A stretch of DNA of 64,000 nucleotides from an uncultured Chloroflexia bacterium (GTDB lineage Bacteria; Chloroflexota; Dormibacteria; CF-121). The position numbers and the translations under genes are program-made. The notes beneath the pieces are model-generated. The model was not told where the DNA came from. It was given only the letters and a program-made list of their open reading frames with translations, and searched no databases. Positions 1 to 64,000 of this stretch are shown piece after piece. The stretch spans positions 195,126 through 259,125 of the forward strand of contig CAWCIV010000004.1 in NCBI GenBank assembly GCA_963795805.1. The letters are read 5' to 3'. Numbering within the stretch: the stretch's first letter is position 1; every line of letters starts with the position of its first letter.

Positions 1-1270
1 CAGCGCCGCGTTGACCTTTTCCTCATCGGCCTTGTTCTTGGCGCCGACCGCCGCGCTGTAGGTCCACGCCGGATATTCGATGCGCGGAAGGTGGACCGGA
101 TGCTCGCGTGTGGAGAGGGTTTCCCCGGTTGACGTCAGATGCAGCTTGCTGATCCCGGCGATGTCGCCGGCGACCACCTCCGTGGCCGGCTCGAGAACCT
201 TGCCCTTGGGAAACCCGAGGGAGCCGATCCGTTCTGGTTCACCCTTAGCTGGTGTTCGTCAGTGCATGGTTCGCGGCGTTCAGGACGCCCGAGACGACCT
301 TCACGTAGCTGATTCGTCCGACAAAGGGGTCGGCCGTGGTCTTGAACACCAGGGCCGCCGGTGGTCCGGCCGGGTCGCACATGACGGTTTCCGTCGTCTC
401 CCGCCCCGGACTCGCGCCATTCGCGTGCACGGCGCTGACCGGGGAGGGCAGCAGCGCGACGATGGCGTCGAGGAGCGTGCCGATCCCGATCGATTTGGCG
501 GAGGCGGCGCAGAGGACTGGCACGACGGTCCCAGCGGCCACGCCTTTCGCCAGCGCCGCCGTCAGTTCGGTGTCGGTCAACTCCCCGGTCTCGAGGTACT
601 TCTCCAGCAGTGCGTCATCGGTCTCGGCGGCTGCTTCCACGAGCGGCGAGCGGCGTCCCTCGACCTCTGCGGCCAGCTCCGCGGGCATTGGGATTTCGCT
701 GGCGTGGCCCTGGGCATCGAAGCTGTATGCCTTGCGGGTCACCAGGTCGATCACGCCCTTGAATGCGGCCTCTTCGCCAATCGGGGCCTGAATGGCGACC
801 GGGCGAGGCGAAAACTCGCGCATGCTATCCACGGCCTTCCAGTAGTCGGCATTTTCCTTGTCCATCTTGTTCACGACCACCAGGGTGGGCGTGCTGGCGT
901 CGCGCAGGTGTGCCCAGGCGAGTTCGGTTCCCACCACGGCACCACTGCCGGCTCCGACCACCAGCAGGGCGCCTTCGGCCACGCGCAGCGCTCCATGGAC
1001 GTCCCCGACGAAATCCTGGAATCCAGGGGTGTCGAGGAGGTTGATCTTGTGGTCCTTCCAGGTTAGATGGGCGACGGCCGTGCCAATTGAGATCTTGCGC
1101 TTGATCTCCTCGGGTTCGAAGTCGAACGTGGTCGTCCCGCTCTCGGGCCGTCCGAGCCGTTCGATCCCGCCGCCGGCATAGAGCATCGCCTCCGCCAGGC
1201 TGGTCTTGCCCTCGTGGCTGTGTCCAAGCAAGGCGACGTTGCGGATTCTCCCGGGCTCGATTCGTGCCAT
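1..1270 (-). pseudogene. EF-G-like translational GTPase (fusA paralogue). The reading frame is interrupted near 245-250 and the 3' part runs off the left edge.
   Basis: N-terminus MARIEPGRIRNVALLGHSHEGKTSLAEAML, then DTPG and NKMD GTPase motifs and domain II FKTTADPFVGRISYVKV. The ORF stops at TAA 245-247 after ..LTNTS. A shifted frame then continues KGEPERIGSL..VVAGDIAGISKLHLTSTGETL.. down to base 1, which is the expected EF-G continuation. Confidence 0.8.
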
Positions 1271-1335
1271 CGGTCCCTCCCCTGAGACGAACGATAACCC
1301 AATTCGGCCGATTCGTTAAGGGGGTTGGTTCGCGG

Positions 1336-2544
1336 TCAGGCGAGGGTCGCCAGGGGAATGATCTCGACCGCCCCACCAGGAGGCACGTCGGCCTCGCCGG
1401 GCGGGAGGCGAACGAGACAGTTTGCCTCGGCCATCGAGCGCAGGACATGCGAACCCTGGTTGCCGGTCAGCCTGACAACCAACCCGGCCTTCTCCCGTCG
1501 GGCAATGCCGCGCAGGTACTGCTCCAGGTTCGGGATGGCGGTCAGCCGATCCTCCGTTGAGGCGGGCATGAGGATTGGCATGACGTCTAATCGACCCTGC
1601 ATCTTGCGCAGCGCGGGTTTGACGAAGAGCTCGAAGCCGACCAGCGAGGACACCGGGTTTCCCGGCAGCCCGATCAGGGGGATGCCCCGAACCGCCCCAA
1701 AGACCAGCGGCTTGCCTGGCCGCAGGGCGACCTGCCAGAAGTCGACCGCGTCCCGTTCCTCGAGCAGGCTTCGGACCAGGTCGTAGGCACCCATCGACAC
1801 GCCGCCGGTCGTGACGACCAGGTCGGCTCCGTCGGCATCGAGGCGGCTTGCAATCTCCTGACGGTCGTCACGCGCCGCGCCCGCGTCGATGCCGATGGCC
1901 CCCGCCGCCTCGATGGAGGCCAGCAGCGTGTACCGGTTCGTGTTGGTGATCTCACCTGGGCGGAGCGGTTGGCCGGCATCGCGTAACTCATCGCCGGTGG
2001 ACAGGATCCGCACCCGAGGTTGCCGCACACATCGAACCGACGAGCGGCCCGCCGACGCCAGCACGCCGATCAGGCCGGGGGTGACCAGGCGGCCTGGAGC
2101 GGCGACGACGGTGCCTTTCGCAATATCCGTCCCACTGCCGCGAATGTTGACGCCGACGTCGACCCCGACCCGGATCTCGACCTGACCGTCCGCCTCGGCG
2201 GTGTCCTCGATCCGAACGACGGCATCCGCCCCTGGCGGCATCATGGCCCCGGTCATGATCCGGAGGGCGGTCCTGGCCTGCAGCGGGGTGGTGGCGGGCG
2301 CGCCGGCGCGGATTTCGCCCAGGAGGCGTAGCCGGGCCGGCTGATGCGGTGAGGCGGCGCGGACGTCGCTGGCGCGGACGGCATAGCCGTCCATCGCGGA
2401 GTTGGTGAACGGTGGGACGTCACGGATAGCCCGCACCTCTTCGACCAGGACGCGATCTCGCGATTCGAGCAGCGGGAGGTCCTCGCCATCCAAGACGGAG
2501 AGCCGGGCGAGGATCCGGTCGCGGGCCTCGGCAACCGTCAGCAC
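1336..2544 (-). CDS. moeA: Molybdopterin molybdenumtransferase MoeA
   Basis: 402 aa. MLTVAEARDRIL...PPFTNSAMDGYAVRASD, then the MoeA domain order and a C-terminal beta domain. Length is typical for the family. Confidence 0.85.
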   Translation of the reverse strand: MLTVAEARDRILARLSVLDGEDLPLLESRDRVLVEEVRAIRDVPPFTNSAMDGYAVRASDVRAASPHQPARLRLLGEIRAGAPATTPLQARTALRIMTGAMMPPGADAVVRIEDTAEADGQVEIRVGVDVGVNIRGSGTDIAKGTVVAAPGRLVTPGLIGVLASAGRSSVRCVRQPRVRILSTGDELRDAGQPLRPGEITNTNRYTLLASIEAAGAIGIDAGAARDDRQEIASRLDADGADLVVTTGGVSMGAYDLVRSLLEERDAVDFWQVALRPGKPLVFGAVRGIPLIGLPGNPVSSLVGFELFVKPALRKMQGRLDVMPILMPASTEDRLTAIPNLEQYLRGIARREKAGLVVRLTGNQGSHVLRSMAEANCLVRLPPGEADVPPGGAVEIIPLATLA

Positions 2545-2562
2545 GGCCGGCCCGCAGTTACC

Positions 2563-2883
2563 TTAGCGGTCGTTCCAGTGGCTGTTTTCGAACTCGGGCC
2601 CGCCGCCCTCGCCGTCGGTGACGACGTTCTGGTGGAAGCGCGCGGCGACCATCTGGTACGCCATGGCGCGTGGGATCCCGAGCTTGGTCAGGCCCTTGAC
2701 CTCGTCGGCCATGACCTTGTCGCGGGCGGCCTCGATCGCGGCGATGACGTCGTCGATGGCGGTCCGAGCCTTGGTGGCAGCGGCGCTTCCGTTCTCGCTC
2801 ACCGGCTCAGGCACGAGGTCGTGCTTGGGCTCCCGGCTCGCTTTCGCCTTGCTGTCCTTGGTCTCTTTTGGCTCTTTTGGCAT
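2563..2883 (-). CDS. Small hypothetical protein (Lys/Glu-rich N-terminus)
   Basis: 106-aa ORF, 18 nt upstream of moeA on the same strand. AAGGTGGA-like RBS before the ATG. No family recognised. Confidence 0.5.
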   Translation of the reverse strand: MPKEPKETKDSKAKASREPKHDLVPEPVSENGSAAATKARTAIDDVIAAIEAARDKVMADEVKGLTKLGIPRAMAYQMVAARFHQNVVTDGEGGGPEFENSHWNDR

Positions 2884-2989
2884 GTTCCGTCCACCTTACC
2901 AGAGGTATTTCGACCTTCCGGTTGTACCCGCCGGTCCTGCTCTGGAAACGTCGATTGCGGGGCCGACGGAGCGGTGATAGCGTCAGATC

Positions 2990-3382
2990 GTGAACCGCGC
3001 CGCCCGCCTGCGCCGCCTCCTGGTCATTCTCTCGGTCGCGACCGCGAAACCCGGGGTTCGGGCGACGGATCTGGCCGAGAGCCTCGAGGTCAGCACCCGA
3101 ACGGTCTTTCGGGACCTGCGCGAATTGCAGCGACTCGGCTTCCCGGTCACCTTCGGCAACGGTTACCCCGCCCAGCAGGAGCTGTTCCGTCGCCGCCGTC
3201 GGCAGGAGATGTCGCAGGTGATGGCCGACCTGGTCGACCAGCAGCTGGAGGTCGTTCGCCGCAAGCTGCCGGCCGAGGATGCGGAACGCCTGCTCGCCGA
3301 GGCTGTCCAGTACCTGCCGCTCGAAGCCGCCGAGGCGGTCTCACGGGCGCTGGCCAAGGCGGAGGCGCAGGAGCGCGGCTAA
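2990..3382 (+). CDS. HTH-domain transcriptional regulator (DeoR/WYL-type N-terminal HTH)
   Basis: 130 aa, GTG start. ..RATDLAESLEVSTRTVFRDLRELQRLGFPV is a typical winged-HTH (HTH_11-like) segment. Confidence 0.6.
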   Translation: MNRAARLRRLLVILSVATAKPGVRATDLAESLEVSTRTVFRDLRELQRLGFPVTFGNGYPAQQELFRRRRRQEMSQVMADLVDQQLEVVRRKLPAEDAERLLAEAVQYLPLEAAEAVSRALAKAEAQERG

Positions 3383-3394
3383 AATGTCGGCACC

Positions 3395-3471
3395 GGTCGG
3401 CTAGCTCAGCTGGTTAGAGCGCTTGGTTCACATCCAAGAGGTCGAGGGTTCGAGTCCCCCGCCGACCACCA
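3395..3471 (+). tRNA. tRNA-Val (anticodon CAC), CCA encoded
   Basis: The cloverleaf folds by hand. Acceptor GGTCGGC/GCCGACC, D stem GCTC/GAGC, anticodon stem CTTGG/CCAAG with loop TTCACAT, and T arm GAGGG-TTCGAGT-CCCCC (one A.C mismatch), followed by ACCA. Confidence 0.88.
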
Positions 3472-3620
3472 CTCGACATGATCGCCCGCGGTATCCACCG
3501 CGAGCAGCCGAAGCCGGCTCAACCTCAGCAGAATGTGTTATTGCTGAGGTTTCATTTTCTGATAGCCGTGGTATAAAATACGGGGCGGCAATCCAGCGAG
3601 TTCCAGGAGGATTTTGCAGT

Positions 3621-4091
3621 ATGGCTCACGTCGAAAAGTCGATCGAAGTCGAAAAGCCGGTGGACCAGGTTTACGCGCAGTGGACCCAGTTCCAGGATTT
3701 TCCTCAGTTCATGGAGAACGTCGAGGAAGTCAAGCAGCTCGACGACAAGCACCTCGAGTGGAAGGCCAAGATCGCGGGTACCCAGCGCCAGTGGAAGGCC
3801 GAGATCATCGAGCAACGGCCCAATGAAGTGATCGCGTGGCGCTCCACCACCGGCGACCAGAACGATGGTCGGGTGCAGTTTCTGAAGAGCAACGGCCAGA
3901 CCAAGGTCACCCTGAGCATGGACTATGAGCCTCCGGGCGGCGCCGTCGGCGAGATTGGCGACAAGCTGATCCAGGCGGCTCCGGGCCGGGTCGAGAACGA
4001 CCTGAAGCGCTTCAAGAAATTCATCGAGGAGCGCGGCACGCCGACCGGCAAGTGGTCGGGCGAAATTCAGTCGGGTCAGGTCAAGAACTAA
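3621..4091 (+). CDS. SRPBCC-superfamily protein (polyketide cyclase/dehydrase-like)
   Basis: MAHVEKSIEVEKPVDQVYAQWTQFQDFPQFMENVEEVKQLDDKHLEWKAKI.. is a typical cyclase/dehydrase fold signature. AGGAGG RBS at 3605-3610. The upstream part of the track ORF (3423-3620) overlaps the tRNA and is not coding. Confidence 0.75.
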   Translation: MAHVEKSIEVEKPVDQVYAQWTQFQDFPQFMENVEEVKQLDDKHLEWKAKIAGTQRQWKAEIIEQRPNEVIAWRSTTGDQNDGRVQFLKSNGQTKVTLSMDYEPPGGAVGEIGDKLIQAAPGRVENDLKRFKKFIEERGTPTGKWSGEIQSGQVKN

Positions 4092-4112
4092 GACCCAGCG
4101 GTTTCCCTCCGT

Positions 4113-4148
4113 AGCGGTCGCCATCGGGCGGCCGCTCTTTCTTTTGTT
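4113..4148 (+). terminator. Rho-independent terminator after the SRPBCC gene
   Basis: 10-bp GC-rich stem AGCGGTCGCC / GGCGGCCGCT (one G.U pair), 4-nt loop, then CTTTCTTTTGTT. Confidence 0.75.
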
Positions 4149-4228
4149 ACACTTAGCGACGCTTTCCTGCTCCGGTGCCACCTCGGCAGGTCATATTCGG
4201 AGCAAATCCATAGGAAGGAGGCTGCTGT

Positions 4229-4525
4229 TTGTCGGCGTATGAGTTGATGTACCTCGTCAAGCCAGAGCTTGACGATGACGCGGTTCAGCAGGAGATCGAG
4301 AAGGTCAGCCAGCTGATCCAGACCAATGGAGGCCAGGTCAAGAAGGTCACACCGTGGGGTAAGCGTCGGCTTGCCTATACCGTGAAGGACCAGCGTGAGG
4401 GCCATTACATCGTCGCGGAGTTCGATCTCGATCAGCCCCGAGTTCAGGAGGTCGACCGTCTCTTGAAGATCTCGGACAACGTCTTCCGGCATCTGTTGGT
4501 TCGTCAGGATGAGGGCAAGTCATGA
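4229..4525 (+). CDS. rpsF: 30S ribosomal protein S6
   Basis: TTG start 7 nt after [27 protein letters not shown]...[18 protein letters not shown]. Sits in the conserved rpsF-ssb-rpsR order. Confidence 0.92.
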
Positions 4526-4986
4526 ACCTGAATAAAGTGATGTTGATCGGCCGGCTGACCCGTGATCCCGAGATGCGCTACACGCCGAGCGGGGCGCCGG
4601 TGACGACGTTCTCGCTGGCCACCAACCGCTACGGGCAGGGGACCGACGGCGAGAAGAAGGAATACACCGATTACCACAACGTCGTCGCCTGGAATATCGG
4701 CAAGCGCAACCTTGCCGAAATCTGCGGCCAGTACCTCCACAAGGGCAGCCTCGTCTACATCGAAGGCCGCCTGCAGACCCGCTCCTGGGAAGGCCAGGAT
4801 GGACAGAAGCGGAAGACGACCGAGATCAACGCCACCGAGGTCCAGTTCCTCGAGACCCGCCAGCAGTCACAGGCGCACGCCTCGTCACCGGCTGCTGAGC
4901 CGGTGGAAGCGCCGGTAGGCGCGGCAGCCACTGCCCACACCGAAGAGCCATCCCGGGACGTCGATCCCGACGATATCCCGTTCTAG
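4522..4986 (+). CDS. ssb: Single-stranded DNA-binding protein
   Basis: [36 protein letters not shown] (OB fold) and an acidic C-terminal tip DDIPF. ATGA overlap with rpsF. Confidence 0.93.
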
Positions 4987-4989
4987 CGC

Positions 4990-5235
4990 ATGCCGCCACC
5001 CACTGAAAAGCGCGACCGCAAGCCGCACAAGAAGGTCTGCAACTTCTGTGTCGAGAAGGTCGTCCTGATCGATTACAAGGAAGTGTCGCGACTTCGCCGC
5101 TTCATCAGCGAGCGGGGCAAGATCCTGCCGCGTCGCGTCACCGGGACCTGCGCCCGGCACCAGCGCCGGCTCGCGGTCGCCCTGAAGCGCGCTCGGCACG
5201 TGGCGTTGCTGCCATACACCGCCGACCAGCGCTAG
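4990..5235 (+). CDS. rpsR: 30S ribosomal protein S18
   Basis: ..[62 protein letters not shown]. Confidence 0.93.
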
Positions 5236-5244
5236 CGCGCCGGC

Positions 5245-5787
5245 TTGGCCATGGCCTCGTCTGGTCCGATCCGTCGCTTCATGGACGACGCCCGATCGAT
5301 CCTCAGCGCCGGCGTTAGCGCCGAGGCGCTCACCCGGGTTGGCGACCTGCTGTCAGTAGCGGCACGCGACCCCGGGTTTACTCCCGAGGCGAGTCTTCGC
5401 GTCATGCACCAGAGCGACTCCTCAGCCGCCGTCCTCCAGTCGGACGCCGACGGGCTGACGCTGGTGCTCGGCAAGTTCTCCCACGCGGCCGAAACGCCGG
5501 TTCACGACCATGGCGCCTGGGGAGTCGCCTGCATCGTCCGTGGCGCCGACCGATACCGGCATTACGACGAGCCGCGAGACGGCGCGGTCCCGCAGGTACG
5601 TTTTGAACGGCTCCTCCGACAGGGTGACTACGTCAGCTGGCTCGAGCCGCCCGACGACATCCACAGCCAGCAGGGGATCGACGAGCCCGCCCTCGAGCTG
5701 ATCCTGTTTGGTAAGAACGTGATGACCATGCCTCGCCGCTATTTCGACCTCGCCACCGGTCGCGTCAGGACGGCGCTTCCGCAGTAA
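5245..5787 (+). CDS. Cupin-fold protein (cysteine-dioxygenase-type-I-like)
   Basis: 180 aa. Metal motif ..TPVHDHGAWGVACIVRGADRY.. and a later DDIHS. Confidence 0.55.
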   Translation: MAMASSGPIRRFMDDARSILSAGVSAEALTRVGDLLSVAARDPGFTPEASLRVMHQSDSSAAVLQSDADGLTLVLGKFSHAAETPVHDHGAWGVACIVRGADRYRHYDEPRDGAVPQVRFERLLRQGDYVSWLEPPDDIHSQQGIDEPALELILFGKNVMTMPRRYFDLATGRVRTALPQ

Positions 5788-6478
5788 GGGGTTCCGCCGC
5801 TCTTCTCGCCAGGGATCGACCGCGGCGCCCGAGGAATGATCCGGCGACAAACTTCGGCACCGCGACGAGGAAGTAGGCAAAGCCGGCAACGGTCGCCGTC
5901 GCCGGACGTGGGATGACCTGGGCGAGACCGGCCGAGAGCAAGCCGACCATCATGGTCGCGAGATGGTCCGCGATCGAGACGCGCGTCACCAGCCGTTCCC
6001 ATTCACTCAGGCCCAGCTCGTCGCGTTTTCGATACGCCTGAAGGTACAGCAGCGCTAGAACGAGGCTGACACCCGCGAAGCCCAAGCCGTAGATGAGAAA
6101 AAGGAACGGCAGGTCCTTTTCGGCAACGCTGACCCCGGTCGTCCCGAAGGCGACACCGAAGAGAAACTTCAGCGGATAAACATAAAACAGGACGACAAAG
6201 AGCAAGAGAAGCGTCAGAAAGACCGTCATCGCGTCGCTCAATGCATAGCGTCGGAAGAAGATGTACTGCGCGTACCAGATCGCGGCGACCATCGCGAAGG
6301 TCACCGCAAAGACCGGTAGGCCGCGCAGTTGCTGCAGCAGTTCATCGAAGCGCGTGGGCACGGCGAGCGAAACGACCAGCAACGTGATGGCAAAGCCAAA
6401 CGCTGTGTCGCTGAAACCCTCCAGGCGAGAGACCGATTCGCTTCGAAGGCGAAAGCGAGGCGCAGCGCGGTTGGCCAC
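5765..6478 (-). CDS. TMEM175/DUF1211-family membrane protein (putative K+ channel)
   Basis: RLEGFSDTAFGFAITLLVVSL signature (RxxxFSD in TM1) plus about 6 hydrophobic segments. 237 aa. Confidence 0.7.
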   Translation of the reverse strand: MANRAAPRFRLRSESVSRLEGFSDTAFGFAITLLVVSLAVPTRFDELLQQLRGLPVFAVTFAMVAAIWYAQYIFFRRYALSDAMTVFLTLLLLFVVLFYVYPLKFLFGVAFGTTGVSVAEKDLPFLFLIYGLGFAGVSLVLALLYLQAYRKRDELGLSEWERLVTRVSIADHLATMMVGLLSAGLAQVIPRPATATVAGFAYFLVAVPKFVAGSFLGRRGRSLARRAAEPLTAEAPS

Positions 6479-6532
6479 GGCAAGAAGTCTAGGCTGAAAT
6501 GCCCGAAGAGCTGCCGTATACTTCGGCCTAGT

Positions 6533-7444
6533 TTGCGATCCCCGCGCCTCCCGGCCGTGCTAGCGGCCGGGGTCGTCTTGCTTACGTCCCTGTCAACGGC
6601 TCGGGCCACGGCTTCAGAGCCCCTGCCGTCCGCGCCCGCCCCCTACATCATCGCCATCGACCCCGGGCATGGCGGGAGTGTCACGAGCGATCCGAGCCAG
6701 CTCTGGGACCCGGGGGTGGTCAAGGGCCGCGTGATGGAAAAGGACATCACCCTTGACCTGGCTTCGCGGCTGCGCGCGCTGCTGCAGCGGGAGCGGGTCC
6801 ACGTCGTGCTGACCAGGACGGGGGACCAGTATGTCGAGATCTCGGAGCGATGGAACCGGGTGCACGCCTCCGGGGCACGCCTTTTTGTCAGCCTGCATGT
6901 GAATGCCTTCGATGGCGACCCGAACATCAGCGGCCAGACGATCTTCTATCCGCGGCCGGACAGCCTTGCCTTCGCCCAGGCCGTCGATAGCGGCCTGGCG
7001 CAGTCGCTGCACACCTACCAGGTGGCTGACGATGGCGTGGCGCCAAAACCCGAGCTCTGGGTGCACTCGGACATCCCAACCGCCACGGTCGAACCCGCGT
7101 ACCTCACCAACCCGCGAGAATCGTCGCTGCTTCAGCAAGGCGGCTTTCGCGACGCGATTGCCCAGGGTGTCTTTCAGGGGCTGCTCGCCTTCGATCCACA
7201 AATCGAAGCGACCCGTTTGCAAATCGTCCACGCGGAGGCTGCGTCCGCGGCCCAGCGGCAGGCGCAGTCGGCGGCCAGTGCTGACGCGGCGCGAACCGCC
7301 GGCGCCACGCGATGGGCGCTGTTGATCGGGGGCGTGCTCGGCCTCTGGATCCTGATGCGGTTTGCCACGCGGCGGCCGCCGCGGACGCCGCAGTACCGGC
7401 ATCGCCCGGTCCGCCGGCGCCGGCAAGCGTCGCGCCGATTCTGA
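6533..7444 (+). CDS. N-acetylmuramoyl-L-alanine amidase (Amidase_3 family) with signal peptide and C-terminal TM anchor
   Basis: IIAIDPGHGG...EKDITLDLASRLRALL...LFVSLHVNAF...EPAYLTNP. I propose the in-frame TTG at 6533 as start, because the track ORF start at 6329 overlaps the convergent membrane gene. The start remains uncertain. Confidence 0.78.
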   Translation: MRSPRLPAVLAAGVVLLTSLSTARATASEPLPSAPAPYIIAIDPGHGGSVTSDPSQLWDPGVVKGRVMEKDITLDLASRLRALLQRERVHVVLTRTGDQYVEISERWNRVHASGARLFVSLHVNAFDGDPNISGQTIFYPRPDSLAFAQAVDSGLAQSLHTYQVADDGVAPKPELWVHSDIPTATVEPAYLTNPRESSLLQQGGFRDAIAQGVFQGLLAFDPQIEATRLQIVHAEAASAAQRQAQSAASADAARTAGATRWALLIGGVLGLWILMRFATRRPPRTPQYRHRPVRRRRQASRRF

Positions 7445-7478
7445 AATCGAAACAGGTCGATCGGTAAACTAAAGCGCC

Positions 7479-8648
7479 ATGAATCCAGACGCCCAGCTCC
7501 GCATTCCTGGCCCGACCCCCGTGCCGACGCGCGTCCAGCGCGCCATGGAGGCGCCCATGATCAACCACCGTGGCCCCGAGTTTCGCGCACTCCTGCCTGA
7601 GCTCGAGCAGGGCCTGAAGTGGGCCTTCCAAACCGAGAACGACATGTTGATCTTCCCCGCATCGGGAACCGGTGGCCTCGAGAGCGCGGTTGCCAACGTC
7701 GTCTCGCCTGGCGAACGGATCCTCGCGGTCACCATCGGCGCCTTCGGTGACCGTTTCGCCGACCTGGCCACGGCGTTCGGGGCCGACGTCGTCCGCTACA
7801 CCCTGCCATGGGGCGAGGGTGCTGACCCGCAGGATCTCGATGACCTTCTCTCGCGGGAGCCCGATATTGCGACCGTCCTGATCACCCACAACGAAACGTC
7901 AACCGGAGTCACCAACCCGATGCGGGCGCTGGCGGAGATCGTCAAGCGCCATGGCCGCCTCCTCGTTGTCGACGGGGTGAGCTCGATCGGCTCGATCGAT
8001 ATGCCGGTCGATGCCTGGAACGTCGACGTCGCCATCACCGCTTCGCAGAAAGGGTGGATGCTCCCCCCGGGTGTGACGATGCTGAGCGTGAGCAAAGCTG
8101 CGTGGAAACGTCAAGCGGAGTCCCGCTCACCTCGGTTCTATTTCGATTGGGAGCGGGCGCAGCAGATGCAGGCGAAGGGAATGACCTTCACCACGCCGGC
8201 GGTCGGAATCCTCTTCGGACTGCGCGAGTCGTTGCAGATGATGCGGGAGGAGGGCCTGCAGGCGATCTTCGCGCGCCACCAGCGAATCGCCGCGGCCTTC
8301 CGGGCTGCCGCCAGCGCGCTCAACCTGCGCCTGCTTGCCGCCGACGGCCTGGCTTCGCCGACGGTGACCGCGATCTTCTTCCCCGAGACCATCCAGGGGG
8401 AGAAGGCGGATGCGGTGCTGAAGACCTGGCGAGACATCGGGCTGGTCGTTGGCGAGGGCCAGGGGAAGCTGTCCGGAAAGATCTTCCGGATCGGTCATCT
8501 CGGCGCTGTCAACGACGCCGATGTGGTCGCGACCGTTGAAGCGCTCGAAAAGGGTCTCGAGGCGCATGGCCACCCGGTGTCCCGGGGAGCCGCCCTGGCA
8601 GCGGCGCGTCGCGCCCTCGAAAGCACACGGCCGAGCCTCGTCGCCTGA
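7479..8648 (+). CDS. Class-V PLP aminotransferase (serine-glyoxylate / phosphoserine aminotransferase-like)
   Basis: 389 aa. MNPDAQLRIPGPTPVPTRVQRAMEAPMINHRGPEF..ITHNETSTGV..SQKGWMLPPG. Lies immediately upstream of serA. Confidence 0.8.
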   Translation: MNPDAQLRIPGPTPVPTRVQRAMEAPMINHRGPEFRALLPELEQGLKWAFQTENDMLIFPASGTGGLESAVANVVSPGERILAVTIGAFGDRFADLATAFGADVVRYTLPWGEGADPQDLDDLLSREPDIATVLITHNETSTGVTNPMRALAEIVKRHGRLLVVDGVSSIGSIDMPVDAWNVDVAITASQKGWMLPPGVTMLSVSKAAWKRQAESRSPRFYFDWERAQQMQAKGMTFTTPAVGILFGLRESLQMMREEGLQAIFARHQRIAAAFRAAASALNLRLLAADGLASPTVTAIFFPETIQGEKADAVLKTWRDIGLVVGEGQGKLSGKIFRIGHLGAVNDADVVATVEALEKGLEAHGHPVSRGAALAAARRALESTRPSLVA

Positions 8649-8652
8649 TCGC

Positions 8653-10227
8653 GTGCCTCGGGTCCTTGTAGCCGACCCGATCTCGGAGGCAGGGCTCGAC
8701 CGGCTTCGCCAGCACGCGGACGTCGACGTCCATCTGAAGCAAACACCTGCCGAGCTGCGCGATCGGATCGACCCGTACGAGGCCCTGGTGGTCCGCAGTG
8801 AGACCCGCGTCAGCGCGGACATTATTGAGGCCGGGATTCATCTGAAAGTCATTGGTCGGGCCGGCGCCGGGGTGGACAACATCGATGTCCCGACCGCGAC
8901 CCGGGCTGGCATCCTGGTCGTCAATGCGCCGTCTGGCAATACGATCGCGGCCACCGAGCACACCATGGCCATGATGCTCGCGCTGGCGCGACATCTTCCG
9001 CAGGCAGACCAGGCGGTGAAGGCCGGTCGTTGGGAGCGGTCCAAGTTTCTCGGCACCGAGTTGCGGGACAAGGTCCTCGGGGTCGTGGGACTGGGCAACA
9101 TCGGCGTCGAGGTCGCGCGCCGCGCGCAAACCTTCGGCATGCACGTGATCGCCGCAGACCCGGTCGTCTCACGTGACCGGGCCGATCAGCTGAACGTCCG
9201 GCTGGTGAGCTTTGACGAGCTGATGGCCGAAGCGGACGTCGTGACCTTGCATGTGCCGCTGACGGCAGCCACCCGTCACCTGGTGAATGCCAGGACGCTC
9301 GCGGCCGTCAAGCCCGGGATGCGATTGCTCAACGTCGCGCGCGGGGGCATCGTCGACGAAGCCGCGCTGCTGGAGGCGCTCAAGTCCCGACGCGTCGCCG
9401 GCGCGGCGCTCGACGTCTTCGAAACCGAGCCGCCTGGCGACAATCCCCTGTTCGCCCTGCCCCAGGTGATCACCACGCCGCATCTGGGCGCGTCCACCGA
9501 GGAGGCGCAGATCAGCGTTGCGATCGAGATCGCCGACCAGATCATCGCCGTGCTCGAAGGGGGCCAGCCCCGTTTCGCACTCAACGCCCCGGTCGTGCTC
9601 CCCGAGGAGATGGCGTCACTCCGACCGTTTCTGCCGGTTGCGGAGGGGATCGGTCGCTTCTACGCGCAGGTTGCGCGCCAGCCGGCTCGCCGCCTGCACA
9701 TCGATTACGTTGGAGCGATCGCAGCCCATGACTGCTCGGTCCTGACCGCGGCGGTGTTGACCGCCTTCCTCAGCCGCTTCAGCGCCGAGCGGGTCAATCC
9801 CGTGAACGCTCGGGCGGTGGCCAGCGCTCACGGGATCGAGGTCGTCGAGCAGCGCAGCCCCCGCCCGAGTGAGTTCGCCAATCTGATCTCTCTGCACGCG
9901 ATCGGCGAGCAGAGCGAGACCCGCATCGGGGGGACCCTGCTGCTGAACGAGCCGCACATCGTGACCTTCAACGACTTCCGCATCGACCTGGTGCCGACCG
10001 GTTCGTTTCTCATGAGCTGGCATACGGACAAGCCAGGCATCATCGGGGCCATTGGCACACTCCTGGGCGAAAACAACATCAACATCGCCAGCATGCAGGT
10101 GGGGCGCGACCGGCCGCGAGGCGACGCCGTCATGATCCTCAGCGTCGATGAGCCGGTCCCGGAATCGATCCAGGCACGCATCCGGGACGTGCCCGGCATG
10201 ACCGACGTGCAGTCGGTCACGCTCTAA
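8653..10227 (+). CDS. serA: D-3-phosphoglycerate dehydrogenase (long form with ACT domain)
   Basis: GTG at 8653. PRVLVADPISEAGLDRL.., NAD motif GVVGLGNIGVEVARR, HLGASTEEAQ, and a C-terminal ACT-like ..AVMILSVDEPVPESI. The track ORF start at 8449 overlaps the upstream gene. Confidence 0.88.
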   Translation: MPRVLVADPISEAGLDRLRQHADVDVHLKQTPAELRDRIDPYEALVVRSETRVSADIIEAGIHLKVIGRAGAGVDNIDVPTATRAGILVVNAPSGNTIAATEHTMAMMLALARHLPQADQAVKAGRWERSKFLGTELRDKVLGVVGLGNIGVEVARRAQTFGMHVIAADPVVSRDRADQLNVRLVSFDELMAEADVVTLHVPLTAATRHLVNARTLAAVKPGMRLLNVARGGIVDEAALLEALKSRRVAGAALDVFETEPPGDNPLFALPQVITTPHLGASTEEAQISVAIEIADQIIAVLEGGQPRFALNAPVVLPEEMASLRPFLPVAEGIGRFYAQVARQPARRLHIDYVGAIAAHDCSVLTAAVLTAFLSRFSAERVNPVNARAVASAHGIEVVEQRSPRPSEFANLISLHAIGEQSETRIGGTLLLNEPHIVTFNDFRIDLVPTGSFLMSWHTDKPGIIGAIGTLLGENNINIASMQVGRDRPRGDAVMILSVDEPVPESIQARIRDVPGMTDVQSVTL

Positions 10228-10234
10228 ACCTCCG

Positions 10235-11530
10235 GTGGCCGAGGTCCGCCCGTTTCAGGGCGTGATGTACGACCCGTCCCGCGTCGACCTGGCCCAGGTC
10301 GTCGCACCGCCCTACGACATCATCACCCCCGACGACCAGAAGCGCTACTACCGGCAGGATCCGCGCAACGTAGTGCGCCTGATCGCGGGCGAGGTCCGTC
10401 CGTCCGACGCCGCGGAGGACAACAAGTACTCGCGAGCGGCAGGCTTCTTTCGCGACTGGCTCCGAGACGGCATCCTCCGCCGAGAACCGGAGGCGTGCGG
10501 CTACATCTATGAAGAGCAGTTCCTCGATCCGGTCCACGGGAGGCCTCATCGGCGGGTCGGAATCCTCGCCGTCGTCGAGCTCGAGCCATTCGGGACGGGC
10601 ATCCTGGCACACGAGCGCACGCATGCGCGCGCCAAAGCCGACCGCCTGTCCTTGACCAGGGCAGTCGGGGCTAACCTCAGCCCGGTCTTCGCGCTCTTCC
10701 AGGATCCTGCGCACGCGGTTGGGCGCCTGGTCGAGCCCATAATGCGGGAGCCGCCTCGCTTGAGGATCGCCCTCGAGGGCAACGAGGAACACCGAATCTG
10801 GGTCCTGCCGATGACGCGGTTCCGGGAGATCGCCGTCGCGCTGCAGGCCTCACGGCTCTTCATGGCGGACGGCCACCACCGGTATGAGACGGCCCTGAAC
10901 TACCGCAACCGGCAGCGCAGCGAGCACCCGGACGCCCCGACTGACGCCGCCTTCAACTTTGTCCTGATGTTGCTGGTCGATGCCGAGGAACCCGGTCTGA
11001 TGATTCTTCCCACGCATCGACTGCTCCGCGACCTGGAAGCCTTTGACGGTGATCGCCTCCTGCGCGAGCTTGGCGAGTCACGGCCGGTCAGCCGCTACCA
11101 CGACCGCGCCGGCCTGCTCCTGGCGATGCAGGATGGCGGACACCATCGAGTTGGGATTGCCCTTCCGGACGGGACGCATGCCACCGTCGATCTGGCGGAC
11201 CCGGCCGACGGGGACGATCCCGTGGCACGACTCGACGTCTCGCTGCTCCACCGCGAGATCCTGGAGAAACATCTCGGCCTCGGGGAACAGGTTCTCGACG
11301 AGGAGCGCTACCTGACCTACTCCCGGGACCCGGACTTCGTGCTGGACCAGGTGGCGGCCGGGCACGCCCAGGCGGCCTTCCTCTTGCGTCCGCCGGCGGT
11401 TGCGGACGTCATCGCCGTCGCCGGGGCAGGCCGGGTGATGCCCCAGAAGTCGACCTACTTTTACCCGAAACCCCTGTCCGGGATCGTGTTCAATCCGCTC
11501 GATCCATCGATCCGGATCCCACCGGCCTGA
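10235..11530 (+). CDS. DUF1015-family protein
   Basis: 431 aa. MAEVRPFQGVMYDPSRVDLAQVVAPPYDIITPDDQKRYY.. matches the DUF1015 N-terminal signature as I recall it. Starts 7 nt after serA. Confidence 0.7.
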   Translation: MAEVRPFQGVMYDPSRVDLAQVVAPPYDIITPDDQKRYYRQDPRNVVRLIAGEVRPSDAAEDNKYSRAAGFFRDWLRDGILRREPEACGYIYEEQFLDPVHGRPHRRVGILAVVELEPFGTGILAHERTHARAKADRLSLTRAVGANLSPVFALFQDPAHAVGRLVEPIMREPPRLRIALEGNEEHRIWVLPMTRFREIAVALQASRLFMADGHHRYETALNYRNRQRSEHPDAPTDAAFNFVLMLLVDAEEPGLMILPTHRLLRDLEAFDGDRLLRELGESRPVSRYHDRAGLLLAMQDGGHHRVGIALPDGTHATVDLADPADGDDPVARLDVSLLHREILEKHLGLGEQVLDEERYLTYSRDPDFVLDQVAAGHAQAAFLLRPPAVADVIAVAGAGRVMPQKSTYFYPKPLSGIVFNPLDPSIRIPPA

Positions 11531-11639
11531 CCGGCTCGGGAGAGCTGGCAGGATGCATTTGATCCGTTGGCTTGTTTCATTTTCGTGAGCCGAATTGGCT
11601 TGCTCCCCGAATACAGGTTGGTTAGTATGCTGGGACTAA

Positions 11640-11927
11640 ATGAACGGCAAGCGTGTCGTGATCTACATGCCCGAGCACCTCGTGGACGCCCTGAACCGGG
11701 TCACCGCCGCGTCCCCCAAGAGTCGCAGCGAGATCATCAGCGAGGCGGTCCAGCGCTTCCTCGGCCAGACGCGCCAGGACCCACTGCCCGAGTCGACGGT
11801 GGCTCCCGACGAGGCGTTCTTCGACCGGGTCGCCGAGATGATGCAGAGCGGCTTGTTACAACCCGGCGACTTCAGCGAAGCCGCTTCTGAGGAGCCCCGC
11901 CCCAAGAGCAAGCTCTGGATCAACTAG
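11640..11927 (+). CDS. Ribbon-helix-helix (CopG-like) protein
   Basis: KRVVIYMPEHLVDALNRVTAASPKSRSEIISEAVQRFL has the beta-strand/helix/helix pattern of RHH DNA binders. An AT-richer promoter region lies upstream. Confidence 0.55.
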   Translation: MNGKRVVIYMPEHLVDALNRVTAASPKSRSEIISEAVQRFLGQTRQDPLPESTVAPDEAFFDRVAEMMQSGLLQPGDFSEAASEEPRPKSKLWIN

Positions 11928-11981
11928 CGGCCGACCCCTCCGGGTTCCGCCGTTCGGAAATCCGGGTATAACTTAACTGTC

Positions 11982-12374
11982 ATGCCGACCTACGGATATC
12001 GCTGCAGCCGCGGTCATCACTGGGAGATCGTCCAGCGGATGACCGAGGCTCCCCTGACCGAGTGCCCAGAATGTGGCGCGCCGGCGACCCGCGTGTTCTA
12101 TCCCGTTGGGGTCGTCTTCAAGGGCCAGGGCTTTTACAAGACCGACTCGCGTGGCTCGGGCGGGATCGCGGCCGGGACGGCTAACGATGGGGCCGGCGCG
12201 AAGGACGGAAAGTCGGAGAAGGACGGAAAGTCGAGCAAGGAAGCGGCAAAGACCGAGACCAAGGCCGCGACGTCCGACACCGCAGGCAAGGATGGCGGCA
12301 GCAAGGGTGGCGGCGTGAAAGCCGACGCCCCGTCGACGCCGCCACCGGCAAAATCAGAAGAGAAGACCGCTTAA
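11982..12374 (+). CDS. FmdB-family zinc-ribbon protein with Lys/Gly/Ser-rich tail
   Basis: MPTYGYRCSRGHHWEIVQRMTEAPLTECPECGAP.TRVF (CxxC-type zinc ribbon), then GFYKTDSR. Confidence 0.75.
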   Translation: MPTYGYRCSRGHHWEIVQRMTEAPLTECPECGAPATRVFYPVGVVFKGQGFYKTDSRGSGGIAAGTANDGAGAKDGKSEKDGKSSKEAAKTETKAATSDTAGKDGGSKGGGVKADAPSTPPPAKSEEKTA

Positions 12375-12392
12375 GAAGCAAGGAGGGAACGC

Positions 12393-12722
12393 GTGATCGG
12401 AAAGGACGTCGTCCAGGTGACCGACCAGAACTTCGAGACCACGGTTGGCGCGTCGCAGCAACCGGTGCTCGTCGATTTCTGGGCAACCTGGTGCGCGCCC
12501 TGCAAGATGCTGAAGCCCGTGGTCGAGGAACTCGCGACCGAGTACAAGGGACGTGTCACCCTGGCGGAGCTCGATGTGGACGCCAACCCCAACACGGCGT
12601 CGAAGTTCGGAGTGCTCAGCATCCCGACCCTGATCCTGTTTCGAGGCGGCAAGGCCGTACAGCGAATCGTCGGCTACCAGCAAAAGGCCACGCTGCGCCA
12701 GAAGATCGACGCCGTTCTGTAA
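12393..12722 (+). CDS. trxA: Thioredoxin
   Basis: 109 aa. VLVDFWATWCAPCKMLKPVVEELA, ..SIPTLILFRGG. Confidence 0.92.
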   Translation: MIGKDVVQVTDQNFETTVGASQQPVLVDFWATWCAPCKMLKPVVEELATEYKGRVTLAELDVDANPNTASKFGVLSIPTLILFRGGKAVQRIVGYQQKATLRQKIDAVL

Positions 12723-12852
12723 GCTCAGCCGGCACGGGGGTGCATGGGCTCAGGTGGGCTCCGCGGTCTTCAAAACCGACGTTCGGCATCCTTGGCGATG
12801 TCGAAGGACGGATCGTTCCCGTCGCGCCCCCGCCAATTGGCCCGGGTTGAAT

Positions 12853-13980
12853 CTATGCACGGCCGTTGAAGAACGTGCTGATGTTCCCCATCTTGTCGAT
12901 CTTCCTCACCCGGCCGTTATCGTGGTCACCTATGTAGAGGTTGCCGCTGCGGTCAAATAACAACGCGTAGGGATGATTGAGCGTCGCCATCGTTGCCGGG
13001 CCGCCATCGCCCGTGTCGCCGAACTGACCCGTGCCCGCCACTGTCGTGATCATGCCCCGGGGATCGATTCTCCTGACCACGCTTTCGTCTGGCTGGGCAA
13101 CGTAGAGGTTTCCCAAGCTGTCGACGGCTAGGCCGTCGGGGTCCGACAGCAGCGCCCTTGTAGCCGGACCACCATCACCAGCATATCCATGGCTGCCTGT
13201 GCCAGCTACGGTCGTGATTACGCCGTTGCGGTCGACGCGGCGCACGCGATTGTTGGCGGAATCGGCAATGTAGATGTTTTCGGCGCGGTCGAAGGCAATG
13301 CCATATGGCTGATCGAGCTGTGCCAGTGTCGCGAGCCGGCCGTCGCCGGCGAACCCCCGTTCACCGGTGCCGGCCAGAGTCGTCACGATGCCAGCGGGGG
13401 AGATCTTCCGCACGGCGCCGTTATCGCGGTCAGATACATACAGGTCGCCCTGCGCGTCGAGAACAAGGTTGACCGGTGCTCGGAACAGCGCATGACTGGC
13501 TGGGCCGCCGTCTCCTGCGAAAGCGCCCTCGTTGGACAGCAGCGGTGGTATCGGCCCAGAGCCTGCGAACTCACGGACCGTACCGGTGTGGTCGATCTTC
13601 CGGATTCGGTTGTTGCCATGGTCGCTGACAAACAGGTCCCCCGATTCTGCAACTGCGAGCCCAGCGGGGCAGGCGAATTGAGCCTTCGTGGCCAGGCCGC
13701 CATCGCCCGAGAACCCCTGCGTGCCGGTTCCCGCAACGACGCTGAAGCGGTTGCTGGTGCTGATCCGAAAGACCACCGCGTCCTGGCAGTCCACTCCATA
13801 CAGGTTGCCCTTGGAATCGAACGTCAACTGGTCCGGGCCGCCCAGAGCGAAAGCGGCTTGGGCGCGCGGATTAGCCGATGCACCGGCCGGAACGCCGGCT
13901 GATCCGCTGCTGCCGCAGGCCGCTAGGACAAACGCAATAGTCGGCACCAGTGCCGACCACGCTCGACAAACCCGGCGCAT
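12853..13980 (-). CDS. NHL-repeat beta-propeller lipoprotein
   Basis: Lipobox ..FVLAACGSSG. Six repeats of the type GxxGxxGDGGPAT.A.L..P.GLAVD..GNLYVAD..N.RVRKI. Confidence 0.8.
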   Translation of the reverse strand: MRRVCRAWSALVPTIAFVLAACGSSGSAGVPAGASANPRAQAAFALGGPDQLTFDSKGNLYGVDCQDAVVFRISTSNRFSVVAGTGTQGFSGDGGLATKAQFACPAGLAVAESGDLFVSDHGNNRIRKIDHTGTVREFAGSGPIPPLLSNEGAFAGDGGPASHALFRAPVNLVLDAQGDLYVSDRDNGAVRKISPAGIVTTLAGTGERGFAGDGRLATLAQLDQPYGIAFDRAENIYIADSANNRVRRVDRNGVITTVAGTGSHGYAGDGGPATRALLSDPDGLAVDSLGNLYVAQPDESVVRRIDPRGMITTVAGTGQFGDTGDGGPATMATLNHPYALLFDRSGNLYIGDHDNGRVRKIDKMGNISTFFNGRA

Positions 13981-14059
13981 CTCTTCTTGTACTCCCAGAG
14001 CTCCGAGGTTGACATCGGACGGGGTCCGAGTTGCTGCCTTAACGATTTGAAGGCGCAGA

Positions 14060-14668
14060 ATGTTTCAACCAACCGCCAGCTGCTTTGAAACATTTCGTCC
14101 TGGTCGTTCGTTGGATCGGCAGCAAGTCCAAGAGAGCGTGGGGAATTTGGCCGTGAGTTCGGACGACCGCAGCTGGTTCGACCCGCTGGTGCGGAGCCTT
14201 GGCAACCGCGCTCTGAGATTCGCCTTGATGAATGTGGGTGATTTCGAGACCGCGCAGGACATCGTGCAAGAAGCCTTCGCTCGTTGCTGGGCCTCTCCAA
14301 ATACTCCTTCGACTGAAGCCGACTTCCATCGCTGGCTCTTTCGGGTAATTGCAAACCTGGCTCGCGACCACCACCGACAGGGCGCCCGCTTTCGGAACTT
14401 ATCTATACCGCCGACAGTGCCGGTTGATCCTCTCGAACGCATGGACAGGCGGTCAGAGGAGGAAGAGATCTTGGCCGCTCTCCAGACGCTGAGCCTTCGC
14501 GAACGACAGGCGATTTACCTCCGATATTTCGAGGACCAGTCATTCGCTGACACGGCCCGGATCATGGGCAGTCCTCAGGTCAGCGTCCGCGTCATCGTGC
14601 ATCGCGCGCTCGCCAAGCTACGGCAGCGTTTGGAGGCTGGCGCCGTGAATGAGGTCGTTGCCTTGTGA
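14060..14668 (+). CDS. ECF-type RNA polymerase sigma-70 factor
   Basis: Region 2 ..AQDIVQEAFARCW..FHRWLFRVIANLARDH and region 4 LSLRERQAIYLRYFEDQSFADTARIMGSPQVSVRVIVHRALAKLR. The true start may be an internal GTG around 14140-14155. Confidence 0.82.
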   Translation: MFQPTASCFETFRPGRSLDRQQVQESVGNLAVSSDDRSWFDPLVRSLGNRALRFALMNVGDFETAQDIVQEAFARCWASPNTPSTEADFHRWLFRVIANLARDHHRQGARFRNLSIPPTVPVDPLERMDRRSEEEEILAALQTLSLRERQAIYLRYFEDQSFADTARIMGSPQVSVRVIVHRALAKLRQRLEAGAVNEVVAL

Positions 14669-15541
14669 ACACCGTCGAGCTCGAGAGACGCCTCCGGTCA
14701 ACGGCCTTAACCTACGAGCGGTCGGCTCCCGCCGCGCCGCATCTGGAGCGAAGCATTTTCGATCGGATTGCGGTGACCCCCCGGGGGCGCGCGAGGCTGC
14801 CTGGAAATGATGGACGTCGATCCTGGGCACTCCAGCTGGTGGCAGCTGCGATGGTTGTCGCATTCGCTGTCGCCTTAGCCGTCCTCGTCCGGGAAGCCCG
14901 ATTGTTCGGCGAATCACAGCCCGTCACGACACCGAGACCATATACGATCCATCCGCCACCGTCCGGAGTCGGCACATGCGGCTCTGTACCGCGGCAGTGG
15001 GCAACCTCGCCGCCGAGTCCAGCAAAGATGCTGAGTGCCACGACCGGTTGGGCGTATGGGCCAATGCGTACCACAGACGGCGGCGCTCACTGGCTGGACG
15101 TCTCTCCGCCCTCTATCGCCAGCCGAACGAGCAAGAACGATGAGTTCTTTCTGGATGCAACGCACGCCTGGGTCGCTGAGACGGCCAGCTCGTCCCAGGG
15201 CATGTGTGGATCACGTCGTCACGTTCCGGACGGCCGACGGTGGTCGGACCTGGCAGCAGGCCGCTCCGATTGCGGTCAGGTACGGGGTTCCCACGGACGT
15301 GATATGGACAGGAGAAGGCAACCACGCCGGCTGGTTTTCCTTTGTCGACGCCAACCACGGCTGGCTTTTGCTTGGATCGGGCCCGGCGGTCTCGGAGCGA
15401 GGCCAGGATCCGTCGTGGGTCGGAGCCGGATGGCGTGTGGGAGACCTCTATCGAACAACGGACGGGGGGCTGCACTGGACGCTGGCCGCACGCAACCCTG
15501 CCGTGCGCCTCGGCCGATCAGTGGTCGTCGGACACGCGTAA
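14665..15541 (+). pseudogene. Anti-sigma-like membrane protein with BNR/Asp-box (Ycf48-like) ectodomain. Frame shifts around 15200-15205.
   Basis: 4-nt overlap with the sigma gene. One TM segment (LQLVAAAMVVAFAVALAVLV). Frame 1 reads ..MRTTDGGAHWLDV..FFLDATHAWVAETASSSQG and then becomes nonsense. The other frame continues VDHVVTFRTADGGRTWQQ..YRTTDGGLHWTL to the stop at 15541. Confidence 0.7.
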
Positions 15542-15542
15542 C

Positions 15543-16058
15543 TCAGGACTTGGAGCCATATCGAGTCACCGGCGCCCGCCGACTGCCGGGCAGCCCTCGT
15601 GATGTCACGGCTCGACGGATTTGCTCGATCGTCTTAGCCGTAGTCTGTAATTTGCCGGCGCCGATCTGCGCGCCAAGTGCCTCCGCCCAGGCCTTTTGCT
15701 CGACCGAGATAGCTCGCAGCGTCTCGCGGCCTCGGGCGGTGGGCTGCAGCAGTTTGGCCCGACGATGATCGGGGTTAGGCTCGTAGCGGGCCAGTCCCTC
15801 GCGCACGAGTAGGTCGGCGACACGCTGTATCGCCTGGCGGGCGATGTGGCGCTGTCGGCCGATTTCGGCGACGGTCGAGGGCTTGTCTTCGATGAAGTCG
15901 AGGATCACCCAGCGCGCCAACGTCTGGTTGCTTACCCTGGCGAGGGCTTCACCCGCTGCCGTAAAAAGCCCACCCAGCCAGGCAACCTCTAGGACTAATT
16001 GCGTAAAGGCGTCTCCCTCTGGGGTCCGGCGAGGCCGCACGTCAGACATTGACAACAT
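15543..16058 (-). CDS. MarR-family transcriptional regulator
   Basis: ..LARWVILDFIEDKPSTVAEIGRQRHIARQAIQRVADLLVREGLARYEPNPDHRRAKLLQPT (winged HTH). Start is at the ATG at 16058 or 16049. The track start at 16094 is less likely. Confidence 0.8.
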   Translation of the reverse strand: MLSMSDVRPRRTPEGDAFTQLVLEVAWLGGLFTAAGEALARVSNQTLARWVILDFIEDKPSTVAEIGRQRHIARQAIQRVADLLVREGLARYEPNPDHRRAKLLQPTARGRETLRAISVEQKAWAEALGAQIGAGKLQTTAKTIEQIRRAVTSRGLPGSRRAPVTRYGSKS

Positions 16059-16102
16059 GTTGTCGATGTAGGTAATATTCAACCATGACAGCATGATGTC
16101 AT
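16051..16102. promoter_or_regulatory. Two related palindromes (tGACAnCATGnTGTCa), a putative MarR operator pair
   Basis: GACAACATGTTGTC (16051-16064, perfect 14-bp palindrome over the MarR start) and ATGACAGCATGATGTCAT (16085-16102, 16/18 symmetric). Centres are 36 bp apart, in the MarR / epoxide-hydrolase divergent region. Confidence 0.6.
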
Positions 16103-16142
16103 ACCGCGAATTTCAACGCAAATCGATAACGGAGGAGCCGCA

Positions 16143-17330
16143 ATGCAAAAGATGACCGAGCCCCAGGCGAAGGCAACCAAAGAGGCGGCGATCAAGCCGT
16201 TCCGAATCAGTGTCCCGAAGGCAGACCTGGATGCATTGCACCAGCGACTCGCGCAAACCCGGTGGCCAGACGAACTTGCCAGTGTCGGCTGGGCCTACGG
16301 CGTCCCGCTGGACGAGATGAAAAACCTCGCGAACTACTGGCGCAGTTCGTACGACTGGAGGGCCCAGGAAGCGCGCCTCAACGCATACCCGCAGTTCACG
16401 ACCAGCATCGACGGCCAGAACATCCATTTCCTTCACGTCCGATCTGCGGAGCCGAATGCGTTGCCACTGCTGTTGACGCATGGCTGGCCCGGCTCGGTCG
16501 CCGAGTTCCTGGAGTTGATTGGTCCGCTCATCGACCCGCGCGCCCACGGTGGCGATTCCGTCGATGCCTTCCATCTTGTCATCCCATCATTGCCCGGGTT
16601 CGGGTTTTCCGGACCCACGAGGGAGAGGGGTTGGGATTTCGCCCGCGTCGCACGCGCCTGGGCTGCACTCATGAATCGGCTGGGCTATGGGCGCTACGGT
16701 GCGCAGGGCGGGGACGTCGGCGCGATTGTCTCGCCCGAACTGGGTCACGTTGACCCCGAGCACGTCGTCGGCATCCACGTGAACGCGGCCACCGTCGGCT
16801 TCATTCCCTGGGGCGATGTCGATCCGGCCGAGCTGCCGACCTTCACCCAGATTGAGAGGGCTCGCCTGGCACGGGTGAAAGCCTTTATGTCCGACGGCAA
16901 TGGTTACTTTCAAATGCAGGCGACCCGGCCGCAGACTATCGCGTACAGCCTGAATGACTCGCCCGCTGGCCAGCTGGCCTGGATCGTCGACAAGTTCCAT
17001 GACTGGACACACGGGCCGATGGAGGAGGCGGTCGGGCGCGACCGCATCCTGACCAACGTGATGCTGTACTGGATCACCGGAACGGCCGGCTCGGCCGCGC
17101 GGATGTACTACGAGAACATGCACTCCGCACCGAACTGGGGACGGCCACCGTCGCGAACACCCCTTGCTGTCGCGGCCTTCGCCGAGGACATCTCAATCCG
17201 GCGGTACGGCGAGCAGGCGAATAACATCGTCCGCTGGTCGGACTTCGACCGCGGAGGCCACTTCGCGGCGATGGAGGCGCCCGACTTGTTGGTCGAGGAT
17301 GTGCGAGCGTTCTTCCGGAGCCTTCGGTGA
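16143..17330 (+). CDS. Epoxide hydrolase (alpha/beta hydrolase with EHN N-terminal domain)
   Basis: [26 protein letters not shown], ..[25 protein letters not shown] nucleophile elbow. 395 aa. Confidence 0.85.
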
Positions 17331-17846
17331 TGGAGACCGGGCTCACGCCCGGTTTCCCGATCTTCGCCACGAGCTTGTCAGGAGGCATCTGGCTCCTCAT
17401 CGACCAGCCAGCGATCGCGGCAGCCAACGACGTCGCGCCCCCGCCAGTTGGAACAAAACGGCATGAGCTTCGCGGGCCAAGCCCGGACAGCCTGCAGTTC
17501 GAGCGAATGGAGATGGGGTATAGCGGATTTCTACAATTCTGCTGCCCAGGCGATCTGGAGAAGTTCTACTTCTGGGCTCGCTGGCCGGGTTGGCGCCAGG
17601 AGATAACTGGCCTTCAGACAGATCAAGGGTTGTCCTTCTATCCCTTCCCTTGGAGCAAGCAAGGGAAGGATCTAGCAAAGACCTCTAGGAGACCTGTTCC
17701 CATGAGTGAACTGTGGTACGTCGCTATGGGACGCGTTCGCAGCCCGACACGCTGCCCCCTGATGCGGAAGTCAGAATCAGCTGGCACGACCCTGGCGCCG
17801 TTGGCCCGAGAAACGACTGACGGGACAACTGACGGACAATTAGGAG

Positions 17847-18197
17847 ATGGCCGATAAGCTTCACTATCTGGAGATCGTCAGCAACGATCTAGACACCCTG
17901 ATTGGGCTCTACCAGAGCCTGCACGGTCTCTCGTTTGGTTCCCCAGACCCCGACCTCGGGCAGGCACGTGTCGCGACTCGAGCTGACGGAACTCTCGTGG
18001 GAATCCGGAAGCCCCTGGCCGCTCATGAGCAGCCGATCATTCGGACCTACCTCCAGGTCGACGACATCCAACAAGCCGTGACGACGGCAGAGGAAGGTGG
18101 CGCGACGATCGCCTATCCTCCAAACCGACAGGGACAACGCGGTACGTTTGCAATCGTCATCCAAGGGGGCGTCGAACACGGACTATGGCAACGGTAG
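17847..18197 (+). CDS. VOC (glyoxalase/bleomycin-resistance fold) family protein
   Basis: 116 aa. LHYLEIVSNDLDTLIGLY..., GGAG RBS. Confidence 0.55.
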   Translation: MADKLHYLEIVSNDLDTLIGLYQSLHGLSFGSPDPDLGQARVATRADGTLVGIRKPLAAHEQPIIRTYLQVDDIQQAVTTAEEGGATIAYPPNRQGQRGTFAIVIQGGVEHGLWQR

Positions 18198-18329
18198 AGG
18201 GTCGCTCTAGGTCATAGAGCAACGGGGCCTATGCCTAGGACGCGGCTGGGCTTTCATCAGGATGAGCCGGCCCCACAGCGGGGTCGACAGCGCGCTCGCA
18301 GTCCTCGACCCGGTCGTCTCAATCCTGGG

Positions 18330-18605
18330 CTACTCCCCGGGCGCTTGATCGGCTCGGCGCTCGAAGTCGTTGGCTGCCACCTCGAGGCGCGTAGCTTGCG
18401 CTGCATCGCCGCGCTCGCGTGCTCGCAGAGCTCCTATACGAAAGCGCGCTGCCTCGGCTCGAAGCTCATCTCGATTTAGCGGCCTGAGGGTTTCATCAGG
18501 ATTCATCTTTCCGGGTGTGTAGCCAGTCCAGTAGCCGAAGCCCTGACGCTCCCCACGGTGCTTGTCCTCGCCCACGCCCAGGATGCTAGCAGTGCGCCCT
18601 TGCAT
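18330..18605 (-). CDS. Hypothetical protein
   Basis: 91-aa ORF in the AT-richer accessory stretch. No family recognised. Confidence 0.35.
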   Translation of the reverse strand: MQGRTASILGVGEDKHRGERQGFGYWTGYTPGKMNPDETLRPLNRDELRAEAARFRIGALRARERGDAAQATRLEVAANDFERRADQAPGE

Positions 18606-18811
18606 GCGCAGCCAGGCCTCGCCTCACGGCCTCCGGAGGTGTCGGACACCGGGCACCGCTAGATTGAAATCGCCACGTAGTGTGTTCGGATTCGAGCCGC
18701 CGATCCTACGTTCGTAGCGCGGCTCGGCGCTATGGTCGCGGGCGTTTTGGTTTGGTGCCCAGCGCCTTGCCCCTCCGCAGGGAGCGACGATTAATCAGGT
18801 CCCCTCCTGGG

Positions 18812-19036
18812 TCATGGCACTGCTCGATCGTGTTGCCTGACGGGCACGGCCGCCAGCTCTGCGAGCCGCTCGTACTCTCCGGATAACTGGCGGTTCAGCT
18901 CCGCCACTCTGGCCTGGATGAATTGCCAGATGCTCACTTGGTCGAACTGGCGCCGGGCGTTGACCGCCGAACGAGGCCGATGGGTCTTGGGGTCGAACAG
19001 CCGGTCGAGTTTGCGTCCGGAAACCGTCGTTGCCAT
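18812..19036 (-). CDS. Hypothetical small protein
   Basis: The ATG at 19036 is preceded by AGGAGG (8-nt spacing). 74 aa, MATTVSGRKLDRLFDPKTHRPR... Divergent from a TetR gene. Confidence 0.5.
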   Translation of the reverse strand: MATTVSGRKLDRLFDPKTHRPRSAVNARRQFDQVSIWQFIQARVAELNRQLSGEYERLAELAAVPVRQHDRAVP

Positions 19037-19075
19037 TTGCAGTTCCTCCTGAGCTACTTGATGTTGGAGGCAGCA

Positions 19076-19090
19076 TGGCACAGCGTGCCA
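19076..19090. promoter_or_regulatory. 6-3-6 inverted repeat TGGCAC-AGC-GTGCCA, a putative TetR operator
   Basis: Perfect inverted repeat in the 105-nt divergent region between 18812..19036(-) and the TetR gene at 19142(+). Confidence 0.5.
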
Positions 19091-19141
19091 AAAATGTCAA
19101 GATGCGCCATCAAGGGCTCCCTGCGACACTTCTGGTACACT

Positions 19142-19768
19142 ATGCCTGTGGCGGTCCCGATCGCGGAGCGGAAGCGCCGCGCGGTCCGCGCCGAGCTCTC
19201 CGAAGCGGCGTTGCCGCTACTGGTCGAACGCAGGTTCGAGTCGGTGACAATCAATGACCTGGCTGCGGCGGCCGGCGTCTCCCGGCGAACCTTCTTTCGG
19301 TACTTCAGCTCCAAGGAAGACATGGTGTTTGCCTTTCTCGACCAGTGGGCGGTCCGCCTTGCCGCCGACATCGTTGCCCGTCCCGCTGACGAGGACCCAG
19401 TCGCCGCCGTGCACCACGCCTTCCGCCAGCTGACCATCGCCTACGAAGACCGGGCCCTGGTCCTGGTCCGGCTGGTCAGAGAGACCCCCGCGCTCCGTCA
19501 GCAAGAACGGATCAACCGCGAACACCTCCGCTCGGCGGTTGTCACTGCCGTGGCACGGCGCCTCGGCGTCGACGAGGAGCGGAGCCTGCGCCCGCAGATC
19601 CTGGCAACGATCGCCTTCGCGCCGCTCGACGCGGCCATGCTCGCCTGGTTCACAAGCCGGTCGAACCAGGAAATCGGCACGCTGCTGGATGAGGCGCTGG
19701 AAACCTTCAACCGAGAACGCGACGCCATGTGCGCGCGAATGTTACCCCGTTCCAACGTCGCGACTTGA
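19142..19768 (+). CDS. TetR/AcrR-family transcriptional regulator
   Basis: ..RRAVRAELSEAALPLLVERRFESVTINDLAAAAGVSRRTFFRYFSSKEDMV (TetR_N HTH). The ATG at 19142 is chosen because the upstream track ORF crosses the divergent gene. Confidence 0.82.
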   Translation: MPVAVPIAERKRRAVRAELSEAALPLLVERRFESVTINDLAAAAGVSRRTFFRYFSSKEDMVFAFLDQWAVRLAADIVARPADEDPVAAVHHAFRQLTIAYEDRALVLVRLVRETPALRQQERINREHLRSAVVTAVARRLGVDEERSLRPQILATIAFAPLDAAMLAWFTSRSNQEIGTLLDEALETFNRERDAMCARMLPRSNVAT

Positions 19769-19884
19769 CGGTATAGCGGACGGCTTAAACGTCGGCCGCC
19801 GCCGAACGACTGTGGACGACTTAGCCCGTCGCGCCCCCGCCAATCCTGAATTGGACGAGTGGCCCCCGGGCCGGCCGCGAGCGC

Positions 19885-20382
19885 TCAGAGACGGGGGCAG
19901 TGGGCCGTAAAGGGGAACGACTGAGAAGCAACCACCATCCCGCTCGGGTCATAGAACGTCGCTGTGCCGACAATGTTCAGCTCGTTCAGGGAAGGCGTCA
20001 GCGTCATCGGCCCTGCGTAGTGGTAGGTGCCGAGAAAGTTCCCTTTCGCGTCCCATATCTGCTGGTAGGCCTTTTGCGCGTACGTTCGCCGTCCGGTCTT
20101 CATCCAGGTGCCCACTGTCGGACTTTCCTGCGACGGGGGCGCCGCATTATCGATTTCCGACTGCGTGCCACCGACGTGAATATTCTTGATGTCGGTAACT
20201 TCGGGCGCAAAGCCGGGAACGGCCGGGATGTCGCAGTTCCAGGCACCAACGATTGGATCCGTCTTCACCGTCGTGGGTCCGTCATTGCCGGCAGCCACGA
20301 TGGACGTCGCGGGCAGTAGTGCGACTGTGGCGAAGATTGCCGCCCCGAAAATGAATCTCGCGGACGCGTTGAGGTGCGCCAT
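19885..20382 (-). CDS. Secreted hypothetical protein
   Basis: Signal-like N-terminus ..FIFGAAIFATVALLPATSIVAAG. AAGGAGG RBS. 165 aa. No family recognised. Confidence 0.6.
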   Translation of the reverse strand: MAHLNASARFIFGAAIFATVALLPATSIVAAGNDGPTTVKTDPIVGAWNCDIPAVPGFAPEVTDIKNIHVGGTQSEIDNAAPPSQESPTVGTWMKTGRRTYAQKAYQQIWDAKGNFLGTYHYAGPMTLTPSLNELNIVGTATFYDPSGMVVASQSFPFTAHCPRL

Positions 20383-20415
20383 TGTCCTGCCTCCTTAGTC
20401 GGCCAAGCTGGCTGC

Positions 20416-20469
20416 CCTATCAAGCGATAGGCTGGTAAAAACTCTAAGGGCGGGGCGCGCCGTTGTCAA
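20416..20469 (-). promoter_or_regulatory. Promoter (TTGACA-17-TAGAGT on the minus strand) plus 6-4-6 inverted repeat CCTATC-AAGC-GATAGG
   Basis: Read on the minus strand: -35 TTGACA at 20469-20464, a 17-nt spacer, -10 TAGAGT at 20446-20441, then a perfect inverted repeat at 20431-20416, then AAGGAGG and the ATG at 20382. Confidence 0.55.
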
Positions 20470-21140
20470 GCGCTATCGTCAGCGGGCGCAATTTCCGTCA
20501 GCGAGCCAGGCGCATCGGCGCTGCGCCGTATCTCGTCCACGGTAGAAGGGTCCACCAACAAGCCTCGCAAAAGGATTGTGGCGATCTGATCGGCGAGCTG
20601 GGATACGGGTCGGCGTCTACCACTGTAAAGCGTCTCAGTTCTGACCATGATCCCGACCACTATCTCGCGAACGAGAGCGGATGGGAAATCAACGAACTCC
20701 CTGCGAACAATGCCAGCGCTGACGATGCTCTCCACGTTTGCATGCAGCCGTGCGCGTTTCTTCGACCAGCGCGCAAATGAAGGGTTCCCGATGACATCTT
20801 CCGCATAAATCGAGCTCAGGTTGTAGGGCGCCGTGGCGAGATGTGTGACGTCGTGAACCAGGTACTGGTAGAGGCGGACGGCCGGCGAGCTGTCGGCCGC
20901 GGCCAGCGCCAACGTGTAGGGAAGGACCTGGTCGAGATCCCAGCTCAGTAAGGCATCCATAATTGCGGCCTTCGATTTGAAGTGATGGAAGAGAGATGGT
21001 TGTCGGATACCAACGGCCTCCGCGATCTGGCGCGTGGTTGTCGCGTGATACCCGCGGCGCGCGAATAGGTTGGACGCCTCGACGAGGATTCGTTGGCGAG
21101 TGACAGGTTCGGTTCCCCCGGAACTCGCACGAGCTGTCAC
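20466..21140 (-). CDS. TetR/AcrR-family transcriptional regulator
   Basis: ..TRQRILVEASNLFARRGYHATTTRQIAEAVGIRQPSLFHHFKSKAAIM. Start proposed at the GTG at 21140. The track ORF (to 21311) runs over a plus-strand gene remnant. Confidence 0.78.
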   Translation of the reverse strand: MTARASSGGTEPVTRQRILVEASNLFARRGYHATTTRQIAEAVGIRQPSLFHHFKSKAAIMDALLSWDLDQVLPYTLALAAADSSPAVRLYQYLVHDVTHLATAPYNLSSIYAEDVIGNPSFARWSKKRARLHANVESIVSAGIVRREFVDFPSALVREIVVGIMVRTETLYSGRRRPVSQLADQIATILLRGLLVDPSTVDEIRRSADAPGSLTEIAPADDSA

Positions 21141-21162
21141 GGCACGAGCATAGGGCAGGTAG

Positions 21163-21449
21163 GAGACCCCCCGCGGCGGTGTTCCGGGGATGCTGTCTCC
21201 GGAAGCCAGATCGGCGCCATTGCTGCTGGAGGGGAGAAGCTGATCCTGGTGGTTGGCAGCCAGAAGATCGTGCCCAACCTGGACGCTGCATTCCAGCGGA
21301 TCCGAGAGCATGTCCTTCCGTATGAGGACGCTCGGCTACCCGAAATGTTGGGCATCCATACGGCGTGGACGCGGACACTGATCCTGGAGCGGGAGTTGAC
21401 TCCCGGCCGGACGACCGTGGTCCTGGTCAGGAACCCGGTCGGATTTTGA
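21163..21449 (+). pseudogene. 3' fragment of a LUD-domain (DUF162 / YkgG-LutC-like) gene. The N-terminal half or more is missing.
   Basis: ..GSQIGAIAAGGEKLILVVGSQKIVPNLDAAFQRIREHVLPYEDARL...TTVVLVRNPVGF* resembles the C-terminal ~95 aa of small LUD proteins (..KVIVVxGxNKIVxDLdxAlxRI....ITVILVxEELGF*). No matching N-terminal sequence or start lies upstream. Confidence 0.6.
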
Positions 21450-21454
21450 ACGCC

Positions 21455-22441
21455 TCACGCAGCCAGGCGAAACTGGGTGAGAGCGGTGCGCAGGACGTTG
21501 GCCAGCTCGCTCGCCGGATAGCGGCAATCAGCCCAGCGGTCCTTCGACGGATCAAGGTGAGCGTCGAGCGTGTGGTAATTGATGTCTTTCTGGTGTGCCG
21601 TCCGGCGTTCAAGTTCCTTTGATGAAACCAGCCAGGCCTCGGGGTGGACCGCGCCGAGACGCCGATTCCACAACCGCATCACTATCCAGAAATCGTCAGC
21701 TGCCCTGAAGGTCGAGCGCCGCACGCGGACACGCACCTGGTCGTCACCCCGGAGAACTGCCGTCCCCTTGATCTGAAGGTAGGCGGCACGCGGCGATCCG
21801 AGGAGTTGGACGAGGAGGTCGCGGCCATGGATGTCGTAGGCCGGTCGGAAGAGCAGCAGATCTTTCCGATTACCGACCATGAGGTCGGTGATGGTGGCGA
21901 ACTCGTAGACGCCGCCTTGATCGATTTCCAGCGTGGGAAATTGCAGGGGCGCGGCCTGTAGAAGCCGCTCACCGGGAATGAGCTGGCGCCAGAGGTCATC
22001 GCGAGTGAAGCGATACGAAGCGAACTTGTCTTTGCGTGTTGGATAGGCAGCGAGCTGGTACACCTCCGCTCGCAGGGCGCGGTCATACTCTTTGCTCGCC
22101 AGCTTTCGCACGGCAGTAGCGTCAAGGCACCAGTAGATGTCGCCCATTGGCCATCCCTTCGAATTCGCAATCCCCAGCACCATGGAAACTCCGTCCAACT
22201 TCTGAGCTGAGCCGACCCGAACGGTCCAGTGGTACCGCCCTACCTTGTCGAGGGACCCGCTGGTCTTGATCTGGACCATGGCTGGCTGGCCAATCCCGTC
22301 GAGACTGTACGCCCGGTCGATGCCGTGTGCGTCAACCAGCGGGATCCACGGGACGACTCGAAATCCACTGCCGCGGACGACGTCCATGTCGACGAGATGC
22401 TCACCGAGCCAGCCGAGTTCCGGGCGATGGATACGAGGCAC
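21455..22441 (-). CDS. Uncharacterised protein with two tandem restriction-endonuclease-fold (DUF4365-like) halves
   Basis: 328 aa. Half 1: GWLGEHLVDMDVV..VDAHGIDRAY..AMVQIKTS. Half 2: GVYEFATITDLMV..YDIHGRDLLV..AYLQIKGT. Both repeat an E...DxHGxD...QIK pattern and a following beta-rich segment. GTG start 15 nt after the PHP gene stop. Confidence 0.6.
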   Translation of the reverse strand: MPRIHRPELGWLGEHLVDMDVVRGSGFRVVPWIPLVDAHGIDRAYSLDGIGQPAMVQIKTSGSLDKVGRYHWTVRVGSAQKLDGVSMVLGIANSKGWPMGDIYWCLDATAVRKLASKEYDRALRAEVYQLAAYPTRKDKFASYRFTRDDLWRQLIPGERLLQAAPLQFPTLEIDQGGVYEFATITDLMVGNRKDLLLFRPAYDIHGRDLLVQLLGSPRAAYLQIKGTAVLRGDDQVRVRVRRSTFRAADDFWIVMRLWNRRLGAVHPEAWLVSSKELERRTAHQKDINYHTLDAHLDPSKDRWADCRYPASELANVLRTALTQFRLAA

Positions 22442-22456
22442 GCCAGAACAACGACA

Positions 22457-23485
22457 TCACCGCGACATCCCGTCAGCCCAGGCGGCGAGGTCTCTAGCGC
22501 TCATCGTGTTGATCACGCTGCTGGCGGCAACGCCGCAGGCTGCGGCGCGCTCGCAGCCGCGGATCTGCCAGCCGAGCTGCCCGGGGGCGTGAGCGTCGGT
22601 GTCGATCGCGAAGCGGCAACCTGCCTCCACTGCCAGTCGGAGCAGCCGTTTGGGTGGGTCGAGCCGTTCAGGCCGCGAGTTGATCTCAACGGCGACGTCG
22701 AGTCGCTTGCAAGCTGCGAATACGGCTTCCGCATCGAACTCCGACTCTGGCCGCCCTCTGCCTACCACGATGCGGCCCGTGCAGTGGCCGAGCACGTTGG
22801 TGCGCGGGTTCGCGATCGCCTTCAACATTCGTTCGGTCATCTGCTCGCGGGGCATGCGCAGTTTCGAGTGCACGCTTGCGACAACGATGTCGAGCCTCTC
22901 GAGGAGAGCATCCTCCTGATCGAGGGAGCCGTCCTCGTTGATGTCTACCTCTATTCCGGTCAGGATGCGGAAGGGCGCCAGGCCGACGTTGAGCGAGGCC
23001 ACTTCATCAAGCTGTTGCCGCAACCGCTCCGCGGAAAGGCCATTGGCGACAGTGAGGCGCGGGGAATGATCGGTCAGGGCCACATACTCGTGGCCGAGCG
23101 AGCGCGCCGTCTCAGCCATCTCCAGGATGCTGCTGCCACCGTCGGACCAGTCGGAGTGGGTGTGGCAGTCGCCCAGAAGGGCCCCGCGCAATGCGGCGGC
23201 GTCGTCCGCCACGGCGCGACCCTGGGTGGATTCCAGCCGCCGCAGATAGACCGGCACTTCCCCGCGCTGGGCTTCGGTGATAGCCAGCGCGGTCACACCG
23301 CCGATGCCGGGCAGCTGCTGGAGCGAACTCTCACCGATCCTTCGTTCCAGCTCATCCGCGCTGAGCGCTGAAACCAGGTCGGCCGCGCGGCGAAAGGCGC
23401 GCACTCGGTAGGTCGGCTCCTGTGCCAACTCCAGGAGGAAGGCAATTCGCCGCAGGGCGGTGACTGCCGGGGCATCGTGGGGCAC
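22457..23485 (-). CDS. HhH + PHP-domain phosphoesterase (PolX-like C-terminal module without polymerase core)
   Basis: N-terminus ..YRVRAFRRAADLV..LQQLPGIGGVTALAI (helix-hairpin-helix). PHP motifs GDCHTHSDWSDG, ALTDHSP, GIEVDI, VASVHS, LGHCTGR, AIDTDAH are all present. Confidence 0.8.
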   Translation of the reverse strand: MPHDAPAVTALRRIAFLLELAQEPTYRVRAFRRAADLVSALSADELERRIGESSLQQLPGIGGVTALAITEAQRGEVPVYLRRLESTQGRAVADDAAALRGALLGDCHTHSDWSDGGSSILEMAETARSLGHEYVALTDHSPRLTVANGLSAERLRQQLDEVASLNVGLAPFRILTGIEVDINEDGSLDQEDALLERLDIVVASVHSKLRMPREQMTERMLKAIANPRTNVLGHCTGRIVVGRGRPESEFDAEAVFAACKRLDVAVEINSRPERLDPPKRLLRLAVEAGCRFAIDTDAHAPGQLGWQIRGCERAAACGVAASSVINTMSARDLAAWADGMSR

Positions 23486-23487
23486 GG

Positions 23488-25179
23488 CTAAGCGCGTCGA
23501 TCCCTTCGTTCCAGGGTCATCGCGTAGACAGCCGCTTCGGCGCGGCCCCGGAGGCCGAGCTTGCCCAGCACATTGCTGACGTGGTGTTCGACGGTTTTCG
23601 GGGTGACGCCGAGCCTCCGGCCTATCTCCGGGTTGGTCAGGTGCTCGGCCAGCAGGTCGAAGACCTCACGCTCACGGGGGGTCAGCAGGTCCAGGGCGCT
23701 GGGAGGAGGAGGCGGCTGGTCGGGCGCCGGCTCGCCGAGGCGGCGCAACAGGCTGGCAGCTCGTTCGGCATCGGGTGATCCGACGCCGACGTAGATCGAC
23801 AGCGCTGCCCTGGCCTCCCCGACCGCGGCTGCGGGCGCCCTCTCCGCCCGGACCTCGCCAAGATGGAGGTGAAGGGCGGCGCGCAACAGTGGCCAGTCGC
23901 GGTGGCCCAGCAAGTCGATGCCGGACTCATAGGCGGCATCTGCAGCAGCGATATCGCCCCGAAAGTGCGCAACGTGACCGGCTGCGAGTGCGGCCTGGGC
24001 CGCGACCATGGGCGCGGGCGTCTCCCTGGCGAGTGCCGCCAGATGCATCGAAGCGGCCTCTGCAGCGACGTCGTCGCCGGCGCGCAGCTCGGCTTCCACA
24101 AGAATCATCAACAATGGTGCGGCGCGTAGCCGATCCTCGCCCAGGAGACGGAGAGCCTGGCGGCTCACCACTGCGGCCTGGGCATGCCGACCACGGGCGA
24201 GGTGGAGGCGAGCCAGCGGGGCCAGTGCCTCGACCCGGTCGTGCTCGCCCTCGAGAAGGCGGTCCGCGGCGTCAAGGCGGCCCTGTCGAATCCAGAGATC
24301 GGCGAGGGCCGCGCGGCTGCTGGCGCGCTGGTTGTAGCCGGACGTGCGCGCGGTCGCGAGGCCGAGGCGCAGGGCGGTCTCTGCGTCCACCCAGCGGCCG
24401 AGCTCGCAAAGCAGGGTGCCGTAGGCGATGCGGCAGTGCGTGAACATGAAAGTCGGTCGCTGGTCGACAGAGCCGACGAGGTGACGCGCCTCCGCGGCGC
24501 GGATCCAGCTTTCGGCTCGCGACAGGTCACCGGCGCGCTCGCAGGCGGTGACCAGATCGCAGACGACCTGCGACGCCACGATGGGATTGGCGCATTCGCC
24601 GCTCTGAAGCATCGTCATCGCTTCGTCGAGGCGCGCCATGCCCTCCGCCACTCGGCCGAGCGACACATAAGCCAGACCACCATCGGCGAGCGCCTTGCAC
24701 TCCAGGTCGCAGTCGTTGAAGCGCCGAGCGAGGTCGATCGCCAACCGGGCGCCGCCATCGAGCGCCCCCGCGTCGGCGACGCTGCAGCCCACCAGCCCAA
24801 GCGCGACCCAACCCTGCTCGATACAGGGATCCTCCCCTTCAACCAGGCTGCGGGCGCGCAACAACCAGCCCTGCCCCGCCAATTGGTCGCCCACACCGTC
24901 GAATTGGACGCGGCCGAGGGAGACAGCAACGAGGGCGGCGGCACGGTTGAGCCCCGCGCTGCGGAATGCGAGAAAGGACCGCTCCAAGAGGCGCAGCGAA
25001 GTGTCGAACTCGCAGTAGAAGTACTCGATCAACCCGAGCACGTGATCGAGTTCTGGGTCGGGAGAGTTTGCGCTGCGCGCCTGGAGAAGCCCGCGAAGTC
25101 CGACAAAATCGCCGGCCCGTAGTGGCGTTTCCACGATTGCGGCCGGCACTTCGCTGAGGTACGGAAACACCGAATCCAT
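23488..25179 (-). CDS. LuxR-family regulator with long TPR/MalT-like helical repeat region
   Basis: C-terminal LTPREREVFDLLAEHLTNPEIGRRLGVTPKTVEHHVSNVLGKLGL, preceded by Ala/Leu-rich repeats. Start placed at the ATG at 25179 (MDSVFPYL..), because 25180-25602 is antisense to the methyltransferase gene. The stop is 2 nt before the PHP gene start. Confidence 0.78.
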   Translation of the reverse strand: MDSVFPYLSEVPAAIVETPLRAGDFVGLRGLLQARSANSPDPELDHVLGLIEYFYCEFDTSLRLLERSFLAFRSAGLNRAAALVAVSLGRVQFDGVGDQLAGQGWLLRARSLVEGEDPCIEQGWVALGLVGCSVADAGALDGGARLAIDLARRFNDCDLECKALADGGLAYVSLGRVAEGMARLDEAMTMLQSGECANPIVASQVVCDLVTACERAGDLSRAESWIRAAEARHLVGSVDQRPTFMFTHCRIAYGTLLCELGRWVDAETALRLGLATARTSGYNQRASSRAALADLWIRQGRLDAADRLLEGEHDRVEALAPLARLHLARGRHAQAAVVSRQALRLLGEDRLRAAPLLMILVEAELRAGDDVAAEAASMHLAALARETPAPMVAAQAALAAGHVAHFRGDIAAADAAYESGIDLLGHRDWPLLRAALHLHLGEVRAERAPAAAVGEARAALSIYVGVGSPDAERAASLLRRLGEPAPDQPPPPPSALDLLTPREREVFDLLAEHLTNPEIGRRLGVTPKTVEHHVSNVLGKLGLRGRAEAAVYAMTLERRDRRA

Positions 25180-25318
25180 CCTGACACATGCCCGCGCTGG
25201 AAACCTGGGGGTGCAACCCTGGGGGATATCCCCGATGCGGATGGGGGCGAATGCATGAAGACTGGAAGAAACCGCCAGTCCACCAACGAGCCGCGCCGAA
25301 GGCGCCCAGGAGGAAACC

Positions 25319-26359
25319 TTGAGCAACACAACCACGACCGCGCGGCGACCGGACGCCGAAACCCGTAACGCCGGCGCCGCCCCAGCCGCCGTAACGCCCG
25401 ACGCGATCATGCAGACTGCCATGGGGTTCATGGCGGCCAAGCACCTTTTTGCCGCTAACGACCTGGGTGTCTTCGAAGCGCTAGGCCAGGGCCCTGCCAA
25501 CCTCGACGAACTGGCCGCGCGCACCTCGGTGCCGCGCCGCACGCTTCGAATCAGCGTTGACGCGATGGTGGCGTTGGGATTCGTCGTCCGTGAAGGCGAC
25601 ACATATCAAAACGGACCGGTGGCCGCGACCTTCCTGGCCGGCCGCACCCTGGCGGACCTGCGTCCGTTCCTTCGCATGTGGGATCGCATCAGCTACGCTG
25701 CGTGGTCCCATCTCGAGGGCTGCCTTAGAACCGATACGGCCACTCCCACCGAACTCGATGCCGCAAACCGCGACGTCTTTCTTGCCGGCGTGGAGGCGGT
25801 GACGGCGGGCCCGGCGCATGCCCTGGCTGCTTCCTACGACTTCTCCGGTCACAAACGGTTGCTTGACCTCGGCGGTGGGACGGGCTCAATCAGCTGTGCC
25901 ATTGCAAATCGCTACCCGGATATAACTGGCACGATCTTTGATCTTCCTCGGGTGGTTCCCATGACCAGGGAGCGGCTAGCAGCTCTTGGTCTTTCCAATC
26001 GGCTGGTCGCCGCGGAGGGAGACCTGCTGCAGGGCGCGTACCCGCGCGATCATGACGTGGTGCTCCTGGCCAACATCGTCCACTATTTCGATGGCGAGCG
26101 GAACCGTGCCGTGCTTCGACACGCTCGGGAGGCCATGGCGACCGGCAGCCGGCTGCTAGCGCTCGACTTCTGGACAGACGCCAGCCACACCCAGCCCGTG
26201 GCGGCAGCGATGATGGCCGGTGAATTCGCCGTGCAGCTGGGCGGAGACGTTTACAGCGTGGACGATTTCCGCGGATGGCTGGAAGCGACGGGATGGCGCT
26301 ACATCGAGCACCGGCCATTAGCAGGACCGTTCAGCCTGATCGTGGCCGAAGCAGTCTGA
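25319..26359 (+). CDS. SAM-dependent O-methyltransferase (Methyltransf_2 with dimerisation domain)
   Basis: ..AAKHLFAANDLGVFEAL..LDELAARTSVPRRTLRISVDAMVALGFV.., LLDLGGGTGS, ..VLLANIVHYF. 346 aa, TTG start. Confidence 0.82.
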   Translation: MSNTTTTARRPDAETRNAGAAPAAVTPDAIMQTAMGFMAAKHLFAANDLGVFEALGQGPANLDELAARTSVPRRTLRISVDAMVALGFVVREGDTYQNGPVAATFLAGRTLADLRPFLRMWDRISYAAWSHLEGCLRTDTATPTELDAANRDVFLAGVEAVTAGPAHALAASYDFSGHKRLLDLGGGTGSISCAIANRYPDITGTIFDLPRVVPMTRERLAALGLSNRLVAAEGDLLQGAYPRDHDVVLLANIVHYFDGERNRAVLRHAREAMATGSRLLALDFWTDASHTQPVAAAMMAGEFAVQLGGDVYSVDDFRGWLEATGWRYIEHRPLAGPFSLIVAEAV

Positions 26360-26370
26360 TCCATTCCCTC

Positions 26371-26399
26371 TTGACAAACCCCTTGAGGAGTTCCACTAT
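26371..26399 (+). promoter_or_regulatory. Candidate sigma-70 promoter (TTGACA-17-CACTAT)
   Basis: TTGACA at 26371-26376 and a weak -10 at 26394-26399, followed by AGGAGG and the ATG at 26439. Confidence 0.35.
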
Positions 26400-26438
26400 T
26401 TTGGAACCACGTCATAACGGCCTCAGCAGGAGGGGAAC

Positions 26439-27365
26439 ATGGACGACGGTGGGCGCAGGGCCCACTCGCACGCGTGGCACCACGGGATGTCCCGACGCGA
26501 GTTTCTCGGGGCAAGCGCAACTGCGGCCGGGGTCGCGGTTTCATCCAGTCTCTGGATGCCCACGGCCGCCTTCTCGGGCGACTTCGAGGGATCGCGATGG
26601 TCGGACGTCGTCCCGATGGTGCCGAGGCCCGTTCCCATCCCCGGCGGTGACACCCTTGGCGGAGTCCTCTACCACCAGTTCGTCCCCGGGGACCCTGCCC
26701 TGGGCCTCGACGGGTTTGACGCCGAGCCCAATGGAATTACAAACTTCCGCGGTCTGGCGATGATGGGTTACACCACCGGTACCGCGGTGGGCAGCGATGG
26801 CAAGACCTACAACGCGCTCACGGATAACCGTGTCTACCAGGGCGAATACATCGCGGCCAACGGCCGCAGGGCATACGGCACCTTCGTCGAAATATGAATT
26901 GACCTGTATGACCCCAGTTCGGGGTTTCCAGGGACCGCGTTACATGACTTCAGTCCAGGCGTTGATCACTATGGGCTCTTCTGGCTGGTTAAGGTGCGGG
27001 ATAAGGCCTTGAAGGTTCGTGACAAGTCCGCCACGATAAGCCTTTCAAACGTTCCTGAAACCGACACGTTTACCTTTTACAACCCGGATCCGCCGACCTT
27101 ACCGGGGCTGCCTTCGGTGGCGTCGTTCAAGCAGACCTACACGAAGTCGGGAGTGCCGCGCACCATCCGCCCCGGTTCGACCGATCCCACGAGTCCGCTG
27201 GCCTGGGCGGGCGAGATGTGGAAGGCCACGGCATCAATCGAGTTCACGGTTGCTCACCGTGACCGTAGCTTCTCGGCCCGCGGCAGCGGGACCTCCGCAC
27301 CCACCGACTTCGGGGAAATGGGCTTCGAACGCAACGGCTCCTTCCTCAACCAGGACAGAGACTAG
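26439..27365 (+). pseudogene. Tat-signal secreted protein of unknown family, split by an in-frame TGA at 26895-26897
   Basis: Twin-arginine signal MSRREFLGASATAAGVAV. Track ORFs 26439..26897 and 26994..27365 are in the same frame, and 26898-26993 is open in that frame (..GTFVEI*IDLYDPSSGFPGTALHDFSPGVDHYGLFWLVKV..). Confidence 0.65.
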
Positions 27366-27400
27366 TAAGCCGGCTGAAAAGGCCGATCCGTCGAGGGAAT

Positions 27401-28513
27401 CTACTGGTCGCGGGCGTGGCCGAAGTACATCAGTTCCCAGATCGCGTCGGCCTTGTGGGTCTCGACCAAGTCACCACCGCGATACCGTGAGATGTCCAGG
27501 TCACCGACGAATCGCAGGTACGCGCCGTCGAAATGCGCCAGCCGGGCGGCGATGCGTTTGATGCCCTTGATGTGGTCGACCATCCGATCTGCCGTGAGGT
27601 CGTGGCGCCGGGTAAAGGACACCACGTATCGGTCGTCGCCGTCCTGATAGGTGTAGCGCGTCGTCCTCGCGACGGGCTTGCCGGTCTTCTGATCGGTGTA
27701 GATCCCTTCCCGGTCGAAGGTGACCTTGGCCGGGTCGTCGCCGACGAGGACCTTGTCGCGGGCGAGCATGAAGATCGGAAGTGGCTCGAACCCATATTGC
27801 TTAGCGGAGGTGATGTAGGACGCGATGACCGAATACGGTCCGGCCTGGCCGCGAGCCCAGTACCAATCGTGGACCACCTTCATCAGACCGACATTGCCCC
27901 AGTTGTGATCGTGGTAGCCGACCCCGGTCGTCTGGTGCTGCTCCCCGGCGACGGAGTACGTGACGGTCACGGCGCCCTCAGGCACTGAGGGAAGCCACGC
28001 GAATTCCAACGACCGATCCGCGCCGAACAACATGTACCCGGTCGCCGGGCGCCACGGGGGAACCTCGCCCGTCAAGGTGACGTCGACCGAGATCTCCTCC
28101 GCGGTCGCCTGGATCCGATAGCGGTGGAGGTCACCAGTAAATCGGTTCTGGCCGAGGCGTACATCGGCATGGCCCTTCGCCGCCGACCATTCGCCCGGCG
28201 GATAGTGTACGAGCTTTTCGAAGTGTCGCCCGTCGGGAAGGTCAAGGTTCAGCCGAAGCAGCGGCGACAACGGCTTCTGCGGCTCTGCGATGTCCTTGTT
28301 CATGAACGTCACGACCAGCTTCGCTCCGTCCGCGAGGTGCGCGTCGAAGTACCACCATTCGTAGGTACCGGCCGAGTCGTCGGTGCGTGCGCCATCCTCC
28401 CACGGCGCGATCGAGGTGGGCGATAGTCCGAGGCGCTGATAGTCCGCCGGTGAGCGTGCTTCCACCGCCAGCTTTTCTACCACCACTTTGTCTGCCATGG
28501 ACTGCTGCTCCAA
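27401..28513 (-). CDS. CrtC / AttH-like lipocalin-fold hydratase family protein
   Basis: ..GTYEWWYFDAHLADGAKLVVTF.. resembles the hydroxyneurosporene-synthase (CrtC) family N-terminal signature. 370 aa. Confidence 0.55.
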   Translation of the reverse strand: MEQQSMADKVVVEKLAVEARSPADYQRLGLSPTSIAPWEDGARTDDSAGTYEWWYFDAHLADGAKLVVTFMNKDIAEPQKPLSPLLRLNLDLPDGRHFEKLVHYPPGEWSAAKGHADVRLGQNRFTGDLHRYRIQATAEEISVDVTLTGEVPPWRPATGYMLFGADRSLEFAWLPSVPEGAVTVTYSVAGEQHQTTGVGYHDHNWGNVGLMKVVHDWYWARGQAGPYSVIASYITSAKQYGFEPLPIFMLARDKVLVGDDPAKVTFDREGIYTDQKTGKPVARTTRYTYQDGDDRYVVSFTRRHDLTADRMVDHIKGIKRIAARLAHFDGAYLRFVGDLDISRYRGGDLVETHKADAIWELMYFGHARDQ

Positions 28514-28540
28514 CGTGTCGGTGCACGCCTCTTCGTCCTG

Positions 28541-28894
28541 GTGGGATCAGCCATCACTTTAAGCTACGATGGGCGATCGATGAGCTCCAGGGCGATCTCC
28601 GGCGGAGTGGCACATACAGTCCCGGTGGATTTGAGAGGCGTCCTGATTGCCAACCCAAAGGTTCTCGCTGCGTGGGAAGACCTCACCCCTCTTGCCCGCA
28701 ATGAATGGATCTGCTGGGTGCTCTGGCCCAAGAAAGCAGTAACGAGGAGCCAGCACATCCAGCGAGTGCAATCCGAGCTGTTGGAGGGGAAGCGGCGGCC
28801 GTGTTGTTGGCTAGGTTGCATCCACCGCAAGGACAAAGAACTGAGCCCTTCGGTCCGCTGGGTGCTGAGCACCCGCAGCAAAGCGTCGAAATGA
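28541..28894 (+). CDS. YdeI/OmpD-associated family protein
   Basis: ..WEDLTPLARNEWICWV...KKAVTRSQHIQRVQSELLEGKRRPCCWLGCIHR is a typical OmdA-domain C-terminus. The start may be the internal ATG (MSSRAIS..). Confidence 0.6.
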   Translation: MGSAITLSYDGRSMSSRAISGGVAHTVPVDLRGVLIANPKVLAAWEDLTPLARNEWICWVLWPKKAVTRSQHIQRVQSELLEGKRRPCCWLGCIHRKDKELSPSVRWVLSTRSKASK

Positions 28895-29277
28895 GCGACG
28901 CATCCGCGTCCCAGCAGATAGATGACATAGTCCGCAGGACGGCTGGCTGGAGGGGTGCGAGGCTGAGCCAACTGCGGGCTCTCATCAAGGGTGCCGACCC
29001 GGGCGTAATCGAAGAAGTGAAGTGGAAGAAGCCCTCCCGCCCCGAGGGGGTGCCCGTCTGGTCCCACGACGGCATCGTCTGCATCGGCGAGACCCTCAAG
29101 AACGCGGTGAGGCTGACGTTTCCAAAGGGTGCCCAGCTGAGGGATCCGAAGAGGCTGTTCAACACGCGTCTGGACAGCAAGACGGTACGTGCCATCGATT
29201 TCCATGAGGGCGATGCCATCAACGCGTCCGCGTTGAAGGCACTCATCCTCGAAGGTGCCCGCCTAAATCGACGCTAA
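28891..29277 (+). CDS. DUF1801 (YdhG-like) domain protein
   Basis: ATGA overlap with the previous gene. ..LRALIKGADPGVIEEVKWKKPSRPEGVPVWSHDGIVCIGETLKNAVRLTFPKGA. Confidence 0.65.
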   Translation: MSDASASQQIDDIVRRTAGWRGARLSQLRALIKGADPGVIEEVKWKKPSRPEGVPVWSHDGIVCIGETLKNAVRLTFPKGAQLRDPKRLFNTRLDSKTVRAIDFHEGDAINASALKALILEGARLNRR

Positions 29278-29303
29278 CACCGTAGTTTCCCGTGCCTCCG
29301 AAT

Positions 29304-29744
29304 TCAGAACAGTTCCTCGGCTAGCGCGACGATGATGCCCGCAGGGCCTCGCATGTAGCAGAGTCTGTACTTGTCCTCGTACTGGGCCACCTCGCCGACC
29401 AGTTCGGCGCCGTTGGCGCCCAGGCGAGCGACAGTGTCGTCGACGCTTTCGACTGTAAACATGACGCTCCGGAGGCCCAACGTGTTCGGCGGTGCGATCG
29501 CCGGTTCGGTCTCGATCAGTTTTGGATTGCGAAATTTGGTCAGCTCAAGCCGCCCATGCCCGTCTGGGGTCCGCATCATGGCGATGTCGACCTGGACACT
29601 TTCGAGCCCGTTGACGCGGTCCACCCACGGGCCCGCGACCGGCGCCTCGCCTTCGAGCGTCATGCCGAGCGCGGTGAAGAAAGCGATAGCGCCTGCTAGG
29701 TCGTCGACGACGACGCTGACGTGGTCCAATCTCTTGATCGTCAT
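29304..29744 (-). CDS. VOC / glyoxalase-family protein
   Basis: MTIKRLDHVSVVVDDLAGAIAFFTALGMTLEGE... 146 aa from the ATG at 29744. Confidence 0.78.
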   Translation of the reverse strand: MTIKRLDHVSVVVDDLAGAIAFFTALGMTLEGEAPVAGPWVDRVNGLESVQVDIAMMRTPDGHGRLELTKFRNPKLIETEPAIAPPNTLGLRSVMFTVESVDDTVARLGANGAELVGEVAQYEDKYRLCYMRGPAGIIVALAEELF

Positions 29745-29793
29745 GTCCCTAGCATGGCAGGAGGCCGTGCGCGGTAAACGGATGGTGCCAGAC

Positions 29794-30579
29794 CTATTGG
29801 CGATGAGCCTGGCCGGCCCGGTATATCGCTGCCCACTGCCACACATCCAGGTCGACGGTGGAGCCGGTTGGTGAGAATCCCAGTTCTCGAGCCATCGTGG
29901 CGACCTGCTTGCGGCCGCAAATGGCCGACAGCGCGGCGCGGGTCGGCGATGGCGCCCTCGCATAGCAGGCGCGAAGTGCCCTCACATAAGGTGCGCGCTC
30001 TTCGATGGGAAGGAGCGGCGCGGTCCGGCGGCGCACCGACAGCACGGCCGCGTCCTCGATGGGCGGAGGCGAGAAGAGACGGGAGCTCAGTCTCCGGGTG
30101 ACCTGGAACTCGAACCAGGGCTGCCACGACAAATTCAATAGGTTGCTACGGCCGACGAAGGATCGTTTGACGGCCACGTTCCAGGCGACCACCAAATCCG
30201 CCCGCTCAGGAGCCCTAGCGGGGTCATCCAGGAGGTAGTGCAGGATGTCGGTGGTTACGTGGAACGGGATGTTGCTGACAACCTTGTACGGCACAGAAAG
30301 CTTCGGGACCGTCAGGATGTCAGCCTCTTCCACGGTGACATTGTGGTGACCGGCGAATCGTGTCCGAAGCTGAGCGGCCCAGTGCGGGTCGGCTTCAATC
30401 GCCAAGACCTGGAGCGCCCGCCTGGCGAGTTCTTCGGTTAAAGCGCCGTTGCCAGCACCGATCTCCAGAACGAGGTCAGCGCTGCCGACTTCAGCGCTCT
30501 CAACGAGCTGGGCGCAAACCCTCCGGCTGGAGAGGAAGTTCTGCGATAGTGTCCGCCGACGCAAGGAGCGGTCGGACAC
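29794..30579 (-). CDS. rRNA adenine N6-methyltransferase family protein, Erm-like
   Basis: ..RRRTLSQNFLSS.., VLEIGAGNGALTEEL, AIEADP, ..YKVVSNIPFHVTTDIL. 261 aa. The YKVVSNIPF..TTDI and ..VVAWNVAVKR segments look closer to Erm than to KsgA/RsmA. Confidence 0.65.
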   Translation of the reverse strand: MSDRSLRRRTLSQNFLSSRRVCAQLVESAEVGSADLVLEIGAGNGALTEELARRALQVLAIEADPHWAAQLRTRFAGHHNVTVEEADILTVPKLSVPYKVVSNIPFHVTTDILHYLLDDPARAPERADLVVAWNVAVKRSFVGRSNLLNLSWQPWFEFQVTRRLSSRLFSPPPIEDAAVLSVRRRTAPLLPIEERAPYVRALRACYARAPSPTRAALSAICGRKQVATMARELGFSPTGSTVDLDVWQWAAIYRAGQAHRQ

Positions 30580-30637
30580 GGAGGCCGAAGAAGACGAAGG
30601 AGCCCATTACGCCGGCCAGTATAGCGTCTAGGTCGCA

Positions 30638-31078
30638 CTATCCGGTCGCCGGCTCGTACTCAAAGATCAGCTTGGCGATCACCCGCGGATTGAAGGGAAG
30701 GTGGTCGGCAGCCACGAATTCGCCCTGGAGGACATGCGGCCCCGGAGTGAAGGCTTGCAGCGAGACGGTGGCCGAAGGCTGGTAGTTCATCGAGAGCACG
30801 CGGCCGTCGATCGAGAGATGGATGTGGCCCGTATCCGGCGTCAGGTTCTTGGATGTGATGGTCACGATTCGGCCTCCCGTCAGCTGAAACTGGACGTTGA
30901 GGGTCGTCGTCGTCACGACACTATCCGGCTGCGGCTGGAGGATCGTCACGGTCGCCGTCGAACGTGGACGCGGCGTTCCGCTCGGCGATGGCGTCGGGGA
31001 CGCGCTAGCGAATGGAAGGCTGCAGGCGGTCGTCAAGAGAGCCACGGCCGCAAGGGTGACGAGAAACCTGATTTTCAC
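30638..31078 (-). CDS. Lipoprotein, DUF4399-like
   Basis: Lipobox LLTTACS. ..TPDTGHIHLSIDGRVL.. and ..ADHLPFNP.. resemble DUF4399. 4-nt overlap with the copCD stop. Confidence 0.5.
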   Translation of the reverse strand: MKIRFLVTLAAVALLTTACSLPFASASPTPSPSGTPRPRSTATVTILQPQPDSVVTTTTLNVQFQLTGGRIVTITSKNLTPDTGHIHLSIDGRVLSMNYQPSATVSLQAFTPGPHVLQGEFVAADHLPFNPRVIAKLIFEYEPATG

Positions 31079-33072
31079 TTGAGTATCTCCGTGAAACTGG
31101 CCTGGTAGAGCTTGCCGTCGGTCGAGGTTGCCGTGGTATCGAACCGCCAGGTGCCCGCCGTCAGAAGTCCCTGGCCGATGAAGTGCCCGACCTTATCGTC
31201 TGAAAAGCGTGACGCCTGAAGATCGATGGTCGGACCGGCCGCTGGCGTCGCGCTGATGACCGTCCCGTCCGCCATGGGCAGCTCGATATTGCCCTGGAAG
31301 AACGTGGCGTGCACGGCATTGAAGCCGGCTTTTCCCGGATCCACGTATAGCTGCAGCGAGCGGTTGCCGCTGTAATTGACGGTGTAGATATCCGGCAGAC
31401 CCGCCGTCCGCTGAACCGAGATGCGTTCCGGCGGAACGGCGGTGATCAGCGTCAGCGGCACTTCGACCGACTGCTGCCCGCGCTCGATGACGACGGTGAC
31501 GCTCCACCGACCTGCCAGAGAGAGGTTCGTCCCGGTCGCGCCGTACGTGCCGATGCTGCCCCGCCTTAATTCGAGCGTCGATTCTCCAACCGTGGGCCGT
31601 CCCGGGAAGTCGAAGCGGAGCGCCACCCTGCCGGCGCTGACCGCTTGGCCGGTGTCGTAGTCGCCGATGGTCACGGTGAAGTGGCTCGAGCCAGGATAGC
31701 CGGGCGCCACCACCAGGTGCACCCTGACAGTGGTACCGAAATCCTGGCCGTCCGCGCTGATCTGCTGCGGTGGTATCGCAGCCGCGACCGGCGAATAGCT
31801 CGGCGGGGCCAGCGCCGTCAGCACCGCCGCGACCAGGATGACCACTGCGGCCACGCCGATCTCCACCCGGGCAACGCGTCGCAGCCCAGATAGGCTCCGT
31901 TCGACGCGCGGGACGTTGCGGAAGCGGTTGATCGCTCCCAGACCGGCGAGAACGACGAACAGCGCAACCTTGACGATGACGAGGCCTCCAAAGAGCGTCG
32001 AGAACAGGCGAGGTAGCGAGCCGACCTCGTCGATGGAACGCAGCAATCCGGTGACGCCGATCGCCGCGAGGGCAAAGCCCGCCACGAGAGAGAACCGCCG
32101 CACCGCGCCGGCGGCGACCTGCGGCGGCAGGCCGCGGACGCCCAGCAGCAACGCCGCGAGTCCACCGATCCATACCGCGAACGCGGTCAGGTGCGCAAAT
32201 TGGGCTGGCAACATCAGCCAGGCGACGTGGCTCGCATCCGCGTGACTGGTCAGGACGTGGGTAAGGATCGACACCAACGCCAGGGTCCCTGCGGCGCCCA
32301 GAGCGATCCGGTCCCTGGGTGCGCGCAGTCGCGAGGCGATGGCGAGCGCCAGCCCCGCGAGCACGACCGGGGCCGCTTGCATGAGCAGGTTTCCGCTCAG
32401 CGACGTCGAGAAGAACTCGCCCCAATTAACGCCGGCCGCTTCCCGTTGGGATTCGGCCGCCGCGGCCAGGCCAATCAGCGCCGCACCCATGCCGGCGCCG
32501 GCCATCGCGAGCAGCCGCCTCGACGGTGCCGAAAAGGCGAATAGCGAGATCCAGGTGCCGCCCAGCAGCAAGGCGAGACCGACGTAATAGATCCACCGGC
32601 CCGCCACGCCGAGCGGGGCCGGCGGCGGCGTTGAGGGTGCCGCCGTGCCAGCTGGAGCTGGCGCGCCAGCAGGCGACGTGCCGACACCGAAGGCGAACGA
32701 GCCCGCAGCATAGTGACCGTCCACCGCTGAGACGGTTGTCCAGGTGACGGTGTACACGCCGTTGGGCAGCGACGGCAGCGCCACCGTCAGCGTCAGTGGG
32801 TCGCCCGCCATCGGACGCACGCCGTCGCGCTCGAGCCGCTGTCCCCCGGTGTTGAGGACATGGATGATCGACAGCCTGGGGTCAGGCCGTTCGGTAAACG
32901 TGATACTGACCTGCGCCGGCGCGTGGTCGAGGACCGCGCCGTCGGCCGGTGTCGAGGAGCGCAGCAGCGCATGGGCCTCGGCGGAAACCGCGAGGCCCAG
33001 CGCCGCAATCGCTGCGATCAGGAGCGCGAGGACGAGGCGACGCACGTCAGCGAACGGCAGACCCTCGGCCAC
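31075..33072 (-). CDS. Fused CopC-CopD copper resistance/uptake protein with C-terminal extracytoplasmic domain (YcnJ-like)
   Basis: Signal ..AVSAEA|HALLRSSTPADGAVLDHAPAQVSITFTE (CopC with N-terminal His), then about 8 TM segments of CopD type, then a beta-rich C-terminal domain. 665 aa. Confidence 0.82.
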   Translation of the reverse strand: MAEGLPFADVRRLVLALLIAAIAALGLAVSAEAHALLRSSTPADGAVLDHAPAQVSITFTERPDPRLSIIHVLNTGGQRLERDGVRPMAGDPLTLTVALPSLPNGVYTVTWTTVSAVDGHYAAGSFAFGVGTSPAGAPAPAGTAAPSTPPPAPLGVAGRWIYYVGLALLLGGTWISLFAFSAPSRRLLAMAGAGMGAALIGLAAAAESQREAAGVNWGEFFSTSLSGNLLMQAAPVVLAGLALAIASRLRAPRDRIALGAAGTLALVSILTHVLTSHADASHVAWLMLPAQFAHLTAFAVWIGGLAALLLGVRGLPPQVAAGAVRRFSLVAGFALAAIGVTGLLRSIDEVGSLPRLFSTLFGGLVIVKVALFVVLAGLGAINRFRNVPRVERSLSGLRRVARVEIGVAAVVILVAAVLTALAPPSYSPVAAAIPPQQISADGQDFGTTVRVHLVVAPGYPGSSHFTVTIGDYDTGQAVSAGRVALRFDFPGRPTVGESTLELRRGSIGTYGATGTNLSLAGRWSVTVVIERGQQSVEVPLTLITAVPPERISVQRTAGLPDIYTVNYSGNRSLQLYVDPGKAGFNAVHATFFQGNIELPMADGTVISATPAAGPTIDLQASRFSDDKVGHFIGQGLLTAGTWRFDTTATSTDGKLYQASFTEILK

Positions 33073-33075
33073 GTG

Positions 33076-33714
33076 TCAGCGTGATGATGAGGCCGATCGG
33101 CCGAGTGCGCCGAGCACGATCCCCGCGATCGCCAGGTTACGAACGAGGTCGGTGTCGTTCTTGGCCGTGGTCTGGACCGAGGTTAGCCGCGGATCGAGAC
33201 GGTTGAGGCGCTGGGAGATCTGGGCGCGGGTCGGATCCTGCGCCGGGAACTCCACGCTGGTCGGATCTTTGACCGCGTCGAAGGTGCTGGGGCTCGAGGT
33301 AAACGACTGGTCGACCGCCTGACCCTTGATCGAGCCGGTGAAGTGGAAGGTGTAGTTTCCGGGACGGGTCGGGACCAAGCTCGCGAGATACTCACCCGGC
33401 TTGCCGAGGCCGGTATCGGGATCGAACGTCGGAACGAGGCTCAACGCCGGCATCTTCTGGCTCTGATAGATGACCTCCACCTTCAGGCTGTCGCCGAGGT
33501 CGGCGACGGCATTGCCCCTGGCGTCTTTGAGCAGGAACTGGACGGCGTTCTGCTCGTCCGCATACGCGGGCTCGTGCAGCCAGCCGACGGTGAACTCGTA
33601 CGCGCCTACGGTTCGCACCTCGTGGGCGAACGCTGGCACCATGGCGGCCACAGCCAGGGCGATGGCGATGCCCGCAGCCGGAAGCAGGCGAAACGGAGTG
33701 AAACGTGTGCGCAT
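33076..33714 (-). CDS. Secreted, C-terminally anchored protein of the copper cluster (unknown family)
   Basis: Start at MRTRFTPFRLL.. Predicted cleavage ..VPAFA|HEVRTV leaves an N-terminal His. C-terminal TM segment LAIAGIVLGALG. 3 nt upstream of copCD. Confidence 0.55.
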   Translation of the reverse strand: MRTRFTPFRLLPAAGIAIALAVAAMVPAFAHEVRTVGAYEFTVGWLHEPAYADEQNAVQFLLKDARGNAVADLGDSLKVEVIYQSQKMPALSLVPTFDPDTGLGKPGEYLASLVPTRPGNYTFHFTGSIKGQAVDQSFTSSPSTFDAVKDPTSVEFPAQDPTRAQISQRLNRLDPRLTSVQTTAKNDTDLVRNLAIAGIVLGALGRSASSSR

Positions 33715-33776
33715 GAATGCTCTCCTTGACGCGTGGATTTCTGATGCCGTGCCCACTGGCACGGCCCAACATCACG

Positions 33777-34379
33777 TCAGATCGAGCGCGGGGGACCTCG
33801 GCGTCGGTACCACCGCTGGTCGCGGAGGGCCGCTCGACGCGCCGGAAGCGGCACGGATCGCAGCACCGTGCCGGCCGACCGCGGTGCGAGACGAAGCGCC
33901 AGTACGGCGCGGATTGCATCTGGGGCAAGCTGCAGATATCCACGTATCCAGCTGATCAGCCAGGCCGCGAGCGCCGCCAGCGGCACCTGGACGCAGATTG
34001 CCAGGATCGCAATGGTGAGTAGATCCGGACTCATCTGGACCGCCAACGCCTCCACGGACTCCTGCGCACCAAAGAGCGCGCACTGGGTGAGCGCCAGGAT
34101 CAAGAACGTGCTCCGCAGCCCGTCCGCCGAGACGTGGCGGTTGCCCAGGATCACACGGATCGAGATCATTGCCATCAGTCCCAGCGCGATGGCGGCCGCG
34201 AGCGAGATGGTGCTGAGCGAAAAGACTCCCGGGAAATAGGCGTGGCTTCCCTGCGACTGGAGCTGCCAGGCCTGCAACGGCCCGTAGCGGAGGAAATACG
34301 CGGCGGTGTGGCCCAGCGGCTCGAGCAACGCGCCGAGCACACACGTGACCAGGAGCCGGCGATTGGGGAACCGCCTCAC
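33777..34379 (-). CDS. Hypothetical integral membrane protein
   Basis: 200 aa with about 5 hydrophobic segments. First gene of the minus-strand copper cluster. Confidence 0.45.
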   Translation of the reverse strand: MRRFPNRRLLVTCVLGALLEPLGHTAAYFLRYGPLQAWQLQSQGSHAYFPGVFSLSTISLAAAIALGLMAMISIRVILGNRHVSADGLRSTFLILALTQCALFGAQESVEALAVQMSPDLLTIAILAICVQVPLAALAAWLISWIRGYLQLAPDAIRAVLALRLAPRSAGTVLRSVPLPARRAALRDQRWYRRRGPPRSI

Positions 34380-34442
34380 TGCCCCGGAGTATAGGCTCGG
34401 TTCGTAAGAGACTACTTTCGCGGGCGCCTCACGCAGCTAGCT

Positions 34443-34550
34443 GATGCCAGCCAAACCTCCGGGTGAATAACGCCGAGACGGCGATCCCACAAGCGCATAA
34501 GCTATCCAGAAATCGTCAGCTGCCCTGAAGGTCGTGCGCCGGACGCGGAC
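34443..34550 (-). repeat. Decayed fragment homologous to 21621-21730 (3' part of the tandem nuclease-fold gene)
   Basis: 33-nt identical core ctatccagaaatcgtcagctgccctgaaggtcg (21682-21714 = 34502-34534) with flanking similarity. The minus-strand translation VRVRRTTFRAADDFWI.. matches VRVRRSTFRAADDFWIV.. and then loses frame (1-nt insertion and a 3-nt deletion). Confidence 0.8.
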
Positions 34551-34635
34551 TCACCCGCCCCCGGCGCCGATGAGTTTGGGCGCTCGTGCCCGTCTTAGTG
34601 GGTAAGAAGGCCGATTACCACCTGGAGGATGGAAG

Positions 34636-35040
34636 ATGGACGTGAAATCAAAGGCTGCGATTTCGGAGATACGGACGGTGGCGATTGCCGTCACCGACCA
34701 CGAGCGGTCGATCGACTTCTACGTCAACAAGCTTGGGTTTGAGAAGCGGCTCGATGCGCCATTTGGACCCGGACAGCGGTGGGTCGAGGTAGCGCCACAG
34801 GGTTCTGCAACCACGCTGGCTCTGGCCCCGGAGGGACCCACGTCTCACGCCGGCACGGACACCGGGATCCGCTTCCAGACGGACGATGCCGATGACCTAC
34901 ACGCGCGGCTTAAGGCCATCGGCGTCGACGCCGATGCTGAAGTGATGCGCCTGGGTCCGGGCGTGCCGCCCATGTTCTCCTTTCGCGATCCGGATGGCAA
35001 TCGGCTTTACGTCGTGGAGCGAAGCAAAACTTCGCCCTGA
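34636..35040 (+). CDS. VOC / glyoxalase-family protein
   Basis: ..IRTVAIAVTDHERSIDFYVNKLGFEKRLD.. 134 aa. GGAGG RBS. Confidence 0.75.
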   Translation: MDVKSKAAISEIRTVAIAVTDHERSIDFYVNKLGFEKRLDAPFGPGQRWVEVAPQGSATTLALAPEGPTSHAGTDTGIRFQTDDADDLHARLKAIGVDADAEVMRLGPGVPPMFSFRDPDGNRLYVVERSKTSP

Positions 35041-35096
35041 AGGCGGATCGCCAGGCTGCCAGCCAGCGTGATGGAGCGCGGCCCGAGCAGGTGGCG

Positions 35097-35546
35097 CTAG
35101 CGCGGCCGCGCGGAAACCGCCTGGGCAGGCTCGAACGGTTTTCCCGAGCCGGTCGTGCAGTAGAGGCGCAGGCTCTCCAGGTAGTACGCCCAGTTGAAGT
35201 TGTAGATGCCGTATTGATCGTCGTCCAGTTCTTTCGAATACTCCTGGCGGAACCGCAGGCGTGAGCCTGCCTCCTGGGTAACGACCTCGAACCGGAAGGT
35301 GTTGCCGGTCCAGGGCTCGTGCCCGCCGACGCATTCCCAGGCCACCAGGCGAGGCGACTCGAGCTGCGTGATCTTCATCTGCGGGCCGAACCCCTCCATG
35401 AAGGTGAAGGCGACCACGCTCTGGATACGCTCCTCGGCCTTGACCTGCGTCGTCCACCACCTGGACAATCCCTCTTGAGTTGCGATCGCCTTGTAGACCC
35501 TCTCCGGGTTGGCCTGGATGTCGACGGTGTGAATGATGGTTTTCAT
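35097..35546 (-). CDS. SRPBCC protein, AHSA1 (activator of Hsp90 ATPase homologue 1-like) family
   Basis: MKTIIHTVDIQANPERVYKAIATQEGLSRWWTT.. 149 aa. Confidence 0.75.
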   Translation of the reverse strand: MKTIIHTVDIQANPERVYKAIATQEGLSRWWTTQVKAEERIQSVVAFTFMEGFGPQMKITQLESPRLVAWECVGGHEPWTGNTFRFEVVTQEAGSRLRFRQEYSKELDDDQYGIYNFNWAYYLESLRLYCTTGSGKPFEPAQAVSARPR

Positions 35547-35604
35547 CGTTCCCTCCTAAAGCCACGACTTAATTTAGAATGAGCTTAAATAAGGTGGCCT
35601 GAAA

Positions 35605-35958
35605 ATGCAATCTCTATCTCGAATCAGCCCGCCGACGCTCGATACCGCCCTCGCCGTTCTGTCCAATCCGAGGCGGCGCGACATCCTCCAGTTGATCTGG
35701 ACCGAGGAGCGTTCGGCGGGTGACATCGCGGCCGCATTCGAAGTCACCTGGCCGGCGACCTCCCAGAATCTGCGGCTGCTGAAGGCGTCCGGTCTCGTGA
35801 CGGAGCGGCGGCTCGGGACCCGCCGCCTGTATTCGGCCAACCGCGAGGCGCTCGGCCCACTCGAGGGCGTCCTGACCCAGATGTGGCAGCGAGACCTGAC
35901 GCGGCTCAAGCGGGCGGCGGAACGCGAGGTAAGGGGCAGGACACGGACCCGTGGGTGA
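35605..35958 (+). CDS. ArsR/SmtB-family transcriptional regulator
   Basis: ..LAVLSNPRRRDILQLIWTEERSAGDIAAAFEVTWPATSQNLRLLKASGLV. An AT-rich divergent promoter region lies at 35547-35604. Confidence 0.85.
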   Translation: MQSLSRISPPTLDTALAVLSNPRRRDILQLIWTEERSAGDIAAAFEVTWPATSQNLRLLKASGLVTERRLGTRRLYSANREALGPLEGVLTQMWQRDLTRLKRAAEREVRGRTRTRG

Positions 35959-36364
35959 GCCGCGATTCCAACTGGAAGTCGTCGAGAGGGTGCGAGCTTC
36001 GCGGGAGGTGGTGTTCTCGTATTTCACGGATGCGGCTCGGATGGGGCTCTGGATCGGTGGCCGGGCTACCCTCGATGCCAGGCCTGGTGGTCGCTATCGG
36101 ATCGAGATGACCGACGGCCCGACGGCGGCCGGCGAATATCGGGAGATCGACCCGCCGCGGCGGCTCGTCCTTACCTGGGGGATGGAAGGGAGTTCATCAA
36201 TGCCGGCTGGGTCGACCTCCGTGGAAATCACGCTGACGCAGACGGGCGACATCACTACGGTTCGTCTCCGCCATCTCGACCTGCCAGATGAGACGGCGCA
36301 GCGGCAACACCGGGAGGGTTGGGTGCAGCGCCTGGTGCAACTGGCCGACCAGACGTTCGGGTAG
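35951..36364 (+). CDS. SRPBCC protein, AHSA1 family
   Basis: ..VRASREVVFSYFTDAARMGLWIG..GGRYRIEM..EIDPPRRLVLTWG. 8-nt overlap with arsR. Confidence 0.75.
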   Translation: MGEPRFQLEVVERVRASREVVFSYFTDAARMGLWIGGRATLDARPGGRYRIEMTDGPTAAGEYREIDPPRRLVLTWGMEGSSSMPAGSTSVEITLTQTGDITTVRLRHLDLPDETAQRQHREGWVQRLVQLADQTFG

Positions 36365-36386
36365 CATAGGGTCGGGAGGGGATTCC

Positions 36387-37385
36387 ATGATCGGAAAACG
36401 GTTGCTCTTATCCGTATCGGTGGTCGCCGCACTGCTGCTCTCGGCCTGTGGCGGCAGCAACAACGCGAGCGGTAGCACCAAATACAGCGGAACGATTCAT
36501 ATCGCCTCATCGACCTGGACTGGCTATGCCCTCATCTATCTGGCGAATTCCAAGGGTATCTGGAAGCAGCACGGGCTTGACGTCAACTTCAAGGACGTCG
36601 AAGACCCGAATGACCGCTTTATCGCGCTGGCAGCGGGACGGCTGGAAGGCATGGCGTCCACGGTCGACGCGTTTGCCCGGCAACAGTCGAACGGCGTCGC
36701 GGCCGTCGAGGTGTTTCCCATCGACGCCTCGGTCGGCGGCGACGGGATCCTGGCCAAGAACACGATTCAAACCGTCGCCGATCTCAAGGGCAAGACGGTG
36801 GGCGTCAACCAGGGCTCCGTTTCGGAGTGGTTCCTGGCCCAGGTCCTGGAGAAGAACGGCCTGCACCTGTCCGACGTGAAGGAGCAAAACATGACATCCG
36901 GAGCCGCCGGAGCGGCGTTCGTCGCGTCGAAGATCGACGTTGCTGTCACCTGGGAGCCATGGCTCAGCAAGGCCAAGGCGCGGACGGACGGTCACGTGTT
37001 GGTGTCGTCGGCCAAGTACCCGGATCTGATCATGGACAGCTTCGCATTCCGAAAGGACTTCGTCCAGAAGTATCCGGATACCGTCAAAGAGTTCATGAAG
37101 GCGTACTACGACGCCTACAACTGGATGCAGGCAAACAAGACTGAGGCACTCAACATAATCGGGACTGCGGTCCAGGAGACGCCGGCTGACGTCACCGCCG
37201 ACCTTTCCACGATGACGCTCTTTGATCTGGCCAAAGGCAAGACGGTGATCGGCACCAGCAGCAGTCATGGCTCAATCTACGACGTCGTCAAGGCGGCGGC
37301 CGATTTCTGGAAGGCCCAGGGCAAGATCGACAACGCCGTAAATCCCAGCGACGCGGTCGATCCCAGCTTTATCAACAGCTTGTAA
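36387..37385 (+). CDS. ABC transporter substrate-binding lipoprotein (NitT/TauT, NMT1/SsuA-like)
   Basis: MIGKRLLLSVSVVAALLLSACGG lipobox. ..IHIASSTWTGYALIYLA..GLDVNF. Confidence 0.8.
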   Translation: MIGKRLLLSVSVVAALLLSACGGSNNASGSTKYSGTIHIASSTWTGYALIYLANSKGIWKQHGLDVNFKDVEDPNDRFIALAAGRLEGMASTVDAFARQQSNGVAAVEVFPIDASVGGDGILAKNTIQTVADLKGKTVGVNQGSVSEWFLAQVLEKNGLHLSDVKEQNMTSGAAGAAFVASKIDVAVTWEPWLSKAKARTDGHVLVSSAKYPDLIMDSFAFRKDFVQKYPDTVKEFMKAYYDAYNWMQANKTEALNIIGTAVQETPADVTADLSTMTLFDLAKGKTVIGTSSSHGSIYDVVKAAADFWKAQGKIDNAVNPSDAVDPSFINSL

Positions 37386-37391
37386 GGACTC

Positions 37392-38258
37392 GTGAGCGAA
37401 CGGGTCCCCACGACCCAGGCGGCGCCGGCGAATCCTGCGAGGGCGAAGCGCCGGCGCCGCGGCTTGCTTCGGACCTACCTCACGCCGAAGCAGGCGATTC
37501 CACGGGCGGCCGTCATTACGCTGGGCATTGGCAGTTTTGTCGTCATCCTTGCGGTCTGGAGCCGTGCCTCGCTCGAGATCAACAATTCATTGTTTGCCCC
37601 GAGCCCCCTGCGGGTCTGGACGGCCTGGATCGATATGTTCCAACATCGGAACTTTCTGTCCGATGTCGGGTGGAGCACCTTCCGAATCGTCGTCGGCTTT
37701 CTGATCGCCGCGGTCATGGCGGTGCCCCTCGGTCTGCTGATGGGCTCGTTCGAGGTCGTCCGATCGTTCTTTCAGCCGCCGGTCAACTTCATCCGGTACA
37801 TGCCGGCCTCCGCGTTCATCCCATTGCTGATCCTGCTGATCGGACTCGATGAGAACGAGAAGCTCATCATCATCTGGATTGGGGTCTTCTTCCAACTCAC
37901 CCTGATGGTGATGGACATCGCGCACCGGGTTCCTGACGAGATGCTCAATGTCGCCTACACGCTGGGGGCCTCACGCCTGAAGGTCTTCTACAAAGTGTTC
38001 CTGCCCGCCACCTTCCCCGAAGTCGTCGATGCGCTGCGGATCACGATGGGCTGGGCCTGGACCTATCTGATCGTCGCCGAAATCGTGGCGGCCGAGCGTG
38101 GGATCGGTAGCTTCATTCTGATCTCAGAGCGATTTCTGCGATCGGATCGCATCATCGCCGCGATTATCACGATCGGGATCCTCGGCCTGATCACCGACAC
38201 GATCTTTGGCCTGGTCCATCGCTGGGCGTTCCCCTATGTGGAAAAGGTGCATGCATGA
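37392..38258 (+). CDS. ABC transporter permease (NitT/TauT family)
   Basis: 288 aa with about 6 TM segments. EAA-like ..AYTLGASRLKVFYKVFLPATFPE. Confidence 0.85.
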   Translation: MSERVPTTQAAPANPARAKRRRRGLLRTYLTPKQAIPRAAVITLGIGSFVVILAVWSRASLEINNSLFAPSPLRVWTAWIDMFQHRNFLSDVGWSTFRIVVGFLIAAVMAVPLGLLMGSFEVVRSFFQPPVNFIRYMPASAFIPLLILLIGLDENEKLIIIWIGVFFQLTLMVMDIAHRVPDEMLNVAYTLGASRLKVFYKVFLPATFPEVVDALRITMGWAWTYLIVAEIVAAERGIGSFILISERFLRSDRIIAAIITIGILGLITDTIFGLVHRWAFPYVEKVHA

Positions 38259-39046
38259 GCGAGATCCGATTTGTCGATGTCGCCATGCGCTACCGCACGC
38301 GGCGAGGCGACGTCCGGGCGTTGCAGCAGATCTCGCTGACCGTGCCGGATGGACAGTTCGCCTGCATCGTCGGCCCGTCAGGCTGCGGCAAATCAACGCT
38401 GCTGAGCGTCGCCGCCGGCCTGGTCTCGCCCAGCGAAGGCGACGTCCTGGTCGGTGGCAAGCCGGCCTATTCGCCCGGTTCAGATCGCGGCATGGTGTTC
38501 CAGTCCTACTCCCTGTATCCGTGGCTCTCGGTCCGGCGCAACATCGAGTTCGGGCTCGAGATCAAGCGCGTGCCCAAGCCCGAACGGAAGCGGCAATCGA
38601 CTGAATTGATTCACCTGATGAAGCTGGACGGCTTCGCGGAGGCCTATCCGAAGGCCCTGTCGGGCGGCATGAAGCAACGGGTGGCGATCGCTCGGGCGCT
38701 GGCGAACGATCCCGACGTGTTGCTGATGGACGAGCCGTTTGGTGCCCTCGACGCCTTGACGCGCCAGATCATGCAGGAGATGCTGACTGACCTCTGGCAG
38801 CGCTATCGGAAGACGGTACTGTTCGTGACCCATGACATCGATGAGGCCATCTTCCTCGGGGACGTGATCTACATCATGACGAACCGGCCCGGGCGGATCC
38901 GCACGACGCTGACCGTCGATCTGCCGCGGCCGCGGACCTTCGACATGGTCAGCAGCACGCGGTTTACGGAGTTGCGCAACCAGGTGGTGGGCGTCATCCA
39001 CGAAGAGAGCATGAAGGCGATCGAGTCGGAGCTGGCTCGTGCCTGA
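38255..39046 (+). CDS. ABC transporter ATP-binding protein
   Basis: Walker A GPSGCGKST, signature LSGGMKQR, Walker B LLMDEPFGALD. ATGA overlap with the permease gene. Confidence 0.9.
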   Translation: MSEIRFVDVAMRYRTRRGDVRALQQISLTVPDGQFACIVGPSGCGKSTLLSVAAGLVSPSEGDVLVGGKPAYSPGSDRGMVFQSYSLYPWLSVRRNIEFGLEIKRVPKPERKRQSTELIHLMKLDGFAEAYPKALSGGMKQRVAIARALANDPDVLLMDEPFGALDALTRQIMQEMLTDLWQRYRKTVLFVTHDIDEAIFLGDVIYIMTNRPGRIRTTLTVDLPRPRTFDMVSSTRFTELRNQVVGVIHEESMKAIESELARA

Positions 39047-39066
39047 AATACCGGCCGGTCGACGCG

Positions 39067-39996
39067 ATGAAGGCGCCCCGATTCACCGGGATCGCCAGCT
39101 TCATGCGGCTCCCCCAGGTCTCGGATATGGATGGCGTTGACGCCGCGATCGTCGGAATCCCTTTCGATACCGGGGTGAGCTACCGGATCGGCGGCCGATT
39201 CGGCCCGGCAGCGATTCGGGAAGCCTCCCGGCTGCTGCGTCCGTACCACGTCGAGCAGGCGATCGAGATCTTCGATCATCTCTCCGTGGTCGACAGCGGC
39301 GACCTCTCGGTGGTCCCGGGAAACATCCAGGCCAGCTACCAGGTCATGGTCGATGGCCTGCGACCCATCCTCGACGCCGGCGTCGTCCCGCTGGCTATCG
39401 GAGGCGATCATGCCATTACGTTGGGTGAGTTGCGGGCGATTGCCAAACGCCACGGCCCGGTCGGATTGATCGACTTCGACTCACACACCGATACCTGGGA
39501 CAACTACTGGGGCGAGCGCTACACCCACGGCACCTGGTGCAAGCGCGCCATCGAGGAAGGTCTGATCGATACGAAGCGCGCCGTGCAGCTCGGCATTCGC
39601 GGCTCGCTCTACGGTTCGGAGGACCGCGGCGGCGCCCGCGCGCTTGGACTGCACCTGATCCCAACCGAGGAGCTGCTGGCACGCGGGGTCGATGACGTCC
39701 TCCCTGAAGTGCGCGACCGGGTTGGCAGCGGGCCGGTATTTCTGACCTTCGATATCGACTTCGTGGACCCCGGCTTCGCACCCGGGACGGGCACCCCCGA
39801 AGTCGGTGGGCCGACCAGTCGTGACGCCCTGCGCCTGGTTCGTGGTCTGCGCGACATCCAGTTCGTCGGCTTCGACCTGGTCGAGGTCCAGCCGCAGTAC
39901 GACGCCGGCGAGGTGACCTCGCTGCTCGCCGGGACGCTCCTCCACGAATTCCTCGCGTTGCTCGCGCTCAATATGGCGAAAGGAGAACGATCGTGA
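39067..39996 (+). CDS. Ureohydrolase of the agmatinase / guanidinobutyrase family
   Basis: ..IVGIPFDTG..GGDHAIT..DFDSHTDT..LTFDIDFVDP..GTPEVGG. 309 aa. Confidence 0.85.
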   Translation: MKAPRFTGIASFMRLPQVSDMDGVDAAIVGIPFDTGVSYRIGGRFGPAAIREASRLLRPYHVEQAIEIFDHLSVVDSGDLSVVPGNIQASYQVMVDGLRPILDAGVVPLAIGGDHAITLGELRAIAKRHGPVGLIDFDSHTDTWDNYWGERYTHGTWCKRAIEEGLIDTKRAVQLGIRGSLYGSEDRGGARALGLHLIPTEELLARGVDDVLPEVRDRVGSGPVFLTFDIDFVDPGFAPGTGTPEVGGPTSRDALRLVRGLRDIQFVGFDLVEVQPQYDAGEVTSLLAGTLLHEFLALLALNMAKGERS

Positions 39997-40392
39997 CGCT
40001 CGAACATCTCACGCCCCGGAATCTCTTCAAGCCTGCCGTCTTCACGCAGGTCGTTGTCGCAACGGGAAAGCGGATCGTGTTCGTCTCCGGCCAGGTATCC
40101 ATGGACGTGGATGGCAATCTCGTGGCTGAGGGCGACCTTGCCGGCCAGGCGAAGCAGGTCTACGCAAACCTGAAGGCAGCCCTCGAGGGCGCCGGCGCCA
40201 GGCCGTCCGATGTCGCCAAGCTGACCACCTACGTCGTCGGCTACCGTCCAGACCTCCTCCCGGTCATGGGCGCGGCGCGGACGGCACGTCCTGGGCACCG
40301 CCGACCTCCCGGCATCCACCCTCGTCGGCGTCCAGGCGCTGGCGCAGCCCGGCTACCTGATCGAGGTCGAAGCGATCGCCGTCATCGACTGA
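39993..40392 (+). pseudogene. RidA/YjgF-family protein. Frame shifts near 40287.
   Basis: GTGA overlap with the upstream gene. ..VFVSGQVSMDVDGNLVAEGDLAGQAKQVYANLKAALEGAG..KLTTYVV.., then the frame degenerates into an Arg/Pro-rich tail. The +1 frame reads VLGTADLPASTLVGVQALAQPGYLIEVEAIAVID*, the canonical RidA C-terminus. Confidence 0.75.
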
Positions 40393-40419
40393 GCCGGTGA
40401 CGCCTCACCGCGATCGCGC

Positions 40420-40456
40420 TTGACGGTAGACCTGGCGTCGTGTGATACTCAGTATC
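40420..40456 (+). promoter_or_regulatory. znuA promoter (TTGACG-18-GATACT) overlapped by the perfect palindrome GATACT-C-AGTATC, a putative Zur box
   Basis: -35 at 40420-40425. The -10 (GATACT, 40444-40449) is the left arm of the 13-bp palindrome at 40444-40456, which ends 2 nt before the proposed GTG start. The zur gene is in the same cluster. Confidence 0.55.
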
Positions 40457-40458
40457 AA

Positions 40459-41371
40459 GTGACGGTGACTATCACACCCTGGCAACGCGCGGCGATCGTC
40501 GCTCTTGTCGGCGCCAGCGTGTTGCTGGCCGCCTGTGGCGCTCCTGCGGCATCTGCCGGCTCCGGCCGGACGCTGCAGATCGTCGCGGGCCAGAATTTCT
40601 GGGGAAGCATCGCTGCCCAATTGGGTGGCAACCACGCCTCGGTGACCAGTATCGTCACCAACCCGAACACCGACCCCCACGTGTACGAGAGCAGCACCAG
40701 GGACGCGCGGGCGTTCGCGACCGCCGACTACGTCATTCTCAATGGCGCCGGCTACGACGACTGGGGCAGCAAGCTCCTTGCCGCGAAACCCGAGCCAGAC
40801 CCGGAAAACCATGACAGTGGCGGAACTGCTCCACAAGAAGGCAGGGGACAACCCCCACTTCTGGTACAACCCCGACTGGGTGGAGCAGGTTGCCGACCGG
40901 ATCACCGCGGACTACAAGGCGATCGACCCGGCGGATGCCGGCTATTTCGACCAGCAACGGGCAGCGTTCCGCGCCGCCCTGCAGCCGTACCACGATCGGA
41001 TCGCCAAGATCCGCTCGTCGTTCACCGGCGTCCCGGTTGGTTCGACGGAAAGCATCTTCGTCTACCTGGCCCAGGCGCTTGGTCTCAACCTGGTATCCCC
41101 GCCCGAATTCATGCAGGCGGTGGCGGAAGGGAATGATCCGCCGGCCCAGACGGTTGGTGCGTTTCACGACCAACTCGCAAACAGGCAGGTCAAGATCCTC
41201 GTCTACAACGTCCAGACGTCCACCAACATCACCGACGACCTGAAGCGGCTCGCCGTGGCGAACAGTATTCCGGTGGTCGGGGTGTCGGAGACGCTGCAGC
41301 CGGGTAGCGCCAGCTTCCAGGACTGGCAGGATGCCCAACTCATCCAGTTGCAGAACGCCCTCACACACTAG
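40459..41371 (+). pseudogene. znuA: Metal (Zn/Mn) ABC transporter substrate-binding lipoprotein, ZnuA/TroA family. Frame shifts near 40800.
   Basis: Frame 1: ..ALVGASVLLAACG..LQIVAGQNFWGSIAAQLGG..TDPHVYESS..ADYVILNGAGYDDW..LLAAKPEPD, then nonsense. Frame 2 from about 40802: RKTMTVAELLHKKAGDNPHFWYNPDWV....VKILVYNVQTS...IPVVGVSETL to the stop at 41371. Confidence 0.78.
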
Positions 41372-41378
41372 AAGCGAG

Positions 41379-42188
41379 ATGGCGTCCTCCTCCACAGACG
41401 GCCCCGTCATCGTCGCCGATCACGTCTCGACGGCCTATGGCGGTCGGCTGGTCTGGCAGGACGCCAGCTTCACCGCTGAGCCGGGTGAATTCATCGTCGT
41501 CCTCGGTCCCAATGGCAGCGGGAAGTCGACGCTCTTCCGCCTGTTGCTGGGGCTGCTCGAGCCGGTCTCCGGCACGCTCCAGGTCCTTGGCCGGCGTCCG
41601 CACCGGGGCAACCCGGACATTGGCTATGTCCCGCAACGCCGGAACATCGATAAAGACCTGCATGTACGCGGACGCGATTTTGTTGAGCTGGGCATCGATG
41701 GGACGCGCTGGGGTATCGCCCTCGCCAACGCCGAAGACAAACACCGGCGGGTTGAGATGGCGATTGCGTCAGTGCAGGGCGAGGCCTATGCCGATCGCCC
41801 CATCGGCCGCCTCTCAGGCGGGGAACAACAGCGGTTGCTCCTCGCCCAGGCGCTCGCCGGCAGGCCCAGGATGCTCCTGCTCGATGAGCCGCTGGCCAGT
41901 CTTGACCTTCGCAACCAGGTCGTCATCGCCGAGCTGGTTGCCGAACTCGCGCGCGCGAACGGCCTCACCGTCCTGCTGATCGCCCACGACATCAACCCCC
42001 TGCTGCCGATCGTCGACCGCGTCCTCTACGTGGCGCACGGCGGGGTGGCCATCGGCAAGCCTGATGCGGTCATCACCTCCGAGCAGCTGAGCCGGCTCTA
42101 CAGCGCACCGGTCGAAGTCCTCCGCGATAGCCACGGCCACATGTTCGTGGTCGGGATTGAAGCCGAGAGCGCTCATCATGATGGCTGA
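41379..42188 (+). CDS. znuC: Metal ABC transporter ATP-binding protein
   Basis: GPNGSGKSTLF, LSGGEQQR, LLLDEPLASLD. 269 aa from the ATG at 41379. Confidence 0.88.
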   Translation: MASSSTDGPVIVADHVSTAYGGRLVWQDASFTAEPGEFIVVLGPNGSGKSTLFRLLLGLLEPVSGTLQVLGRRPHRGNPDIGYVPQRRNIDKDLHVRGRDFVELGIDGTRWGIALANAEDKHRRVEMAIASVQGEAYADRPIGRLSGGEQQRLLLAQALAGRPRMLLLDEPLASLDLRNQVVIAELVAELARANGLTVLLIAHDINPLLPIVDRVLYVAHGGVAIGKPDAVITSEQLSRLYSAPVEVLRDSHGHMFVVGIEAESAHHDG

Positions 42189-43106
42189 ATCGGCGCTGGC
42201 TGCGATCGGGGCGGTGGCGCCGTACTTTGGCTGGGACCTGCTGCGCGACGTCCAGGAGCTGTTCCGCTACGGCTTCATGCAGCACGCCTTCGAGGCGGGA
42301 ACGATCGTCGCCGTCGTCGCCGGGATCATCGGGTACTTCGTGGTCCTCCGCGGGCTGTCCTTCGCCGCCCATGGCCTCTCGCACATCGGTTTTGCGGGCG
42401 CCACCGGCGCCGCCGTGCTCGGACTCGCTCCGATCGTCGGCCTGCTCGCGTTCACGATGTCCGCCGGCGCGGTGATGGGCGCGCTCGGCCAGCGACTCCG
42501 AGGCCGCGACGTGACGATCGGGCTGGTCATGGCGTGGTCGCTGGGCCTGGGGCTGTTGTTCACCGCGCTCTACCAGGGATCGGCGCAGCTTGCCATCGGC
42601 ATCCTGTTCGGGCAGATCTTCGGCATCACGGTTCAAGAGGTCCTGGTCACCCTGATCGCGGGAGTGCTCACGCTCTCGGGGTTGATCATCGTCTACCGCC
42701 CATTGCTTTTCGCGACGCTCGATGAAGAAGTCGCCGAGGCCAAGGGTGTCCCCATCTTCGGCCTCTCGATTGTGTTCATGGTGATCCTCGCGGTGGCGGT
42801 CTCCGAGGCGGTTCAGGCGGTGGGCGTGTTGCTGATCTTTGCCTTGATCGTGGCGCCTGCCGCGATTGCGGAGCGCTTCACCACGCGTCCGGGTCGCGGC
42901 CTCCTGCTCTCCGCCCTGCTCGCCGTCCTGTTCACCTGGGCCGGGCTCGTCGTCGCCTATTACGTCCCGTACCCGGTCGGCTTCTTCATCACGACGATCG
43001 CGTTCGGCAGCTACGTCTGGCGCGGGCCGGCAGCGCCCTGGCCGGCCGGGGTGCCACCTTGCGGCCGCGGCCAGACCGCGAGGAGCAGCTGCGACACTCG
43101 CCGTAA
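42157..43106 (+). CDS. znuB: Metal ABC transporter permease (ZnuB-like). The 3' end is unresolved.
   Basis: About 8 TM segments, ..LDEEVAEAKGVPI.. The in-frame ORF runs on to 43446 as an Arg/Pro-rich tail antisense to zur, which is implausible. A shifted frame from about 43011 ends at TAA 43104-43106. The end coordinate given here is only a guess. Confidence 0.7.
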
Positions 43107-43501
43107 AAGTCGAGCGTGGCGTGGTCGACCCGGAACCCCCGTTCCGACGCGATCGTCTCGGCCAGCGGCGCGACGGCTTTTTCGTCCAGCTCCTCCACGG
43201 CACGGCAGGTGGTGCAGATCAGGTGATGGTGATGGCCGGGCTGGCACCAGATGTAGGCCGACACGTGCCCGGGGCGTTCCAACCGCTGGGCCAGGCCGGC
43301 CTCGACCAGCATGTCGACGGAGCGGAAGATCGTGGCGCGGCCGATATAGGGGTGCTTCCGCCGCACCTGCTCGTACAGCTCCTGCACGGTGGCTTCCTTG
43401 CCGGTTCGGGCCAGCGCTTCCGCGATGGCGAGCCGCTGTGGGGTGAGCCGTTGACCGGCGCCCTCGAGCGCCGCCATCGGCCGTGTCTCAGACATACCCA
43501 C
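42989..43501 (-). CDS. zur: Fur-family metalloregulator (probably Zur)
   Basis: ..LTPQRLAIAEALARTGKEATVQELYEQV.., HHHHLICTTC, ..FYGECRSC. It has an unusually long basic C-terminal tail and overlaps the znuB 3' region convergently. Confidence 0.82.
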   Translation of the reverse strand: MGMSETRPMAALEGAGQRLTPQRLAIAEALARTGKEATVQELYEQVRRKHPYIGRATIFRSVDMLVEAGLAQRLERPGHVSAYIWCQPGHHHHLICTTCRAVEELDEKAVAPLAETIASERGFRVDHATLDFYGECRSCSSRSGRGRKVAPRPARALPARARRSCRTRSS

Positions 43502-43535
43502 ATGATACTGCGCGGCGGCGCCTAGAATCGGGCCA

Positions 43536-44096
43536 ATGCCGGCGGAATTCCAGGTCCTGTTTACCGGCTATATCGGCGATCATGTCGCCAGCACCGTCAG
43601 CTTCGTGCGCGATGGCGCGATGCGCGTCATCATCGATCCCGGGATGGTGCCCGGCCCTGGCTCGATCCTGGACCCGCTCCGCGCGCTCGTCAATTCACCG
43701 GACGAGATCACCGACGTGGTCTTCTCGCATCACCATCCTGACCACACGCTCCACGCGGCCCTTTTTCCTCGAGCGCGCTTCCACGACTTCTGGGCGACCT
43801 ACCAGCGTGACACCTGGGACAGTCGCGCGGCGGAGGGGTTCGCCATCAGTCCATCGATCCGGCTGATCGAGACGCCGGGTCATACACCGCAGGACATCAC
43901 CACGCTGGTCACCGCTGCGAGGGGCGTCGTGGCGTTCACGCACCTCTGGTGGTCGGCGGATGGTCCGGCCGAGGATCCCTACGCCACCGATCCTCAACTG
44001 CTCCATCGCAACCGCGCCCGGGTGCTGGAGCTGGCCCAGCTGATCGTGCCGGGGCATGGCGAACCGTTTACGCCGGACGGGCGCACCCCCCTCTAG
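43536..44096 (+). CDS. MBL-fold metallo-hydrolase
   Basis: ..VVFSHHHPDHT.., ..ETPGHTPQD.., ..VPGHG. 186 aa. Confidence 0.78.
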   Translation: MPAEFQVLFTGYIGDHVASTVSFVRDGAMRVIIDPGMVPGPGSILDPLRALVNSPDEITDVVFSHHHPDHTLHAALFPRARFHDFWATYQRDTWDSRAAEGFAISPSIRLIETPGHTPQDITTLVTAARGVVAFTHLWWSADGPAEDPYATDPQLLHRNRARVLELAQLIVPGHGEPFTPDGRTPL

Positions 44097-44108
44097 CTCG
44101 GCAGCCGG

Positions 44109-44987
44109 TTATGGTGCGGCGCCGCCGCGCCACCAGACCGTCGCCCGCGGTCGTGGCAGCTCGGCCACGGTGCCGTCGGTCCGCAGCAGGTCGGGTTCGA
44201 CCAAAGCGCGGAGCTCATCCTGGCGATCGTGGTTGAGACAGAGGGCTCGTGCCGTCCAGGCAACCGCCTCCTCGATCGAGGGGAACCAGGTACTTGGTTC
44301 GGCGGCTGTCCAGTCCTCGCGGTGGATCTCGAGCCCGGCCTCCTCGAGGACGTCCACGGCATCGTCCGCGGTCGGGCCGGACGGGCGTGGGAGGCCGTGG
44401 AAATGCATCCATAGATGGTTTAAGTGGGCCCGCGGATGGACGAGTGTCAGCTCGAGGACGACTCTGGCTCGCGTCTTCTCGGTCAACCCGAGGGCAAACC
44501 GCGCCAGGTCCGGCACGTTGTACGCGACGTGATTGCACACGGTTACGTCGACAACAGGGGCGCGCTCGGCCACATCCGGCCAGCGACCTTCGATCGTCGT
44601 GACCTGCACGCCCGCGGCCTCCGCCCGCGTGCGAAACTCCTTCAACGCTTGCGGGTCGGTGTCGACACCCGTGAGCGCCGAGGCTCGATCGGTCAGGGGC
44701 AGCGAGGCGGCGCCGGGACCGCACCCCACGTCGAGGACGCTTCCCCGATCCGGTAGCGCCTCCCTGGCCATTCGCGTCGACGGCGTGTCGAGTCCGCGGG
44801 ATCGATCGGCGCGTCGCTCGAGGATGCCCGGAGGAAACCCCCAGGGCGAGGCGGTCGCCTTCGCCAGGATCTCCGGCGGAATGGCCCAGGCCCCGAGCGC
44901 CTCGGCCCAGCGGGTCGCAGCACGCGGTTCAGGGGATCGGCCGCTTGGTTTCACCGCGACCAGCCTACCGCTCTTCGCGGCCAGCAT
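44109..44987 (-). CDS. Class I SAM-dependent methyltransferase
   Basis: ..SVLDVGCGPGAASLPL.., ..LTGVDTDP... 292 aa. Confidence 0.78.
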   Translation of the reverse strand: MLAAKSGRLVAVKPSGRSPEPRAATRWAEALGAWAIPPEILAKATASPWGFPPGILERRADRSRGLDTPSTRMAREALPDRGSVLDVGCGPGAASLPLTDRASALTGVDTDPQALKEFRTRAEAAGVQVTTIEGRWPDVAERAPVVDVTVCNHVAYNVPDLARFALGLTEKTRARVVLELTLVHPRAHLNHLWMHFHGLPRPSGPTADDAVDVLEEAGLEIHREDWTAAEPSTWFPSIEEAVAWTARALCLNHDRQDELRALVEPDLLRTDGTVAELPRPRATVWWRGGAAP

Positions 44988-45091
44988 GGCCAGGCGGTCC
45001 TTTTGCCTGGGGCGCTACGGGGCGCCCTCCGGTTCGAAGATCTCGCCCACCCGGGCCTTGAACAGGTTGGCAATCCGGAACGCGAGGGGCA

Positions 45092-46042
45092 CTAGTCCGG
45101 TTTGGCCAGGAGGAGGGGGGCGATGCGCCGAAGCTGGTCCGTCGGTGCGACGGCGGGCGTCGGCGTCAGCACGCTGACCGCGACCTGATTGGCGCCAGCG
45201 TCGATGTGGGCGAGGATCTTGTCCGCAATCATCCGATCGTCCCCCCAGGCGACCACGGCGTCGAAGAGCCGGTCACTACCCAATCCGTCGAGGTCGGCGC
45301 CGCTCCAGCCAAGACGCTCGAGGTTCTGCCGGTAGTTTGGCAATGCCAGGTAGGTCCGCATGTAGGTGTCCCCGGTGCGCCGCGCCGTGGCGCGATCCGT
45401 GGCGAAGACGACCGCGTGCTCCGGGGCCAGGACGCGGTCCGGACCGAGGATCTTGCGGGCGCGCGTCGTGTGTTCCACGGGTACGAAGTACGGGTGGGCA
45501 CCGGTGGTCCGCTCTCTGGCGAGTTCGAGCATCTTCGGGCCGAGCGCGGCAAGCACGACTGGCAGGGGCGTGGCCGGCAGTGGCGCGCGGTACGACACCT
45601 GCTCCATCGCATCGAGGTACTCCCGCATCGCGCTGAGCGGCTTGTCGTACTGGTGCCCTCGGGAGTTGACCAGCGTCGCGTGGCTGACGCCGATTCCCAG
45701 AATGAAGCGATCCGGCCAGGCCTCGGCCAGGGTGCGGGCGGCGTTGACCATCGCGGTCGCGTCGCGGGCCCAGATGTTGGCGATGCCGGTGCCAACCTTG
45801 ATGCGCTTGGTGGCGGCGAGAACGATCGCGCTGGCGGCAAAGGGCTCACGGCCGTACGCCTCGCCGATCCAGATCGTGTCGAACCCAATGGCTTCGATCT
45901 CGGCCACCGCCTCGCGCATCGCCGGTGCAGGGAGCAGGGCCATCGAGCCAAGAAAGACCGCGGCTCGGCCGAGTTTTAAGCTAGCGACGACCCGCCGCCC
46001 CCACGTGTTCGTTGATGAAGGACAGCATCTGACGCCAGGCAT
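45092..46042 (-). CDS. Luciferase-like (LLM-class, probably F420-dependent) oxidoreductase. Start uncertain.
   Basis: ..LKLGRAAVFLGS..AVAEIEAIGFDTIWIGEAYGREPF..KVGTGIANIWARD..LGIGVSH. No canonical start lies directly before LKLGR. The candidates are the ATG at 46042 (overlaps the upstream gene) or the ATG at 45943. Confidence 0.72.
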   Translation of the reverse strand: MPGVRCCPSSTNTWGRRVVASLKLGRAAVFLGSMALLPAPAMREAVAEIEAIGFDTIWIGEAYGREPFAASAIVLAATKRIKVGTGIANIWARDATAMVNAARTLAEAWPDRFILGIGVSHATLVNSRGHQYDKPLSAMREYLDAMEQVSYRAPLPATPLPVVLAALGPKMLELARERTTGAHPYFVPVEHTTRARKILGPDRVLAPEHAVVFATDRATARRTGDTYMRTYLALPNYRQNLERLGWSGADLDGLGSDRLFDAVVAWGDDRMIADKILAHIDAGANQVAVSVLTPTPAVAPTDQLRRIAPLLLAKPD

Positions 46043-46748
46043 CCTCTGACGCCTCCCGGTGCTGCTCGAAGCTGCGATCAAAGAATGAATGAGGGGCGCC
46101 CTGGTACACCACCTTCTGGTGCGGGACGCGGGCGTCGGTCAGTTCCTGGTCGAACTTCACGTTTTCTTCCGGCGTGGTCGCCTGGTCGTTACCGGCGATC
46201 AGGAGGAGAAGCGGGGCTTTCATGTGCGGGATCGCGTCGCGAGCCGCGGCAGGCCGGCCGTAGAAACCGATCGCGCCGGCGAGATCCGGTTGGAACGCTG
46301 CTTGGCGCCAGGACATCGCGCCGCCGAAACAGAAGCCGACGGTGAAAACCGACTTGACCGAACCACCGTCGCTGGACTTCAAATACGCGATGGCAGCCGC
46401 AACGTCCGTCCCGACCTGGTCAGGCGCCGTTTGCTGGATGGCCGCCCGGAAATCGAAATTCTCGGGGCGCTCGCCGCCGGGAAAGATCCGACCCAGGTAA
46501 TCGATCACGATCGCATCGATCCCGGTGCCGGCGAATTGCCGGGCGAGGTCCTGATAAAAGGGATGGACGCCTCGCGGGTCCGGGATGACGACGACGCCGG
46601 CCCCGGTGGGCTCCGCCGCACGGACAGCATAGGCCCGGACGCGGTTGCCATCCTGGGCCGTCAGGGTAAGGTCATGATCGTCAGTCGATCCGCCGATGAT
46701 CGGAGGAAGCGGGGGTCGGGCCTGGTTCGAATAACACATGCCGGACAT
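45981..46748 (-). CDS. Dienelactone hydrolase family protein
   Basis: ..GAGVVVIPDPRGVHPFYQDLARQFAGTGIDAIVID.., GFCFGG nucleophile motif, ..APLLLLIAGNDQ.., ..GAPHSF. Confidence 0.85.
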   Translation of the reverse strand: MSGMCYSNQARPPLPPIIGGSTDDHDLTLTAQDGNRVRAYAVRAAEPTGAGVVVIPDPRGVHPFYQDLARQFAGTGIDAIVIDYLGRIFPGGERPENFDFRAAIQQTAPDQVGTDVAAAIAYLKSSDGGSVKSVFTVGFCFGGAMSWRQAAFQPDLAGAIGFYGRPAAARDAIPHMKAPLLLLIAGNDQATTPEENVKFDQELTDARVPHQKVVYQGAPHSFFDRSFEQHREASEDAWRQMLSFINEHVGAAGRR

Positions 46749-46869
46749 TGTCGCGCCTTCGGCCGTGGCGCCGCGGGCCCAGCATCGAAAAGCGCCGCAA
46801 GCCCCTAGTCAACGCCCCGATTCGCCCCTATCATGGTGGCGCCGGGGAACCGGCGAGGGGGCAGGACTG

Positions 46870-48852
46870 ATGTCAATCGCGGTAAAAGCGCCGCCCGTCA
46901 CGACCGGCCGGGAAACGAAGTCCCGGGTCCTGGTGGCGATGGCGGACACGTTCATCGGCGGCATGGGGCACCCGGGGTCGCCTCTTCGGGTCGCGGCCTC
47001 GATGGAGGAGAGTGTCCGCCGACTTCCCTCAAAAGCCGATCGCGACAAGCTCGATCTGATCCTCGCCGTCCTCGCCCGGCGATCCGGGACGTTTCTGCTC
47101 ACCGGCCAGCCGGTGCCCTTTTACCTCTGGTCACGGGAGCAACGCACGCGGCTGATGACGCGCTGGTCGACCAGCCGGCTCACCTTCCGCCGGCAGCTCT
47201 TCCAGATCTTCAAGCGGTTGTCGCTGCTCGCCTTTCTCGGCGAGACCGAGGCCGACGGGAGCAACCCCGTCTGGCCGGAGATCGGCTACCCGGGTCCGGT
47301 CTCGGCTCCCCCGCCGGTCCCGAAGCGAATCCGGACCACGACGCTCGAGGGCGACACGACCCTGACCTGCGATGCCGTGATCGTCGGGTCGGGCGCGGGC
47401 GGCAGCGTGGTGGCGGCGGAACTGGCGGCCGCCGGAAAGGACGTGATCGTCCTCGAGGAAGGTGGCTACTACAACGAAGCCGATTTCGACCAGCTCGAGC
47501 TGTCCATGATGCGAAAGCTCTATTTCCAGGGAGGATTTGCCGCCACCGCCGACGCCGCGATCGCGCTGGTCGCCGGTGGCTGCCTGGGCGGCGGGACGCT
47601 GGTCAACTACGCGACCAGCTTCCGCTCGCCGGACTGGCTGCGTGAGGAATGGTCGACCCGCTACGGGCTTCCGGCGTTTGTCGGCGATGAGTACACCGCC
47701 TCGATGGACGCCGTGACCGAGCGACTCGGGGTCAACCTCGATCATTCGCGCGTCAGCGCCCGTGAGCGCGTGCTGGAACGCGGGCTGACGCGGCTCGGCT
47801 GGCACGTCGGGTACATGCCGCGCAACGTCCAGGGCTGCACCCAGGACGCGCGCTGCGGCTATTGCGGACTTGGCTGCCAGTCGGGCGCCAAGCAATCCAC
47901 GCTCAAGACCTACCTGCAGGACGCCTACGAGCATCGGGCCCGCATCGTGGTCAATTGCAAGGTCGACCGCGTCCTGATCGAGGATGGCCAGGCCGTCGGC
48001 GTGCGGGCGACCGTGAGCCAGGCCGACCAGCCCGCCTGGACCTTGATCGTCCGCAGCCGCGCGGTGGTGGCTGCGGCCGGCGCGATCGGGACGCCCGCCC
48101 TCCTCCAGCGGAGTGGCGTGCGCGGCAGGGCGGTCGGCGCCTACCTTCGGCTGCACCCGGGGACCGCCGTGGCCGGCATCTTCGAGGAGGCGACCCGGCC
48201 CTGGGAAGGGACCATGCAGGCGATCTACTCGGACCAGTTCATCAACAATGACGGACGGCATCACGGCGTCAAGATCGAGTCAGGCCCGATGCATCCCGCC
48301 ATCCTGGCGCTGGCGGCCCCCTGGCGTGATCCCGTGCACTATCGCCGGCTGATGCGCTCCCTGTCGCACATGTCGGTCGCCGCCCCCCTGGTGCGCGATC
48401 ATCATTCCGGCCGGGTCACCGCGACCGATGGCACTGCCCGGGTCGACTATCGGCTCTCACGCGAGGACCTGGTGGATGTGCGGCAGGGGATCGAGGCCAG
48501 CGCCCGAATCATGGAGGCCGCCGGAGCGCTCGAGATCTTTACCAGCCAGGCTGCCTTCGTGTCCTACCGGCCGGGGCAGCACGGCGGGCTCGAGGGCTTC
48601 ATGGACGAGGTCGACCGCAGGGGCTACGGCGTTGGACAGATGGGCTACCTCAGCTTTCACCAGATGGGCTCCTGCCGGATGGGAAACGATCCGGAGACGT
48701 CCGTCATCAAGCCCGACCATGAGACGCATGCCATCAAGGGCCTCTTCGTGGCCGATGGCAGCGCCTTCCCAAGCGCCTCGGGCGTCAACCCGATGATCAC
48801 GATCATGTCGATGGCGCACCGTGCCTCCCAATTCATCGCCGCCCGCTGCTAA
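46870..48852 (+). CDS. GMC-family FAD oxidoreductase (long-chain alcohol oxidase-like)
   Basis: ..CDAVIVGSGAGGSVVAAELAAAGKDVIVLEEG (FAD GxGxxG) and C-terminal ..HQMGSCRMG...GLFVADGSAFPSASGVNPMITIM. Start taken at the ATG at 46870. Confidence 0.82.
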   Translation: MSIAVKAPPVTTGRETKSRVLVAMADTFIGGMGHPGSPLRVAASMEESVRRLPSKADRDKLDLILAVLARRSGTFLLTGQPVPFYLWSREQRTRLMTRWSTSRLTFRRQLFQIFKRLSLLAFLGETEADGSNPVWPEIGYPGPVSAPPPVPKRIRTTTLEGDTTLTCDAVIVGSGAGGSVVAAELAAAGKDVIVLEEGGYYNEADFDQLELSMMRKLYFQGGFAATADAAIALVAGGCLGGGTLVNYATSFRSPDWLREEWSTRYGLPAFVGDEYTASMDAVTERLGVNLDHSRVSARERVLERGLTRLGWHVGYMPRNVQGCTQDARCGYCGLGCQSGAKQSTLKTYLQDAYEHRARIVVNCKVDRVLIEDGQAVGVRATVSQADQPAWTLIVRSRAVVAAAGAIGTPALLQRSGVRGRAVGAYLRLHPGTAVAGIFEEATRPWEGTMQAIYSDQFINNDGRHHGVKIESGPMHPAILALAAPWRDPVHYRRLMRSLSHMSVAAPLVRDHHSGRVTATDGTARVDYRLSREDLVDVRQGIEASARIMEAAGALEIFTSQAAFVSYRPGQHGGLEGFMDEVDRRGYGVGQMGYLSFHQMGSCRMGNDPETSVIKPDHETHAIKGLFVADGSAFPSASGVNPMITIMSMAHRASQFIAARC

Positions 48853-48902
48853 AGACCGTTCGATCCGGCAATTCGGGGCGCTGATTTTTTAGACTGCCAA
48901 GG

Positions 48903-50564
48903 ATGTCATCGCAACCGGCGTACGTGACCAAGCACAACCCGTGGCTTGTGCTGCTGGTCCTCTGTCTCGGCTTCTTCATGATCCTGCTCGATCTCACGAT
49001 CGTGAATATCGGGATCCCGAGCATCATCGACGGGCTCCACGCCAGCCTGGACAGCATCCTCTGGGTCCTCAACGCGTACATCCTCGCCTACGCGGTGCTC
49101 CTGATCACGGCCGGCCGTCTCGGCGACATGTTCGGCGCCAAGCGGCTCTTCCTGATCGGGCTGGCGGTCTTCACCCTGGCGTCGATCGCCTGCAGCCTGG
49201 CCCAGAGCTCCGGGCTGCTGATCGCGGCGCGCATCGTGCAGGGCATCGGCGGGGCGATCCTCACGCCACAGACGCTGAGCATGATCACCAACATCTTTCC
49301 CGCGGAGAAGCGCGGCGCCGCCTTCGGGGTCTGGGGCGCGGTCGCCGGCGTTGCTTCGCTGACCGGTCCGACGCTGGGCGGGTTCCTCGTTACCAACTAC
49401 GACTGGCGCGCAATCTTCTGGATCAACGTCCCGGTCGGCATCGTCACCTTCGCGCTCGGCATCTGGCTGCTGCCCGCGGTGAAGTTCGGGCGGGCTCACA
49501 GCCTCGACCCGGTCGGAGTCCTGCTCGCCACCGGCGGGCTCGCCGCCCTCGTCTTCGGCCTGATCGAAGGGCAGCGGTACCAGTGGGGACCGTTCACGGA
49601 CACGCTCGCGTTCGATGCGCTCGGTGGCCACTTCGGCCTGATCAGCATCCCCGCGCTCTTCGTGCTCAGCGCCATCCTGCTCGCCATCTTCCTGATCTGG
49701 GAACGCGGCCAGCCCGAGCCGCTGGTCCCGTTCTCGCTCTTCAAGGAACGGAACTTCGCAATCGGCAATGCGCTCTCGGCGATCGTGTCCTTCGGGATGC
49801 TGGGACTCTTTTTGCCGCTCACGATCTTTCTCCAGTCGGTGCTCGGGTTCAGCGCCCTCAAAGCGGGGCTCACCTTCGCCCCGATGTCGCTGGTGTCGAT
49901 GGTGGTCGCGCCGATTTCCGGTCGTCTCACGGACCGCTACGGCGGCAAGTACATCCTGATGCTCGGGTTGACCCTGTTCGGCATCGGGATGGGACTGGTG
50001 ATCGCCCTCTCCTCGCTCTCGTCGGATCAGTTCAGCTACGTCCTACCGCTGATGGTGGCCGGCGTCGGTCTGGGCTGCACCTTCGCGCCGATGACGACGG
50101 TGACGATGCGGCGGGTAGACCCGCGACTTGCCGGCGCCGCCTCTGGCATCCTGAACACCATCCGCCAGCTCGGCGGGGCATTCGGCAGCGCCATCGTCGG
50201 CGCCATCCTTCAAAACCGGCTGGCGTCGGAGCTGGTCACCCAGGCGCAGGCACAGTCGGGGAACGTCCCCGCCGCCTTCCGGTCCGCCTTCGTCCAGGGC
50301 TTCGCGAACGCGGGCAACGGTGCGCTGCAAGTCGGCCGTGGCCAATCCGGTGTGGCTCTCCCCCCGAACATCCCCCCGCAGGCCGCTGCGAAGATCGGCC
50401 AGGTCGCCCACGATGTCTTTGCCACGGCCTATCTCAATGCCATGCGACCGGCGCTGGCCGTTCCGATCGTGGTGTTGCTGGGGGGCGCCGTGCTGACGAC
50501 GATGATCGTCCGACGGAAGAATTTCTCGCAGTCCGTCAGGCAACCAGCCGCGGTCAGCGGCTAA
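48903..50564 (+). CDS. MFS transporter, DHA2/EmrB-like (14-TMS type)
   Basis: ..LDLTIVNIGIPSI..., GRLGDMFGAKR (motif A-like), many TM segments. 553 aa. Confidence 0.85.
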   Translation: MSSQPAYVTKHNPWLVLLVLCLGFFMILLDLTIVNIGIPSIIDGLHASLDSILWVLNAYILAYAVLLITAGRLGDMFGAKRLFLIGLAVFTLASIACSLAQSSGLLIAARIVQGIGGAILTPQTLSMITNIFPAEKRGAAFGVWGAVAGVASLTGPTLGGFLVTNYDWRAIFWINVPVGIVTFALGIWLLPAVKFGRAHSLDPVGVLLATGGLAALVFGLIEGQRYQWGPFTDTLAFDALGGHFGLISIPALFVLSAILLAIFLIWERGQPEPLVPFSLFKERNFAIGNALSAIVSFGMLGLFLPLTIFLQSVLGFSALKAGLTFAPMSLVSMVVAPISGRLTDRYGGKYILMLGLTLFGIGMGLVIALSSLSSDQFSYVLPLMVAGVGLGCTFAPMTTVTMRRVDPRLAGAASGILNTIRQLGGAFGSAIVGAILQNRLASELVTQAQAQSGNVPAAFRSAFVQGFANAGNGALQVGRGQSGVALPPNIPPQAAAKIGQVAHDVFATAYLNAMRPALAVPIVVLLGGAVLTTMIVRRKNFSQSVRQPAAVSG

Positions 50565-50605
50565 GCTCGTCGCCCGGGCGACCGGACGTCCATATACTGA
50601 AATTC

Positions 50606-51253
50606 GTGGCCCAGTGGTTACCGCTTTTTCCGCTCAATGTGGTGCTCTTTCCGCACATGCCGCTGCCGCTGCACATCTTCGAGCCGCGCTATCGCCAGAT
50701 GATCGCGGAGTGCCTCGAGGAAGGTCACAGCTTCGGCGTTGTGGCGATTCGCGACGGCGGTGAGACGGGGCCGGCGACCCCGCACGACATCGGGACGCTC
50801 GCGAAGATCATCAAGATCGAGCGGCTCGATGACGGTCGCATGAACCTCCTCGTCAGCGGCGCCTCACGCTTCGAGATCGTGAAGACCGCCACCGACCGCC
50901 CCTACCTGCGTGGGCAGGTCCAGATCATTCCCGAGCTTGGCGACGACATCGAAGCCACCGCCCGCCTGACGGAAGCGACGGCGCTGGCGTTCCGGCGCTA
51001 CTCGAACCTGGTGCGCGCCCTGGCGGGCCAGGCGCCGCAGGAGCCCGAGCCGCCGATGGAGCCCGAGCTGCTCTCGTACCTGATCGCGGCCGCCTTGAAT
51101 CTGCAGCTGGGGGACAAGCAGGCACTCCTGGCTGAGCGACGGACGGATGAGCGGCTTCGGCTCGAGCTCCGCATCCTTCGCAAGGAGATCACCCTGGTCA
51201 AGGAGCTGCTCACGCATGCCTCGTCCGCCACGGAGCGCGCCGCGCTGAACTGA
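50606..51253 (+). CDS. LON substrate-binding (N-terminal) domain protein
   Basis: GTG at 50606. LPLFPLNVVLFPHMPLPLHIFEPRYRQMI..GFGVV.. It is the last part of a 770-aa track ORF whose upstream part is an alternative frame of the MFS gene. Confidence 0.8.
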   Translation: MAQWLPLFPLNVVLFPHMPLPLHIFEPRYRQMIAECLEEGHSFGVVAIRDGGETGPATPHDIGTLAKIIKIERLDDGRMNLLVSGASRFEIVKTATDRPYLRGQVQIIPELGDDIEATARLTEATALAFRRYSNLVRALAGQAPQEPEPPMEPELLSYLIAAALNLQLGDKQALLAERRTDERLRLELRILRKEITLVKELLTHASSATERAALN

Positions 51254-51262
51254 CCCGCCGCC

Positions 51263-52582
51263 CTACGACGTGTGGAGGTCGACGACGAGCCGGTTGGAAT
51301 AGGCGCCGGCTGCCGGCAGCGTGAAGGCGGTGACGCGGACCGGCCGGGCCAGGTCGACCGTGATCACGAGGTCAGCGCCCTGCTCCACCCCTGGTTCGAC
51401 CGCCGCCACCTGGAAGCTTCGTATTCCCTTGACCGGAACCGCGGCCCCCGTGGTGCCGCTGAAGGTGATGGCGACGTGTGACGCGTCGGGCTGGGTGATC
51501 ACCATGGCGGGAAGGCCGCGGCCTCGGATGTCGAAGACGAGCCGGGTGTAGCCGGCGACGGCGGTGCCGGGTCGGATCCGGTAGACCGTCCCGCCGGTGG
51601 CGCTGTCACCAAGCCGGAAAAGAACGGGCGCAGGTGGTGCGGTTGGCGCCGCGCTCGCCGACGCCGGCGGCACACTGCTGGTCGTTGGCTGCACGCGAAC
51701 GGTGGCCGCGGCCGGCGGGGCGACGGCTCCGGTTTTGCGCGCGCCGCGGGAGAGGAGGCCTCCGTCGTAGAGGAAGGCCGCCAGGAGGACGCACGCGGCC
51801 GCACCGAGGCCGACCGCCACGCGCATGACGGTGTCCGAGCGGCCGCTCGCGGGCGCGTGGGAGGACTCCGAGGTCGCGGCCGCCAATGGCGGCGACGGCC
51901 ATGGCTCCGGCGCCACCTCTTCCGGGGGAGACTCCACCGGAGCCTGCCGAGAATCCACGCTCACCTCGTGGAGGTCGGCACCCAGGATTCCGGGTAGCGC
52001 GGGGGCGATGGGAGCGGGCTCCGGGGCATCAATCGGCTCGATGGTCGCGTGCGGCTCGGTGACCGCCTCCGGCTCGGTGACTGCTTCCGGCTCGGTGACC
52101 GCCCCTGCCTCGGCCGGGGGCATCACCGTTGATGCGGCCGCTGACGCAGCCGGGGGCATCGCCGTCGGATGATCCTGGGCCGGCTCATCGCGAAAGATTT
52201 CGCGCTCGAGATCGCTCATCAGGTCTCGCACGTTCGTGACCTCCGGGCGCACGGGTTGCGGGGGCAGATCGAGGATCGGCTCCGCCGCGGTATCGATGGG
52301 CACGGGAAACGCATCGAAGGCACGGCCCGCAGCGGCAGCGGCTCGCACGCGATCGGGGATCGCCCGGGCGAATGCCTCGTCCATGGCGACGGCGCCGATC
52401 TGCGCGCTCGGGAGTCGGCCGACCCGCATCATCATCTCTCGGAAGTCTTCGACTCGCTCCCGGCACGACTCGCAGCGGCGCAGATGATCGCGCGCCCACT
52501 CCAGGTCCTTGCCATGTAACCGGTCGTCGAGCACCGCGCTCGGCGAGATCCGGGTACAGCGCTCAGAACTTGATGTACTCAT
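51263..52582 (-). CDS. Anti-sigma factor (zf-HC2) with Pro/Ala/Glu-rich linker, one TM segment and AMIN-like C-terminal domain
   Basis: ..HLRRCESCRERVEDF (zf-HC2), TM VAVGLGAAACVLLAAFL, C-terminal ..YTRLVFDIRGRGLP..LVITVDL..RLVVDL. 20-nt overlap with the sigma gene. Confidence 0.75.
   Translation of the reverse strand: MSTSSSERCTRISPSAVLDDRLHGKDLEWARDHLRRCESCRERVEDFREMMMRVGRLPSAQIGAVAMDEAFARAIPDRVRAAAAAGRAFDAFPVPIDTAAEPILDLPPQPVRPEVTNVRDLMSDLEREIFRDEPAQDHPTAMPPAASAAASTVMPPAEAGAVTEPEAVTEPEAVTEPHATIEPIDAPEPAPIAPALPGILGADLHEVSVDSRQAPVESPPEEVAPEPWPSPPLAAATSESSHAPASGRSDTVMRVAVGLGAAACVLLAAFLYDGGLLSRGARKTGAVAPPAAATVRVQPTTSSVPPASASAAPTAPPAPVLFRLGDSATGGTVYRIRPGTAVAGYTRLVFDIRGRGLPAMVITQPDASHVAITFSGTTGAAVPVKGIRSFQVAAVEPGVEQGADLVITVDLARPVRVTAFTLPAAGAYSNRLVVDLHTS
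52053..52106. repeat. 3 x 18-nt tandem repeat inside the anti-sigma gene
   Basis: ggctcggtgaccgcctcc / ggctcggtgactgcttcc / ggctcggtgaccgcccct, encoding (A)VTEPE hexapeptide repeats on the minus strand. Confidence 0.9.
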
Positions 52583-53090
52583 AGATCTCTTTCAGCTCGG
52601 CGCGGCTGCGGTCGACCGCGTGCACGAGCTTCCGTGGCGCGATATCGACGACCTCCGCGAGCTCGTCGTAGGGCAGTCGGACGTAGTCGCGCAGGAGGAT
52701 GATTGCCCGCGCCTCAAAGGGCAAGGCGGTCAGCGCCCGCTGCATCGTGTCCCGGCGAAGGGCGCGGCGCGCTTCCGGTTGCGGAAAATCGGCGAGGACC
52801 ATGACATCGCGGCGGCGCCGGCGAAACCACCGTTGGGGCCGTAGCGCCTTCTGGCTGAGCTCGGTGGCCGTGCGAAACACCAGGGTTCGAGATAGTCCCT
52901 CGACGACCGCGCCACCCTTGACCTGCGCCGCCTGCCGGTAGGCCTCACAGGCGATCCCGGTCGCCTCATCCAGATCATCGATCAAGCGGGCGACGTAGTT
53001 GACGAGCAGGGGGAATTCCGAATAGAAGTCACGCTCAACGGACCCGGTCCGCGCGTGCATGCTGGGAGCCTCGACGTGTACTTGATCCAT
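52563..53090 (-). CDS. ECF-type sigma-70 family factor
   Basis: ..ALTALPFEARAIILLRDYVRLPYDELAEVVDIAPRKLVHAVDRSRAELK (region 4). A divergent region 2 lies upstream. 175 aa. Confidence 0.72.
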   Translation of the reverse strand: MDQVHVEAPSMHARTGSVERDFYSEFPLLVNYVARLIDDLDEATGIACEAYRQAAQVKGGAVVEGLSRTLVFRTATELSQKALRPQRWFRRRRRDVMVLADFPQPEARRALRRDTMQRALTALPFEARAIILLRDYVRLPYDELAEVVDIAPRKLVHAVDRSRAELKEIYEYIKF

Positions 53091-53141
53091 TAGTGAGACG
53101 TGGGGCGGATGCCTGCAGTCTAGTCACGCGGCCTGTTCCCG

Positions 53142-53879
53142 TCAACCTGGCGTTCCCCTCGACCGGACGAGTTCGAGCAGGCTTCCCTCGCGGTAGACGG
53201 CGGCGACCGCGGCCTGATCCCGGCCAAACAGCGCGGCGGGCAGGCCGATATCGGCCAGGAATACCCGGCCGGAGGAATGGGTCGCGGCCAGCGCTGGTTT
53301 TGGCAGCCCAAGCGTCACGGTCGACTCCGCCTGAACCGCGGTGGCATCGCCAGCGCCGGTCTCGGAGTCGAGGCCGGAGGGCAGATCGATCGCGACGACC
53401 GGCGCCTCAGCGCGATTGATCGAGCTGACCAGGGCGGAAGCCGGCCCGCGAAGGGGAAGCCGGACCCCGGTCCCCAGCAGCCCATCGACGACCAGGTCGG
53501 CGGAAAGATCGAGCGAGCCCGTTGTGGAATGGCATTCGATGCCCAGGGCGCGGAGTGTTCGGCCGTGCGCCGCCGCCAGGCTCGCCGGATCACGTGCCTC
53601 GACGATCCAGGCGATCACCTCGGCGCCCAGGTGCGCGAGAAAACGCGCCGCCACGAGCGCATCCCCTCCGTTGTTCCCCGCGCCAGCCACCACGGCGATC
53701 CGCCGGCCTGCGACTCCGCCGCCGCGGGCAGCCAAAAAGCGCGCCACCTGGAAGCCGGCCACTTCCATCAACTGGCGCGGCTCGATCCCGAATCGCCGCT
53801 GTGCCTCCGCGTCGACCCGACGCATGAGGGTGGCCGACGCGACGGGCACGCCGGAAAAGTCGATCGCCGGCCAGGTCAC
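53142..53879 (-). CDS. NAD(P)H-hydrate epimerase (YjeF N-terminal domain only)
   Basis: ..VVAGAGNNGGDALVAARFL.., ..DGLLGTG.., ..VAIDLPSGL. Confidence 0.82.
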   Translation of the reverse strand: MTWPAIDFSGVPVASATLMRRVDAEAQRRFGIEPRQLMEVAGFQVARFLAARGGGVAGRRIAVVAGAGNNGGDALVAARFLAHLGAEVIAWIVEARDPASLAAAHGRTLRALGIECHSTTGSLDLSADLVVDGLLGTGVRLPLRGPASALVSSINRAEAPVVAIDLPSGLDSETGAGDATAVQAESTVTLGLPKPALAATHSSGRVFLADIGLPAALFGRDQAAVAAVYREGSLLELVRSRGTPG

Positions 53880-54628
53880 GCGACCAGCAGGGTCTCGCCG
53901 GGGGCGGTATGGAGACGCTGGGCGGCCGAGCTTTCCCGCAGGGCGAATTCGATCCGCCCGCTGCTGCCGACCAGGGCGACCATCTCGCCGGGCTGCGCCT
54001 CGTCGTAGGTTTCAACCGTCCGCACCCGCGTCCCGTTGACCGCGGTGAGCCGTGCCAGCGCGCGAAGCGGCAGGTTGCTGATCACATTGCCGAAGTGGTC
54101 ACAGTGCAACACCTGGGCCCGCCATGCCTCGCCGACCTTCCTGGCCCAGGCGTCCTCGAGGCGAATCGGCGACATCGTCGACGCGGTCCCCAGTACCTCG
54201 AGCGCCTGGCCGGCGGCGATCCGCGCGGCGCTGGGCCCGAAGACGTCCCGACCATGGAACGTGGGCGCGGCCTCTGGCGGAACGCGGAGCTCGACCAGCT
54301 CGCTGACCGGCTCGCTCAGGAAGGTGAAGAGGCCGTTGTCGGGGCCCACCATCAAATGGTCGCCGGCACGGAATGCGATCGCACGCCGAGGGCCGCCCAC
54401 CCCCGGATCGACGACGGCCACATGGACGGTTCCCACGGGAAAGCTGCGCCAGGCGCTGTCGAGGAGAAAGGCACCCTGCAGCACGGCGAAGGGCCGCACG
54501 CCATGCGTCAAGTCGACGATCGTGGCGCGCGGATGGATCTGGAGGATCGCTCCCTTCATCGCCCCGACGTAGGCGTCGTCCACGCCGAAATCGGTCAGCA
54601 GGGTGATGATGCCGCTCGGCGGTGTCAT
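53876..54628 (-). CDS. SAM hydrolase / SAM-dependent halogenase family protein (DUF62)
   Basis: ..IITLLTDFGVDDAYVGAMKGAILQI..IVDLTHGV..., ..HVAVVDPGVG. 4-nt overlap with the downstream gene. Confidence 0.82.
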   Translation of the reverse strand: MTPPSGIITLLTDFGVDDAYVGAMKGAILQIHPRATIVDLTHGVRPFAVLQGAFLLDSAWRSFPVGTVHVAVVDPGVGGPRRAIAFRAGDHLMVGPDNGLFTFLSEPVSELVELRVPPEAAPTFHGRDVFGPSAARIAAGQALEVLGTASTMSPIRLEDAWARKVGEAWRAQVLHCDHFGNVISNLPLRALARLTAVNGTRVRTVETYDEAQPGEMVALVGSSGRIEFALRESSAAQRLHTAPGETLLVA

Positions 54629-54650
54629 GTCGCCATGCTAGTGGCCCGCA

Positions 54651-54683
54651 GAAAAGAAAAGAGCCGCCCGGCGGGGCGGCTCT
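54651..54683 (-). terminator. Rho-independent terminator of groEL
   Basis: Read on the minus strand: AGAGCCGCCC-cgcc-GGGCGGCTCT (10-bp perfect stem) followed by TTTCTTTTCT, 17 nt after the groEL stop. Confidence 0.85.
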
Positions 54684-54699
54684 TTCCACGGCGTCCGGT

Positions 54700-56316
<1,617 letters not shown>

Positions 56317-56389
56317 TGATCGTCCTCCTTCGAGTTCAGTAATTTGGTACAGCCGTGGTCTGCCAGGGTAGCCGGCAAGCCTCCGTATT

Positions 56390-56416
56390 TTAGCACTCCC
56401 GGCCATAGAGTGCTAG
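56390..56416. promoter_or_regulatory. CIRCE operator (HrcA binding site) in the groEL leader
   Basis: TTAGCACTC-ccggccata-GAGTGCTAG versus the consensus TTAGCACTC-N9-GAGTGCTAA (17/18), about 75 nt upstream of the groEL start. Confidence 0.88.
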
Positions 56417-56499
56417 CAATCGGCCTGGTCGAGCGCCAATTCAGGAATGCCCGATTAGAATGGACATCCGGCGGGCCACCGCGGCCTCCCAAGCACCAT

Positions 56500-57624
56500 A
56501 TGCCCTATTCCCAAGGTCCCCGTCGAAGCCCCGGCCGCGCCCTGGCCTGGGGGGTGGCGCTCGGCGTGGGCGCCGTGATGCTGCGCGAGCTTGTCCGCCC
56601 GAGGGAGCAAACCACCGAGCTGATCGACTGGGCCAGGGTGGAGGAGGTGGCCCTTGGGCGCTGTGGCGAGAACGAGGAGATCGCCATCGACCGCAGCGTG
56701 GCGGACGCCTACAGCGCGATTGCCGCTGAGCTCGAGCCGATGCTGACGGCGGCGCTCGGGACCGGCACGGCGGTGGCGGGCAGCCGGGTCTATCCCGGTC
56801 TCACCGCGGTCGGCCGGCGGCAATGGGTTCGCTTCAACATCCGGATCTTCCGGCAGATGTTCGCCCCGCTCGAACGGCTCCAGCGGATGATCCCTGGTTC
56901 GGTGATGGTCAGCCTCGGCTCCCGCAGCATCAGCCGCTACCTCGGGTTGATGCTGGGACTCCTGAGCCGACGGGTGCTCGGCCAGTACGACCCGGCCCTG
57001 CTCGGCCACGAACCCGTCGAGACGAATTCCCTGATCCTGGTCGAGCCCAACGTGCAGGCGTGGGCGAACAAGGACAGTCTCCCCGTCGACGAGCTGCGTC
57101 GCTGGCTCGCGATGCATGAGATGACGCATGCCTGGGAGTTCCGGGCCCATCCCTGGCTCCAGAGCTATCTCGAGGGCCTGCTCGGCCAGGTGCTGATCGG
57201 CAACCTCGGCGATGGCCGCCGACCCAGCGCGCTCGAGCTGATCCGGACCCTGACCTTTGGCGTCGGCCAGCAATGGAAGGCGATCAACAAGATGCAAGCC
57301 GCCATGAGTCTGCTCGAGGGCTACAGCAACCTGGTCATGAATGACATCGGCCGCCGCCAGTTGCCCCACTTCGCCCTGCTCGAAGGCGCCTACCGCCGCC
57401 GCCAGGAACAACGGACCCCACTGGAGCGTGCTTTCCTCCGCCTGACCGGGATGGAGATGAAGATGCGCCAGTACGTCCAGGGCGAGCGCTTCTGCCGCGA
57501 GGTCCAGGAAACGGGGGGCAAGGAGTTGTTGAGCCGAGTCTGGGAGGGCGAGGCGATGCTCCCCACCCTCAACGAGGTCCAGCACCCGCAACTCTGGGTG
57601 GAGCGAGTCCAGGGCAGACGGTGA
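56500..57624 (+). CDS. Zinc-dependent metalloprotease-like protein (DUF2342 / TIGR03624-type)
   Basis: ..WLAMHEMTHAWEF (HExxH). 374 aa from the ATG at 56500, with an N-terminal hydrophobic segment. Confidence 0.7.
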   Translation: MPYSQGPRRSPGRALAWGVALGVGAVMLRELVRPREQTTELIDWARVEEVALGRCGENEEIAIDRSVADAYSAIAAELEPMLTAALGTGTAVAGSRVYPGLTAVGRRQWVRFNIRIFRQMFAPLERLQRMIPGSVMVSLGSRSISRYLGLMLGLLSRRVLGQYDPALLGHEPVETNSLILVEPNVQAWANKDSLPVDELRRWLAMHEMTHAWEFRAHPWLQSYLEGLLGQVLIGNLGDGRRPSALELIRTLTFGVGQQWKAINKMQAAMSLLEGYSNLVMNDIGRRQLPHFALLEGAYRRRQEQRTPLERAFLRLTGMEMKMRQYVQGERFCREVQETGGKELLSRVWEGEAMLPTLNEVQHPQLWVERVQGRR

Positions 57625-58469
57625 AACGAGCCGCGCTCGTGCTGGCGTCCATCACGCTGCTGAGCGCCTGCTCCGGCCCGTCGACCGCGGTCCAGTCCAC
57701 GAGTAGCCTGGCGGCGGTGGCGGTGGCGTCTGAGCTTGTCGTTGGCGATCAGCGCGTTCCGATCGGCATCCTCGATCACAACACCCCCATCACGGACGCG
57801 ACCGTGCATGTTCGGTCCTTCTATCTGGGATCCGGGAGCGCGGTCCTCAAGGGCGACTCGGCTGCTCCCTTCAAGGGCGAGGGCCTTCAGGGCGCCGGGA
57901 TCTACGCAGGCCGTCTTACGTTCGACCAACCGGGAAACTGGCGCCTCGACGTGACGGCCACCCGGCCGAACGGCGACCACGCCGTCATGCAGGTCCCCAT
58001 CACCGTCCTCGCCAAACCGGTCGTGCCCGGTGTCGGCCAGCCGGCGCCGGCGAGCAACAGCCCGACCGCGGCCACCGTCTCCGATGTCAGCCTGATCGAC
58101 ACCGGCTCGCCACCCGATGACATGCACCAGATCTCGATTGCCCAGGCGATCGCCGATCACAAACCCACGCTGGTGGTGTTTGCCTCGCCGGCTTACTGTA
58201 CGAGCGCGACCTGCGGGCCCGAGGTCAAAGCCGTGCAAACGCTGGAGCCTGCCTACCGCGACAAGCTCGCCTTCATCCATATCGAGATCTACACCAACTA
58301 CAAACCTGATCCAGCCAAGCGCCAGGTCGCTCCGACGGTCGTGCAGTGGAGACTCCAGAGCGAGCCCTGGATCTTCCTGATCGACTCGACCGGAACCATC
58401 CGCGCCCGGTTCGAAGGAGCGACCGGAGCCGATGAAATCAAGGCCGCCATCGATCAGCTCCTCAAGTAG
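57621..58469 (+). CDS. Lipoprotein with N-terminal Ig/FixH-like domain and C-terminal thioredoxin-like (TlpA/redoxin) domain
   Basis: Lipobox ITLLSACSG. ..KPTLVVFASPAYCTSATCGPEV.. (CxxxxC in a thioredoxin-fold context). ATGA-type overlap with the upstream gene. Confidence 0.65.
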   Translation: MKRAALVLASITLLSACSGPSTAVQSTSSLAAVAVASELVVGDQRVPIGILDHNTPITDATVHVRSFYLGSGSAVLKGDSAAPFKGEGLQGAGIYAGRLTFDQPGNWRLDVTATRPNGDHAVMQVPITVLAKPVVPGVGQPAPASNSPTAATVSDVSLIDTGSPPDDMHQISIAQAIADHKPTLVVFASPAYCTSATCGPEVKAVQTLEPAYRDKLAFIHIEIYTNYKPDPAKRQVAPTVVQWRLQSEPWIFLIDSTGTIRARFEGATGADEIKAAIDQLLK

Positions 58470-58541
58470 CCCGTTTACATTTTCTAACAGGGCCGCGGCG
58501 GGACTGTTTCCTGCAATCGGGCGGGCCGATGGTACGGTCCG

Positions 58542-58724
58542 TTGGAGATGGCTGACATGATGTTCGACCTCGTCTGCCGCCACTGTGGCCGCCGGGAAAC
58601 GCGCCGCTGGGAGAGCCGGGAGAGCGTGGCGGTCACGAACTGCCGGATGTGCAAGTTGGGGATGTCGGTCGTGGGGATCGCCTTCTTCGCGCCGGCGGCG
58701 GCGGTCCAGCAGCAAGCCGCCTAG
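58542..58724 (+). CDS. Possible small zinc-ribbon membrane protein
   Basis: 60 aa. CRHC...x18...CRMC, followed by a hydrophobic segment VVGIAFFAPAAAV. There is no homology support, and it overlaps the convergent gene by 4 nt. Confidence 0.3.
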   Translation: MEMADMMFDLVCRHCGRRETRRWESRESVAVTNCRMCKLGMSVVGIAFFAPAAAVQQQAA

Positions 58725-58936
58725 GGCGACTCCAGCTCAGCGATGAGCTGACCCTCCTGGACCGTGTCCCCTTCGCGGACGTGGAGCCGCGTGACCGCAC
58801 CCGCCCTAGGGGCGGTCACGGGAATCTCCATCTTCATCGATTCCAGGATGACGAGGGTCTCGTCGGCCGCGACCCGCTGGCCATCGTTGACCAGGACCTT
58901 CCAGACGTTGCCGGCCAGCTCGGCCTTGATCTGCAC
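58721..58936 (-). CDS. Stand-alone biotin/lipoyl attachment domain protein (BCCP-like)
   Basis: 71 aa. ..LVILESMKMEIPVTAP.. (E-[AS]-M-K-M biotinylation motif). Confidence 0.8.
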   Translation of the reverse strand: MQIKAELAGNVWKVLVNDGQRVAADETLVILESMKMEIPVTAPRAGAVTRLHVREGDTVQEGQLIAELESP

Positions 58937-59112
58937 CTGAGAAACCTACCACGGGGCAATGTGTCGAACTGCACCGGCTCGGGTAAGATGGCGACGGTTT
59001 GCGAAAGAAACGTAGCTATCCCAAGAAACGAGGCGGCCCAACCACGCCACGGCCCGGCATCGACACCCTCGAGCAGAAGGAAACCCCTGAAGGCAAAGAG
59101 GAAACGATCGAG

Positions 59113-59307
59113 ATGGATGCCGAGGTGGTGGAGCCGCTGCCGAACGCCATGTTCAAGGTCAAGCTCCAGACCGGCCAGACGATCCTTGCCTACACCTCGG
59201 GCAAGATGCGCAAGTTCTACATCCGGATTCTGATCGGCGACCGCGTGCGCGTCGACCTGTCCCCTTACGACCTGACGCGCGGCCGGATCATCTTCCGGTA
59301 CAAGTAG
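59113..59307 (+). CDS. infA: Translation initiation factor IF-1
   Basis: [65 protein letters not shown] purine-rich RBS precedes the ATG at 59113. The track ORF start at 58999 would add an atypical basic extension. Confidence 0.88.
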
Positions 59308-59319
59308 TTCCCGGCGGCG

Positions 59320-59814
59320 ATGTCGCCCATCGTCTTGCTCTACGCGGCGATCCTCATCGTCGCGGCCGTCGGTCTCCTCGGCGCCTACCGGGTCCTGGGG
59401 ACGCCTTCGCGACTCAGGCCCCCGGATTACGCGACCGTGCTTGCGGACGTGGTGCGCAGCGTGACGCGGTCGGCGCGCCGCCTGCGTGAGGCGCTCGACG
59501 GTGCAGGGGACCCGTCGTCACTGGAGGAGGTGGCGGCCGAGAGCCGGAAGATCTTCCAGACCGCCTATTACCAGACGCTGCGGCTACGCCCCTCGGTCGG
59601 GACCGACCCGGGTGTGTCGGTTCGGTCGGTGCTGGGGCAGGCCTGCGAAGCCTACGACTGGGCCAGCCGGATGATCGGAAGCTCGAGTGCAACCAATCCG
59701 GCGATCCTCGACGCCGCGCGGCGGCTGCTGGACGCCGGCGATCAGCAGCTCAATCGTGCCGACCGGGAACTGGCGGCGCTGGCGCCGGCTTCGACCGAAA
59801 AAACCGCACCGTAG
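59320..59814 (+). CDS. Hypothetical protein with N-terminal TM segment
   Basis: MSPIVLLYAAILIVAAVGLLGAY.. 164 aa. No family recognised. Confidence 0.45.
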   Translation: MSPIVLLYAAILIVAAVGLLGAYRVLGTPSRLRPPDYATVLADVVRSVTRSARRLREALDGAGDPSSLEEVAAESRKIFQTAYYQTLRLRPSVGTDPGVSVRSVLGQACEAYDWASRMIGSSSATNPAILDAARRLLDAGDQQLNRADRELAALAPASTEKTAP

Positions 59815-60703
59815 CCTCGAGGCCTTCGTCGAGCGGTGTCGCGGGCTTCCAGCCGAGGGCGGCTTCGAGCTTGCGCGCATCGACCACGGACCGTCGCTGC
59901 TCGCCAGCGAGGCCAGGCCCGTGCTGCTCAGGTTGCTCGCTGCCGGTCAGTCGCTTGAGGATGGTGAAGATCGTGTTGATGTCGGTCTCCTTGCCGGTGC
60001 CCACGTTGAAGGACCCGATCACCGACGATTGCAGCGCCCGCGCATTGGCCTCCGCGATGTCTCCGACAAAGATGAAGTCCCGGGTCTGCCGGCCGTCGCC
60101 GGTGATCCGCGCCGGCTCGTTGGCCAGCAGGCGGCGGGTGAAGATGGCCACCACCCCGGCTTCGCCGTGCGGATCCTGGCGCGGACCGTAGACGTTGGCG
60201 TAGCGGAGCGCCACGTAGGGCAGGCCATGGACAGCATGGAAGGTCCGCAGGTACACCTCGCCGGCCAGCTTCGAAGCCCCGTACGGCGAGACCGGTAGCG
60301 TGGGGGAGTCCTCGGGCGTCGGGATCACGGTGGCGTCGCCGTAGAGCGCGCCCCCGGTGGAGGCGAAGAGGAAGCGCCGGACCTTATGCCTGACGCTGGC
60401 CTGGAGGAGCGCGGCGATCCCCAGGACGTTCACCCGGGCGTCGAAGACTGGGTCGTCGACCGATCGCCGCACGCTCGCCTGGGCGGCCTGATGGACCACC
60501 GCGTCGGGCTGCTCGATTCGAAAGAGCTCGTCGAGCCATGGCGAGCCGAGGTCCATCTGGTAGAAGCGGGCTTTTGGATGGACGTGTTCGATGTGCCCGG
60601 TCGAGAGATCATCGAGGATGACCAGGTCGTGGCCGTCTGCCGCCAGGCGGTCGGCGATGTGCGACCCGATGAAGCCGGCACCACCGGTGATCAGTACTTT
60701 CAT
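59750..60703 (-). CDS. NAD-dependent epimerase/dehydratase (UDP-glucose 4-epimerase-like)
   Basis: MKVLITGGAGFIGSHIADRL.., ..YGASKLAGE (YxxxK). 317 aa from the ATG at 60703. ATGA overlap with the upstream gene. Confidence 0.85.
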   Translation of the reverse strand: MKVLITGGAGFIGSHIADRLAADGHDLVILDDLSTGHIEHVHPKARFYQMDLGSPWLDELFRIEQPDAVVHQAAQASVRRSVDDPVFDARVNVLGIAALLQASVRHKVRRFLFASTGGALYGDATVIPTPEDSPTLPVSPYGASKLAGEVYLRTFHAVHGLPYVALRYANVYGPRQDPHGEAGVVAIFTRRLLANEPARITGDGRQTRDFIFVGDIAEANARALQSSVIGSFNVGTGKETDINTIFTILKRLTGSEQPEQHGPGLAGEQRRSVVDARKLEAALGWKPATPLDEGLEATVRFFRSKPAPAPPVPGRHD

Positions 60704-61710
60704 CGGCGATGGCTGAGCAAGAAGGTGACGAAGCCGACCGCGATCAGGCTCCAGTAACTGATGATGCGGTCCAGGATCGCCACCGACAGCGCCTGTGAGG
60801 GCGTCAGGTGGAAAAAGATCAGCACGGTGATGATGCCGCCTTCGACCAGCACGAGCCCGCCGGGGAGCGCCGGGATCGTGGTCAGCAGCGACGCGACCAG
60901 GGCAATGAAGACGATCTGCGCGATGCTGAGCGACAGGTGCAGGGGGAAAGCCTGAACGACCAGGAACAGGCGGGCGGACTCCGCCATCCAAACCAGCACC
61001 GTCAGGCCGAGGAGCAACGGGACGTGGCCGTGAAAGGCGCTCAGCAACCCATGGCGAAAGCGCGCCGCGCGCTCACGGAAGCGTTCGGGCACCAGGCTGC
61101 CAAGCTGCCGGTGACTGAACCGCAGGACGAGTAAGGCGAGGATCAGGCCCACCGCAATCGCGAGGCCCACGACCAGCGCGGGGACGAATCGAGACGGGAT
61201 GCTCGACCTGAAGCTGACCAGCCCGCTGAGCACGAGCAGGCTCATCAGGACGAGAAAGTCCAGCGCCCGCTCACTGAAAATGGTCCCGAGTCCCTTGGAA
61301 CCGGAGACCTCGGTCTGCTGGCGGAGTAGATAGGCCCGGTAGAAGTCGCCCATCTTCGCCGGCAGGACGCAGTTTGCAAACCAGGCCAGGATGATGATGT
61401 GAAAGAGTTCGCCGAAGCGGTTGGACTCGCCGGTGTTGCGAAGGAGGATCTCCCAGCGGATGGTCCGCACCACAAACGACAGGTAGAAGGCAACGAAGGC
61501 CAGCGCGTAGAGCAGCAGGTTGACCTGGGCGATGGCGCGTAGGCTCGCGCCGTAGTCGAGCTGGACATGGGTCAGGACGACGAAGAGGACGACCGCCAGG
61601 ATGAGAAACGAGATCAGGGTGCGCGGATCCAGGAAGCGGTCGCGCAGGGCGGACCGGGGCGGGCCCGCCAACGGCGGTATGGCGGCGGGCTCCATCTCAG
61701 ACTTCAACAT
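60700..61710 (-). CDS. Lysylphosphatidylglycerol-synthase-TM-region (UPF0104, flippase-like) family membrane protein
   Basis: 336 aa with about 8 TM segments. ..FYRAYLLRQQT.., ..IPALPGGLVLVEGG.. is typical of UPF0104. Confidence 0.7.
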   Translation of the reverse strand: MLKSEMEPAAIPPLAGPPRSALRDRFLDPRTLISFLILAVVLFVVLTHVQLDYGASLRAIAQVNLLLYALAFVAFYLSFVVRTIRWEILLRNTGESNRFGELFHIIILAWFANCVLPAKMGDFYRAYLLRQQTEVSGSKGLGTIFSERALDFLVLMSLLVLSGLVSFRSSIPSRFVPALVVGLAIAVGLILALLVLRFSHRQLGSLVPERFRERAARFRHGLLSAFHGHVPLLLGLTVLVWMAESARLFLVVQAFPLHLSLSIAQIVFIALVASLLTTIPALPGGLVLVEGGIITVLIFFHLTPSQALSVAILDRIISYWSLIAVGFVTFLLSHRR

Positions 61711-61747
61711 ACCAATCTATGTACGGGACGGCGATCGGCAGCGTACC

Positions 61748-62299
61748 TCAGTCGGCGATCTTGCGGCGTCGAAGGATCCGTTCGAGTAACGGCATTGGGC
61801 GGCGTGGCTTGCCGGTGGCGCCATATTGACGCCGAACCTGTTCTTTCTCACGCTCTTCGAGCACGCGAGGGACCCAGTCCGACTCCAGCATTGGGGATTC
61901 GCCGCCCTCCCAGGTCTTGAGAAAAAAGATGCCCTTCAGCGCGGTGAAGGGGATGGCGAGGTCTTTTTCCTCGCTCTGGTCCGGGGAGATCAGTGAGAGC
62001 GTGACCCCATACCGGGCCGGGTGCATCTCGCGCATGCTGTAGCCACGAAGCACCTCGTGGTCGACGAAGTGGATCGCGATCCGCTGGTACCGGGCGATGT
62101 CGACGGCGTCGCTGGGCGCCCGGGAGTCGAGGAGGACGTACTTGAGGCTGCTCAGCGGGACAAAGGCGCCCCGGTTGTTGGTGCCCACGTTGTTGATCCG
62201 GGTCTCGACGACCGGCGAGTCCAACTCCCGCCTGGTCAGTTCACCGTGCAGGGTCTCACCGTCGAGGAAGCAGTAGATGGCATCCGCCACTGCCCGCAT
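61748..62299 (-). CDS. Hypothetical protein with two beta-rich internal repeats and a basic tail
   Basis: 183 aa. AIYCFLDGETLHGEL....VPLSSLKYVLL and IAIHFVDHEVLRGYS....IPFTALKGIFFLK are repeat units. C-terminal ..RRPMPLLERILRRRKIAD. Confidence 0.5.
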   Translation of the reverse strand: MRAVADAIYCFLDGETLHGELTRRELDSPVVETRINNVGTNNRGAFVPLSSLKYVLLDSRAPSDAVDIARYQRIAIHFVDHEVLRGYSMREMHPARYGVTLSLISPDQSEEKDLAIPFTALKGIFFLKTWEGGESPMLESDWVPRVLEEREKEQVRRQYGATGKPRRPMPLLERILRRRKIAD

Positions 62300-62319
62300 T
62301 GTAGACGTCAGCCGGGAGG

Positions 62320-63384
62320 TTACCCGGTCGCCCGAAGCCGCTCCCGCGGGTTCTCGCCCAGCAGCCGGCGGACCGCATCAATGGCATAGTCGATGTCGTC
62401 CGCCGCGACACCCCGGTGGGTGACCATCCGCCAGCGTTGCGGGCTCGCCTGATCAAGCAACACCCCTTCGGCCCGGCAGCGCTCAATGAACTCGCTCGCC
62501 GTCAGCGGGGGCCGACAATCCCCGAACACCATGTTGCTCTGGATCCGTGAGCAATCGACCTCGATCGCGGTGAGTCCCTGTAACCCCTCGCCCAGGTGGC
62601 GGGCGTTGGCGTGATCGTCACGCAGGCGCTCGACCATGTGATCGAGGGCGATAAGACCGGCCGCGGCCAGGACGCCGGCCTGTCGCATGCCTCCACCCAG
62701 CAGCTTCCGTCGCCGCCGCGCCGCCTCGATAAAGGCGGCGGACCCGGCCAGCATCGACCCGACTGGCGCGCTGAGTCCCTTCGAGAGGCAGAACATGACC
62801 GAATCGACCGGGCCGGTGAGCTGACGAACATCGATCCCCTGCGCCACCGCCGCGTTGAACACCCTCGCGCCGTCGAGGTGGACCTTCATGTTCGCGGCAT
62901 GGGCAACCTCGGCGACAGCCTGCGTGTCTTTCGGGGTGAGGCAGATGCCGCCCTGCCGGTTGTGCGTGTTCTCGAGGCAGAGCAGGGCGCTGCGGGGCTC
63001 GTGGATGTCGGGCGTGCGAATGGCGGCCTGCACCTGATCCGGCCGGAGGCGGCCGTCGCTGGTGGGCAACGGTCGCAGCTGCAGGCCACCGACGACGGCG
63101 GCGCCCGCAACCTCCGAGACGAAGATATGGCTCTCCGACTCGACGATCACCTCATCGCCGGATGTCGTATGGGCCAGGAGCGCGCAGAGGTTCCCCATCG
63201 TGCCGCTCGGGACGAACAGCGACGCCTCTTTGGCGACCATGCGGGCCGCCTGGTCCTGGAGGCGGTGGATCGTCGGGTCTTCGTCCCAGACATCGTCGCC
63301 CACGTCCGCGGCAGCCATCGCCGCGCGCATCTCCTCGGTCGGCAAGGTGAAGGTGTCGCTGCGAAGCTCAACCAGGCGCGTCAT
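62320..63384 (-). CDS. ltaE: Low-specificity L-threonine aldolase
   Basis: ..VELRSDTFTLPTEEMRAAMAAADVGDDVWDEDPTIHRLQ..FVPSGTMGNL..LSKGL. 354 aa. Confidence 0.85.
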   Translation of the reverse strand: MTRLVELRSDTFTLPTEEMRAAMAAADVGDDVWDEDPTIHRLQDQAARMVAKEASLFVPSGTMGNLCALLAHTTSGDEVIVESESHIFVSEVAGAAVVGGLQLRPLPTSDGRLRPDQVQAAIRTPDIHEPRSALLCLENTHNRQGGICLTPKDTQAVAEVAHAANMKVHLDGARVFNAAVAQGIDVRQLTGPVDSVMFCLSKGLSAPVGSMLAGSAAFIEAARRRRKLLGGGMRQAGVLAAAGLIALDHMVERLRDDHANARHLGEGLQGLTAIEVDCSRIQSNMVFGDCRPPLTASEFIERCRAEGVLLDQASPQRWRMVTHRGVAADDIDYAIDAVRRLLGENPRERLRATG

Positions 63385-63393
63385 CCGGTCATC

Positions 63394-64000
63394 CTACTGC
63401 CCGAGTTGCGCATAGACCAGCGGGTGCGGCGTGACCACCTCGGTGATCGCGAGGTCGATCTCGCGCGTGATCGCCACCTGGAGGCGGGTCTGCAGGCTGG
63501 TCACGGCGATCGCCGCGGCGGCTGAAAGCGCTTCCGGATCGCCGACCGCTCGCAACACATAGGGCGAGCGGACCGTGTTTCCGTTGATCGCGAGGAGCTG
63601 GCCGCGCGAGAGGATCGGCGTGTCGCTGACGATGCGCTGACCGTTCAGGGACAAGGCCTCGGCGCCCGCGTTGCGCAGGCTGTTCAGGGTGTCCTGCAGC
63701 TCGAAGTCCATGACCGCCCCATCGAGACGGATCTCGATCCCCGGGCCATGGACCGGGACCTGACCACCGACTTCCTGCAACAGGGTCAACTCCTTCTCGA
63801 TCGTCTTGGCATCGGTGCCGCCGGCGACGAGTGCCTGCTGCAACGAGGCTTCCTGCTGGGTCAGCGCCGAGCTCTGCTGGATCAGCTGGTTATTGGCCCG
63901 GTTGAGGTCGTTGATCAGCAGCGCGACGCTGGTGTCGTCCTGCGCGGCGAGCGTCCGGGCGACCACCGCCTGCGATCGCACCTGGACGACGAGGAAGAAT
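63394..64000 (-). CDS. DUF881-domain protein (partial; the N-terminus lies beyond the right edge)
   Basis: ..VHGPGIEIRLDG...LQDTLNSLRNAGAEALSLNGQRI....NTVRSPYVLRAVGDPEAL is typical of DUF881. Confidence 0.75.
   Translation of the reverse strand, partial: FFLVVQVRSQAVVARTLAAQDDTSVALLINDLNRANNQLIQQSSALTQQEASLQQALVAGGTDAKTIEKELTLLQEVGGQVPVHGPGIEIRLDGAVMDFELQDTLNSLRNAGAEALSLNGQRIVSDTPILSRGQLLAINGNTVRSPYVLRAVGDPEALSAAAAIAVTSLQTRLQVAITREIDLAITEVVTPHPLVYAQLGQ

Follow-up and report, generated by a model that had tools for sequence, protein, structure and literature searches.

A predicted tandem PD-(D/E)xK nuclease gene probably joined to PHP phosphoesterase and LuxR genes by recombination in a tRNA-SeC variable island

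Introduction

Two described nucleases come closest to the protein studied here: the DREN domain (DUF4365, PF14280) of the SPARDA short-Argonaute systems, and the homing endonuclease I-Ssp6803I (PDDEXK_5, PF11645), a D2 tetramer of small PD-(D/E)xK domains. Both act as tetramers, an isolated DREN domain being inactive, and D41/Q60(62)/K62(64) are required for DREN activity. Type IIT enzymes (e.g. Mva1269I, BsrI) are thought to be fused ancestral dimers, and can cut both strands in one binding event (PMC4081073). Regarding genomic location, islands of enterobacteria classically integrate at selC (PMC6174562, PMC2704930).

Here we analyse three adjacent genes, nuc328, PHP342 and LuxR563, in a 64-kb window (the whole stretch of 64,000 nucleotides, from an uncultured Chloroflexia bacterium) together with about 85 related loci, numbered L below. 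The best explanation, which we consider fairly probable, is that the trio would consist of three independent units (LuxR563 with an O-methyltransferase gene; PHP342; nuc328) joined by lineage-specific recombination in a variable island at tRNA-SeC, nuc328 encoding a tandem nuclease whose usual home is beside a LigD-type polymerase gene.

Results

Organization of the three-gene locus

The locus and its immediate neighbors are as follows.

nuc328, 21455..22441, minus strand: 328-aa tandem PD-(D/E)xK putative endonuclease, DREN / I-Ssp6803I-like (ORF, internal duplication, AF2, Foldseek, invariant motifs, dN/dS)
PHP342, 22457..23485, minus strand: HhH (8-kDa-like) domain and PHP phosphoesterase (Pfam, NCBIfam PRK07945, PolX PHP alignment at 1e-50, dN/dS)
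LuxR563, 23488..25179, minus strand: LuxR-family regulator with TPR_MalT and GerE, without AAA ATPase domain
nuc328 30-nt leader GGGATGTCGCGGTGATGTCGTTGTTCTGGC, 22442..22471, minus strand: doubles in this genome as the PHP stop codon and the four codons before it
Truncated LUD_dom gene, 21093..21449, plus strand: C-terminal third of the profile only, convergent onto the nuc328 stop codon
Small-molecule O-methyltransferase (Dimerisation and Methyltransf_2), 25319..26359, plus strand: divergent from LuxR563

The ORF list and the reading of the junctions confirmed the three co-oriented minus-strand genes described in an initial annotation, in the order LuxR, PHP and nuc328, with spacers of 2 nt (cc) and 15 nt. 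The truncated gene that it had noticed beside the trio is the LUD_dom C-terminal fragment.

nuc328 is predicted to be a tandem nuclease

No match to nuc328 was obtained in Pfam, NCBIfam, PADLOC or PHROG, the whole protein and its separate halves all falling below every Pfam threshold. The two halves are homologous to each other, as judged by BLASTP (E=4e-4) and by profile-profile comparison (probability 94%, E=9e-8). The AF2 model (pLDDT 74, pTM 0.57) contains two alpha-beta domains, with low-confidence catalytic loops (residues 35-39 and 200-205) and an uncertain inter-domain packing, and Foldseek retrieved I-Ssp6803I (1.6e-4), the SPARDA DREN (3e-4) and next Hjc and EcoRV. Structure prediction thus recovers a nuclease fold for the 328-aa protein, and these four approaches together uphold its earlier description as a pseudo-dimer of two nuclease-fold domains.

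N domain, about residues 1-155, 21977-22441, minus strand
N-domain helix-1 residue E14, 22400-22402, minus strand
N-domain catalytic motif, 22265..22333, minus strand: D37 22331-22333, D42 22316-22318, Q57 22271-22273, K59 22265-22267
C domain, about residues 170-328, 21458-21934, minus strand
C-domain residue E180, 21902-21904, minus strand
C-domain catalytic motif, 21767..21835, minus strand: D203 21833-21835, D208 21818-21820, Q223 21773-21775, K225 21767-21769

The D…D…QxK catalytic set is retained in both halves, each domain carrying the complete metal-site pattern D-x4-D-x14-Q-x-K. All 23 family members of set A1 share E14/D37/D42/Q57/K59 and E180/D203/D208/Q223/K225, and the catalytic residues are nearly invariant in two-domain relatives at 20-35% identity (set A3). 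The Q-for-E active-site variant was correctly recognized at first reading, and it is experimentally catalytic in DREN. As for the DUF4365 pattern that had been proposed, Foldseek does match the DREN (DUF4365) fold, but no direct DUF4365 match was found for nuc328, and its single-domain relatives (~160 aa) reach DUF4365 (6/21) and PDDEXK_5 (5/21) below threshold only. The dN/dS of nuc328 is 0.12-0.26. Fold and motifs, as predicted from sequence and model, show nuc328 to be a putative endonuclease formed by a single-chain tandem of two DREN / I-Ssp6803I-type PD-(D/E)xK domains. We judge that this nuclease type is already known, and that the double-domain family is unannotated with an apparently new architecture.

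PHP342 and LuxR563 belong to recognizable families

PHP342 matches HHH_8 (1.9e-9) and PHP (1.3e-11) in Pfam, and NCBIfam PRK07945 from end to end (2e-159, 530 bits for a cut-off of 250). Its alignment to PolX is limited to the PHP part, where the nine ligands H108, H110, D115, H140, E179, H206, H234, D297 and H299 are identical residues in D. radiodurans PolX. Pfam, PRK07945 and the nine ligands bear out the proposal of an HhH head with a complete PHP domain, PolX-like without the polymerase core. Judged by its sequence, PHP342 (dN/dS 0.11-0.15) is an ordinary PRK07945 family member, resembling a PolX cut down to the HhH head and the PHP 3'-end-processing domain. A full-text literature search for PRK07945 returned nothing, and hence no published function for the family.

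The GerE (7.8e-16) and TPR_MalT (7.4e-13) matches of LuxR563 agree with its reading as a LuxR-HTH protein with a TPR/MalT-like region. Its length is 563 aa in this first reading, 704 aa in the maximal ORF and 557 aa in a close relative. A block comprising LuxR and the O-methyltransferase (23506-26390) is common to the window and L012 (94%), and LuxR563 belongs with this divergent gene, the two forming a pair.

The junctions of the trio are recombination joints

As judged by comparison with rearranged relatives, both the LuxR-PHP and the PHP-nuc328 junctions are recombination joints. The tight spacing of the trio arises because its junctions are such joints, and the operon that had been deduced from this spacing is not supported. 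The window and L071/L072 are homologous (83.5%) precisely between 23485 and 21454, the flanking genes being unrelated on both sides. L012/L013 contain LuxR then nuc328, PHP codons ~1-265 being deleted; an ABC ATPase and permease operon is inserted in L014 exactly between 22472 and 22471; and in L078, PHP occurs alone and ends at its native stop codon. The native 25-nt PHP leader is common to L014, L071 and L078; in the window, the 3' end of the LuxR coding sequence replaces it, and the 30-nt nuc328 leader supplies the last PHP codons. Linkage of PHP to nuc328 is restricted to a shallow clade (at least 85% identity), in which PHP is also found deleted, separated by the ABC operon, or absent. 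One finding counts against our best explanation: the PHP-nuc328 block stayed intact through two context changes, with dS of 0.60 vs 0.61, which could reflect selection for the pair.

The trio lies in a variable island at tRNA-SeC

The description of the surroundings as a patchwork accessory segment was correct, and a tRNA-SeC gene, accompanied by att-like partial repeats, marks the start of this segment.

tRNA-SeC, anticodon TCA, 12736..12835, plus strand (Rfam RF01852, 56.4 bits; ARAGORN)
att-like remnant, 19825..19844, plus strand: 20-nt exact direct copy of the tRNA-SeC 3' end
Decayed second nuc328 copy, 34447..34550, minus strand: gene nt 712-814, 86.5% identical, 1-nt indel
Glyoxalase-family gene, 34636..35040, plus strand

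The variable segment begins at the 3' end of tRNA-SeC, synteny with L014 stopping at 12838. From its sequence, the 20-nt copy is read as a probable att-like remnant; relatives L012 and L051 contain tandem arrays of perfect 68-69-nt partial tRNA-SeC copies (tRNA positions 33-100). Neither the window segment nor the L012 islets, small at 1.5-2 kb, yielded an integrase, and genes for defence, restriction-modification, integrases, phages or mobile elements are absent from the island surrounding the trio. The decayed paralogue fragment reported elsewhere in the window is indeed present, and adjoins the block flanking PHP in L014 (34551-35025, 89% identity to the sequence directly upstream of PHP in that locus).

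nuc328 homologues are usually found beside a LigD-type polymerase gene

nuc328 is a discrete unit of ~1.02 kb composed of the 30-nt leader and the ORF. In six or more settings the unit has the identical 5' boundary (GGGAT...), whether it follows PHP, an ABC permease, a LigD-type polymerase or one of three further sequences (L002, L017, L058, L079 and L082 have the leader and nuc328 behind sequences other than PHP). Ten different 3' contexts each begin at, or at most ~30 nt from, the stop codon. In the main clade, 36 loci extend 1.1 kb or more upstream, and none of them has PHP; LuxR563 was present, among the loci checked, only in the window and its 94-95%-identical relatives. Homologues of nuc328 are thus largely unlinked to PHP and LuxR, and the proposed three-gene module is unsupported.

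Outside the window clade, 27 loci extend 3 kb or more downstream, and 24 of these have a LigD-type polymerase gene 0.04-6.3 kb from the nuc328 homologue; four or more arrangements occur. The polymerase gene directly adjoins nuc328 in L079-81, L017 and L058, and the most frequent arrangement has genes for a cupin and a PrsW protease in between. This usual neighbor is a stand-alone protein of 461-467 aa with a ligD_pol match (TIGR02778, 211 bits). Neither a Ku nor a ligase gene was observed next to it, and the 64-kb window contains no LigD-type polymerase gene. The normal home of the family is thus in Dormibacterota-like soil bacteria, next to a stand-alone LigD-type polymerase gene. The neighboring polymerases are 82-94% identical, i.e. 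from related genomes, and shared descent of the gene order, not a functional coupling, may account for the association; in this family context, both genes are under purifying selection. At one locus, the neighbor is an Exo_endo_phos gene. Since nuc328 recurs beside DNA-end-processing or gap-filling genes (PHP, LigD-type polymerase, one Exo_endo_phos), a link to DNA-end chemistry is plausible; this part of the DNA-targeting proposal may stand, while the LuxR/PHP/nuc328 trio as its unit is unsupported.

Both locus types, L002 and L005, occur in one MAG. Seven of the 58 full-length copies of nuc328 are frameshifted, which agrees equally well with a dispensable or selfish gene and with a repair gene. 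No match to nuc328 was found in PADLOC, PHROGs, phage and plasmid collections or IMG/VR.

Discussion

Proposed origin and alternative explanations

According to our preferred explanation, recombination between independent units, the nuc328 copy of the window would be a translocated paralogue. Because DNA cutting by the characterized relatives requires a four-domain (D2) assembly, two nuc328 chains would most likely pair and rebuild it, and by analogy the paired protein would most likely make Mg2+-dependent cuts in duplex DNA. It might perhaps act on DNA ends, gaps or breaks with end-processing enzymes.

PHP342 and nuc328 could instead be a genuine two-gene DNA-processing module of the window clade, the nuclease cutting and the HhH-PHP protein cleaning 3' ends (3'-phosphatase or 3'-5' exonuclease, as in PolX). 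A 2033-bp block is kept as a unit in two unrelated contexts (window and L071/L072), both genes have equal dS and dN/dS of 0.11-0.16, L014 retains both in one co-directional cluster, the decayed second copy of the window sits where L014 has PHP...nuc328, and elsewhere the nuclease accompanies other end-processing genes, LigD-type polymerase and Exo_endo_phos. However, the junction is secondary, the nuclease leader replacing the native PHP stop codon; L012/L013 lost most of PHP with nuc328 still intact and constrained; PHP is alone in L078, and nuc328 lacks it in L002, L017, L058, L079, L082 and the 36 main-clade loci. Every PHP-linked locus lies in one shallow clade and therefore represents one evolutionary event, and we regard such a module as tenable yet unlikely. 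That nuc328 is a self-propagating homing-type cassette, a single-chain version of I-Ssp6803I spreading by cutting empty sites while neighboring repair genes hitch-hike or help repair the breaks, is in agreement with a homing endonuclease as best structural match and with relatives scoring against its Pfam family PDDEXK_5. It also fits the constant 5' boundary and the 3' ends at the stop codon, the paralogous copies in one MAG, the decayed fragment, the frameshifted copies, and a between-clade nuc328 dN 4-5 times that of the adjacent polymerase. We nevertheless consider it quite unlikely: there is no intron or intein context (Rfam detects only two tRNAs in the window), the main-clade gene occupies one stable syntenic position with the same dS as its neighbors, no filled-vs-empty site pair with restored flanks was found, the gene is absent from phage, plasmid and viral collections, and it is under purifying selection throughout.

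nuc328 could also be an inactive nuclease, a DNA-binding or scaffold protein on a restriction-endonuclease fold: its activity is predicted from sequence and model, its catalytic loops are poorly modeled, and it seems tolerated stand-alone without a partner methyltransferase or immunity gene. This is improbable given two full catalytic sets conserved down to 20-35% identity, residues that dead PD-(D/E)xK domains normally lose, and the catalytic Q-x-K variant of DREN. Finally, the initial annotation favored reading the trio as a new kind of defence system, controlled by LuxR and directed against phages or plasmids. The variable island, the same nuclease fold in the SPARDA effector, the location of some single-domain relatives within an ICE and next to a Bil defence locus, and TPR+GerE regulators 0-3.5 kb from nuc328 in three non-homologous contexts would agree with it. 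Nevertheless, PADLOC has no match for PHP or nuc328, the surrounding island lacks defence, restriction-modification, integrase and phage genes, LuxR563 moves together with the O-methyltransferase, its junction to PHP being secondary, the complete trio occurs only in the lineage of the window, and most homologues are in a conserved chromosomal neighborhood. The defence reading is therefore unsupported and highly improbable, and we do not think that nuc328 is a defence effector.

Comparison with known systems

The PHP domain of PHP342 aligns with D. radiodurans and T. thermophilus PolX, including all nine metal ligands; unlike PolX, PHP342 lacks fingers, palm and thumb, and keeps the N-terminal HhH (HHH_8) and PHP. 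The stand-alone ligD_pol protein that usually neighbors nuc328 homologues recalls the LigD polymerase domain (AEP Prim-Pol) loci of non-homologous end joining and base excision repair. To our knowledge, the LigD/Ku pathway as described includes no nuclease partner of the nuc328 kind. Like selC-type islands, the window segment starts at a tRNA-SeC 3' end, and partial direct tRNA copies, from anticodon loop to 3' end, bound tandem islets in its relatives; it differs from them by the lack of a detected integrase and by a tRNA copy reduced to a 20-nt remnant.

Type IIT enzymes share with nuc328 the two nuclease catalytic sites on one polypeptide. They have in addition a cognate DNA methyltransferase and defined recognition sites, whereas the methyltransferases near nuc328 are of the small-molecule O-methyltransferase and rRNA adenine dimethylase types, and its halves are homologous copies of one domain. 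With DREN, nuc328 has in common the acidic...D...Q-x-K site with Q for E, and DREN E37/D41/Q62/K64, needed for activity according to mutagenesis, are the counterparts of its N-domain catalytic motif. In contrast to DREN, a single domain tetramerizing on a filament, nuc328 fuses two domains per chain, lacks an APAZ domain and an Argonaute partner, and has a D-x14-Q spacing instead of about x18-20. I-Ssp6803I is its best structural match (2ost, E=1.6e-4, TM 0.66 on target), with a sequence similarity detectable only through relatives. nuc328 is not intron-encoded and is twice as large, through duplication, and a dimer of this tandem protein could reproduce the D2 assembly of I-Ssp6803I.

Organization and distribution of the three genes

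The initial annotation proposed that three tightly packed genes of the window form an undescribed DNA-targeting or defence module. The three ORFs exist as described, and their junction sequences confirm the spacers of 2 nt and 15 nt:

21455-22441, minus strand, ORF of nuc328 (328-aa tandem nuclease-fold protein)
22457-23485, minus strand, ORF of PHP342 (HhH-PHP protein)
23488-25179, minus strand, ORF of LuxR563 (TPR/GerE regulator)

On the coding strand, the LuxR-PHP junction reads ...GCT TAG, then cc, then the GTG start codon of PHP, and the PHP-nuc328 junction reads ...CGG TGA, then 15 nt, then the GTG start codon of nuc328. The LuxR ORF can be extended to 704 aa, the extension overlapping a divergent O-methyltransferase gene; in a relative with 96.6% identity, the protein as called has 557 aa. 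A scan of 20.9-25.8 kb for sigma-70 promoters and terminators gave scores no better than those of shuffled sequences.

In order to compare gene neighbourhoods, about 85 loci encoding homologues (L001, L002 and so on) were collected. Flank genes were compared by targeted tblastn, six-frame stop-to-stop ORF clustering and single-linkage tblastx having over-merged the loci through spurious high-GC ORFs. LuxR563 is confined to the window and L012/L013, which share the block 23506-26390 (LuxR and the divergent O-methyltransferase gene) at 94% DNA identity. PHP adjoins nuc328 only in the window and L071/L072. In L012/L013, PHP codons ~1-265 are deleted and nuc328 is intact (95% identity, dN/dS 0.16); in L014, a 2.6-kb ABC ATPase and permease operon lies exactly between window positions 22472 and 22471. 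L078 carries PHP (84.5% DNA identity) without nuc328, and L002, L017, L058, L079-81 and L082 carry nuc328 without PHP. In the main clade (59 loci, 47-64% identity), 36 loci extend 1.1 kb or more upstream, and PHP was found in none of them. The trio is thus a lineage-specific juxtaposition and not a system, and a three-gene module is not supported.

The junctions are recombination joints

The tight spacings of the trio are recombination joints. A native PHP leader of ~25 nt is common to L014, L071 and L078, and the window has the LuxR 3' end in its place. At the other end of the gene, PHP terminates in ...A-W-A-D-R-S/A-stop in L014 and L078; in the window, L071 and L012, the frame enters the nuclease leader and ends in ...A-D-G-M-S-R-stop. 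The nuclease unit itself starts with GGGAT, 30 nt ahead of the nuc328 start codon. This boundary lies behind PHP in the window, L071 and L012, behind the ABC permease in L014-16, behind a LigD-type polymerase in L017 and L079, where the polymerase TAG stop abuts it, and behind three other sequences in L002, L058 and L082. On the 3' side of nuc328, ten different contexts start at the stop codon or within about 30 nt. The boundaries of nuc328 are therefore unit-like, and the PHP and LuxR junctions are secondary. More generally, gene spacings of 2 and 15 nt can be by-products of recombination joints and are not always signs of an evolved operon.

The homology between the window and L071 spans exactly 23485-21454. 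Beyond PHP, the window has the LuxR gene and L071 an Acyl_transf_3 gene; beyond nuc328, the window has a LUD fragment and L071 a PAS-GGDEF-EAL gene. This exact shared block indicates that PHP and nuc328 have been inherited together since one joining event, and dS is 0.60 for nuc328 and 0.61 for PHP, with dN/dS of 0.11-0.16 in both. The joining took place once, within a single shallow clade, and at least two later events have broken the block.

Two other histories were examined. The first was that L014, L002 and L017 conceal a leftover of the PHP 3' end ahead of nuc328; it was rejected, alignments being no better than shuffles. An insertion of main-clade nuc328 between AA_permease and cupin genes (L073 versus L010) was also rejected, the gene being syntenic; the difference between these loci is a 2.1-kb insertion upstream of nuc328 in L010. 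No terminal inverted repeats were seen between the nuc328 leader and trailer.

LuxR563 and PHP342 belong to known families

PHP342 and the LuxR protein are ordinary members of known families. PHP342 combines HHH_8 and PHP domains and matches the NCBIfam model PRK07945 over residues 7-338 of 342 (2e-159; 530 bits, cut-off 250); no publication on PRK07945 turned up in a literature search. All nine metal ligands match those of PolX (H108, H110, D115, H140, E179, H206, H234, D297 and H299). Alignment to PolX models and structures is confined to residues ~100-337, the PHP domain (1e-50). Assignment as DNA polymerase X was rejected, since the Pol-beta-like nucleotidyltransferase core is missing and the N terminus is HHH_8 only.

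LuxR563 contains TPR_MalT and GerE domains, and a domain search of the 563-aa protein gave no AAA_16 or AAA_22 match. Although TPR_MalT and GerE are present, it is not a LAL/MalT-type regulator because the AAA/STAND ATPase part is missing; the 924-934-aa regulators near other nuc328 homologues, unlike LuxR563, do match AAA_16 or AAA_22. The 64-kb window has one GerE match by tblastn. TPR-GerE (LuxR-type) regulators lie 0-3.5 kb from nuc328 in three contexts, which may or may not exceed chance (window 23488-25179, L002 3677-6478, L010 11595-14369 and ~10 similar loci), and their mutual identity is only 25-37%.

nuc328 is a tandem PD-(D/E)xK protein

Sequence and structure comparisons support the PD-(D/E)xK fold class and the tandem of two homologous domains for nuc328. 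The halves match each other by BLASTP (E=4e-4) and by profile-profile comparison (94% probability, E=9e-8). The AlphaFold2 model (pLDDT 74, pTM 0.57) has two helix-plus-sheet domains, each with the order H-E-E-E-E..., joined by a linker that is disordered in the model (residues 159-176). The best Foldseek matches in the PDB were I-Ssp6803I (E=1.6e-4), the DREN domain of SPARDA (3e-4), Hjc resolvases and EcoRV, all with a probability of about 1.0 and each covering one nuc328 domain. In the N domain, D42 precedes strand 43-47 and Q57-x-K59 lies within strand 54-59; in the C domain, D208 precedes strand 209-213 and Q223-x-K225 lies within strand 219-231. Both the fold and the beta2 acid with the beta3 (D/E/Q)-x-K motif are thus those of the PD-(D/E)xK superfamily. 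E14, D37, D42, Q57 and K59 and their equivalents E180, D203, D208, Q223 and K225 are invariant in 23/23 family members and nearly so in two-domain relatives that share 20-35% identity, D208 being sometimes E.

A profile search of the full library returned 222 cluster representatives, including single-domain proteins of ~160 aa that match either half and carry the motif E...P-x-V-D-D-x-G-V-D...Q-V-K. These fall just under the thresholds of DUF4365 (6/21) and of PDDEXK_5, the I-Ssp6803I family (5/21), with 20-22 bits against a cut-off of 24.3, and one relative has a precomputed match to PF11645. The genes of the single-domain relatives stand alone: one belongs to an ICE, another adjoins a Bil defence locus and a third has a metabolic neighbourhood; such mixed contexts do not decide on a role. 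Their profile gave only spurious immunoglobulin matches among PDB sequences (E>0.1). Neither nuc328 nor its halves matched Pfam, NCBIfam, PADLOC or PHROGs, and neither reaches the gathering threshold of Pfam DUF4365 or PDDEXK_5. The initial annotation, which saw a DUF4365 pattern with Q replacing E, was therefore right in kind, given the DREN fold match and the Q-x-K motif, but nuc328 is not a formal member of Pfam DUF4365. We conclude that nuc328 represents a tandem form, so far without annotation, of a known type of nuclease.

No nuc328 match was found in phage and plasmid collections (tblastn) or in a scan of IMG/VR. A homologue search with the alignment including the 20-35% identical two-domain relatives filled up with the close family and yielded no distant two-domain contexts, and the 310-aa annotated form (P0001) had no exact match on record. 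Among the predicted viral structures of BFVD, three uncharacterised giant-virus proteins, A0A076FH51, A0A1V0SIJ8 and A0A3G5A8P9 (from Aureococcus anophagefferens virus, Klosneuvirus and Hyperionvirus), align across both nuc328 domains over ~320-350 columns with E about 1e-8, so that this fold also exists in tandem in Nucleocytoviricota. The C terminus of nuc328 (21455-21463) ends in Ala-Ala in 23/23 aligned family members, mostly as R-L/A-A-A. The ssrA degradation tag has a similar C terminus. The Ala-Ala ending is missing from more distant relatives and may be a proteolysis signal holding the nuclease level low.

A LigD-type polymerase neighbours nuc328 in most other loci

The trio is not conserved; what is conserved elsewhere is a polymerase neighbourhood. 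Outside the shallow clade holding the window copy (window clade), 27 loci extend at least 3 kb downstream, and 24 of them have a stand-alone LigD-type polymerase gene within 0.04-6.3 kb (461-467 aa; ligD_pol 211 bits; Pfam LigD_Prim-Pol), and two of the three exceptions stop at the PrsW gene that precedes the polymerase. Gene arrangements vary. One order is nuc328-cupin-PrsW-polymerase, co-directional, also with inserted regulators, and nuc328 and the polymerase are 3-5 kb apart in some loci. In the 73-75% clade, sister to the window clade, the polymerase comes first and nuc328 follows directly. The 64-kb window has no LigD-type polymerase gene.

A cupin gene (128 aa) follows nuc328 within 100 nt in 33/47 main-clade loci, typically at ~10-70 nt; its nearest NCBIfam model is (R)-mandelonitrile lyase, under threshold (for example L073 8997-9383). 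After it usually come a gene for a PrsW-like intramembrane protease and the LigD-type polymerase gene (L001, L020-L036, L041-L066, L073). In other clades, a different gene faces nuc328 convergently at its 3' end: in L079-81 it encodes an Imm1-family immunity-like protein (L079 3439-3855), and in L084/L085 an Exo_endo_phos family enzyme, with an overlap of 12 nt with nuc328 (L084 3933-4655).

In the metagenome-assembled genome SMAG_U1827, a copy of the window type (L002) occurs together with one linked to the polymerase (L005), which makes the window clade a translocated paralogue. Within a clade, nuc328 and the polymerase have equal dS; nuc328 dN is about 2 times that of the polymerase within clades and 4-5 times between them, and 7/58 full-length copies are frameshifted. 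As judged from gene order, the position of nuc328 on either side of the polymerase, depending on the clade, is suggestive of a functional link, though not proof of one; the genomes are related (polymerases 82-94% identical), so that the neighbourhood may be inherited synteny.

The trio lies in a variable island at a tRNA-SeC gene

The setting of the trio is a variable island bounded by a tRNA gene:

12736-12835, tRNA-SeC (Rfam and ARAGORN)
19825-19844, 20-nt exact copy of tRNA-SeC sequence
29794-33072, Erm-like rRNA adenine dimethylase gene (RrnaAD) and fused CopC-CopD copper-resistance gene

Synteny between the window and L014 (77%) ends at 12838 and resumes only at 34551-35025, a glyoxalase block that abuts PHP in L014; the stretch separating these blocks measures 6 kb in L014 against 21.7 kb in the window. 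Directly beside the glyoxalase block, 104 nt of a second, diverged nuc328 copy survive in the window (86.5% identity, one indel). The tRNA boundary and the content varying among relatives are those of a tRNA-anchored island. Of partial tRNA copies, the window keeps only the 20-nt remnant at 19825-19844; relatives have perfect copies of 68-69 nt, which cover tRNA positions 33-100 and are arrayed in tandem in L012 and L051. L012 has three partial copies and the full gene (7471-7538, 9505-9572, 11021-11089 and 12869-12968), bounding islets of 1.5-2 kb, and L051 has two partial copies (1426-1494 and 3363-3430). L018 and L002 have one each, that of L002 40 nt past the nuc328 stop codon. Immediately beyond the partial copies, the sequences resemble one another, as expected if related elements integrated repeatedly.

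The other island genes scanned encode an NHL protein, an ECF sigma factor, an epoxide hydrolase, TetR and MarR regulators, a CrtC-like protein and glyoxalases. No integrase, defence or phage genes were found among them, and the small L012 islets likewise contain no integrase gene. Gene fragments at 17327-17857, matching only the last 77 positions of DUF2625, and at 21093-21449, where the match is limited to the final third of LUD_dom, fit a history of repeated deletion and recombination in the island. Plant-type O-methyltransferase genes (Dimerisation and Methyltransf_2) occur near nuc328 in two different arrangements, divergent from LuxR in the window (25319-26359) and 28 nt downstream of nuc328 in L014 (6617-7861). 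An IS3-family transposase gene (HTH_Tnp_1/rve) lies just past the O-methyltransferase gene in L012 (197-1248), where the window sequence differs.

Possible roles and comparison with known systems

nuc328 is probably an active Mg2+-dependent endonuclease. The equivalents of its D, Q and K residues are needed for cleavage by DREN (DUF4365), as shown by mutagenesis. The DREN domain in isolation is an inactive monomer, and both DREN and I-Ssp6803I need a D2 assembly of four domains to work; by analogy, nuc328 would work as a dimer of tandems, rebuilding the I-Ssp6803I/DREN tetramer.

The process served by this activity can be proposed only tentatively. A part in DNA break or gap processing is possible, but we would not bet on it; the LigD-type polymerase neighbourhood, and here the PolX-type PHP, offer a testable lead for such a step in these organisms. 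Defence and selfish spread, taken together, are equally doubtful. Against a defence module, nuc328 and PHP342 have no PADLOC match, and the scanned island ORFs contain no defence or phage genes; the view that the trio lies outside known systems holds for these two proteins in PADLOC-DB v2, LuxR matching only through its HTH. In a more elaborate scenario, nuc328 would be a self-contained mobile nuclease cassette: a fused I-Ssp6803I/DREN pseudo-dimer would dimerise into an active four-domain enzyme and make double-strand breaks at specific sites, and leader and ORF would move to new loci. Persistence would be favoured beside DNA-end-processing genes (LigD-type polymerase, PolX-type PHP, EEP nuclease), since their products would mend or exploit nuc328 breaks. 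All parts jointly, this scenario is improbable; if true, it would be a previously undescribed nuclease/repair-enzyme partnership in a barely studied phylum. What distinguishes nuc328 is its unusual cassette-like distribution and repair-gene neighbourhood.

A type II/IIT restriction-modification system was rejected, no DNA methyltransferase being present; the only methyltransferases nearby are the O-methyltransferase (Methyltransf_2 and Dimerisation) and the RrnaAD gene product. I-Ssp6803I-type homing endonucleases reside in group I introns or inteins or stand free by their target site; nuc328 is a free-standing unit whose boundaries are sharp in many contexts. Rfam detected no introns in the window, and no cleavage target or empty-site pair was identified among the loci compared. 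SPARDA has DREN fused to APAZ beside a short Argonaute, whereas nuc328 consists of two nuclease domains only and its neighbours are PHP, LuxR and the LUD fragment; with no APAZ, no short Argonaute neighbour and no PADLOC match, it was rejected as a SPARDA component. The nuc328 family, unannotated in Pfam, NCBIfam, PADLOC and PHROGs, is mostly limited to Dormibacterota-like soil bacteria. In DREN and I-Ssp6803I, a small nuclease domain is switched on by four-copy assembly; a natural single-chain tandem would be a simpler, half-preassembled version of such a nuclease, which would help to understand the gating of activity and could be used as a compact nuclease scaffold.
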